Shown here piece after piece: positions 1-32,000 of a DNA stretch of 32,000 nt. Made by a program: the position numbers and the translations under genes. Under the pieces are notes generated by a model, which saw only the letters and a list, made by a program, of their open reading frames with translations, had not been told where the DNA came from and searched no databases. The stretch covers positions 60,001-92,000 of the forward strand of contig JASBSB010000003.1 in the NCBI GenBank assembly GCA_030149205.1, read 5' to 3'. The stretch comes from Candidatus Heimdallarchaeota archaeon. Lineage in GTDB: Archaea > Asgardarchaeota > Heimdallarchaeia > Heimdallarchaeales > Kariarchaeaceae. Each line of letters begins with the position of its first letter. Within the stretch, counting starts at the first letter, position 1.

Positions 1-360
1 CCCTGATTTTTTGAAGATTAAATCATATGAATACACATAACTTGAGTTACTGTCAAATTCCAACAATTTAGGAGAGGTGAATCCAATTACATTTTGTGCA
101 GTCCACGTTGAGAAGGCTGGTTCAGTGATGCTTAGGTTGAATGCTTTTTGTAATCCAAAATTTGTTATATTCACAGAAACTCTAATTGCAGAATTCACCA
201 GTATGAAACCTGTAACGTTAGCATATTTTTGAATTTGTAATGCTGGCGTGTTCGGTATTGGGGTATGATTATATATTGGTATAGATGATACAGAATGAAC
301 CTGAATCAATAGAAAAAAGACAAATCCTAACACTGCCATATACCTAAGAATCTTTTTCAT
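1..360 (-). CDS. Secreted or membrane protein with a TRAP-beta/BatD/DUF11-like beta-sandwich domain; partial, runs off the window start
   Basis: Not in the ORF track. Translated by hand from ATG at 360: MKKILRYMAVLGFVFFLLIQVHSVSS (signal peptide), then LQIQKY...IRVSVNITNFGLQKAFNLSITEPAF...VIG...SYVYSYDLIFKKSG. Open to base 1. The pattern resembles SSR2/TRAP-beta ([20 protein letters not shown]...VSHTVVLRPLKAG). Confidence 0.65.
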   Translation of the reverse strand, partial: MKKILRYMAVLGFVFFLLIQVHSVSSIPIYNHTPIPNTPALQIQKYANVTGFILVNSAIRVSVNITNFGLQKAFNLSITEPAFSTWTAQNVIGFTSPKLLEFDSNSSYVYSYDLIFKKSG

Positions 361-382
361 CAGGTTGAAATCAAATACTTGG

Positions 383-390
383 GTTATAAA
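383..390 (-). promoter_or_regulatory. Candidate TATA box (TTTATAAC) for a leaderless transcript of the 1..360 gene
   Basis: TTTATAA lies 24-30 nt upstream of ATG 360 and is preceded by purine-rich GACAAG. The AT-rich background weakens the call. Confidence 0.4.
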
Positions 391-536
391 CTTGTCACTC
401 TTGACTTACACTAATAAATTATTGAACTTTAGAAATTTCCTTCCCACCATTATTTAGTATTGAGACCTTGTATTCGTTGAAGTAGAGATGTGTAAATTAA
501 TTATAAAATGGGAAACGGTTTTCTATATTGTTGAGT

Positions 537-986
537 TTATGTAAAGCTTACGTTTGGAATTTTATATGTGGTTGAACTTTGCCCTGTTGGAGTCCATGTG
601 ATAAGAACATCATATGTTCCAGCTGTGACACCAGTAAAGTAAAAGGTGACTGTATTCGAACCTTTCGTCACAGCAATTGCCGTATTCGGAGTCCTAGTAA
701 CTGTTGCTGAGGAGTTTATTAGTTCAACTTGTGTAATTTGACCCGGATTTGAAGCGTCTAGAACTACTTTGTATGTAGCGACATTTGTTGAATTAACTGT
801 TGAAGTAAGGCTATTTGTTAAGGTTAATGTTCCTTTCGGTGTCAGTAGTGGTAATACAAAGGCATAAATTACTGCACCTGCTGCAACAGTCAGAGCTATT
901 AGTAATACTACTGCAATGACCGGAGAAACTGATTTCGCTTTCTTTTCGATAGATACCATGATTTTTTTCACCATTGGTTTTGGCAA
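537..986 (-). CDS. Archaeal type IV pilin-like protein (class III signal peptide, Pilin_N-like); true start more likely ATG 974 or 959 than TTG 986
   Basis: Basic leader (EKKAKS) followed by VSPVIAVVLLIALTVAAGAVIYAF, the archaeal pilin/archaellin N-terminal helix, then a Thr/Asn-rich beta domain with N-glycosylation sequons NST, NSS, NVS. Confidence 0.85.
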   Translation of the reverse strand: MPKPMVKKIMVSIEKKAKSVSPVIAVVLLIALTVAAGAVIYAFVLPLLTPKGTLTLTNSLTSTVNSTNVATYKVVLDASNPGQITQVELINSSATVTRTPNTAIAVTKGSNTVTFYFTGVTAGTYDVLITWTPTGQSSTTYKIPNVSFT

Positions 987-1084
987 ATCAGATTGTTTGA
1001 TTTCCCGTATAACAATTCATCTTATGGTATTTAACTTTTATTGCTAATTATCTCTGTTATTCTGTTAAAAAAGTCAGTTATGAC

Positions 1085-1573
1085 TTACTGTACAAGCTCT
1101 TTAACCATTACCAATGCACTTTCTCCATCATTATAATATCTTTCAAGTGTTTTTGCAACGAAAAAGCTTAAATTCTTATAGAGATGAATTGCTGCCACAT
1201 TTGATTCCCTGACCTCCAGAGTTACCTCCTTAATATTCTCCATCAAAAGTAGCCTGTTTAACACAAAATCCATCATACCTTTTCCAACTCCTTGACGTCT
1301 ATATTCTGGTAACACAGCAACACTAATAATGTGACCTTTTGGATATTTTTTAAGAAATAACTGTGAAAGTGGAAATTTCTCAATACGGGTAATTATATAA
1401 CCAATAATTTTTTTATCACTGACGGCTACAACACTGCTTTCCTTCCAATCTTTGATTAACTGAATAAAGTAACCTACGGGATAGTTTTCTGGGAGAGAGA
1501 TTCTGTTAATAGCTATTATACTTTCAAGATCATCAATGCTTGGATTTCTATAGGTGATGATTGATTGTTCCAT
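1085..1573 (-). CDS. rimI: GNAT N-terminal acetyltransferase (archaeal Ard1/RimI family)
   Basis: LPENY motif; GHIISVAVLPEYRRQGVG acetyl-CoA motif A; LEVRESN..AI.LY; YYNDGE.A.VM. Confidence 0.92.
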   Translation of the reverse strand: MEQSIITYRNPSIDDLESIIAINRISLPENYPVGYFIQLIKDWKESSVVAVSDKKIIGYIITRIEKFPLSQLFLKKYPKGHIISVAVLPEYRRQGVGKGMMDFVLNRLLLMENIKEVTLEVRESNVAAIHLYKNLSFFVAKTLERYYNDGESALVMVKELVQ

Positions 1574-1598
1574 TAGTTAAATCGTTTAAAACAAACCC

Positions 1599-1606
1599 AT
1601 TTATAA
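1599..1606 (-). promoter_or_regulatory. Candidate TATA box (TTATAAAT) for the acetyltransferase gene
   Basis: 26-33 nt upstream of ATG 1573. Confidence 0.3.
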
Positions 1607-1645
1607 TTCTCATGATTGTCATTCTAAAAATCGTGAAAAGTTTTT

Positions 1646-2776
1646 TCAAATTGCCTTATATTGCAAATCGTGAGTGTAATTCAATGTGTAACTACTCAAT
1701 ATACCACTAACCACAACTTTGATATCTATAGGTAAATTTTGATCAACATTTAGAACTTTTGATGTGTCAAAAATTAGGGTTCCTCCAATGACAACTTTTC
1801 CAACTAAACGACCCATTATATTCCAATCTGTATTTGAAAGCAAGGTTCCAGTGATGGTAGATAACTTTACATTTATCTCAGAGATATGTTCTGCAAGGTT
1901 TCCGGGATCAGAAATCTGAAGCTGTATCTGATAAAATAGGTAGGTTTTTATTGTACCGTTTACTGTTAATTGGTAAGACCTTCTAAATGAGGTGTCGACC
2001 GTTGCTCCTACTAATTCAGGTTTATTAGAAATCTGTTGAGGATAATAAATTCCGGGATTTAACTGACTTGAAATCATCAGAGTTAGAACCAAAAGCAAAA
2101 TAAGATAGGTAAATAGTTTATGAACCTGCTTTTCGATTAGAATATCCCTCTTTGTTTCTGATACATGTTGTGTTATTCCGCTTAGAAATTTACGAGGATT
2201 TAAATCATAAAATTCATCTTCACTTTCCTCATCATCCTTCCCAAAGACCCAAATACTTACCCCAATTCCACCTGCAACAAGATATAAAATGATCTGGATG
2301 CCAATATTCCTTTGTAATGCCAGGCTGAGATGCCCTAAATATTGAGCCTTCAAAACAATTTTTCCAAGCACTGCTTTCATAGGTATCTGGATACTGTTCC
2401 CAGAGTAAATATCAGGGATGCTGTTAGTCACAGGATTGTCCCCTTTGACTGAAAGATAATTCTGTCCTAAGCTTTGGGTTTTCAGGATGACCCTATGTAT
2501 GACTAGTAAGTTTGAGATAGGGTTATTATATACAATCACATCTCCGACCTTGATTTCCTCCCAATTTGCATGTTGAATAATAAAAATGTCTCCTTGCATG
2601 TAAGTAGGATTCATCGAATTAGGGTCACTGTTTTGAATTACAACAAAACTGTATCCCAGAAGAGAATTTAAGGTGCCTGTAATAAACAAAAGGGCGATTA
2701 TTACAACCAATCCTAAGAAGAAGTATTCCACATAGTCTTTTTTAATTCGCACTAGCTTATCTCTGAATCTCCCCAA
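1646..2776 (-). CDS. sec11: Signal peptidase I, Sec11/S26B type, with an extra C-terminal TM helix and extracytoplasmic beta domain
   Basis: N-terminal TM; catalytic Ser in NSMNPT..QGD; GDVIVY; His in VIHRV; KGDN; second TM IQIILYLVAGGIGVSIWVF; acidic linker; third TM; ~130 aa beta-rich tail. Confidence 0.88.
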   Translation of the reverse strand: MGRFRDKLVRIKKDYVEYFFLGLVVIIALLFITGTLNSLLGYSFVVIQNSDPNSMNPTYMQGDIFIIQHANWEEIKVGDVIVYNNPISNLLVIHRVILKTQSLGQNYLSVKGDNPVTNSIPDIYSGNSIQIPMKAVLGKIVLKAQYLGHLSLALQRNIGIQIILYLVAGGIGVSIWVFGKDDEESEDEFYDLNPRKFLSGITQHVSETKRDILIEKQVHKLFTYLILLLVLTLMISSQLNPGIYYPQQISNKPELVGATVDTSFRRSYQLTVNGTIKTYLFYQIQLQISDPGNLAEHISEINVKLSTITGTLLSNTDWNIMGRLVGKVVIGGTLIFDTSKVLNVDQNLPIDIKVVVSGILSSYTLNYTHDLQYKAI

Positions 2777-2813
2777 TAAATATTCATCTAAATCATCTTG
2801 AAATTATTACTAG

Positions 2814-4130
2814 TTATACAGGAATTGGGAATGATAATGTTGCGGCAATTACAGCAAGAACCAGCATTATTTTACTGTGAGGTGGAAGCTCACTTATATG
2901 ATTTAATACATCAAGGCTTCCATATCTCCCTGTGAAAAAGAAAAGAAGCAGCGCTAAATATACAAGACCATTCATTACCAGTAATAAAATTACGAGAAGT
3001 GAAAGTAGCATGGACTTCTGCTCACCTAAGCTTATTCTAAATAGGGTTCCACCATTGAACTGGTAAATAGGAAGAAACTGTATACCTGTTAAATAAATAA
3101 ACCCATATGCAATTAATGAGTAAGGAGAGAGCAGATAATTCGATGTGTATGACCCCGAAAAATTTAGTAATCCTAAATATTTTCCTAAATTAGTAAACAA
3201 TACCAACACAAGAGGTTCAAAGTTTCCTGAAACAAGAATTGACCTTACACCAAAAAGATGGGCTGCCTGGGCATCTAGAGTATTAGTAGAGATAAGTAGA
3301 AAGAAAGCAACAAGAGAAATCAACCAAACAATGAAGTTACCATAAAAGGAAACGTTGAATAGAGTCCCTTTATTGATGATCTTTTTCTTTTCTAATAGCA
3401 AATTTCCTAAGGTTCCTAATTCAAAGTAAGGTATAATTGGGATAGGAACAGATCTAACTGATTCTTCATTATTTATCTGAGAATTAAAGAGTTGAATTTT
3501 TGAACGTATTAAAACTATAGAAATTACTATCAAAGAAAAGATGCCTGCTTGAATGAGCATGTCCGCAGAGGATGGTAAAGTAAAAAGGCTTAGATAACCA
3601 GTTTCTAAGTGATTGATTGAGTTATTATATCGAAGAACCTCGAAATAACCAGACATTAATATTGTTAAGATGGTAAAAACCCAAAATAATCTATTCCATT
3701 TTTGAAATGTGTTCGAATTAGACCCTGAAGATCTATAGCTATAAACAAGGAGAAAGGAGTCTTTCCTCCTTCCAATTGGATATGCATTCGGGGTTAACCC
3801 AGCGTTAATTGATCGACATTCAGTAACTAGATCAGTAAATGTTTTATCAAGATTAGTTGGAACCTTAACTTCAAAAATTGGAGGAGAGATGGCTTTTGTA
3901 TTAATTATTGGGAACTTTTCCTCTGTGAGGTCTATAAGATCATTTAGTTTAAGGTCAAATTTTTTTCCTTTTGGACCGTCAAAGCTTACCACTACATTTT
4001 CTGGATTTAATTTTAACTTCTCTTCTCTAGATTGTGCGGTCGGATCCAAAACTTGCTCGCCACAATGTATACATTTGCCAGCGGGTGTTTTTTCTCCACA
4101 GGACCAGCAAACGAAGGTTTTATTTGACAC
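2814..4130 (-). CDS. Site-2 protease (M50) homolog lacking catalytic residues, with N-terminal zinc ribbon
   Basis: N-terminal CWSC...CIHC. M50 scaffold motifs PYFELGTLG, LFNVSFYGN and LPIYQFNGG are present, but HExxH aligns to RSKIQ and the LDGG Asp aligns to Asn. Confidence 0.8.
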   Translation of the reverse strand: MSNKTFVCWSCGEKTPAGKCIHCGEQVLDPTAQSREEKLKLNPENVVVSFDGPKGKKFDLKLNDLIDLTEEKFPIINTKAISPPIFEVKVPTNLDKTFTDLVTECRSINAGLTPNAYPIGRRKDSFLLVYSYRSSGSNSNTFQKWNRLFWVFTILTILMSGYFEVLRYNNSINHLETGYLSLFTLPSSADMLIQAGIFSLIVISIVLIRSKIQLFNSQINNEESVRSVPIPIIPYFELGTLGNLLLEKKKIINKGTLFNVSFYGNFIVWLISLVAFFLLISTNTLDAQAAHLFGVRSILVSGNFEPLVLVLFTNLGKYLGLLNFSGSYTSNYLLSPYSLIAYGFIYLTGIQFLPIYQFNGGTLFRISLGEQKSMLLSLLVILLLVMNGLVYLALLLFFFTGRYGSLDVLNHISELPPHSKIMLVLAVIAATLSFPIPV

Positions 4131-4193
4131 TAAGAAAAAGTAGGAACCTAGTTTATTAAGTTCTACACATGAGCATGGAAAAGTAATAGAATC

Positions 4194-5084
4194 TTAATAT
4201 CTCTTTTCTTTTGCAATGAGACCTCTGACAAATCTAAGTGACATTGCTACTAACAATAGCACGAAAGTATTTGCCCAGTTGTATAAAATGAATTGATTTG
4301 AATTTTGAATTGAAGCGTATATGTACATCCCTCCACTACTAAGCCAGAATATACCCTCGAATATGCCTAAGACATAATAATCATTGATCACTCTTTTTGA
4401 GACACTTGACAGGACAATTAGTAGACCCATAACTGAAATTCCAGCACCAAGGTACAAATCTGAGGTTATATACAGCCATTCTATATCATAAACCGTCATA
4501 TAGCCGAAATAATATGCAATAAATGAATAACTTAACACCGCGGAAATCCCCAAAAATCCAAAGGATTCAAGGACAATAAAGATATTTTTTCCTCGAAGAA
4601 GTAGTATTGATATGAAAAGAAATACACCTCCGCCTAAAAGTGATCCACCTATCAGTATTGGAGAGTACTGATATATTATTGTATTCCATAACTCAGAAAA
4701 AGTGTTAACGTGTATCTGGGCCAGATAATTCTCTAAAACAAAAAATGGGTCAAAAGAACCTACAGCATGTAAAATCAAATTATAAAACCCACCCATGAAG
4801 AGTGAAGAACCGATCAACATAATAATTCGTTTAACCCAATTTGCAGTTACAATAGGGGTATCTTTCAGGTGACTAATTTGAGAAACAGAATCTAGGTCTA
4901 CTCCTGCTATTTGCTCATACTGTTTATGTAATTTAGTGTAATATTCTTCGAGATCATTTCTCTTCTTAAGCAGATCTGCATTGGTTTTATCCTTTGCCAA
5001 TTTTTCATTTACGTTGTGTATCTCTCTACTGGTTGCTTCAATTTCTAAACGTAAATTAGCTCTAATTCTTTTTTGACTGTCCAC
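4194..5084 (-). CDS. Hypothetical membrane protein: N-terminal coiled coil plus about 6-7 TM helices
   Basis: Heptad-like charged first ~60 aa, then repeated ~20 aa hydrophobic segments; GTG start. Confidence 0.8.
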   Translation of the reverse strand: MDSQKRIRANLRLEIEATSREIHNVNEKLAKDKTNADLLKKRNDLEEYYTKLHKQYEQIAGVDLDSVSQISHLKDTPIVTANWVKRIIMLIGSSLFMGGFYNLILHAVGSFDPFFVLENYLAQIHVNTFSELWNTIIYQYSPILIGGSLLGGGVFLFISILLLRGKNIFIVLESFGFLGISAVLSYSFIAYYFGYMTVYDIEWLYITSDLYLGAGISVMGLLIVLSSVSKRVINDYYVLGIFEGIFWLSSGGMYIYASIQNSNQFILYNWANTFVLLLVAMSLRFVRGLIAKEKRY

Positions 5085-5222
5085 ATCTGAGGTTAATAAT
5101 TATATTTTATTATCTTTCTCTTTCATCTTTAATAATTCGTAAAAAGTAATTTGTTAATTTATACTCCATAGTTCACTAAATCAAAGTTCGCATTTTTAAA
5201 GGTCATCACCATATTTTTACTA

Positions 5223-5672
5223 TTGAAATATGCACAAGTTACAGAGGAGAAAATACGCGAGCTGTTGACGTCTGAAACCTTTAATCCTAGTATTCAGACT
5301 GAATTAGAATACATAATTGGACTTAGAAGGAAGTATTCACCTTTAAGTGATATTCTATCAATTTTAAAACGAGAGGGAAAGAGTCTCACTTTTATAACTT
5401 TTAAAAAATCTGGGTTCCAGTTTCTCCCTCTCCGGAATGTGATAAGAGTTTTACTTAAACTTAGTAGCGTTGAATCCTCTCATCTTTACAAAAAAATTGA
5501 AATTTATGGTATGGAAATTGGTTGTGACTATTTTAAAGGAAAGTGTTGTATATACTTAGAAGAATCTTGTATAAAAATTAATTACTTGTGGAGATGGACA
5601 GGCTTTGAAGGAGATATCCATTATGACAAATTTATAAATTTTGAGACAATTGAAATATCGTTAGAAAATTAA
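5223..5672 (+). CDS. Hypothetical protein
   Basis: 149 aa ORF filling an otherwise empty gap, protein-like composition, stop overlaps the convergent stop of 5669..7504. TTG start and no recognised motif. Confidence 0.5.
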   Translation: MKYAQVTEEKIRELLTSETFNPSIQTELEYIIGLRRKYSPLSDILSILKREGKSLTFITFKKSGFQFLPLRNVIRVLLKLSSVESSHLYKKIEIYGMEIGCDYFKGKCCIYLEESCIKINYLWRWTGFEGDIHYDKFINFETIEISLEN

Positions 5673-7504
5673 CTAGACAATAATTGTTGTAATTGTAGTA
5701 TCTTCATTTCAACCGTTTTTTCTGCGTGAATTGGGCTTAAACTTTCTGGGTTATAACTAAATACCCATGATCTAAGTTCCCGATGGTAAGAAAGATACTC
5801 ACCAATGTCTAAGTTAGGGATGAACTTTTTAATTTGGTCAGTGAACAGTGTATCTAAATCTGAATTGGTTGTAAAGGATTTTCTAAGTCTAAAAACTAAA
5901 ATTTCAGAGTTACTCACAACCCAAGGATCAAACTCAGGTGCTTGAGAAATTGCCATCAAAAATAATCCAAACTTTCTACCTTCAGAGGCTAAATTTCGTA
6001 TCCATTTGTCATTAGCAAGATTCTGAGCCTCCTCTGCAACTATTAGTATCCTGTCACTTATTTTTTCCTGAATTGCCATATTTAGAATTCTCTTTAATAT
6101 GGTCGAAACTATTGTTGTTACAATCCAGGGTTCATCATAAGTTGGCCAAAAAACTATTGTTTCAGCAGAGCTGGTTGGTAATATAACATCTTCTTCTTTG
6201 TCAAGAAGACTCTCAATGGTATCGACAACAAATCTTGAAATAGTAGGTCTTGTTTGTTCTTCTATAGCCTGAAGCTTTTGTGCGAGGTCATCGGGCGATG
6301 CCCCTTCCTGAGAAAATACAGTTTGTTGGGTTCGAATATGCTCCTGAGCAGTTGTAAAAGTATCTCCTATCTCATAGACGGGATAATAACTGGTTACCTC
6401 TGGTTTTTGTTCGCCACCGATTTGAATTATTTGATCAGCGATATCTGCATATTCCAAGTGGTGATCAAAAATAAATACAGTCGTATCTTGAACACGTTTG
6501 TTTTCTTTTATAATTTGTTTGACCAGTGTTGTCTTTCCAACCCCTGTCTGACCTACGATAGACAAATGAGGAGATCCTGCGGGGTTTGCACCCAATATAG
6601 GTACTTCACCAACTGCAACAGGGATATTGAGTTTCATCTTGTTGACATATTTTGTTAGCAAGTCCTCTAATCGGTCTAAATATGGAGATTCAATCAAGGT
6701 ATGTGGAATAATTTTTGATTTTACATGACTTATAGTGTATGAATCAACATTTTCGTTTGAAAATCCACGAATCAGAGCTTCTAAAGCCATGAGTCTTGAG
6801 TCAAGATATTCAAAATCCTCATGAGCATATTTTTTTAGTACCCTTAGTAATTCCAATCCCTCTGTTAAAAAGGAAGTCTCAGAATTATACCTTTCAACCA
6901 TTAATCCAAGCAATTTCAAGAAAGCATTATAAATTTGTAAGGCTATATCTTCTGGATTCCCCTTTCTTTTGAAGAAAAACCCACTTGATTCAGATTGAAA
7001 CTTTTGAATCTGTTCAATGAGTTCTTCTATTAGCTCCTCTTTTTTGTCTTTAGCGTATTTAAGATACCTAAGACAGTAATCGTCTAAACCCTCGAGTAAA
7101 AGGTCAACTATGATATTAATAATCTGTTCAATCCAATCAATCCCCTGAGCCATCTCAAGAGCACCAACTCTAGATTTTACCGCATCACTCAGGTCTTCAT
7201 TCAGTGTTTCTAAAATTTTGGCTTTAAAATGGTAGGCGTAAAGGATAAAGAAAGGGCCGAGTTTGTCAAAATACGGTGCCTCAAGATTTCCTCTCTCAAT
7301 CACCACTTGTAATATTTTTTCAAGACGTGACAAAAGAAGGTGAGACTCTTTCTTTTTACCGACTCCTTCAAAGTATAAAATTGCCTTTTCATATTCTCTG
7401 TATCCACTTAAGTAATCTGTAGTAGAACCTGAGCTAATGGCTTGTTTAAGGGTTTCTTCGGCATCTTTGGCATAGTCCATATAAGATTGAATTGCTTGTT
7501 CCAC
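5669..7504 (-). CDS. HerA/FtsK-superfamily (DUF87-like) P-loop ATPase with ~290 aa all-alpha N-terminal domain
   Basis: HLSIVGQTGVGKT (Walker A), VFIFDHHLEY, ILIVAEEAQ (Walker B), SEGRKFG (Arg finger), AISQ.P. Confidence 0.85.
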   Translation of the reverse strand: MEQAIQSYMDYAKDAEETLKQAISSGSTTDYLSGYREYEKAILYFEGVGKKKESHLLLSRLEKILQVVIERGNLEAPYFDKLGPFFILYAYHFKAKILETLNEDLSDAVKSRVGALEMAQGIDWIEQIINIIVDLLLEGLDDYCLRYLKYAKDKKEELIEELIEQIQKFQSESSGFFFKRKGNPEDIALQIYNAFLKLLGLMVERYNSETSFLTEGLELLRVLKKYAHEDFEYLDSRLMALEALIRGFSNENVDSYTISHVKSKIIPHTLIESPYLDRLEDLLTKYVNKMKLNIPVAVGEVPILGANPAGSPHLSIVGQTGVGKTTLVKQIIKENKRVQDTTVFIFDHHLEYADIADQIIQIGGEQKPEVTSYYPVYEIGDTFTTAQEHIRTQQTVFSQEGASPDDLAQKLQAIEEQTRPTISRFVVDTIESLLDKEEDVILPTSSAETIVFWPTYDEPWIVTTIVSTILKRILNMAIQEKISDRILIVAEEAQNLANDKWIRNLASEGRKFGLFLMAISQAPEFDPWVVSNSEILVFRLRKSFTTNSDLDTLFTDQIKKFIPNLDIGEYLSYHRELRSWVFSYNPESLSPIHAEKTVEMKILQLQQLLSS

Positions 7505-7512
7505 GAGAGTTT

Positions 7513-7517
7513 CCTCC
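7513..7517 (-). promoter_or_regulatory. Shine-Dalgarno GGAGG for the HerA-like ATPase
   Basis: GGAGG 8 nt upstream of GTG 7504, supporting that start. Confidence 0.7.
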
Positions 7518-7709
7518 AGAAAGTCACCGTATTTCCGGTAAGGTTTTCCTTTAGCAAATTTGGGTAAGCTTAATTATTAAGGTTTTTTCTTGCTAGCTTG
7601 ATTTATCCCACTTATTTTAAAGGAAAGGTATCCACAATTGTAAATTAAGAATAATTTATTTGAAGAAGAGAGAATAAGCTTATATGATAACACTCCCCAC
7701 ACACTGTTA

Positions 7710-8282
7710 ATGATACAACTCTTGGACAAGGAGAGTATTGGTGATGAGCTAGTTGAAAGAATTGTGATTAGACTTACTGATCAGGGATATGATGAGGTTT
7801 TTCAGGTTTTAAGCAAATTGTTTCCAAAAGCCAAAGCAATGAGACTTCGTTCAATGTCTGAAGACCTTTCTGAGAAAAGAGACAACAGACTAATAGAATT
7901 CAACAATTTGATAGAAATGGAACCATTGGATCTGGAACTATTTAATACCCTCTCCAGTGCGGATCAAGATCCACAATTGATTTTCAACAGGGGGTCATGG
8001 GATCCCACAAAGTTTGAGCTCAAATTGGTTTGTGCGAGAACCCCATTAAAGGAATTTTTTGATGAGTGTAAAAGTATAACCTGTGAAAATTGTATAGTTA
8101 GCAGACTAGAAGCGTTTTCTCCTTGGAAAATCACATTGAACAGGGTTGAGGATCGAAGAGTTGATTTATGTAACAACTGTGGAATAATCCTTAGCAAGAA
8201 GGACCAAATTTTCTTAAGGAATGAGAGACTAACCTACGTGTGTCATAATTGTGGTCACAAAGGGTGGAATAAAGCTAAATAA
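7710..8282 (+). CDS. Hypothetical protein with Cys-rich, probably two-zinc C-terminal half
   Basis: Eight Cys: LVC, ECKSITCENC, LCNNCG, VCHNCG; helical acidic N-terminus; stop overlaps the top6A stop. Confidence 0.8.
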   Translation: MIQLLDKESIGDELVERIVIRLTDQGYDEVFQVLSKLFPKAKAMRLRSMSEDLSEKRDNRLIEFNNLIEMEPLDLELFNTLSSADQDPQLIFNRGSWDPTKFELKLVCARTPLKEFFDECKSITCENCIVSRLEAFSPWKITLNRVEDRRVDLCNNCGIILSKKDQIFLRNERLTYVCHNCGHKGWNKAK

Positions 8283-9687
8283 AATTACTGGTTTCTAATT
8301 TATCTGGTAAATAGTGATTTGTTATGAACTGAGGGTCTCTGGCATTTAAAGCCTGTATTTCTGCTTTAACGCCCAAAGACTGCAAAGTTTCCAGCTGTTT
8401 TCGCCACTTTGGTTTCCTTCGAACAAATTCTTCTTCCAACATTAATTTAATTTTGTTCTCATCGTTTTTAGTCAGCTTAATATGAGTTGAGGATGGAATA
8501 TGAAACCCAGAATCATCTTGCAGATCGGAAGGTAACAACCCCAACCATTTCATATTTGGAACAGCTAAGTTTGAGGCTTCAAAAGATAATGATTTAGACC
8601 CAACAGTGTATACTCTCATAATTTCTATTCCATAAACATCAGCATCCATGATTGCTAAAATTGGTAATTTCAATTCCTCATCAATCTTCTTAAGAAACAT
8701 TCTCGTTGCCATATCAGGTTGTCCTTTTGCTGTGACAATGATTGATGGGATATAATCATAGAATTGATCCTCTGCCAATCTATTAAAGACTGCATCTTTT
8801 TCAATAACCAGAACCATTTCTGCGTCACTTTGAATGTTCGAGATTTCTTCTACCATTGGGGCAATGGATTTCCCGGTTCCGATTTTAGTACAATCAATAA
8901 AATCTCCTTTTTCTTCAAATTGAAGCTTTCCAATCACCACACCTTTTGATGAGGCACTAACATTCAGGGAAGGCCTTGTAACTTGGAGTAATGCGCTAAG
9001 ATCTTCTATAAGGCTGTCTGAAGTGCTCTGCCCTTCGAATGCGTTTACATCTTGGTAGAATATATCTCTCTTTGTTGCATGTATATCTCTACTTAAAATT
9101 TCATCTAAGATAACCATCAACCTTGAAAGTTGATAAAAAGATTTTACTGAAGACAAGCTTCTAAATGCACGTTCAATTTTCTGTCGACCTAAAAGCACAT
9201 ATTCGCTCTCTTCATCATATCCTATGTTATCTCCAGAACGTGATGGAATGGAAAACGATGCTTCAGACGGATTCTTAAGAGAATCAAGAACAAATTGTTT
9301 TACAATCTGAGTGAGTCGACTCCTCGTCTCCTCTTCCTCAGTTTGATCAACTTTAAGAATACCGTAAGGCATGATCATTTCATCAGAATATTTACTCTGA
9401 AGGTCTCTAAAGTAGCTCTGGAACTTACTTAAACTTACATCTCTTTTTACATCTATTTCAAGTTTATCTGCCTTAAGGTCGTAGTCACTCAATTTCTTCT
9501 TAGGATCCAAGAAATACCATTTTTTCTTAACACGGATAAATAGTACAAATTTGCTGTTAGGAAGGTTGAACTCTTTTTTGACTTCCTTTTTTAGATCTGC
9601 CATTTCCCAAGTTGTATCTAAATTCAATATGGAATGCTCAACTGGTAGTGTTGTAGAATTTCGGATGGGGATCTCTCTTTTGACCAT
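8275..9687 (-). CDS. top6A: DNA topoisomerase VI subunit A (Spo11 family) with N-terminal ubiquitin-like domain
   Basis: IPSRSGDNIGYD; ATKRDIFYQD with catalytic Tyr211; TOPRIM VLVIEKDAVF and DADVYG; TAKGQPD.ATR.F; KAEIQAL. Confidence 0.97.
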   Translation of the reverse strand: MVKREIPIRNSTTLPVEHSILNLDTTWEMADLKKEVKKEFNLPNSKFVLFIRVKKKWYFLDPKKKLSDYDLKADKLEIDVKRDVSLSKFQSYFRDLQSKYSDEMIMPYGILKVDQTEEEETRSRLTQIVKQFVLDSLKNPSEASFSIPSRSGDNIGYDEESEYVLLGRQKIERAFRSLSSVKSFYQLSRLMVILDEILSRDIHATKRDIFYQDVNAFEGQSTSDSLIEDLSALLQVTRPSLNVSASSKGVVIGKLQFEEKGDFIDCTKIGTGKSIAPMVEEISNIQSDAEMVLVIEKDAVFNRLAEDQFYDYIPSIIVTAKGQPDMATRMFLKKIDEELKLPILAIMDADVYGIEIMRVYTVGSKSLSFEASNLAVPNMKWLGLLPSDLQDDSGFHIPSSTHIKLTKNDENKIKLMLEEEFVRRKPKWRKQLETLQSLGVKAEIQALNARDPQFITNHYLPDKLETSNFI

Positions 9688-12600
9688 TTATTTTCCTCCT
9701 TTGGATTTATTCTTTTTGCCCGGCTTTGTGGTTGGTTTACTTGTTTTCTTTTTCTCCTTCTCCAATTTCAATCTAAAATTAGATATCTCTTTGTTAGTTA
9801 AATTTGAAAATTGTTTAATATCTACATTTGGTGCAAATAAGAAATCTCCAAAAGATTTGATTTTTGATTTCTTAAGCTTCTTCTTTGCTTCAGATGGCAA
9901 TTTAGCTTCTTCTATATCGGTAGCCAGTAACCTTTGTAAGCTTAGTATACCTTCTGTGAATGGACTATTCTTGGGTAATTTAAAATCATTTATGTACACC
10001 TGAATGACGGATTTGATACCCTGCTTGTTTAATTCCTCAATATCCATTGCCCTAATTTTGCGAACCACGTTTAAGGGAGTTATGTCCTCCTTCCTGGCTC
10101 TGTTAATATCAGCTCGAGAGATTTCTGCAGTAACTGATTCAAATTCCTCTAAATTGTTTACCTTAAAATCTTTGAACAATGCGTCAGGAGGAGAAATCAG
10201 AATGTCATAGAGTGTCTTAATTTTCTTTCTTAGCAAGGCTTTAATTGATTTCAACCCTAGAGACCTGAGCGTTTGGGATTCCCAAAGGTAAATGTCTTTC
10301 AGTTTTTCTGATTGACTGAATGTGTTTTCTGTGATCCCTTGTAACCCACTAAAGTCAGCTGCTAAGACATTTGTAGTTAATTGAATCCAACTTGTAAAAT
10401 ATGAGTTTTTCAAACTATCAAAGGAGTTTTGAGGGAAATATCCTATATAGAACAGATTTTTTGTATTAACTAATTTATTTAGATCTAAGTTCTTCAATAA
10501 TGGAAAGTCATTGCTATCGTGTATGACCTTTGATAATATTACATCGGAGACATGGGTAATCCCCTGTTGTACCAATTTTTGAATATCATCAAGCTCTAGT
10601 TCAGGAATTGATAGAATTGAACTTCGTAATGTTTCTCTTGTAAGGTTTAGGTTTTCTGAAATTGAGTTATTTAAGTAATAATTATACATAAACTCCTCAA
10701 CAGTCTTAATACTTGAAGCATTCAATTCACTCTTTATTTGTTTGGGAACAGTTAAGGAGCTAAAGTCATGAAGGTCTGTCAAATAGTCATTTATATCCCA
10801 TTCGTTTACCAAATTTTCAAACATTGAACCCTTCAGATTATCTTCAGAGATATCTCCAAGAGTATCTCCTGTAAACAATTTCAAAATTTCAACTCGTTGC
10901 AGTTGTGGTAATTCCCAATAAAATTTTGCTGCCCAGAGTTTCGAGTTCAAAAATGATTTTAGATGACTAACTGGTTTAAATGTATTAGATAGAGATTTTG
11001 GGATATTAGGGTAGATTGATAATATCTTGAAATCAAAAAGACTCAATGAGAATAATTTTAACTCTGATTTAAGGAGATTAGACACGAATTTGTTATTATT
11101 CGTGGCAAACTCAACCTTAAACTCACCTCTTTTGTCGCTAAACGATTTGGCAGAAACACCTAAAGTATTAATCATTTCTTCCTCACTTTCAGTGTGAAGT
11201 TGCCAATATGTTGTGATACCAATCTCTCTAAGGTCTTTACTCCACTTTTCAGGGAAATTTATTATTTTGTTTAACGGGAGATGTAATAAACTTAGGATAT
11301 CACAAGTTTTCAACTTATCAGATTTTTGGAGTCTTTGTAAGGTTTCTTCATTAATCAATTCATTCATGGTTTCAACTTTATTGCTTTTTAAAAATTCAAC
11401 AAGGTTATGCTCTTGTATTGTATCTTCGACAAGCATTGAGCGTTGTACTATTATTGGGGTTGTAATGGGATCATGCTTGCTAAAATATTTATCTAAGAAT
11501 ACGCTAACCTTCACATTTGAAGTTGGTTTTTGAGAAAATACATCGTTATTAAGTATTAAATCAGCACTCTGACTTAGTTGAGACTTTATAGAATTGATTC
11601 TTTCTTCTTCAATCCCCATTTCGATCAACTGGTTTGAATTAGTCTCAAGGAGCTGTGTGAACAAGAAGATACCATTAGAATTGAGAATTTTTTCTTCTTG
11701 TGTTCGAATTTCAGGTAGGATATTTAATCTTGGGAGGTTACTCAAAATTTCATCTAAATCTAGGGGAGAAAGCGTAGTTGAAACTTCCTTTGATTGTAAA
11801 CCTTGTAGAAATTCTATGATTGTCCCTTCTGGTTCTATTTTGGCCTTTTCTAATAATTTTCTAATTTTCTGTGAATAGTTTAAAAGTAATGCAGGTGAAT
11901 TTAACAGGTCTTTGTATTGTTTTAAGATATTTTGATCTGGTTTACTCAACACTTGAGGTATCTCAGAACCAAGATCAATTAGACTATAAATATTTAAAGC
12001 CGTTAGCCGTTCTTTTCCTTTATCACTGATACTCTGGATGTTATTTATCTGAAGATTATCAATTGAAGTTAGTTTTTCAATCTCAACAAAGTTTATGCTT
12101 TTGATTTTTTCTTTTAATTCCTCTGTTGATATGTTTAAGACCTCAGTGATCGCTTTAGGAGAGGACACTAAAAGGTCAAATATGGAAGATATATTCAATT
12201 CGTCCAACTTATCCTGATCAAACAGTTTCAACAATTTTACACTTGTAAAGAAAATTCTTTGTTTAGAACCTAATTTTCCAGAACCAACTTTTTCCATCAA
12301 ATTTGACAATGGTTGAGATAAATCAATGAAAGATTTCATTGATTTTGGCAGATTTAAGTCGGAAACCTTAAGCAAACTTTGAACCTTTCTATGATTGTGA
12401 ATTATTAAATTAACCCTATCTTGATAATTTGATAATCTTTCAGAGAAATCAACTAAAGATTTTGGAAACATCAGAAAGTCTACTATTTCAAATATTGATT
12501 TTTTGAGTAATGCCTTTATTTCATTTAAGGTTAAAATATCTCTAAGTGTAGTATCTAGGATATGTGTAACCAAAAGAAAATGAATATTTTTTAATTCGAA

Positions 12601-15600
12601 GTCAATATTTACCAAGGGATGACTTCTTCTAATAAACAATTTAGGAAGTGTGTGGAGCGGATCTTCTAAAAATTCCAATGACTCCTCAGAGTACAAATCA
12701 TCATAATTTGAAATTTCTTCGCTATCAACATTAATAACAAAACTCAAGGCTATATCTTGCAGTTGTTTTATTCTCTTTTTAGATATTGAAGTGTTAGTAA
12801 ATAGCTCTGCCGGAGCTAACAGCAGGTCATTTATTGAGATGATCCCTGATTTCCATAATTCCCAAAGTTCTGTTTCTTCAATTGAAGAGAGCCCAGAAAT
12901 CAAATTGTATGAATTTTTGATGATTCTTTGAATAGGAAATGTGGGTTGTGAATTTGTTTTCATTATACTCATCGATCTTTCTATGGAATAGTTCCAAAGG
13001 TGGTGAAATCCAGTTACATGAGTTGCTAGCTGAGTCGAAATTTCATCAATACTGTTTTCCGGAAGATTCAATTCATCATGAACCACTAAATTTGATTGCA
13101 GTTCATGCCAAAATATATTGAACTCATCTTTTGACATTAAATCTTTTAGTTCTGATAAATAATGGATTAGTTCGTCTAACCATAATATTGGGATAGGAAC
13201 AGACAAACTGCGATTGTTGATAGACAACATGGTTAAAGGTATTTTCAAACCTTCACGAACGGCTTTTAAATTATTTTGCTTAATTCCTAAATAGGTATCT
13301 AACCTGTGAGGAGAGGATAGAATTGTTTGTACATTGACCTTCTCAGATTCAACCCTTCTAAAAAGGCTAAGAGAGACAGTTCTGATGAACTCTAAAGGTA
13401 ATTCTAGTTCAGTTTGAATTGTTGGATTTTTAAGAAATGTATCAACAAAACCTTTGGGTAATAACGGTCTTAGAAATGGGTCAGTAAGAAGTTCAAGTAC
13501 AGTTGAACAAGAATATTTGGTTGTAGCCAGATGAAGTAATGCCCCAGGTAAATCCAATAGAAGTGGTGATTCACACAAGGTTTCGTAAAGTAACTTTCCT
13601 TTTTTAGGTAGATTAGTCTTCCTGGATGGTTTTAAATCAACCCACATCTTAAAATTTTGAAGATTTGTTATTCCGACCGAACTTGGAGTATTTAGCGAAA
13701 TTTCTAAAGGTAACTGATTTTCAAGATATGTTTTCCAACCAACTAACAGGATATCTCTTATAATATCTAATTCATAGTCCATCATCCTAAAGGCCAGAAT
13801 TGATTCGATTATTGTTCTGGCTCCCAGATTTATAGTGTCTTGGAGGTCATTTGCATATCCATGTAAAAATACATTCGAAGAAAACAAAAATAGTTTAAGT
13901 TCTCTAATGTTTGGATTTTGAGTTGTCAGAACTGTGACTGTCTCGTCAAGGAACTTCACATTATCAAATTTTAAACTTGAATCGAAAACAAATTGATCAA
14001 CTGATAACCCTTTTCTTTCTAACAACTCGTTAAGCTCTGTAGTATCAAAATTATCCTTAAGTTCTCTAAAGAATTTTTGAGTCAAACCAGAGATTAAAGA
14101 CAGCTCCTTAGGGTCATTGAGGATCGCACCTTCAACAGTGGTAATACCCGCATTATAGAGGGACCTAAATTGTTCAGGGGTGAGATTTAGAATAGTTATA
14201 GGTGTTGTACCAGTTTTAACCAGTTCAATTAATGCACCTTTTTGTTTAAGCAATGACTGTATTATTGAGATAGTACCCTCTTCTGTGTTATCATAAAGTA
14301 ATACAAGGTCTGCAACCGTTAATTCAGATAGGTCATCTGATATCTCTTGATCCAGGACATTCACAAATGGAGTATTTTTTAACTCTAAACTGAGAAAGGA
14401 TCGAATTCTATAGAGTACCTCATGATTTAACGCAGGAGAGTTTTCTTTCCACCTTTCTAGTAATGTTCCATCAATTTCTTCATTTGACCCTGCAATTGCA
14501 GGTATCTTAGACATTGCAATTAATGGTTTAAGGTCAATGAATTTCTTCGTAAGTAATGTTAGTAATGCATCAATTTCGGGTGTGGGACTTGGGAGATCTT
14601 CATTTGATACAAACAACAAATCAACCAAATTATTTACATGAAACTCGTGTAATAACGATAGATCACCCTCACTAATAGTTTGGAAGACTTCCAAAGGTAA
14701 GTTTAAGACTTCTTGGACAGAGTTAATTATATCTAACAAATATCCTTCACCAAGAAAGTTAGAAGTGTTTATTTGATAGTACAGCTCTTGTAAGGTGTCT
14801 ATCTGACTAATTTCAAAGATTGTAGCCTTTTCTATGGTCTTTAATTCTGTTCTGTTGAATACATTTATGTCCTTTAAAGGTATTCCATTTTCAGATTCCT
14901 TCTGGGTGACTGATTCTATTGATACTAAATCTTTGATACCTCTCACATCTTTTTCTGATAATGTAAGAGTCTTTGCTAGTTTCTTGTTTGATGTCTCAAA
15001 AAAGTCTAAGATTGTATGAATTCCATTTGTAATTAGCTTCTGGGTTTCAAAATAAGTTAGACCAGGAATAAAATACACAGATTTATAAAATTGCCCCACC
15101 AATTCTTCGAATTCTAAAACGTGTTTTAGATTCTCATACCGCTCTGCCGGGAGCCCAGTCTTCTGTTCAAGTATTGGATCACCTGTTAGTAGAAAATCAA
15201 TAATAGTATTGACTCCATTTGCATTTAAGAGTGAAACTACATCCTCTCCTAAATCGTTTTCAACAAAATTAATTGGTAACCTAAGGATTGATTTTATTGC
15301 CTTAATTGCTTCCCAAGGGATTAAATTTGAGTCCCAAGACTCTTCAAATGATGAAAAATAAAGGTCTTCAACTGTGATATAATTCATTGAATTCAGGTGA
15401 GAAATATGTGATGGCCTGAATAGGTTGAGATTTTCAAGCTCAATTCCAACCTCTTGTAGGAATGCAGTGGTCTGTCTTTCTCGAGTTTTCTCCTCAGTCC
15501 AATCCAAGATCTTTGAGATTACTTCACTGGGTTGGGTGAGGAAATCAAAAACTCTGGTTAATTTTGCTAAAGAAAGAGACTTTAATTCGTCAGAAGTTAA

Positions 15601-18600
15601 TGTAACATATCGGAATTTTTTGGTTGTCACCGTTTCTTCCCCACTATCCACTCCCTCAGAATCTACTGGATCACCATCGTTACTATTCTCAGAATTTTCT
15701 GGAATTAAATCATTATCGAGTTCAGATTCTTCTCTTGGAATTTTGGTTGTTACCTCATATTCCTCTTTCCAAGATAAAAGTACAGAGGGAGACCGTAAGA
15801 GACTCTTCATATGATTAATTATGCTCCAGCTTAATCCAACTACCTCGAAGTTTTTAGCATTTGTTAGATAATATAATGTCTCTATGGTGTCATAACCACT
15901 ATCAATGAGACTATCAATCTCGGAATTACTAAAATGAGATATACCCTCATAATCAAAGGTAAAAATGGGTGAGTACTTCTTCCCTTCCAATTTGACTAAT
16001 GGGGTTCCAAAGTTCCTAAAAGTAGACTTGGATAATTTTTCATTTATGTTTTTCAGTGATTGTCCTAGCACTTTGGAAATTTTTGTAGCTGATGTTAAAA
16101 AGAGCTGGTAGACAGTCTTGATATGATGATTTTGAAGTAAATCAACCTCAACTGTGCTGAATTCACTTAAATGAATCAAAGATTTGGATAAATTCTCTTT
16201 GAGGTTAAAAACACGTATCCCAGAAAGAGTTGGTTCTATTAGTCCCTCAGGAAAGTTATTTTGTTTGAGGTTTAGATAAAGTTCTTCAATTAGGCCAGAT
16301 CCTTTCTTGTTTGAAACTAGTTTTGTTAACTTCGGAATAGAAGATGACATAAAATCAAATAAAAGTACAACACCACCATCTTCTAAATTTTTCAGGGCAG
16401 ATTTTAAGCTTTTTTCCTCTGATTTCGACACTTTCAGATTATCAACTAAGACACCAAGAGGTGAAAAAAGAGTATGGTTCAGTGTTTTATGATCATATAT
16501 ATTACCGTTTGTTAATGAATTTGGCAACTCGTCATTCCAAAGAGTTGTAATTAATTGATTTAAACTTTTAAAGCCGAGTTTCTCAAGAGCAATGATATCT
16601 TCTTTTGAGATAACATTTGTGAAATCATTGTAATCAGTTTGTTTGTTATTGACTTTATTGAGAGAAGAAAGTGAAATTCCGTCCAGGATTAAATCAAACC
16701 ACTCCCCACTAAGATTTGTAATAATTTCTAATTCGTCGGTATCCCAGATCAATAGTTTCCCTACTGTATTAATACCCGCGTCTAACAAGATTGGTAAATG
16801 TTGAATTAACTCTTCGGAGACTGTGTTTATTGGCAACAACATATTAGAATAAAGCTTCTCAAGTTTTTTTACATCTTTTTCATCTTTTGCATTTCCAATA
16901 AAATAATCAAAATTGAAATAAAACTCCTCCAGAGTTGAGACTCCAATTTTATTGAGAAGTTTTATCTCAGAGCTTTTTAACCCTTTAAACACAGTTTTGA
17001 ATGACTTTGCCCTTCTAACATGGTCTCTGATTTCACTTGGGAATTTATCAATTGGTAAGGCTAAAAATTCAGAGAGAGAGAGTAGATCATGTTTGATCAA
17101 ATAGCTTTCCAAATCTTGGTTTATGATTTTTAGCTCATAAAGGCTTTTAACATCATTTTGGCTTACTAGTTGGTCGATAATTTTTGCTTTGGTTGAGTTA
17201 AATAAGGCAATTGTTAATTTAGAATTTGCGTTTAATTTTGCACAATAATCAAGAGATTGTGTTAATGCTAATTCTTCTAGACTAGAAATACCCTCTTTCT
17301 TAAAGAGAGGCACATATACCATTGTTTCTTCATCAACCTCTTTAAACTTACCTAAGTCTGTCTTGACTTCTTTTAGTTTATCTATAATCCTTGTAAAAAT
17401 AAGTCTTAACAGCTCAGACATTTCTAAAAGAAGTTCGTCAGTTGCGCCTAAAACATCACCTAGCTTTGACAATTTTCTACGTTTAAAGGAGTTTTTTGTG
17501 TATCCGTCGGTCCATTTTTGATTCTGATCAATTCTTAAGTCTTTTAAGTCAGGATTTTTTTCTATAAGCTTTAGTATGCCATTTTTAAAATTGTCAATAA
17601 TTAATTGATTTAAACTATCATAAGTAATGGGGGATGATGGATTGGTAGTTTCAATCAAAAATTCAACATAAGAGGTTATTTTTCTTTTTTTCACTTCAGG
17701 GTATTCTAAAATCTCCTCAACAGTCGGTAAAAAGAAATCTAATTTAATTTTATCTGCTGTTAAACTTTCTGTTATTTCTTCCCTTAACTTAGGGTTAATA
17801 GCTTCAGGGATTGAGGTAGATTTAGAAGTCTTTTCTGGATCTTCTAGATTTATTTCTAAGAATTTCTCAAGTCCCATTAATTCTTCTTTTGAAAGCTGTA
17901 AATCACCAGAGGTGTTATCTCTATTTGTATATTCTAGTATATGTTGAATGATTTCAAGTCTTTTTTCTTCAAATATTTTAGGAAGAAGCCCCTGAATTCT
18001 TAGGAGATATTCATCTGGTGTAACTAGATAATCCCAAACATTTCTAATCCACTTTCTTGGGAGAGCTTTAGAAAGATGTAAGAGATTTAAACTTAAATCA
18101 CGTGAATGAAATCTCTTTTCTATTTCAGGATTAAGAAAAACCTGAGTTACTATGGGTTTAATTTTCTTAAAGTCATCAAATATAACTATAGTTCTTCTCT
18201 TGATCTCATCAATTTGGGATATATCGAGGTTGAGAATTTTCGAAAGTTTTTCGTTTCTTTCGGTCAAAAATTCCTCAACGGTCAAAATTCCAGATTTTTG
18301 TAGATTGTTTATAACATCAACATCACTCCAGATTGGTTCAATCAAAACGTGTTTTGTTTGAGGCTTAGAAAACCTTGCAATTCTGGCTTCACCTGAAGAA
18401 AGAGCTGCAATTACCCTAGATGGTTTTAATCCAGTCTTTGTATTCCAAACCCCTCCTCTTTCCAGTAAATTTATGAGATTTTCAACTGTTTTTGGTGCAT
18501 ACAGTTCAAATCGAGACCTTCTTTGTCTCTCTCTTTGCTTTCTTCGAGATCTACTTAAGAAAGATTTTAATTTTCTACCAAGCTGTAGCAGTGCTAATTT

Positions 18601-20094
18601 TACCTCTTCTGCGATTTCATCCACTTTATCAATATATTCTTTTGACGTTTCTGGGAAAGGGATTTTTGTAGAAACCAAAGATACCGCAATAGCTAGTGGA
18701 TCAGTTTGACGTGTGAGTCCATACTCGTTCCATTTTATGGAATTGACTACCTGAGTTATAACATCATTCCCTGCTCCAAAAATCAATGGAATTCTATTTG
18801 CATATCTATAAATAATTTTATTGTCAACTACTGTTACACCTTTGGAATTAACAGCTGAAGATACTCCTCCTCCGTAACCCAGTGCAGCTTCAATTACAAA
18901 TGGATGTCCTTCATAAGCCCTCGGTGGTCTTGAAACAGCTTCAACAAATACCGGCTCTAACTCTTTTTCTATCCCTTTTCTAAGTCTTGTAGTGCCTAGT
19001 GGAGATAAAGCGTCACCCTTAGGGTCATCAAATTTGAACACTCGATCCCTTTTCCTCTTAATCTCTTTAGATTCTCTAAGTGCCCTTTGAAATCCATCAT
19101 GTACGATTCGTCTTATTTCCTTATCTGTTAATTCTGAGGGAAGTTTCGATGAATCTACTCCAACTTCTTCGAAAAATAATTCTGCTGCTTGTTCAGTTAC
19201 ACCCATAAAATGTGTGACAAGGAAGTCTAAAACATTCTGTCCAGGTTCTGCGCTCACAATTTCTCTGCGGAAGGTTGTGATATCCGCACCCCAAGGGTGT
19301 ACTGGAACCACCTCTGGTGGTTTTGGAAGTTCATCAACAACTCTTTTGAAGAAGAACTCATCATCTAACCCTGCGGTATCGGAGGGTAAGAAAATATGCA
19401 TATCTGCATAAGGTGTAATTATAGCAAGCTGTTTGAAATATTCACGAACGTAATTTTTAGCCTGTCCCCAATTTCCTGTGAATGATACTTTTATATCCGT
19501 CCCGAACTCATCAAAAAATTCCTTGTCTCCCTCTCTGAATTGCTCATCACTGACAATTATAGGTTGGTTCTTTTCTAAATCGATCAGTAGTTTAACCCTA
19601 TATGTTACATCTTCACCAAGAGGTCGAGTCGTAATCTGAATCGGTAAATCCAATGTTGACATTGAGTAGAGAAGAACCATTTTACTACCAAGTCCAAATC
19701 TTCCCCTTGTTTGTTGAGCCCCATATTTTGTCCCTGCGAGAACTGTCCCAAATAGAGTTGGAATCAGTTCCCTTCTTACACCAACACCATTGTCCTTACA
19801 TGATAATTCTAGGAAGTCAAGTTTCTTATTCGACAATTTAGAAATCTCGATCTCCATTAGATCTCCAACTTCTGACAGGCTCATTTTTCTCAGTTGCATA
19901 CTAATTAATGGGGTAATATTACGCTTTTCTGAGGCATCTAACGCATTTTCTACTAACTCTCGAACTGAGGTGAATACAGCTCGCAATGGATTCCCAAAAC
20001 CTGCAATACTCTTGTTATCATTGAAAAAAACAGCAGCACTGGCTGCTCTTGCCTTTGAATCAGACTTTATAGCTTTCTTTTGTTTTGTACTCAT
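9688..20094 (-). CDS. top6B: Giant DNA topoisomerase VI subunit B (3468 aa) with a C-terminal array of HhH-like repeats
   Basis: GHKL motifs RELVENALDA, KDNGVG, QTRGRFGLG; H2TH (FLVTHFMGV); transducer YRYANRIPL and PFPETSKEYI (conserved Lys). The core ends near 18500 and the frame stays open for a further ~8.8 kb. Confidence 0.96.
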   Translation of the reverse strand: MSTKQKKAIKSDSKARAASAAVFFNDNKSIAGFGNPLRAVFTSVRELVENALDASEKRNITPLISMQLRKMSLSEVGDLMEIEISKLSNKKLDFLELSCKDNGVGVRRELIPTLFGTVLAGTKYGAQQTRGRFGLGSKMVLLYSMSTLDLPIQITTRPLGEDVTYRVKLLIDLEKNQPIIVSDEQFREGDKEFFDEFGTDIKVSFTGNWGQAKNYVREYFKQLAIITPYADMHIFLPSDTAGLDDEFFFKRVVDELPKPPEVVPVHPWGADITTFRREIVSAEPGQNVLDFLVTHFMGVTEQAAELFFEEVGVDSSKLPSELTDKEIRRIVHDGFQRALRESKEIKRKRDRVFKFDDPKGDALSPLGTTRLRKGIEKELEPVFVEAVSRPPRAYEGHPFVIEAALGYGGGVSSAVNSKGVTVVDNKIIYRYANRIPLIFGAGNDVITQVVNSIKWNEYGLTRQTDPLAIAVSLVSTKIPFPETSKEYIDKVDEIAEEVKLALLQLGRKLKSFLSRSRRKQRERQRRSRFELYAPKTVENLINLLERGGVWNTKTGLKPSRVIAALSSGEARIARFSKPQTKHVLIEPIWSDVDVINNLQKSGILTVEEFLTERNEKLSKILNLDISQIDEIKRRTIVIFDDFKKIKPIVTQVFLNPEIEKRFHSRDLSLNLLHLSKALPRKWIRNVWDYLVTPDEYLLRIQGLLPKIFEEKRLEIIQHILEYTNRDNTSGDLQLSKEELMGLEKFLEINLEDPEKTSKSTSIPEAINPKLREEITESLTADKIKLDFFLPTVEEILEYPEVKKRKITSYVEFLIETTNPSSPITYDSLNQLIIDNFKNGILKLIEKNPDLKDLRIDQNQKWTDGYTKNSFKRRKLSKLGDVLGATDELLLEMSELLRLIFTRIIDKLKEVKTDLGKFKEVDEETMVYVPLFKKEGISSLEELALTQSLDYCAKLNANSKLTIALFNSTKAKIIDQLVSQNDVKSLYELKIINQDLESYLIKHDLLSLSEFLALPIDKFPSEIRDHVRRAKSFKTVFKGLKSSEIKLLNKIGVSTLEEFYFNFDYFIGNAKDEKDVKKLEKLYSNMLLPINTVSEELIQHLPILLDAGINTVGKLLIWDTDELEIITNLSGEWFDLILDGISLSSLNKVNNKQTDYNDFTNVISKEDIIALEKLGFKSLNQLITTLWNDELPNSLTNGNIYDHKTLNHTLFSPLGVLVDNLKVSKSEEKSLKSALKNLEDGGVVLLFDFMSSSIPKLTKLVSNKKGSGLIEELYLNLKQNNFPEGLIEPTLSGIRVFNLKENLSKSLIHLSEFSTVEVDLLQNHHIKTVYQLFLTSATKISKVLGQSLKNINEKLSKSTFRNFGTPLVKLEGKKYSPIFTFDYEGISHFSNSEIDSLIDSGYDTIETLYYLTNAKNFEVVGLSWSIINHMKSLLRSPSVLLSWKEEYEVTTKIPREESELDNDLIPENSENSNDGDPVDSEGVDSGEETVTTKKFRYVTLTSDELKSLSLAKLTRVFDFLTQPSEVISKILDWTEEKTRERQTTAFLQEVGIELENLNLFRPSHISHLNSMNYITVEDLYFSSFEESWDSNLIPWEAIKAIKSILRLPINFVENDLGEDVVSLLNANGVNTIIDFLLTGDPILEQKTGLPAERYENLKHVLEFEELVGQFYKSVYFIPGLTYFETQKLITNGIHTILDFFETSNKKLAKTLTLSEKDVRGIKDLVSIESVTQKESENGIPLKDINVFNRTELKTIEKATIFEISQIDTLQELYYQINTSNFLGEGYLLDIINSVQEVLNLPLEVFQTISEGDLSLLHEFHVNNLVDLLFVSNEDLPSPTPEIDALLTLLTKKFIDLKPLIAMSKIPAIAGSNEEIDGTLLERWKENSPALNHEVLYRIRSFLSLELKNTPFVNVLDQEISDDLSELTVADLVLLYDNTEEGTISIIQSLLKQKGALIELVKTGTTPITILNLTPEQFRSLYNAGITTVEGAILNDPKELSLISGLTQKFFRELKDNFDTTELNELLERKGLSVDQFVFDSSLKFDNVKFLDETVTVLTTQNPNIRELKLFLFSSNVFLHGYANDLQDTINLGARTIIESILAFRMMDYELDIIRDILLVGWKTYLENQLPLEISLNTPSSVGITNLQNFKMWVDLKPSRKTNLPKKGKLLYETLCESPLLLDLPGALLHLATTKYSCSTVLELLTDPFLRPLLPKGFVDTFLKNPTIQTELELPLEFIRTVSLSLFRRVESEKVNVQTILSSPHRLDTYLGIKQNNLKAVREGLKIPLTMLSINNRSLSVPIPILWLDELIHYLSELKDLMSKDEFNIFWHELQSNLVVHDELNLPENSIDEISTQLATHVTGFHHLWNYSIERSMSIMKTNSQPTFPIQRIIKNSYNLISGLSSIEETELWELWKSGIISINDLLLAPAELFTNTSISKKRIKQLQDIALSFVINVDSEEISNYDDLYSEESLEFLEDPLHTLPKLFIRRSHPLVNIDFELKNIHFLLVTHILDTTLRDILTLNEIKALLKKSIFEIVDFLMFPKSLVDFSERLSNYQDRVNLIIHNHRKVQSLLKVSDLNLPKSMKSFIDLSQPLSNLMEKVGSGKLGSKQRIFFTSVKLLKLFDQDKLDELNISSIFDLLVSSPKAITEVLNISTEELKEKIKSINFVEIEKLTSIDNLQINNIQSISDKGKERLTALNIYSLIDLGSEIPQVLSKPDQNILKQYKDLLNSPALLLNYSQKIRKLLEKAKIEPEGTIIEFLQGLQSKEVSTTLSPLDLDEILSNLPRLNILPEIRTQEEKILNSNGIFLFTQLLETNSNQLIEMGIEEERINSIKSQLSQSADLILNNDVFSQKPTSNVKVSVFLDKYFSKHDPITTPIIVQRSMLVEDTIQEHNLVEFLKSNKVETMNELINEETLQRLQKSDKLKTCDILSLLHLPLNKIINFPEKWSKDLREIGITTYWQLHTESEEEMINTLGVSAKSFSDKRGEFKVEFATNNNKFVSNLLKSELKLFSLSLFDFKILSIYPNIPKSLSNTFKPVSHLKSFLNSKLWAAKFYWELPQLQRVEILKLFTGDTLGDISEDNLKGSMFENLVNEWDINDYLTDLHDFSSLTVPKQIKSELNASSIKTVEEFMYNYYLNNSISENLNLTRETLRSSILSIPELELDDIQKLVQQGITHVSDVILSKVIHDSNDFPLLKNLDLNKLVNTKNLFYIGYFPQNSFDSLKNSYFTSWIQLTTNVLAADFSGLQGITENTFSQSEKLKDIYLWESQTLRSLGLKSIKALLRKKIKTLYDILISPPDALFKDFKVNNLEEFESVTAEISRADINRARKEDITPLNVVRKIRAMDIEELNKQGIKSVIQVYINDFKLPKNSPFTEGILSLQRLLATDIEEAKLPSEAKKKLKKSKIKSFGDFLFAPNVDIKQFSNLTNKEISNFRLKLEKEKKKTSKPTTKPGKKNKSKGGK
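9695..9699 (-). promoter_or_regulatory. Shine-Dalgarno GGAGG for top6A, encoded within the last codons of top6B
   Basis: Minus strand reads AAA GGA GGA AAA TAA ATG; GGAGG is 7 nt upstream of ATG 9687. Confidence 0.8.
9770..18310 (-). repeat. Protein-level tandem array of about 35-40 degenerate RadA/Rad51-NTD-like (HhH) units inside Top6B
   Basis: Recurrent motif L-x-x-x-G-I-x-T/S-h-x-D/E-h-h, e.g. LQKSGILTVEEFL, LLDAGINTVGKLL, LNANGVNTIIDFL, LYNAGITTVEGAI, LWKSGIISINDLL, LREIGITTYWQL, LNKQGIKSVIQV. Recurrent linker L-x-x-P-h, e.g. LLRSPSVL, ILRLPINF, VLNLPLEV, LLNSPALL, LLHLPLNK. Count made by eye. Confidence 0.85.
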
Positions 20095-20101
20095 TAGCTT
20101 G

Positions 20102-20107
20102 TCACCT
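20102..20107 (-). promoter_or_regulatory. Shine-Dalgarno AGGTGA for top6B
   Basis: AGGTGA 7 nt upstream of ATG 20094, complementary to the archaeal 16S 3' end. Confidence 0.7.
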
Positions 20108-20323
20108 TGCTACATTCAACATCCCAGAGAAAATTAATTGGAAAGCACCGACTAAAAATCACTTAAAATACGGATTTATTTTCAATTTCCATGTAATTAA
20201 AGGTTATCTATAATGCGATAGCCAATAACTAAATTTAATTAATCAATAATATATTGAATTATATTAGAGATTAGCTATTAAATAATACCCCAGTAGTTTA
20301 TATTTTCAAGAAATAATTTGATG

Positions 20324-21934
20324 CTAAAATTTCTTGGATTTTACAAGCTCAAATTGATATCTCTGTTTTAATTTTTCAATTTCTTGAAGAAAATTTGAAG
20401 ATTGAGTTATATTACTTGATTCTTCTAGAAATACTGTAAGAGAGGTATTATATTGTTTCGAGATGATCCCCATAAATAGGATATATTTCAAAATGAGGCT
20501 ATTCTCTAACATTGTATAAATTGGTTTTCCTTGGGATATCGATTCTCGGATTGAGGTAATATAAATTGAATAATCTTGTAGCCACCCCTTACTAACGGTA
20601 AGAAGGTTTTCCATTGTTAATGATTGATCTGAAAGATACATTGTTTTTAATAGGTGTAAGGCTGCTCCTACAGAGCCTCCTGAATATCCTATCTGCTTTA
20701 GATCATCACCTGTGATTAATTCATTAAATTTTTTCTGGAAAGTAGATAAAGCTGAAAACCGTTCTTCTAACTGATGATAGCTGATATGTGTTGTCTGACC
20801 TTCTATTGATATACAGGTTAAAGTTGAGATGTAGGTTTCAATCAATTCTGATCTCAATTCTAACAAATTCAATGCTTTTGTAAAGTGATCAAAGCTTATG
20901 ATAAGGTTTGACGCAATACCTATGTTGAACTTCGAATCTTGAAGATGAACGTCGTGGGTCAAGAATCGGAGTATTATCGCAATTTTATTAACATCCTGAC
21001 GTTTCATTCCTCTAAGATATTTCTTAACAAAGTTGGATAATATTTCGATTTGAAATACTAGAATTTTATTGTCTGATTGATTAAGAATGAAGGTGTAATA
21101 GAAGAGAACCCATCTGACATCTGTGTTATAGTTTTCTGAGACTTTCAGTTGAGCTATTAGAGTTTTAAGTAAATTAGAGGGAACTTTTGCATCAAATAAT
21201 AGACCAAAAATGTTAATTTCTGTGAACTCTTGAAAGGCTATATGTGAGTTAGGTGATTTGAGTATTGTGTTAAATTCAAGATACACACGTTCTTTCGACA
21301 CTCCTCGTAATTTTGATTGTAATGTTTTTGAAATCATGGCTTGTTTAGTTAAGGGTTCAATCTTAAAATTAAATCTTGCTGCGAATCTTACAGCCCTTAT
21401 TATCCGTAAACTATCTTCTTTAATTCGTTGTTCGGGGTTCCCGACAGTTCTGATGATATGATCCTTAAGATCAGTTATCCCTAAGAAGTGATCAATAATT
21501 TCACCATTTTCGTCAGATGCCATCGCATTTATTGTAAAATCTCGTCTTGCCAAATCTGACCTTAAATCAGACACAAAAGTCACTTTGTCTGGCCTTCTAT
21601 TATCTGAGTAACCCATATCAATTCGATAAGTAGTAATATCAGCCTTGAGCCCTTGGAATAGTATTCCAATTGTCCCATGCTTGATTCCAATAGTGAATAG
21701 CTTGTATTTGGAAAATATGGTTTTTATTTCCTTTGGAGAAGCATTTGTTGCGATATCAACATCAAGAACCATGTTCTTGACAAAATTAACTACATTAGGC
21801 TCAATTTTGAAAAAAGAACTGTTTTGAAGGATGAGAGAGTCTCTCACTAACCCTCCGACCAAATAAGCCTGATATCCTTTAGTCTTTATGAGGTTTAGTA
21901 ATTCTTGTACTCGGGGGTCTATGGTAATTTGCAT
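20324..21934 (-). CDS. cca: Class II (bacterial/eukaryotic-type) CCA tRNA nucleotidyltransferase
   Basis: YLVGGLVRD..DVDIAT (motif A); GIKHGT; DLARRDFTINAMA (motif B); EDSLRIIRAVRF (motif D); SKERV. No poly(A)-polymerase GRRF signature and no HD domain seen. Confidence 0.9.
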   Translation of the reverse strand: MQITIDPRVQELLNLIKTKGYQAYLVGGLVRDSLILQNSSFFKIEPNVVNFVKNMVLDVDIATNASPKEIKTIFSKYKLFTIGIKHGTIGILFQGLKADITTYRIDMGYSDNRRPDKVTFVSDLRSDLARRDFTINAMASDENGEIIDHFLGITDLKDHIIRTVGNPEQRIKEDSLRIIRAVRFAARFNFKIEPLTKQAMISKTLQSKLRGVSKERVYLEFNTILKSPNSHIAFQEFTEINIFGLLFDAKVPSNLLKTLIAQLKVSENYNTDVRWVLFYYTFILNQSDNKILVFQIEILSNFVKKYLRGMKRQDVNKIAIILRFLTHDVHLQDSKFNIGIASNLIISFDHFTKALNLLELRSELIETYISTLTCISIEGQTTHISYHQLEERFSALSTFQKKFNELITGDDLKQIGYSGGSVGAALHLLKTMYLSDQSLTMENLLTVSKGWLQDYSIYITSIRESISQGKPIYTMLENSLILKYILFMGIISKQYNTSLTVFLEESSNITQSSNFLQEIEKLKQRYQFELVKSKKF

Positions 21935-21940
21935 TTGTGA

Positions 21941-22633
21941 CTACATCTTGATATCGTCTATAACCATCTTAAAGACCTTGATTGTTTTTTCTGTGGTGTT
22001 AAAAGGCCAGACTCTGTCTTCTGTATTGACAACGAAATCAGCCAAAGCCATTAATTCCCCTAACCCATATCCCAATTCTTTTGAATCTCTAAGATCAAAT
22101 CTTGACCGGTCTCTTGCCATAGCCAGATCCTCAGTTGCTTTACTCTCCCCCTGCTCTTTAGATGCTTCCTGTCTGTCCACATTAGTTAAACGACCATGTC
22201 GCGTATCAGCTGATGCATGAAATGAGATCAAAAACACATTAGTTTCACCCACCTTTTCTTTGACCAATTCATATTCACTTCGTGCCTTGATCCCAGATAA
22301 GAAAACTACTGGTTCAGATTTATAATTTTTTTCAATAAACTCGATAGCTCTTTCTGTAAAATACGAATCAGATTCTTTTTTACATTCTCCAGCTACTTTG
22401 ACAATATTTTCAACTGTTGCTTCTAACCCCCGTTCTTCAACTGCTTTATATACAAAGGTCCCTGTTTCAACCAAAGGGATGTTTTCTAAGTCACCTAGTT
22501 TTCTTGCATGAGATGACTTCCCAGAAAGTGGTAATCCAACTAAAATTATAACCTTCAACGAAAGGACAATTTTCAATAATGCTTTTAAGTTTCCTTTACT
22601 GTTCAAATCTGTTGATAAATCTTTATCACTCAA
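21941..22633 (-). CDS. P-loop nucleotide kinase, archaeal UPF0200 / dephospho-CoA-kinase-like family; start uncertain (TTG)
   Basis: VIILVGLPLSGKS; ERGLEAT.ENI; ASADTRHGRL; RDSKELGYGLGELMALADFVVN. Confidence 0.8.
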   Translation of the reverse strand: MSDKDLSTDLNSKGNLKALLKIVLSLKVIILVGLPLSGKSSHARKLGDLENIPLVETGTFVYKAVEERGLEATVENIVKVAGECKKESDSYFTERAIEFIEKNYKSEPVVFLSGIKARSEYELVKEKVGETNVFLISFHASADTRHGRLTNVDRQEASKEQGESKATEDLAMARDRSRFDLRDSKELGYGLGELMALADFVVNTEDRVWPFNTTEKTIKVFKMVIDDIKM

Positions 22634-22651
22634 AACTATCCAATTGAATAG

Positions 22652-23977
22652 TTAGATAGACTTCAAAAATTCCTGTCTCTTTTCTACAAGAGGAGATATA
22701 TGCTTTCTATAAAATTTTAGTCGATTTTCTGTTGATACAAGTACTTCTTCTGCAGTCACAGAGTTGGTGTTAACACCATCTTTGATCGCAGCTCTTGCAA
22801 CCGCTGAGGCTTCATAGGGCATAATTCGTGGGTCGGTTGGGCTAATTATAATTCGTTCCTCGTGAATTGGATCTTTAGCTGTTAGTTCAGCTATCGCATT
22901 TGCAGCTGCAATCTTCATATTATCTGTGATATCTGTAGCTCCAACATCCAACGTCCCTCTAAAAATTGCAGGAAAACCTAAAACATTATTTATCTGGTTT
23001 GCAAAATCACTTCTTCCTGTTGCAACAATTCTAGCACCAGCCTTGTAAGCCTCATTTGGTAGGATCTCGGGGACTGGATTTGCTAATCCAAATACTATAG
23101 CATCATCATTCATACTTTTTACGTATGAAGACTTAAATTGACCAGCGGCAGAAACCCCAATCAAAACGTCTGCACCCTCACAAGCTTCAGCTAAGCTTGG
23201 TGATAGTTTTTTAGGATTGACCAGATTTGCTAGTTCATCCTTGTATGGATTCATTCCCTTCACTCTCCCAGAAAAGAGAGCTCCACTTCTATCAAATGAC
23301 ATCATGTTTTCTCCCCTTACACCAGCAGTCAGTAACATTTTTGCTATTGCAATTCCTGCAGCTCCTGTGCCATTAACAACAACTTTGACATTTTCAATCT
23401 TTTTGTTGACAATTTTCAATGCATTGAATAATCCAGCTAGGGTCACAATAGCCGTTCCCCATTGATCATCATGAAAAACCGGAATATCAAGAAGTTCATT
23501 AAGCTTTCTTTCAATGTAGAAACAGTCAGGGTGTTGTATATCCTCGAGGTTAATCCCGCCAAAATTTTGAGCCAAAGCCTGAACATGAGAGACAAACTTA
23601 TCTGGGTCTTTTTCATGAAGTATCAGTGGAAAAGCATCCACATTTGCCAAAGCTTTGAAGAGAATAGATTTTCCTTCCATTACTGGGTAACCAGCTATAC
23701 CAATGTCTCCAAGACCTAGTATTCTAGTACCGTTTGAAATTACTGCAACGGTATTTTTTATATTCGTATACAATCCTAGAGTCTCTGGATTTTTTTCAAT
23801 TTCTGTACATGCTACAGCAACCCCTGGAGAGTAGGCTAATGTCAAATCTTTTGCTGTTCTGACTGAAGTTTTAGAGATCACCTCAATTTTCCCAGGTGTT
23901 GGAAAATTTTTGTTGTGATAGTTAAGAACTTCAAGATCGGTGTATTCAACTGTTTGTGTGGTATTTTCATTGGGCAT
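22652..23977 (-). CDS. NAD(P)-dependent malic enzyme
   Basis: LAYSPGVA; NGTRILGLGDIG; MEGKSILFK; INLEDI; FHDDQWGT; NGTGAAG; ANP; ATGRSDFANQINNVLGFP. Confidence 0.96.
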   Translation of the reverse strand: MPNENTTQTVEYTDLEVLNYHNKNFPTPGKIEVISKTSVRTAKDLTLAYSPGVAVACTEIEKNPETLGLYTNIKNTVAVISNGTRILGLGDIGIAGYPVMEGKSILFKALANVDAFPLILHEKDPDKFVSHVQALAQNFGGINLEDIQHPDCFYIERKLNELLDIPVFHDDQWGTAIVTLAGLFNALKIVNKKIENVKVVVNGTGAAGIAIAKMLLTAGVRGENMMSFDRSGALFSGRVKGMNPYKDELANLVNPKKLSPSLAEACEGADVLIGVSAAGQFKSSYVKSMNDDAIVFGLANPVPEILPNEAYKAGARIVATGRSDFANQINNVLGFPAIFRGTLDVGATDITDNMKIAAANAIAELTAKDPIHEERIIISPTDPRIMPYEASAVARAAIKDGVNTNSVTAEEVLVSTENRLKFYRKHISPLVEKRQEFLKSI

Positions 23978-24143
23978 GAAGAATCGCCTTACCAGTAATT
24001 AAAATCTAGAACCACTATAAATTTAACTATCAGGCTCATTAATTTATAGAAAATTTTCAAAAATTCAAATACTCACCCACATTCCTTAGATATTTCACAA
24101 ATTATTTTAAATAAATTGACAATTTCCAATATATCACTATAAA

Positions 24144-26675
24144 TCAGATAAATAATTCATCAGTTCCAATTTCCAAATCTATGTTAGTTGTGGAAGATCC
24201 AAGAGCCTCCAGAACTTTTACTGCCTCTACCCTGTTTAGAGGTGAATTATTGTTACCACATTGGTAGGAGTAAGTACACCGTGGGCAACCATCGGTTCTC
24301 TCGCAGGGGCAATCCTTAAGGATCTTTAAAGTTCTATCAAGTGCTTCCTTGAGGTTTGTATAAAGAAGCTTTGATAATCCGGACCCTCCCTTCGCACCAT
24401 CATAAACAAAAACAAGTCCCGTGTCACCCACTGACACTCCGCCTATCTCATTTGCTCCACTGCCAGTAAGTGAATTACCTGATTCTATTAGTACATGTTC
24501 TATCGCATGAAAAACACCAAGGATATTTCCATTTGTTTGGTCTGCCAGAGGTGGAAAATTTATTGAAAATCCTTTTGTTCGATAGGTGTATTGAAGTTGT
24601 TGGTCTAAAGTTTGCTTGTCCTTGACTTTATCTGTAAATATATTGTATGAATAATATCCAGTCACCAATTCTGTGATCTCAATTGATATATATGAAATAG
24701 CTATTCCGTGAACCTCTGTTTCTTCATGTACAGATATAACTTTTGGAATTGTTGTTCTTAATGCTTGGGTACGAATACCTTTGTTCTCAGTCTCATTTAC
24801 CGTTGCGATTTTGGTGATAGGATTTAAATTTGTAATTTCATATGTTCTTCCACCATGTAAATAGATTGCACCAGGATGAAGTTCTCTTAACGCCATTGGT
24901 AGCCCTCGAAATCCTATGATTCGTTTATTGTGACTAATTTTCACAACGTCACCAGACCCCCTCAAATTAAACTTTGATAAGATATCCAGCACTTTATACT
25001 TATCTTTTATATGAACTGTCCCATTTATATACACAAGCAAATCCTTTGCAATAAGCTTCTCTACCCATTCAAAGTACTTTGGCAATTCATCTTCAATTAA
25101 CGGTTTTTCTATAATTGTTGCCAGCATCTGCATCATACCTACATGATCATTGCTTGGTTCAACGAATACTGGATCTATTGTTGTGAGATATTCACTTGGA
25201 TTTCTTGCATAGTACGCTGAGATTGGATCATCTCCCCTCAAAACTAAAACTGCAATACTTTCTTGTCCGATTCTTCCTGCTCTTCCAATCCTTTGAATAT
25301 AATTAGTTAACCCTGTAAGCATTGTAACAACTGCATCCAAATCACCAATATCAATACCTAGTTCTAAAGTTGGTGATGAAACAATTACTTGAATCTTACC
25401 AGTCCGAAAAAGATTTTCCACTCGATTCCGATGGTTGATTGACAAGCCAGCTCTATGCACTTCTGACAGCACACCATTACGTTTAAGAATAATATTTAGG
25501 ACTTCAGTGGTTAAATGGCTGTTCCCAAAAACTATTACCTTTTTCTGCTTTTTCACAAGAAATTCTGCAACTCTAGCCATAGTGGATAAGTTTGATGCTT
25601 CTTTGGGATACACTATCAACTGATGAAGTGGGGCTTTTCTTGCAGTCCCAACTCGGACTACCTTAACTTCTCGATCAAATAATGAACTTACGAATTCCTT
25701 AGCGTTTGAGATTGTTGCGGAGACACCTATAGCTTGGAAATTTGGATTTAACCTTCTCATCCTTCGAATTAACCATAATATATTGCTACCGAAAGATCCA
25801 ACACACAAATGAATTTCATCAATAACAATAAATTTTACCCTTTTAATTAATGATCTAAAAGTCATGTTTCTCAACAAATGATAATGAATCATATCTGGAT
25901 TTGTGATTAAGATATCAGGTGGATATCTATAAAGTGAATCTCTATCAGATTGGGAAGTATCACCATCAAATTTTTTGACTGTCAAACCTAGTGCGTGAGC
26001 ATATTCACGGATCTTCAGGGTCTGATCCTGTGCAAGGGCTTTTGTTGGATATATCAACAACGTACTCGGTCTCGTGTAATTTGAATCATTAAGTATTTCA
26101 TGTGCCAAAGATTCTATTATGGGTAATATGAAAGCTTCTGTTTTACCCATACCTGTTGGTGCAGAAATAACCAAATCATAACCAGTTTTGATTAATTCAA
26201 AAGATTCTTGTTGGAAATCATAAAGATTTGTAATCCCCTTTTGATACAGAACCTTTCTTAGCCCCTGAAATTCGATTAAATCTTCGACAGGATAAATTGA
26301 ACTGGGAAGGTTCTCATTAAAATATTCATAATATACGACGTTGAAGCTGTTATCTTGTACAAATGGTTGAAGTAAGTTCTGATGTCTAGATTCGATCCTC
26401 TTTCGAGTTTCCTTATCATTATATTTAACCTTAGGATCTGTCTCTAACTTCTTACTTTTACTTAATTTAAAACTAGATCTTCTTGATTTCACAGAAAACC
26501 CAGATGAATTTTTAGCCCTTCTTTTGTTACCATTCAACAGGATATAGACTTCTTCTGCAGTATATCCAGCTTTGCCTCTGTGGCTAAATCCACACCCCTC
26601 ACAAAAGAAAGTAACAACTCCTCTTCTTCTGCTGTTATCCATAATCTGTTGACAATTAGGACAGTTGAATTTCAT
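24144..26675 (-). CDS. SF2 DEAD/DEAH-box helicase, Hrq1/MrfA (DUF1998) family, with N-terminal zinc ribbon
   Basis: CPNC...CEGC; APTGMGKT; YPTKALAQDQ; DEIH; SAT; LELGIDIGDLD; QRIGRAGR; C-terminal CPC...GCPRC zinc site. Confidence 0.93.
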   Translation of the reverse strand: MKFNCPNCQQIMDNSRRRGVVTFFCEGCGFSHRGKAGYTAEEVYILLNGNKRRAKNSSGFSVKSRRSSFKLSKSKKLETDPKVKYNDKETRKRIESRHQNLLQPFVQDNSFNVVYYEYFNENLPSSIYPVEDLIEFQGLRKVLYQKGITNLYDFQQESFELIKTGYDLVISAPTGMGKTEAFILPIIESLAHEILNDSNYTRPSTLLIYPTKALAQDQTLKIREYAHALGLTVKKFDGDTSQSDRDSLYRYPPDILITNPDMIHYHLLRNMTFRSLIKRVKFIVIDEIHLCVGSFGSNILWLIRRMRRLNPNFQAIGVSATISNAKEFVSSLFDREVKVVRVGTARKAPLHQLIVYPKEASNLSTMARVAEFLVKKQKKVIVFGNSHLTTEVLNIILKRNGVLSEVHRAGLSINHRNRVENLFRTGKIQVIVSSPTLELGIDIGDLDAVVTMLTGLTNYIQRIGRAGRIGQESIAVLVLRGDDPISAYYARNPSEYLTTIDPVFVEPSNDHVGMMQMLATIIEKPLIEDELPKYFEWVEKLIAKDLLVYINGTVHIKDKYKVLDILSKFNLRGSGDVVKISHNKRIIGFRGLPMALRELHPGAIYLHGGRTYEITNLNPITKIATVNETENKGIRTQALRTTIPKVISVHEETEVHGIAISYISIEITELVTGYYSYNIFTDKVKDKQTLDQQLQYTYRTKGFSINFPPLADQTNGNILGVFHAIEHVLIESGNSLTGSGANEIGGVSVGDTGLVFVYDGAKGGSGLSKLLYTNLKEALDRTLKILKDCPCERTDGCPRCTYSYQCGNNNSPLNRVEAVKVLEALGSSTTNIDLEIGTDELFI

Positions 26676-26685
26676 GTTTGGACAC

Positions 26686-26949
26686 TTATTTTAAGTCTTC
26701 CAAAGTTCCATCATCAGTAATGTTTTTCAAAAAGGCATACATCTCCTCTTGTATTGAAAAGGATTTTTGCATTGAAGACATTTGTGTGAATTGTAACGAA
26801 AATAGATCACCCATCAGACATTGTGTGCAAAGTTCAGGAGTCAGTTCCTGATCAGGATATCTGCAAGGAAATTTCATTACTTTGAAACCATCCTCACCTT
26901 TCTTACGAATTGGTGGTTTCCATTTGCATTCTCGTTGACTTTGTTCCAT
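26686..26949 (-). CDS. Small hypothetical protein with four Cys
   Basis: 87 aa with C8, C29, C41-x2-C44; ends 10 bp before the helicase start; candidate TATA upstream. Confidence 0.7.
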   Translation of the reverse strand: MEQSQRECKWKPPIRKKGEDGFKVMKFPCRYPDQELTPELCTQCLMGDLFSLQFTQMSSMQKSFSIQEEMYAFLKNITDDGTLEDLK

Positions 26950-26969
26950 AAGTAATAATTGTAAGGGAT

Positions 26970-26977
26970 ATTATAAA
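26970..26977 (-). promoter_or_regulatory. Candidate TATA box (TTTATAAT) for the 87 aa gene plus helicase unit
   Basis: 21-28 nt upstream of ATG 26949, preceded by AAAACCTAGA; spacing fits a leaderless mRNA. Confidence 0.4.
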
Positions 26978-27103
26978 TCTAGGTTTTAGAAATCCAATCA
27001 ATTTATGTATCCTGAAAATTGAAGCTCAAATTTATGTCTAGGTTCCCATAATTATACTAATTTACAACTATCATATCATGTTAATATCTGGTCATTGCTC
27101 TAT

Positions 27104-27985
27104 TTAAATAGAAACCAACTTTTCTAAAACTAGGATAACCCTTTCTAGCTGACTCATGAGGCGTTCTAATATAAATTCATCCTGACTAATAACACAAAGC
27201 AATGCACCTTCATAGATTAACGAAGGAAGAACTATTGCCTTTTCCTCTCCAAACTCCAGCGATTCAACCTCAATTGTTAGATTACCCAATGGGTCATTTA
27301 ATTTGGATTTACATGCATCAAGGAACTGTGTCAGATCTTCAGCAGGTTTTCGTCCACTAAATAGCACATTAATTGACCCCTTGTTTTTAACCAGAAAAAA
27401 GATCCCAGATAACCCTTTATGTGAAGTTGCTAATTTGGATAGGATCTGTCTGACTTTGATCCAAATTTTCGACTTAACATTGATCTTTGAGAGATTCATA
27501 GTATTTACTATATCTGAGGTTTTTATGTTCTCCAACAACGCACTTTCATGGATGTTTTTAATCGTATCCCAGTCAATAGCCTTTCCTTGATCCATAAACA
27601 AGGTTCTAAACACCAATCTCTTATCTGGATCTTTAGCTCTCATTTTTTCTAATGTGTCAAATCTATCCATAATTTGAGAAATCAACCAAACTCCGTCTTC
27701 TGAACTGATAGATGTATCTACATTTAAGACCACCAACTTATTAATATAAAAACTAAATGCAAATTTATGGTTCTCTAACTCAATAACCTCAATTTCCCCA
27801 CCACCTAATTGTTTAGCATACAGATGAACTGTTGCAAACATTGCACTTGTTAAATCTGGGTCTTCATGGTCATCGGTAAATTCTTCATAATGTTCTAATA
27901 TCCCCGACTCGTCAATTATATAAAACGCACGTGCATGAGGTAACAGAGTATCAAGTTTACGTGTTTTTATTTGTGGTTGACTCAT
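27104..27985 (-). CDS. Longin-like domain plus second roadblock/longin-like domain protein
   Basis: AFYIIDESG...DPDLTSAMFATVHLYAKQLGGGEIEVIELENHKFAF...LVVLNVD...LISQIMDRF matches the beta-beta-alpha-beta-beta-beta-alpha longin pattern. The C-terminal ~120 aa have an alpha-beta2-alpha-beta3-alpha order. Confidence 0.72.
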   Translation of the reverse strand: MSQPQIKTRKLDTLLPHARAFYIIDESGILEHYEEFTDDHEDPDLTSAMFATVHLYAKQLGGGEIEVIELENHKFAFSFYINKLVVLNVDTSISSEDGVWLISQIMDRFDTLEKMRAKDPDKRLVFRTLFMDQGKAIDWDTIKNIHESALLENIKTSDIVNTMNLSKINVKSKIWIKVRQILSKLATSHKGLSGIFFLVKNKGSINVLFSGRKPAEDLTQFLDACKSKLNDPLGNLTIEVESLEFGEEKAIVLPSLIYEGALLCVISQDEFILERLMSQLERVILVLEKLVSI

Positions 27986-28047
27986 ATCTAAGACAAGATA
28001 GAATAAATTTACTTGTATTAATCTTTTTTTGTTCTAATGACCAATGA

Positions 28048-28074
28048 AACCAGAAGAGAATCTTACTTCTGGTT
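28048..28074. other. Perfect 9-bp inverted repeat (AACCAGAAG-N9-CTTCTGGTT) at the stop codon of 28073..28504
   Basis: Directly visible. No U-tract follows on the minus strand, so it is not called a terminator. Confidence 0.45.
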
Positions 28075-28504
28075 AAACTGGTTGTTCGTCAGTTTTTTCT
28101 AAATTAGTAACAGGAGATTCTAAACTTTTCTCAGGCAATCTTAAAAACTCTATACCAAGAGAAAAAGATGAAAATAATTGAAGTACAAACCCGATCATTA
28201 GTTGAATATAATAGCCAAATGGAACAAAGCCTAAGAAAGTAGAACCTCCGAGCACCTTTCCAGAGAATAGAGAAACAGTGATTACTGCAATTAAGACAAT
28301 ATTAATCACACCCATTACTCTGTTAGGAATGAAGGATTCTCTTTTCAATTGTAAAGCGACAAAGTACCCACCATTTACCACCAATAGAAGTACAGTAACA
28401 GCGAGCATCCCGTAGGTAGTCATAGCATCCATCCTTGATGAAACCAAGAGAGTAAACAATACCCAAAAACTTGCAATTATATTAATTATTAACTTTCCTT
28501 GCAT
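28073..28504 (-). CDS. Hypothetical four-TM membrane protein
   Basis: Four hydrophobic segments; AGGAG upstream; starts 2 bp after the acylase stop. Confidence 0.8.
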   Translation of the reverse strand: MQGKLIINIIASFWVLFTLLVSSRMDAMTTYGMLAVTVLLLVVNGGYFVALQLKRESFIPNRVMGVINIVLIAVITVSLFSGKVLGGSTFLGFVPFGYYIQLMIGFVLQLFSSFSLGIEFLRLPEKSLESPVTNLEKTDEQPV

Positions 28505-28506
28505 AC

Positions 28507-30936
28507 TTACACTCTCCTATAAACTACACTTATTGGTTGTTGTGCTTTAACCTCATCCAAATTAAATACCCATTTTGTGTAATGGACATCTAACCAATTT
28601 CTAAATGAGTCTGCATAATGAGGGGAGAGTTGGTTTCCACTCTCTCCTGGTGGCAAAAGTCCATAAACATTACTCCATGTTGGTTCGACTTCGTAGATTG
28701 CACGCTCTGAAGGTCCATGTGTTTGACTAAAGTCAAGATTGTTGATGTCCCCACCTCGACCTCCACCTGCATTTACAGTAAAGGTTGTACCGTTAGACGG
28801 AGCAGGACCCACGTTCATGCTAATGAATGGAACACGGTTCCCAAAAACGTGCGCAAAAGTTACTTTATGTAACTGACCCCAAGCCCAGAGATCTATATTC
28901 GAAGAATACTTCTTACTCAAAAAGGAAATGGTATGATTTAGAGCCAACGCTGCTACATCAATATAAGTTTCTTTTTTACTAGTCCCATTTATATCAAACC
29001 ATGGGTTATTAGTTGGATTCTTTAAGAAAGTTGCTAGTGCTTCATGAGCCTTGTAATTTACATCTCGAGTTAAGTTATACCCAAGTTTATCGACAAAGGT
29101 ATAATGTACAAAATTAATTCTGAATGTTACAAAAATTGAAGCTGCGATTGATTTCACATACATTTTCTTATCCCATGTTTTTAAATATCCAAGTGCCTTC
29201 TGAATGAGTGGGACATTTGCATTTAATTTTGTAAAATCGTATTTCTCCAGTCCTGATAACACAGGGGTAAGTATATCATCTACCGCTAGGGAGTATATGT
29301 CTGCCTGCAACTGTTTCATTGTGGCGGGAGTCATTTTTTCGTTTGCAGAAATCTTTGCTGATAAAAATTGATTGATTCTCTCACCTCGATATTTCACCGC
29401 ATAAGTTTCAGCAATGTAGAAGAGATGCCTGGTATCAATCTCTTGGTTTGCTGTGGCGAAGAAACCTTTTGAGGGGTTTAAGACATATAATTGCTGGTCA
29501 TATGGAATTGAACCATTCCAATCAATTCCAGGAGCACTTCCGTTTTGTGGTAGAACCCCGAATCCCATGGTTCTTTTCGGAATTAATCCCGTAAATTGAT
29601 ACCCAAAATCTCCAGAAGTAGTCGCAAACACCACGTTTTGACCTGGTACTGCAAAATAGTAAAGTGCGTTATGTATATCTGCAGCGGTTTTCGCTTGATT
29701 CAGTAGAACTAAACTTCTAAATATCTGATCTCTTTGATATCCTACATTCAGTGTCCATTTTACAGCATAACCATTTCGAGTCAGATTCATCACACCAAAA
29801 TGACTAAACTTGATTTTAAGATCATAGGGATTTTGACCTTTTACAGGGATTTTCTCATCAATATAGGTGAATTTTTTCCACGTATTTCCGTTCATTAAAT
29901 AATGAGTTGAATTTTGGTTAAGTGCAAATAGATCAATTGCATCCAGTCCAGTGTTTGTAAATCCCCAAGCTATATTTTTATTATGACCCGCCACTACAAA
30001 TGGCCCACCTGGTAAAGAAAATCCTTGAACTTGGAATGATCCATCAGATACAATAAGATTAACCTGATACCATATTCCTGGAGCTGCTAATCCTAAGTGC
30101 ATGTCGTTTGAAACAATGGGGTTCCCAGATACTGTATGTGCTCCTCCTACCACCCAGTCATTTGATCCAACCCCAATTGAAGTCCGATCAAAGCTTCCAA
30201 ATAATGCTGAAAGAGGGTTATTTGGTAGAAGGGCTTTCAGCTTAGAAACATCTTGTTTTGTTAGGTTACCAACATAGTTAGATGCAGGTCTGTAGGTAAT
30301 AGGAATTATATCAAGTGATTTTGCACCACCTACTGCTTTAATCATATCTAATCTTCTTAGTTCACTTTGCAAACCTCCAAAGGCAAGGTCATATGACATA
30401 ACACCCTGAACCGCCAATGAATCTGCCACTGTCCATAGTTTTGGACCTACACCTAAAACTTGGAATTCCAGGGGAAGAGAATTCTTGTGGCTGGTTATGT
30501 AGTCATTAAGTCCTTGCACGTAAGATGCGACTAAATCAGTAACATTACTGGGTAATCTTTGTTCTGTCGCAATTGCTGCTCGTTTGATACCAAGTTTTCG
30601 TAGAAAGATATCCGCAGACAACTGACTGGGACCAATAATTCTTGAGAGTTCACCATTCGCCACGGAACGATAGAACTCAAGTTGCCATAGTCTATCTCTT
30701 GCAAATTCATATCCTTGAGCATAGACCACATCTTTTAGTGTTTTTCCAACTATGGTTGGGATCCCTAGCTTATCACGATAAACAGTTACAGAGTTGGTAA
30801 GATGAGTTGAGCTTACTTGACCAAATGTGTCATAGCTGTTATTTAACCCTAAATATATCCCCCCAGATAATATCATAATCAAGGCGAGGAACACAACCAA
30901 AGTCCACTTACTAATAACTTTGATTAGATTCGTCAT
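28507..30936 (-). CDS. Penicillin acylase family Ntn-hydrolase (S45), N-terminally anchored or secreted
   Basis: VTVYRDKLGIPTI; AQGYEFARDRLWQLE; nucleophile GVG/SNDW (Ser258); NDMHLGL..PGIWY; ATANQ; R.ERI; PPGESG..SPHY.D. Confidence 0.93.
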   Translation of the reverse strand: MTNLIKVISKWTLVVFLALIMILSGGIYLGLNNSYDTFGQVSSTHLTNSVTVYRDKLGIPTIVGKTLKDVVYAQGYEFARDRLWQLEFYRSVANGELSRIIGPSQLSADIFLRKLGIKRAAIATEQRLPSNVTDLVASYVQGLNDYITSHKNSLPLEFQVLGVGPKLWTVADSLAVQGVMSYDLAFGGLQSELRRLDMIKAVGGAKSLDIIPITYRPASNYVGNLTKQDVSKLKALLPNNPLSALFGSFDRTSIGVGSNDWVVGGAHTVSGNPIVSNDMHLGLAAPGIWYQVNLIVSDGSFQVQGFSLPGGPFVVAGHNKNIAWGFTNTGLDAIDLFALNQNSTHYLMNGNTWKKFTYIDEKIPVKGQNPYDLKIKFSHFGVMNLTRNGYAVKWTLNVGYQRDQIFRSLVLLNQAKTAADIHNALYYFAVPGQNVVFATTSGDFGYQFTGLIPKRTMGFGVLPQNGSAPGIDWNGSIPYDQQLYVLNPSKGFFATANQEIDTRHLFYIAETYAVKYRGERINQFLSAKISANEKMTPATMKQLQADIYSLAVDDILTPVLSGLEKYDFTKLNANVPLIQKALGYLKTWDKKMYVKSIAASIFVTFRINFVHYTFVDKLGYNLTRDVNYKAHEALATFLKNPTNNPWFDINGTSKKETYIDVAALALNHTISFLSKKYSSNIDLWAWGQLHKVTFAHVFGNRVPFISMNVGPAPSNGTTFTVNAGGGRGGDINNLDFSQTHGPSERAIYEVEPTWSNVYGLLPPGESGNQLSPHYADSFRNWLDVHYTKWVFNLDEVKAQQPISVVYRRV

Positions 30937-31143
30937 TGTTTAATTCTGGAAATTGAGTTTATAAAATTAATCTTAACCGAATTACGATTCTAATTGATTT
31001 TTATACGAAATTTAGGGTAAAAATTTACAGAAAATTATAGTTTTAGAAATCATTTCATTCTAGCAAAACTATTCCATTTTTTATACATTAGACCTAATTT
31101 TGATGTAAGTACATAAAGAAAGAATATCGTAAAGAACTATGAA

Positions 31144-31836
31144 ATGACTTTAGGTACTGAGGATATTATTGTCCACAGAGGTATGGGGAAGCCAGAAAAT
31201 ACCATCTCCTCCTTTGAAAAAAGTATGAGTAGGGGTTACCATTTTGTTGAACTAGATGTTCATCTCACACTCGATGAAAATTGGATTGTATTTCATGATT
31301 TTGAATACTCCAAGGGGAAAAAGATAGAAGAATCTAATACTCAAGAAGTTAAAAATTCGAAGGAGTATGAAGTACCACAGCTTACTGAGGTTTTAACAAA
31401 GTTACCAAAGTTAAGGGTAAATATCGAACTTAAAGTACCAAAAAATGATGAAAACTCATTTAATATTGGTAAAAAGTTTGGTAAATTTATAGACTCATAT
31501 TTTTCAGTTGAAAGAGGCTACATCTCATCTTTTAATTCAAAAGCCTTGAAAGGTGTGAGAGCCTCAAACCAAGAGGTGAAACTTTCATATTTGACCACAA
31601 GGCCAAAGCCAAGTGAATGGGAGTTGTTAAATCGAAAAATTGATCTCTACTCGGTAAATCCATTGTTTATTCTATTAAGAGAAAAGCATGTTATCTGGGC
31701 ACACAAAAATAATCTTGAGGTACATCCATGGGTTGTAAATCACAGAAGAATGATTCTTCGAATGATGCGCTTGGGAGTTGATAAGCTTATCACAGACAAG
31801 CCAGACCAGGTAAAATCAGTCATTGAAACTACGTAA
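31144..31836 (+). CDS. Glycerophosphodiester phosphodiesterase (GDPD/UgpQ family)
   Basis: IIVHRG; PENTISSF; VELDVHLT.D; VFHD; NIELK; WVVN; GVD.LITD.P. Confidence 0.95.
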   Translation: MTLGTEDIIVHRGMGKPENTISSFEKSMSRGYHFVELDVHLTLDENWIVFHDFEYSKGKKIEESNTQEVKNSKEYEVPQLTEVLTKLPKLRVNIELKVPKNDENSFNIGKKFGKFIDSYFSVERGYISSFNSKALKGVRASNQEVKLSYLTTRPKPSEWELLNRKIDLYSVNPLFILLREKHVIWAHKNNLEVHPWVVNHRRMILRMMRLGVDKLITDKPDQVKSVIETT

Positions 31837-32000
31837 CTGTATCTGATGTGCAGAAGTGGTTCTATAATTGATATATCAGAGAGATAGAAATTAGAAACTG
31901 TGTTTGTGGTTTGTATTAAATACAATGAAATGATCTCTGCTTCTCACAATTATTGCGTATAGGAATTATTAAACGAAAAGATACCTGTCTCATTGTATCC

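What the first reader, a model, noticed from the sequence alone, without database searches (positions are those of the whole stretch)
8275..20107. Both topo VI subunits are modified and tightly coupled: a candidate specialised topo VI system
Seen: the top6B stop abuts the top6A start in the same frame (GGA GGA AAA TAA ATG), each gene has its own SD at 7 nt spacing, and all catalytic residues are retained (GHKL Glu/Asn, transducer Lys, Tyr211, TOPRIM Glu and DxD). Inference: an active A2B2 enzyme produced stoichiometrically, in which two independent accretions may have co-evolved. This matters for how Spo11/Top6BL acquired accessory control in eukaryotes. Whether this is the housekeeping topo VI or a second specialised paralog cannot be told from this window.
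Basis: partly seen in the sequence, partly recalled or inferred. Interest (0 to 1): 0.7.

Follow-up and report, generated by a model that had tools for sequence, protein, structure and literature searches.

The report
Giant HhH-tailed topoisomerase VI with ubiquitin-like Top6A
This Heimdall-group Asgard archaeon's only topoisomerase VI has a seven-fold oversized B subunit (a normal enzyme core plus about 2,900 residues of small helical modules) and an A subunit that starts with a built-in ubiquitin-like domain; the pair is inherited together across the lineage, always sits beside a second type II topoisomerase, and is described in no paper I could search.

Summary
top6B (window 9688-20094, minus strand, 3,468 aa) ends in a TAA that directly abuts the ATG of top6A (8275-9687, 470 aa). 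Each gene has a Shine-Dalgarno-like purine run 7 nt upstream, and all catalytic residues are present.

The "second specialised paralog" reading is not supported. The genome (93.5% complete) holds one top6B and one top6A, so this is its only topo VI. It also carries a gyrB-gyrA pair about 74 kb away.

Both additions are lineage traits of Heimdallarchaeia (Kariarchaeaceae here):
- A C-terminal train of RAD51-NTD/alphaCTD-like helical modules on Top6B, 2.3-4.3 kaa of whole protein across families.
- An integral ubiquitin-fold domain on Top6A.

In 201 Asgard genomes the ubiquitin-like domain (UBL) occurs only in the families that have a giant Top6B. Both core trees recover the same clade, so the two were gained once and co-inherited. 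A sister form (about 1,113 aa, canonical (HhH)2, no UBL) coexists with a canonical topo VI.

Every sampled genome with the HhH-tailed enzyme, where sampling allowed a check, also has gyrase or a second short topo VI. The array here is net acidic and lacks the canonical G-h-G hairpins, so bulk DNA binding of the Topo V kind is doubtful.

The tight B-to-A coupling is ordinary for topo VI. This scan has already reported both features on other genomes.

The parts
20102..20107 (-). Shine-Dalgarno-like AGGTGA, 7 nt before the top6B ATG
   Evidence: read directly
9688..20094 (-). top6B, 3,468 aa including the stop (P0001)
   Evidence: NCBIfam PRK04184 scores 441 bits against a cut-off of 274
18457..20094 (-). 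Top6B core, aa 1-546: GHKL ATPase (E46, N50), H2TH, transducer (aa 358-525; N433, K485)
   Evidence: phmmer hit to 2zbk_B at 2.5e-89
17947..18456 (-). Proximal conserved module of the extension (aa 547-716). It is the best-conserved part across Kari-, Heimdall- and Hodarchaeal forms and is net basic
   Evidence: AF2 pLDDT is above 90 over most of it
9772..18456 (-). Train of diverged RAD51-NTD/alphaCTD/SAM-like five-helix modules (aa 547-3441). A profile finds 22 significant and 7 marginal units; spacing suggests about 40. Net charge about -73
14911..15609 (-). Central conserved HhH island (aa 1496-1728). It holds the strongest unit matches, is 52% identical within the family, and matches the canonical (HhH)2 tail of the 1,113-aa sister form
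9691..9771 (-). Lys/Ser/Thr-rich basic C-terminal tail (aa 3442-3468); no PIP-like motif
9695..9699 (-). GGAGG inside the end of top6B, 7 nt before the top6A ATG. The TAA stop (9688-9690) abuts the ATG (9685-9687)
8275..9687 (-). top6A, 470 aa including the stop (P0002)
   Evidence: The AF2 model matches 2zbk_A at Z 32.1
9439..9687 (-). Integral ubiquitin-like beta-grasp domain, aa 1-83
9274..9336 (-). Top6A N-terminal helix (aa 118-138). In solved topo VI the equivalent part contacts the end of the Top6B transducer. It is preceded by helix 87-100 and a low-confidence linker
   Evidence: The role is inferred from 2zbk/2q2e as described in PMC9665070
8959..9144 (-). 5Y-CAP/TP6A_N (aa 182-243) with the catalytic Tyr211 (codon 9055-9057)
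8296..8817 (-). Toprim domain (aa 291-464) with E296 and D348-x-D350

Best explanation
This is the organism's single topoisomerase VI operon (top6B then top6A), in the form typical of Heimdallarchaeia.

Shown:
- Top6B is a complete GHKL-H2TH-transducer core. It is followed by about 2,900 residues that fold into a continuous, mostly rigid train of small five-helix RAD51-NTD/alphaCTD-like (HhH-derived) modules and end in a lysine-rich tail.
- Top6A is a complete 5Y-CAP/Toprim subunit preceded by a non-conjugatable ubiquitin-fold domain on a helix and a flexible linker.
- All catalytic residues are kept.
- The two additions arose in one ancestral lineage, the tail first and the UBL later. They are inherited together across Heimdallarchaeales, Hodarchaeales and one further family.

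Inferred:
- The enzyme is an active A2B2 type IIB topoisomerase, made from one transcript with termination-reinitiation coupling.
- The Top6A N-terminus packs against the C-terminal end of the Top6B transducer in solved topo VI. Both additions should therefore project from the same A-B joint.
- The enzyme is a specialised decatenase or chromosome-associated topoisomerase that shares the work with gyrase. This rests on the co-occurrence result below, and on Top6B C-terminal extensions tracking gyrase in archaea (PMC9348778).
- The arms act as long positioning or scaffolding arms. DNA contact is probably limited to the basic proximal module, the central island and the basic tail.
- The UBL acts as a docking handle for a ubiquitin-fold-recognising partner.
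For: Identity and activity:
- Family and domain matches.
- Catalytic residues.
- Top6A model: mean pLDDT 85, Z 32.1 to 2zbk_A.

Single copy. gyrB-gyrA in the same genome.

UBL:
- The AF2 model has a beta-grasp at aa 3-82.
- That region matches many UBLs at Z 9-10.7, rmsd 2.0-2.7 A over 72-82 residues.
- Orthologues pass Pfam ubiquitin and Rad60-SLD cut-offs, and 15 of 48 N-termini hit PF00240.
- A profile of the domain retrieves polyubiquitins from 1.84 billion proteins.

Array:
- Pfam RAD51D_N, RNA_pol_A_CTD and HHH_5 match.
- The AF2 model of aa 547-1150 has pLDDT 86.5 and pTM 0.79.
- Single units resemble the RAD51C NTD, RNAP alphaCTD, AF1548-C, SAM domains and XPF (HhH)2.
- The array is colinear between orthologues with few gaps: 30% identity against 73% for the core.
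- There is no DNA-level repeat.

Distribution and co-inheritance.

Sister form with canonical (HhH)2 and no UBL.

A second type II enzyme is always present:
- Gyrase is found in f1 6/6, f2 22/22, f3 1/1, f4 2/2, f5 9/10 and f6 2/2.
- f7 (0/6 for gyrase) and f20 (0/5) instead carry a second short topo VI.

The genome encodes E2-type enzymes and a ubiquitin.
Against: - Nothing here measures activity, DNA binding, expression or partners.
- The array of this protein is acidic overall (pI 5.3, net -73). It has no G-h-G hairpin in 2,922 residues, against 5 in the 567-residue tail of the sister form. This argues against a simple DNA-coating tail.
- Structural matches of the single units are weak (Z at most 4.2).
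- The rule that the enzyme is never the only type II topoisomerase rests on about three independent lineages. Archaea with gyrase keep topo VI anyway.
- The genome is 93.5% complete, so a second topo VI cannot be fully excluded.
- TIGR01052 scores just under its cut-off (369 against 381 bits).
Confidence: 0.72

Rival explanations
1. One reading: this is a second, specialised topo VI paralog working beside a canonical housekeeping topo VI in the same cell.
For: This arrangement does exist in relatives. Family f7 has a canonical pair (B about 510 aa, A about 375 aa) plus an HhH-tailed pair (1,113/403 aa). Family f20 has a giant B plus a 564-aa B about 5 kb away.
Against: Own genome: one transducer match and one Toprim match. 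The same holds in nearly all of 46 genomes of the order.
Confidence: 0.03
2. Topo V-like reading: the array is a polyvalent, sequence-independent DNA-binding tail that raises affinity, processivity or salt tolerance by coating DNA with dozens of HhH motifs.
For: - The units are homologous to HhH families.
- The sister form carries canonical (HhH)2 with G-h-G hairpins.
- The proximal module and the Lys-rich tail are basic.
- The Heimdallarchaeaceae array is net +25.
- Topo V has 12 (HhH)2 domains that bind DNA (PMC9489208, abstract).
Against: - Net charge is -73 and pI 5.3; the stretch aa 1347-2146 is net -56.
- There are 0 G-h-G hairpins in 2,922 aa.
- The C-terminal half evolves too fast for BLAST detection between families.
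- The pTM of 0.79 points to a rigid body rather than beads that wrap DNA.
Confidence: 0.22
3. Scaffold reading: the modules have become protein-protein interaction or spacer units, as RAD51-paralog NTDs, RNAP alphaCTD and SAM domains often are. They recruit or space replication, recombination or segregation factors, and the UBL is one more such handle.
For: - The closest structural and sequence relatives of the units are interaction domains.
- The surface is acidic.
- Units are conserved position by position and length is conserved with few indels.
- The Top6A N-terminus and the Top6B transducer end lie together in solved topo VI (PMC9665070), so the UBL and array should project from the same joint.
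- A ubiquitin system is present.
Against: No partner is identified. Most of the array is only 18-36% identical within one family, which is low for specific interfaces.
Confidence: 0.3
4. Spo11-like reading: the complex has shifted from strand passage to regulated double-strand-break formation, a recombination initiator.
For: - The clade is on the Asgard side nearest to eukaryotic TOP6B in my tree.
- PMC12680538 reports eukaryotic Top6A/Spo11 as sister to the conserved Asgard copy.
- The modules resemble RAD51-family NTDs.
Against: - GHKL E/N, the switch Lys, the anchoring Asn and H2TH are all kept. Top6BL proteins lack H2TH and often the ATPase motifs (PMC9665070).
- Eukaryotes lie outside the HhH-tailed clade.
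Confidence: 0.04
5. Neutral ballast: the extension is a tolerated, functionless expansion.
For: Sequence divergence is fast (30% against 73% for the core).
Against: - A frame of about 8.8 kb is kept open in every lineage.
- Length classes are conserved per family.
- The array is colinear with few gaps.
- The fold is predicted with confidence.
- Conserved islands exist.
Confidence: 0.04

Closest known systems
Canonical archaeal topoisomerase VI (S. shibatae 2ZBK, M. mazei 2Q2E, M. jannaschii Top6A 1D3Y)
   Same: Same enzyme family and same catalytic residues in both subunits. The B-then-A operon with tight coupling is shared. The Top6A core superposes at Z 32.
   Different: - Top6B is 3,468 aa instead of about 500-620. 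It has no Ig-like CTD of the M. mazei kind and carries about 2,900 aa of HhH-derived modules instead.
- Top6A has an extra 83-aa ubiquitin-fold domain and a helix.
- The clade has a signature PFPETSKEY around the switch lysine.
Lineage-specific Top6B C-terminal extensions of gyrase-bearing archaea (Villain et al. 2022, PMC9348778)
   Same: The extension follows the transducer and occurs in a gyrase-bearing Asgard lineage. The proposed meaning, division of labour with gyrase, fits.
   Different: That paper describes extensions of about 100 residues and a 'globular domain' for Asgard. Its main text does not mention a 2-4 kaa HhH train; I did not read its supplement. Family f20 has the giant form without gyrase.
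Methanopyrus kandleri topoisomerase V (type IC) with 12 tandem (HhH)2 domains (PMC9489208, PMC4838376)
   Same: It shares the architecture: a topoisomerase catalytic module followed by a long tandem train of HhH-type domains.
   Different: - The catalytic domain is unrelated (type IC against IIB).
- Topo V has canonical DNA-binding (HhH)2 and AP-lyase sites.
- Here the G-h-G hairpins are gone and the array is acidic.
- Foldseek gives Topo V only at E of about 1-3.
Integral (type-2) ubiquitin-like domains of multidomain proteins (TBCB/TBCE Ubl, SHANK3 SPN, Rad60 SLD2, Dsk2/Ddi2 UBL)
   Same: The beta-grasp fold matches at Z 9.6-10.7. The domain is not at a C-terminus, has no Gly-Gly, and is built into a larger protein.
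   Different: It is fused to a DNA-cleaving topoisomerase subunit in an archaeon. No such fusion was found in the papers searched.
Asgard/eukaryotic-type Top6A and Top6B with an extra N-terminal helix and a third transducer helix (Brinkmeier et al. 2022, PMC9665070; PMC12680538)
   Same: It belongs to the 'conserved Asgard' copy that those papers place nearest to eukaryotic Topo VI/Spo11. My B-core tree agrees.
   Different: Those papers, as searched, mention neither the UBL nor the giant array. Eukaryotic TOP6B is about 630-760 aa and lies outside the HhH-tailed clade.

Membership tests
Top6B (topoisomerase VI subunit B) | GHKL ATP-binding fold with the catalytic Glu and the Mg-binding Asn | tested here: met
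   E46 and N50 align with S. shibatae E38 and N42.
Top6B (topoisomerase VI subunit B) | H2TH domain, which separates Top6B from Top6B-like proteins | tested here: met
   The alignment to 2zbk_B and 1mx0 is continuous through the H2TH stretch. PRK04184 is matched over positions 7-493 of 539.
Top6B (topoisomerase VI subunit B) | Transducer with the anchoring Asn and the switch Lys | tested here: met
   PF09239 at 5e-53. N433 and K485 are present. The WKxY motif reads WNEY.
Top6B (topoisomerase VI subunit B) | Curated whole-protein model cut-offs | tested here: met
   PRK04184 scores 441 bits against a cut-off of 274. TIGR01052 scores 369, just under its cut-off of 381.
Top6A/Spo11 | 5Y-CAP with the catalytic tyrosine | tested here: met
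   Y211 aligns with S. shibatae Y106. TP6A_N at 3.5e-18.
Top6A/Spo11 | Toprim with the acidic Glu and the DxD motif | tested here: met
   E296 and D348-x-D350 are present. PF21180 at 2e-58. The model matches 2zbk_A at Z 32.1.
Ubiquitin-like beta-grasp domain (integral UBL) | beta-beta-alpha-beta-beta...beta grasp fold | tested here: met
   AF2 places it at aa 3-82 with pLDDT 82-92. It matches many UBLs at Z 9-10.7, rmsd 2.0-2.7 A.
Ubiquitin-like beta-grasp domain (integral UBL) | Sequence membership in the ubiquitin family (PF00240) | tested here: inconclusive
   The window's own domain scores 14 bits against a cut-off of 25.4. Orthologues P0072 and P0076 pass (30.6 and 29.3 bits; Rad60-SLD 32.6 and 31.6). 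15 of 48 orthologues match. The domain profile retrieves polyubiquitins.
Conjugatable ubiquitin-type modifier | Free or processable C-terminal Gly-Gly | tested here: not met
   The domain is N-terminal and runs on into helix 87-100 and the Top6A core. No GG follows the last strand.
(HhH)2 / RAD51-NTD-like modules | Sequence match to HhH-type families | tested here: met
   RAD51D_N whole-protein score is 60.5 bits against a cut-off of 27.3, summed over many weak stretches. RNA_pol_A_CTD scores 26.6 against 23.8. Orthologues score more strongly. My own profile finds 22 units.
(HhH)2 / RAD51-NTD-like modules | Canonical G-h-G hairpin that contacts DNA phosphates | tested here: not met
   There are 0 G-[IVLMFA]-G in 2,922 residues, against 5 in the 567-residue tail of the f7 sister form. 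Only the x-G-I-x-T type hairpin remains, about 20 copies.
(HhH)2 / RAD51-NTD-like modules | Five-helix fold of the single unit | tested here: inconclusive
   The best matches are the RAD51C NTD (Z 4.2, 62 of 64 residues, rmsd 2.7) and alphaCTD (Z 3.5). These are weak because a 604-residue model was searched.
(HhH)2 / RAD51-NTD-like modules | DNA binding | not testable with these tools
   Only charge could be computed, and the array is net -73.
Topoisomerase V | Type IC catalytic domain | tested here: not met
   The catalytic module here is type IIB. Topo V appears only as a weak Foldseek row, E 1-3.
Top6B-like / meiotic Spo11 complex | Loss of H2TH and frequent degeneration of the GHKL motifs (PMC9665070) | tested here: not met
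   H2TH and all ATPase residues are kept.

The most novel reading that the evidence does not exclude
The HhH-tailed, UBL-bearing topo VI of Heimdallarchaeia is a dedicated chromosome-untangling or segregation machine of about one megadalton. It cannot serve as a cell's only type II topoisomerase. Its rigid arms are scaffolds that position the enzyme on chromatin or partners. Its ubiquitin-fold handle puts the DNA-cleaving subunit under control of the Asgard ubiquitin-recognition machinery. That would be a prokaryotic precedent, in the closest relatives of eukaryotes, for accessory-protein control of Topo VI/Spo11.
Probability: 0.2. Interest if true: 0.85.

Novelty: new variant of a known kind. 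Interest (0 to 1): 0.62.

Why it matters
Topo VI is the archaeal ancestor-type of the eukaryotic Topo VI/Spo11 machinery. Heimdallarchaeia and Hodarchaeales are the archaea most often placed next to eukaryotes.

In these lineages the "conserved Asgard" topo VI is a giant enzyme with a ubiquitin-fold domain on the cleaving subunit, and it is always accompanied by another type II topoisomerase. Three consequences follow:
- It changes what should be taken as the starting point for eukaryotic Topo VI evolution.
- It gives a natural test case for how large accessory modules tune a type IIB topoisomerase.
- It shows that database entries labelled plain "Top6B" hide a seven- to eight-fold size range.

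The sequence data do not show that eukaryotic accessory control descends from these additions.

Tried and rejected
- Expression: a search for public RNA runs holding window 9000-11000 listed no RNA holder. No reads were laid, so nothing can be said on expression.
- Binding: complex prediction of the UBL (alignment A3) against array aa 547-1150 (alignment A2) gave no verdict, score 0.00 against a mark of 0.32. This is neither for nor against binding.
- Fold search: Foldseek of the array model against the PDB gave no match at E of 0.001 or better. ESM Atlas shape search gave only TM 0.10-0.25 rows, all NusA, RadA or alphaCTD themed.
- Feature search: an ESM Atlas feature search of the UBL gave scores of 0.80 or less, leads only.
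- PIP-box lead from earlier scan notes: neither a strict nor a loose Qxx[LIM]xx[aromatic] motif lies in the last 120 residues of this protein or of its Kariarchaeaceae orthologues. Heimdallarchaeaceae tails do carry KQTTLLD-type peptides and some Hodarchaeales carry QKSLNAF. I rejected it for this protein.
- Recent repeat expansion: rejected. There is no DNA tandem repeat and the units are positionally conserved.
- Promoter and terminator scan: no more sites than in shuffled sequence, which is uninformative for an archaeon.
- dN/dS: not computed. At 41% array identity to the nearest orthologue, synonymous sites would be saturated.
- Literature: full-text searches found no description of a giant Top6B or a UBL-Top6A. 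Subscription journals and supplements are not covered.

Full report
**What is in the window.** Two minus-strand ORFs fill 8275-20094. The upstream one (9688-20094) encodes 3,468 aa and the downstream one (8275-9687) encodes 470 aa. The stop of the first (TAA, 9690-9688) directly abuts the ATG of the second (9687-9685). GGAGG lies 7 nt before that ATG, inside the end of the first gene. AGGTGA lies 7 nt before the first ATG, after a 230-nt AT-rich spacer.

**Identity and catalytic competence.**
- Residues 1-546 of the long protein are a full Top6B core. NCBIfam PRK04184 scores 441 bits against a cut-off of 274, the Pfam transducer matches at 5e-53, and phmmer to S. shibatae 2zbk_B gives 2.5e-89.
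- By alignment, E46 and N50 match E38 and N42, N433 matches N375, and K485 matches the switch lysine K427. The H2TH stretch is aligned without interruption.
- The 470-aa protein is Top6A, with TP6A_N and Toprim matches. Y211 aligns with the catalytic Y106 of S. shibatae, and E296 and D348-x-D350 are present.
- Its AF2 model (mean pLDDT 85) superposes on 2zbk_A at Z 32.1 over residues 115-470.

**The Top6A N-terminal domain is ubiquitin-like.**
- The model shows a strand-strand-helix-strand-strand...strand unit at residues 3-82 (pLDDT 82-92). A helix (87-100) and a low-confidence linker follow.
- A structure search gives dozens of ubiquitin-like domains for residues 1-83 at Z 9-10.7. Examples are SHANK3 SPN, the tubulin cofactor B/E Ubl, Rad60 SLD2, ubiquitin and NEDD8, with rmsd 2.0-2.7 A over 72-82 residues.
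- The window's own sequence is below the Pfam ubiquitin cut-off (14 bits). Two orthologues pass both ubiquitin and Rad60-SLD, and 15 of 48 orthologous N-termini hit PF00240.
- A profile of the domain, run against 1.84 billion representative proteins, retrieves polyubiquitins as its top hits. Top6A fragments appear as the single-stretch N-terminal hits.
- There is no Gly-Gly and the domain continues into the enzyme, so it is an integral UBL and not a modifier. It is mostly basic (here net +5).

**The Top6B extension.**
- Pfam sees many weak matches to RAD51D_N, RNA_pol_A_CTD, HHH_5 and AF1548-like_C.
- A profile built from 1,572 units of all giant homologues finds 22 significant and 7 marginal units between residues 587 and 3445. 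From the spacing I estimate about 40 modules.
- AF2 of residues 547-1150 is confident (pLDDT 86.5, pTM 0.79) and all-helical, with one disordered loop. I read that as a continuous rigid body rather than beads on a string.
- Single units resemble the RAD51C NTD (Z 4.2), RAD51-paralog NTDs, RNAP alphaCTD, AF1548-C, SAM domains and XPF/PolX (HhH)2. These matches are weak but coherent.
- There is no DNA-level tandem repeat.
- The array aligns colinearly with orthologues with few gaps. It averages 30% identity within the family, against 73% for the core. Conserved islands lie at 547-700 and 1501-1700. Beyond about residue 2000, homology between families is no longer detectable by BLAST.
- Two points weigh against a simple DNA-coating tail. 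The extension is acidic (pI 5.3, net -73) and is basic only in the first 200 residues, around 2547-2746 and in the last 120 residues. It also contains no G-h-G hairpin at all.

**Which organism, and how widespread.**
- Named relatives of both proteins are Candidatus Kariarchaeaceae, Heimdallarchaeaceae and Hodarchaeales.
- The open frame around the Top6B transducer has family-specific lengths:

| Family | Top6B open frame (aa) |
|---|---|
| f1, the window's own | about 3,470-3,590 |
| f2 | 4,140-4,305 |
| f3 | 4,244 |
| f4 | at least 3,573 |
| f5, Hodarchaeales-type | 2,312-2,346 |

- In the protein collection, 86 proteins of 1,907-6,069 aa share this core. All are labelled plain "DNA topoisomerase VI subunit B".
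- Elsewhere in 201 Asgard genomes, only family f20 reaches about 2,290 aa.

**Housekeeping or second paralog?** The genome (3.3 Mb, 12 contigs, 93.5% complete) has one transducer match and one Toprim match. This is its only topo VI. It also has gyrB and gyrA, the latter with five C-terminal blades, about 74 kb away on the same contig.

**Do the two additions go together?**
- A UBL profile hits f1 6/6 besides the window's own genome, f2 21/22, f3 1/1, f4 2/2, f5 9/10 and f20 3/5. In the other 21 families it gives nothing except two weak, differently sized frames. The families hit are exactly those with a giant Top6B.
- In the B-core tree the giant forms are one clade (100/98). In the A-core tree the UBL-bearing subunits are one clade (91/100) with the same internal order.
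- So the two features are co-inherited from one ancestor. That is a single event and cannot by itself show co-evolution.
- The sister group of the giant B clade is a 1,104-1,162-aa Top6B, common in "Heimdallarchaeota" MAGs. Its roughly 570-aa tail carries canonical (HhH)2 motifs of the LPGVG or IKGLG type, and its Top6A (403 aa) has no UBL. The tail therefore came first, and the UBL and the great expansion came later.
- In the genomes that carry this sister form, a canonical short pair (about 510/375 aa) is also present.

**Relation to other type II enzymes.**
- GyrA is found in all sampled genomes of f1-f4 and f6 and in 9 of 10 of f5.
- It was not found in f7 (0/6) or f20 (0/5). These are precisely the two groups that keep a second, short topo VI.
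- Gyrase-bearing families f14 and f27 have Top6B frames of about 1,013-1,178 aa. This fits the published observation that Top6B C-terminal extensions track gyrase (PMC9348778).
- I infer that the HhH-tailed enzyme is specialised and relies on another type II topoisomerase for part of the work. The inference rests on few independent lineages.

**Relation to eukaryotes.** In a quick tree, seven eukaryotic TOP6B sequences group with the HhH-tailed clade plus one 814-aa "Korarchaeota"-labelled sequence, against the other Asgard copies (support 99). They lie outside the HhH-tailed clade itself (support 99). This agrees with PMC12680538, which places eukaryotic Top6A/Spo11 next to the conserved Asgard copy. 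It gives no support for descent of eukaryotic accessory control from the array or the UBL.

**Mechanism, and how sure.**
- Shown: composition, fold predictions, distribution and co-inheritance.
- Inferred from solved topo VI, where the Top6A N-terminus meets the end of the Top6B transducer (PMC9665070): both additions leave the holoenzyme at the same joint. A direct docking test gave no verdict.
- My preferred reading is an active A2B2 decatenase-type enzyme. Its two rigid arms would act mainly as scaffolds or positioning arms, with DNA contacts limited to a few basic parts. Its UBL would be a docking handle in a cell that has E2 enzymes and ubiquitin.
- The main rival is a Topo V-like polyvalent DNA binder.

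**Prior knowledge.** The papers searched mention Asgard Top6B C-terminal domains, an extra Top6A helix and multiple Top6A/B pairs. None mentions a 2-4 kaa array or a UBL. This scan has reported both features repeatedly on other genomes. I re-tested their main claims here. Their PIP-like tail motif is absent from this family.

Noticed in passing
L034:2413-4800 (G190, Asgard family f11): A Top6A homologue of at least 796 aa (the ORF is cut by my locus end) carries four canonical N-terminal (HhH)2 domains (Pfam HHH_5 5e-44, four stretches). It sits beside a 648-aa Top6B. HhH modules were therefore also added to the A subunit, independently, in another Asgard family.
   Followed up: partly
L030:383-1705 (G087, family f12): A Top6A of 441 aa has an N-terminal extension of about 60 aa that looks like a winged helix (weak HTH_Cmi2_C match, 1e-4). 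It is paired with a 653-aa Top6B, and the same genome also has a canonical 498/380-aa pair.
   Followed up: no
G119:C6:522196-528528 (family f20): A giant top6B (about 2,290 aa; the frame contains a run of N) and a second 564-aa top6B lie only about 5.4 kb apart. No gyrA was found in 5 genomes of this family.
   Followed up: partly
G070:C296:12612-16610 and G061:C4:229372-240148: gyrA lies directly upstream of the giant top6B in families f6 and f5. This is the gyrase-topo VI gene string that the scan noted earlier in Hodarchaeales. In the window's genome the two operons are about 74 kb apart.
   Followed up: partly
G015:C1:2232384-2235035, G020, G031, G229 and others: GyrA open frames of 1,266-1,738 aa have the Pfam match split into separated pieces. 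They look like intein-bearing gyrA genes.
   Followed up: no
window 20324-21934 (-): A 536-aa protein with a PolyA_pol head domain and its RNA-binding domain, of the class II CCA-adding enzyme type, lies just upstream of top6B. This is unusual for an archaeon. A P-loop kinase-like gene follows at 21941-22633.
   Followed up: no
window 18630-18660 (Top6B aa 479-488): The whole HhH-tailed clade, including the 1,113-aa sister form, shares PFPETSKEY around the switch lysine. Canonical copies have PY[KR]TAGKE.
   Followed up: no
window 24144-26675 (-) and 5669-7504 (-): A DEAD/Helicase_C protein with an MrfA-type Zn-binding domain (843 aa) and a HerA-like ATPase (611 aa) flank the region. No link to the topo VI operon was examined.
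   Followed up: no

Follow-up and report, generated by a model that had tools for sequence, protein, structure and literature searches.

Giant topoisomerase VI B subunits with a long array of Rad51-NTD-like modules in Heimdall-group archaea

Archaea rely on topoisomerase VI (Topo VI) as their main decatenase, and the Spo11 meiotic break machinery descends from it; its known forms are compact, at about 200 kDa. Here we describe a B subunit (Top6B) from an Asgard archaeon of the Kariarchaeaceae that continues past its core into a C-terminal extension of ~2,900 aa, almost purely helical and built of tandem HhH modules (arm mass, ~334 kDa). The gene lies in the analysed window, a 32,000-nt stretch of contig JASBSB010000003.1 to which all coordinates below refer, and forms one open reading frame (9688–20094) of 3,468 aa (about 396 kDa) with no internal stop; this frame and all features described below are on the minus strand. 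Given the intact ATPase motifs and a partner gene, top6A, directly downstream, sequence comparison indicates that the protein belongs, as B subunit, to a Topo VI that looks complete and is apparently functional. We tentatively favour the reading (probability of about 0.45) that it is a functional Topo VI B subunit whose arm holds the enzyme on the chromosome and aids in finding or holding a second DNA duplex. No published description of a Top6B with an HhH array turned up in the searchable literature, in agreement with the initial annotation, which knew of no described equivalent.

The topoisomerase core and its partner

The core (aa 1–546; 18457–20094) comprises a GHKL ATPase, an H2TH domain and a transducer, with the ATP-binding motifs and the switch lysine K485 intact. 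It matched NCBIfam PRK04184 (4e-132, 441 bits; cut-off, 274) and the Pfam transducer PF09239 (5e-53), and scored slightly below the cut-off of TIGR01052 (368.9 versus 380.7 bits). Alignment with canonical Top6Bs runs from end to end, for both S. shibatae (2zbk_B, 530 aa; E = 2e-89 across aa 14–547) and M. mazei (2q2e_B, 621 aa; E = 5e-59), and the protein shares with them the same ATP-binding motifs, the switch lysine and an adjoining top6A. In the alignment with 2zbk_B, the Bergerat-fold residues E46, N50 and D53 correspond to E38, N42 and D45, and K485, which is invariant across 15 orthologues, corresponds to K427; the DNGVGV and GRFGLGSK motifs are retained. These matches bear out the earlier claim of a single unbroken frame that opens with a complete Top6B, and this copy is the sole Top6B of the genome. 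The downstream top6A (8275–9687; 470 aa) abuts top6B with zero gap and encodes a partner with 5Y-CAP and Toprim domains (TP6A_N, 3.5e-18; Toprim, 2e-58), as well as an extra N-terminal domain of ~90 aa (9403–9687).

Known Top6Bs end either in a helix or two or in an Ig-like domain of ~100 aa (PMC9348778), whereas the giant form is predicted to continue for 2,900 all-helical residues past the core. The two predicted models (the junction and aa 1480–2030) are all-helical after the transducer, and neither contains a beta-rich globular C-terminal domain of the kind found in the Top6B of gyrase-bearing euryarchaea (Ig-like) or in GyrA (beta-pinwheel).

Architecture and chemistry of the array

The basic, Arg-rich end of the long transducer helix (aa ~515–535) and a ~45-aa linker (together 18325–18552) lead to the first HhH unit at aa ~591, and in a model of the junction the array units begin after the transducer helix. 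The array itself (aa 591–3445; 9760–18324) consists of about 24 modules of ~119 aa, each made of two Rad51-NTD/alphaCTD-like units; the span delimited in the initial annotation (9770–18310, that is, aa ~595–3441) agrees with these limits. At a threshold of 1e-4, a module HMM iterated from the 3,468-aa protein and its orthologues detected 16 modules here and a total of 304 in 17 orthologues; shuffled and reversed control sequences yielded none. Stretches missed by the HMM were mostly recognized as degenerate modules by profile–profile comparison (two are weakly supported, at 57–63%), and with these the count rises from 16–18 by HMM to about 24 modules, or roughly 48 units. The degenerate tandem units reported earlier are thus real, and their estimated number of 35–40 was slightly low. 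The alternation of long and short units and the L-x-x-P linkers that had been noticed reflect the internal build of one 119-aa module, whose two halves give the long and short units and whose connecting helix gives the linker, and the statement that the array lacks DNA-level repeats also holds—no nucleotide-level repeat was found in the ORF. Matches to the module elsewhere in the genome were limited to HhH proteins of generic type (a 4x HHH_5 protein and Hel308). Leu-rich-repeat proteins among the weak library matches were dismissed as false positives.

The proximal half of the array (aa 591–2024; 14023–18324) is better conserved and forms a single BLAST alignment colinear with Heimdallarchaeaceae orthologues; the distal half (aa 2025–3445; 9760–14022) is fast-evolving, with 14–30% identity across the order, and still consists of modules. 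The best-conserved module (aa 1543–1660; 15115–15468) has 57–61% identity between genera, compared with ~30% for the rest of the array. Two flexible acidic loops interrupt the array, one of low hydrophobicity at aa ~729–782 (17749–17910; pLDDT <40) and the other of low complexity at aa ~1445–1496 (15607–15762; net charge −9), and a Lys-rich C-terminal tail (aa 3446–3468; 9691–9759) caps it. All orthologues examined from the same order have longer, K/S/T-rich tails.

The proposal that the units are RadA/Rad51-NTD-like HhH domains is supported by both profile matches and predicted structure. The extension matched RAD51D_N at 60.5 bits (cut-off, 27.3) and alphaCTD (RNA_pol_A_CTD) at 26.6 bits (cut-off, 23.8), and the module profile matched alphaCTD (1.3e-4) and further the RAD51D NTD (PDB), NusA AR and the DMC1/RAD51 NTD. 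Segmented AlphaFold modelling, suggested as a check in the initial annotation, yielded a high-confidence helical array of Rad51-NTD-type units (aa 1480–2030: pLDDT 87.4, pTM 0.82), in which the units adopt a ~60-aa five-helix fold with two hairpins. A single unit from the predicted model matched the RAD51C NTD (Z 8.5, rmsd 1.8 Å, 61 of 64 residues), the RAD51D NTD (Z 8.6), yeast Rad51 (Z 6.8) and NusA AR2 (Z 6.7), Z values near 8 being little above the helical background. With the NTDs of Rad51/RadA and RAD51 paralogues, alphaCTD and NusA AR, the units share their profile, their predicted fold and the pattern L-x3-G-h-x-T-h-x-D-h...L...G-h-S; those domains occur once or twice per recombinase, polymerase or NusA, in contrast to the ~48 chained on a topoisomerase here. 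Foldseek searches with the whole array against the PDB and AlphaFold DB clusters returned no significant full-length match, only unit-level matches or weak matches to HhH proteins. The arm as a whole is predicted to be a mostly rigid all-helical array, with the two acidic loops breaking the rigidity.

The initial annotation described a giant Top6B with a DNA-binding arm; the fused Rad51-NTD-like array stands, and its character as a DNA binder is called into question by its chemistry. The extension has a net charge of −73 and a pI of 5.3 (orthologues range from −97 to +67); clear basicity is confined to where the transducer helix ends and to the final ~25 residues. Across the 304 modules, the canonical G-h-G phosphate-binding hairpin is absent (Gly, 0.02 at the third position in all three hairpins); conservation falls on the hydrophobic core and on Gly, Thr, Asp and Pro residues, only one position per module is conserved as Lys/Arg (68%) and no conserved basic surface is present. 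In a HMMER alignment to the T. thermophilus alphaCTD, the module consensus is acidic or neutral at the putative DNA-contact positions, which we take to be those of R265 and K298/S299 in E. coli alphaCTD.

Methanopyrus kandleri topoisomerase V, a type IC enzyme that wraps DNA with its 12 tandem (HhH)2 domains (PMC9489208), resembles the giant Top6B in layout, with a long tandem array of HhH type placed after a topoisomerase domain. Its catalytic module is, however, unrelated (type IC versus type IIB Top6B), and the giant Top6B has about four times more domains, which are of the GhG-less Rad51-NTD/alphaCTD type and form a net acidic arm; whole-length resemblance between the two by Foldseek is weak (E = 0.48). 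Given the charge of the arm, the missing GhG hairpins and the single conserved basic position, the analogies drawn earlier with topoisomerase V and the GyrA CTD apply to layout and to nothing beyond it.

Relatives, origin and the second type II enzyme

Judging from the genomes surveyed, the same giant-Top6B design is conserved across Heimdall-group archaea. The survey of Top6B length that had been suggested found open frames of 2,300–4,300 aa with the same architecture in >40 relatives, two of which are single-contig genomes. Orthologues of 3,483–3,641 aa come from independent sources, and lengths are stable within families (3,470–3,640, ~4,150–4,300 and ~2,310–2,345 aa). In a tree of the core, all 13 array-bearing rows fall into one group (support 100/99), with a branching order by module number of 3–4, then 12, 16 and 24–27 (submitter organism labels are unreliable for the distant array-bearing clusters). 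On this phylogeny, the array-bearing Top6Bs have a single origin and their arm was enlarged stepwise. Mean identity across the order is 25% for the extension versus 66% for the core; the array stays colinear with its counterpart in another family for about 1,500 aa, and the distal half allowed no between-family BLAST alignment. This colinearity, together with the lack of DNA repeats, supports the earlier view of an old, retained expansion.

We give hardly any credence to the possibility that the long ORF arose by chimeric assembly or by reading through from one gene into another. Two assemblies (L029 and L044) do show a frame break exactly at the core/array boundary, but a single base is changed in an A-run in L029 and about 40 residues are missing from L044, so that both breaks look like errors; a programmed frameshift at the boundary was rejected on the same observations. 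Two single-contig genomes also carry the fusion, as do dozens of assemblies obtained independently from several sources, and the coreless top matches that were checked are cut by a contig end, including P0023, which had been a candidate for a stand-alone array protein.

In every array-bearing family sampled, the giant enzyme is accompanied by another of type II, which is gyrase in some families and a canonical Topo VI in others; this suggests that the giant Topo VI is specialised, the link to the second enzyme stemming from a few clades and not from independent events. The genome described here contains gyrB and gyrA, and GyrA matches were found in 44 of the 45 genomes of families f1–f6. GyrA was found in none of the five f7 genomes and neither of the two f15 genomes; both families carry an additional canonical Top6B, with its own Top6A where checked. 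Gyrase is therefore rejected as a strict explanation of the arm: two array-bearing families lack GyrA, and gyrase-bearing Loki-type lineages lack the modules. Top6Bs of these Loki-type Asgard archaea are likewise over-long (~1,000–1,150-aa open frames), but what makes them longer is sequence inserted within or ahead of the core, together with a short C-terminal part, and no module match was found in them.

Possible functions of the arm

By homology to solved Topo VI structures, the arm, which starts ~45 residues past the transducer helix, would lie beside the Top6A DNA gate, and an A2B2 holoenzyme would bear two arms and amount to roughly 0.9 MDa. The favoured reading treats the arm as a built-in accessory that would keep the enzyme on the chromosome and help it to find or hold the second duplex. 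DNA or chromatin would be touched by the basic tail and the basic stalk, and some units would add weak multivalent contacts. The arm would bias Topo VI toward unlinking and segregation tasks, and routine supercoil control would be left to the second type II enzyme (gyrase here; canonical Topo VI in the two gyrase-less families). Appendages that direct type II enzymes to DNA geometries or chromatin are familiar from the CTDs of GyrA/ParC and of eukaryotic Topo II. In plants, the Topo VI partners RHL1 and BIN4 direct the enzyme in this way (PMC9665070). The likeness to all of these lies in the concept of an accessory appendage or partner; the folds differ (beta-pinwheel, disordered tail and separate polypeptides, respectively) and no homology was detected.

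A doubtful alternative holds that the arm is a protein–protein scaffold or spacer and not a DNA binder, with only the terminal tail touching DNA; its units, of Rad51-paralogue-NTD, NusA-AR or SAM-like type, would recruit or space chromatin proteins, segregation machinery or other Topo VI molecules. The acidity of the arm and its lack of a conserved basic surface and of GhG hairpins are consistent with such a scaffold, as are the nearest structural matches, which include protein-contact domains (RAD51C/D NTDs, NusA AR2 bound to alphaCTD and SAM domains). The module at aa 1543–1660 is far better conserved than the others, as expected of a specific docking site, but the gene neighbourhood beyond top6A yielded no partner candidate. 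Moreover, HhH domains can contact DNA via the main chain, with no conserved side chains required, and the Rad51 NTD and alphaCTD are themselves DNA binders. It is decidedly unlikely that a runaway and largely neutral expansion of domains has simply been tolerated on an essential enzyme, with only the first few modules and the tail contributing much to function. The low identity of the distal half, its failure to align between families and the range in module number from 3–4 to 27 among lineages argue for neutrality, but >10 kb has been kept open in >40 genomes, length is stable within families, fold-determining residues are retained across the 304 modules, degenerate stretches still score as modules and the absence of nucleotide repeats indicates no recent slippage.

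We also consider it unlikely that the giant Topo VI serves in addition as a structural protein on the scale of the chromosome, its two long, semi-rigid arms with H1-like basic tails anchoring distant DNA segments so that the enzyme would bridge or organise chromatin besides unlinking it. On this reading, the arm would have reached its greatest length, and acquired long K/S/T tails, in the one order that has largely lost canonical nucleosomal histones; if true, prokaryotes would have an equivalent of the scaffold that eukaryotic Topo II has been proposed to form.

In the array, one small fold is chained to a length unusual in nature, which makes it of interest to protein engineers. The stepwise arm and the constant presence of a second type II enzyme constitute a natural experiment on topoisomerase specialisation by appendage, and the giant Topo VI may bear on how DNA-topology enzymes joined chromosome architecture before eukaryotes.

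The top6B locus and its repeated module

The giant topoisomerase VI B subunit (Top6B) is encoded by a stop-free open reading frame of 3,468 codons (9688–20094, minus strand), abutted with zero gap by a downstream top6A gene (470 aa; TP6A_N and Top6A/Spo11 Toprim domains). The initial annotation had described a complete Top6B with ATPase and transducer motifs, and both this observation and the identity of the protein are confirmed: residues 1–546 (18457–20094, minus strand) form a full Top6B (NCBIfam PRK04184, 4e-132; 441 bits, cut-off 274) with a Pfam transducer domain (5e-53), residues 14–547 align with the S. shibatae structure 2zbk_B (2e-89), and conservation extends to the catalytic Glu and Asn (E46 and N50), the two glycine boxes and the switch lysine K485. 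A genome-wide search (3.3 Mb, 12 contigs, 93.5% complete) found no second Top6B. Upstream of top6B lies a class II (PolyA_pol head domain) nucleotidyltransferase gene (20324–21934, minus strand), of a type unusual in archaea.

On the extension, Pfam gave only scattered weak HhH-type matches (RAD51D_N, alphaCTD, HHH_5, AF1548-like_C and DUF4332). An HMM seeded from these matches and iterated on the giant Top6B and 16 orthologues converged on a unit of ~31 residues; seeding from tandem matches instead yielded a 119-residue module, in which a short unit (L-x3-G-I-x-T-x-E-D-L-Y-F) is followed by a connecting helix ending in L-x-x-P and then by a long unit extending across a second hairpin (G-L-S) and one last helix. 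Parts of this module account for the long and short units and L-x-x-P-h linkers noted initially and, as also noted then, no repeat is visible in the array at the DNA level. The module HMM detected 16 modules in the giant Top6B at 1e-4 (18 at 1e-2) and 304 across all 17 proteins, with none at 1e-4 in shuffled and reversed control sequences. The stretches that it skipped are mostly degenerate modules (82–99% probability in five of seven tested by profile–profile comparison, which gave just 57–63% for residues 640–830 and 2990–3100). In total, ~24 modules (~48 units) span residues 591–3445 (9760–18324, minus strand), which are module throughout apart from a loop at residues ~729–782 and an acidic low-complexity loop at ~1445–1496; the last ~23 residues are Lys-rich. 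Several alphaCTD/HHH_5 domains were also found in unrelated proteins of 1,000–1,700 aa among the library matches (P0057, P0058, P0073 and P0084), one of which has seven alphaCTD copies and sigma-70 region 4. The genome's nearest non-Top6B module match is a 470-aa protein with four canonical HHH_5 domains (locus L041, 624–2036, plus strand); the Hel308-type helicase of the same genome (locus L042, 474–3716, plus strand) carries an intein splicing domain within its helicase core.

Occurrence and evolution of the array

The architecture of the giant Top6B, a Kariarchaeaceae protein, is real and conserved. A search with the transducer model showed long Top6B open frames in several Asgard families: 3,300–4,305 aa in four families and 13 genera of its own order, Heimdallarchaeales, including two single-contig genomes; 2,312–2,346 aa in a sister family (matching protein labelled Hodarchaeales); ~1,110–1,155 aa, plus a second canonical copy of ~500 aa, in another family; and, in a family belonging to a different class, ~2,290 aa beside a canonical copy of 564 aa. 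The nearest relatives in databases (3,483–3,641 aa; one labelled Kariarchaeaceae) come from NCBI, ENA, JGI and Logan and are named plainly 'DNA topoisomerase VI subunit B'. At every fetched locus top6A lies directly downstream, save where the contig ended first. Among 1.84 billion representative proteins, 38 matched the module at less than 1e-30, and a Top6B core is present in many of the best; of the coreless matches, two were inspected, P0023 being a contig-end fragment followed by top6A and P0030 a piece just downstream of a Top6B transducer open frame on a broken contig. Two assemblies are frame-broken at the same core/array boundary (L029, 2230–2360; L044, 620–850), one through a single-base change in an A-run and the other lacking ~40 transducer-end residues; both breaks are probably errors. 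Loki-type Top6Bs (L045, L046 and L047; ~1,000–1,150 aa) are long through insertions within or ahead of the core and a short C-terminal portion, and contain no HhH module. The searched literature on Top6B, topoisomerase VI and Asgard lineages yielded no description of a giant Top6B with an HhH array: Asgard TopoVIB is listed as 'CTD +' (PMC9665070) and the Asgard Top6B C-terminal domain modelled as globular (PMC9348778), the array being mentioned in neither.

Across the order, mean identity to the giant Top6B is 66% for the core and 25% for the extension. The proximal half of the array is colinear with Heimdallarchaeaceae in one BLAST alignment (up to residue 2024); the distal half cannot be aligned to them in this way. 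In a maximum-likelihood tree of 29 cores (midpoint root only; L013, L026, L027, L028 and L029 left out as near-duplicates, N-terminally cut or frameshifted), all 13 array-bearing proteins fell on one side of a branch (support 100/99; 100% of bootstrap trees), within which the form with 3–4 modules branched first, followed by those with 12, 16 and 20–27 (HMM counts). This grouping and branching order fit a single origin of the array and its stepwise growth.

Predicted fold and possible DNA contact

A model of residues 1480–2030 (18-sequence alignment) consisted entirely of short helices (mean pLDDT 87.4, pTM 0.82). Given that this pTM is high for about nine small domains, the model suggests that the units occupy fixed positions relative to one another rather than being strung like beads. 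Against 48,161 solved chains, the top matches were the N-terminal domains of RAD51D (Z 8.6) and RAD51C (Z 8.5; rmsd 1.8 Å over 61 residues), followed by AF1548-C, yeast Rad51 NTD, NusA AR2, Y-family polymerase HhH thumbs, alphaCTD and SAM domains. A 25-module profile matched alphaCTD in the PDB (1.3e-4) and, more weakly, RAD51D, Dbh/Dpo4, NusA and DMC1/RAD51. Together with the module HMM, these results bear out the proposed array of RadA/Rad51-NTD-like HhH repeats. In a junction model (residues 440–1020, pLDDT 79.7), the long transducer helix leads through a short linker to array units from about residue 591.

The Rad51 NTD and alphaCTD, relatives of the unit fold, can bind DNA. This counts for contact of the arm with DNA or chromatin, as do the strongly basic end of the transducer helix, the arm start, which would adjoin the Top6A gate, and the K/S/T-rich tails of all own-order orthologues examined (whose last 50 residues carry a net +9 to +29). 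The net charge of the arm (−73; −97 to +67 among orthologues), the essential absence of the canonical GhG hairpin from the modules and the conservation of just one module position as basic count against a simple polycationic DNA wrapper. That the arm binds DNA is a plausible hypothesis, which the findings on charge and motifs make weaker.

Chromatin proteins and possible specialization beside a second type II enzyme

Histone-fold PF00808 was matched in 4 of 30 own-order genomes (three weakly) and in neither single-contig genome, as against nearly all other Asgard families, including 15 of 15 genomes of the 2,300-aa family (6–11 copies each). Being confined to one clade, this scarcity counts as one event. 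Alba, DUF1931 and HU were not found in the giant-Top6B genome. According to a 2026 preprint, one Kariarchaeaceae MAG lacks nucleosomal histones and has truncated face-to-face histones (10.64898/2026.07.02.735847). The first ~95 residues of Top6A (9403–9687, minus strand) hold an extra N-terminal domain of ~90 aa, present where the partner Top6B has at least 12 modules and missing from the Top6A partners of the 1,115-aa form, a Loki-type enzyme and the canonical second Topo VI.

Of the 45 genomes sampled from array-bearing families f1–f6, 44 gave a GyrA match, and gyrB–gyrA lies ~72 kb from top6B on the same contig. In several GyrA frames (G015, G020, G183, G195 and other genomes; ~1,270–1,740 aa) the Pfam match falls into two parts at profile position ~93, which points to a large inserted segment, possibly an intein. 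Two array-bearing families lack GyrA, ruling out gyrase as a strict requirement for the arm; each has a second, canonical Top6B, that of f15 (where checked) with its own short Top6A. The module is absent from gyrase-bearing Loki-type lineages. Decatenation is the reported preference of M. mazei Topo VI (PMC8837201), and Villain et al. proposed that C-terminal additions to Top6B mark specialization beside gyrase (PMC9348778). The presence of gyrase or a second Topo VI beside the array-bearing enzymes counts for their specialization.
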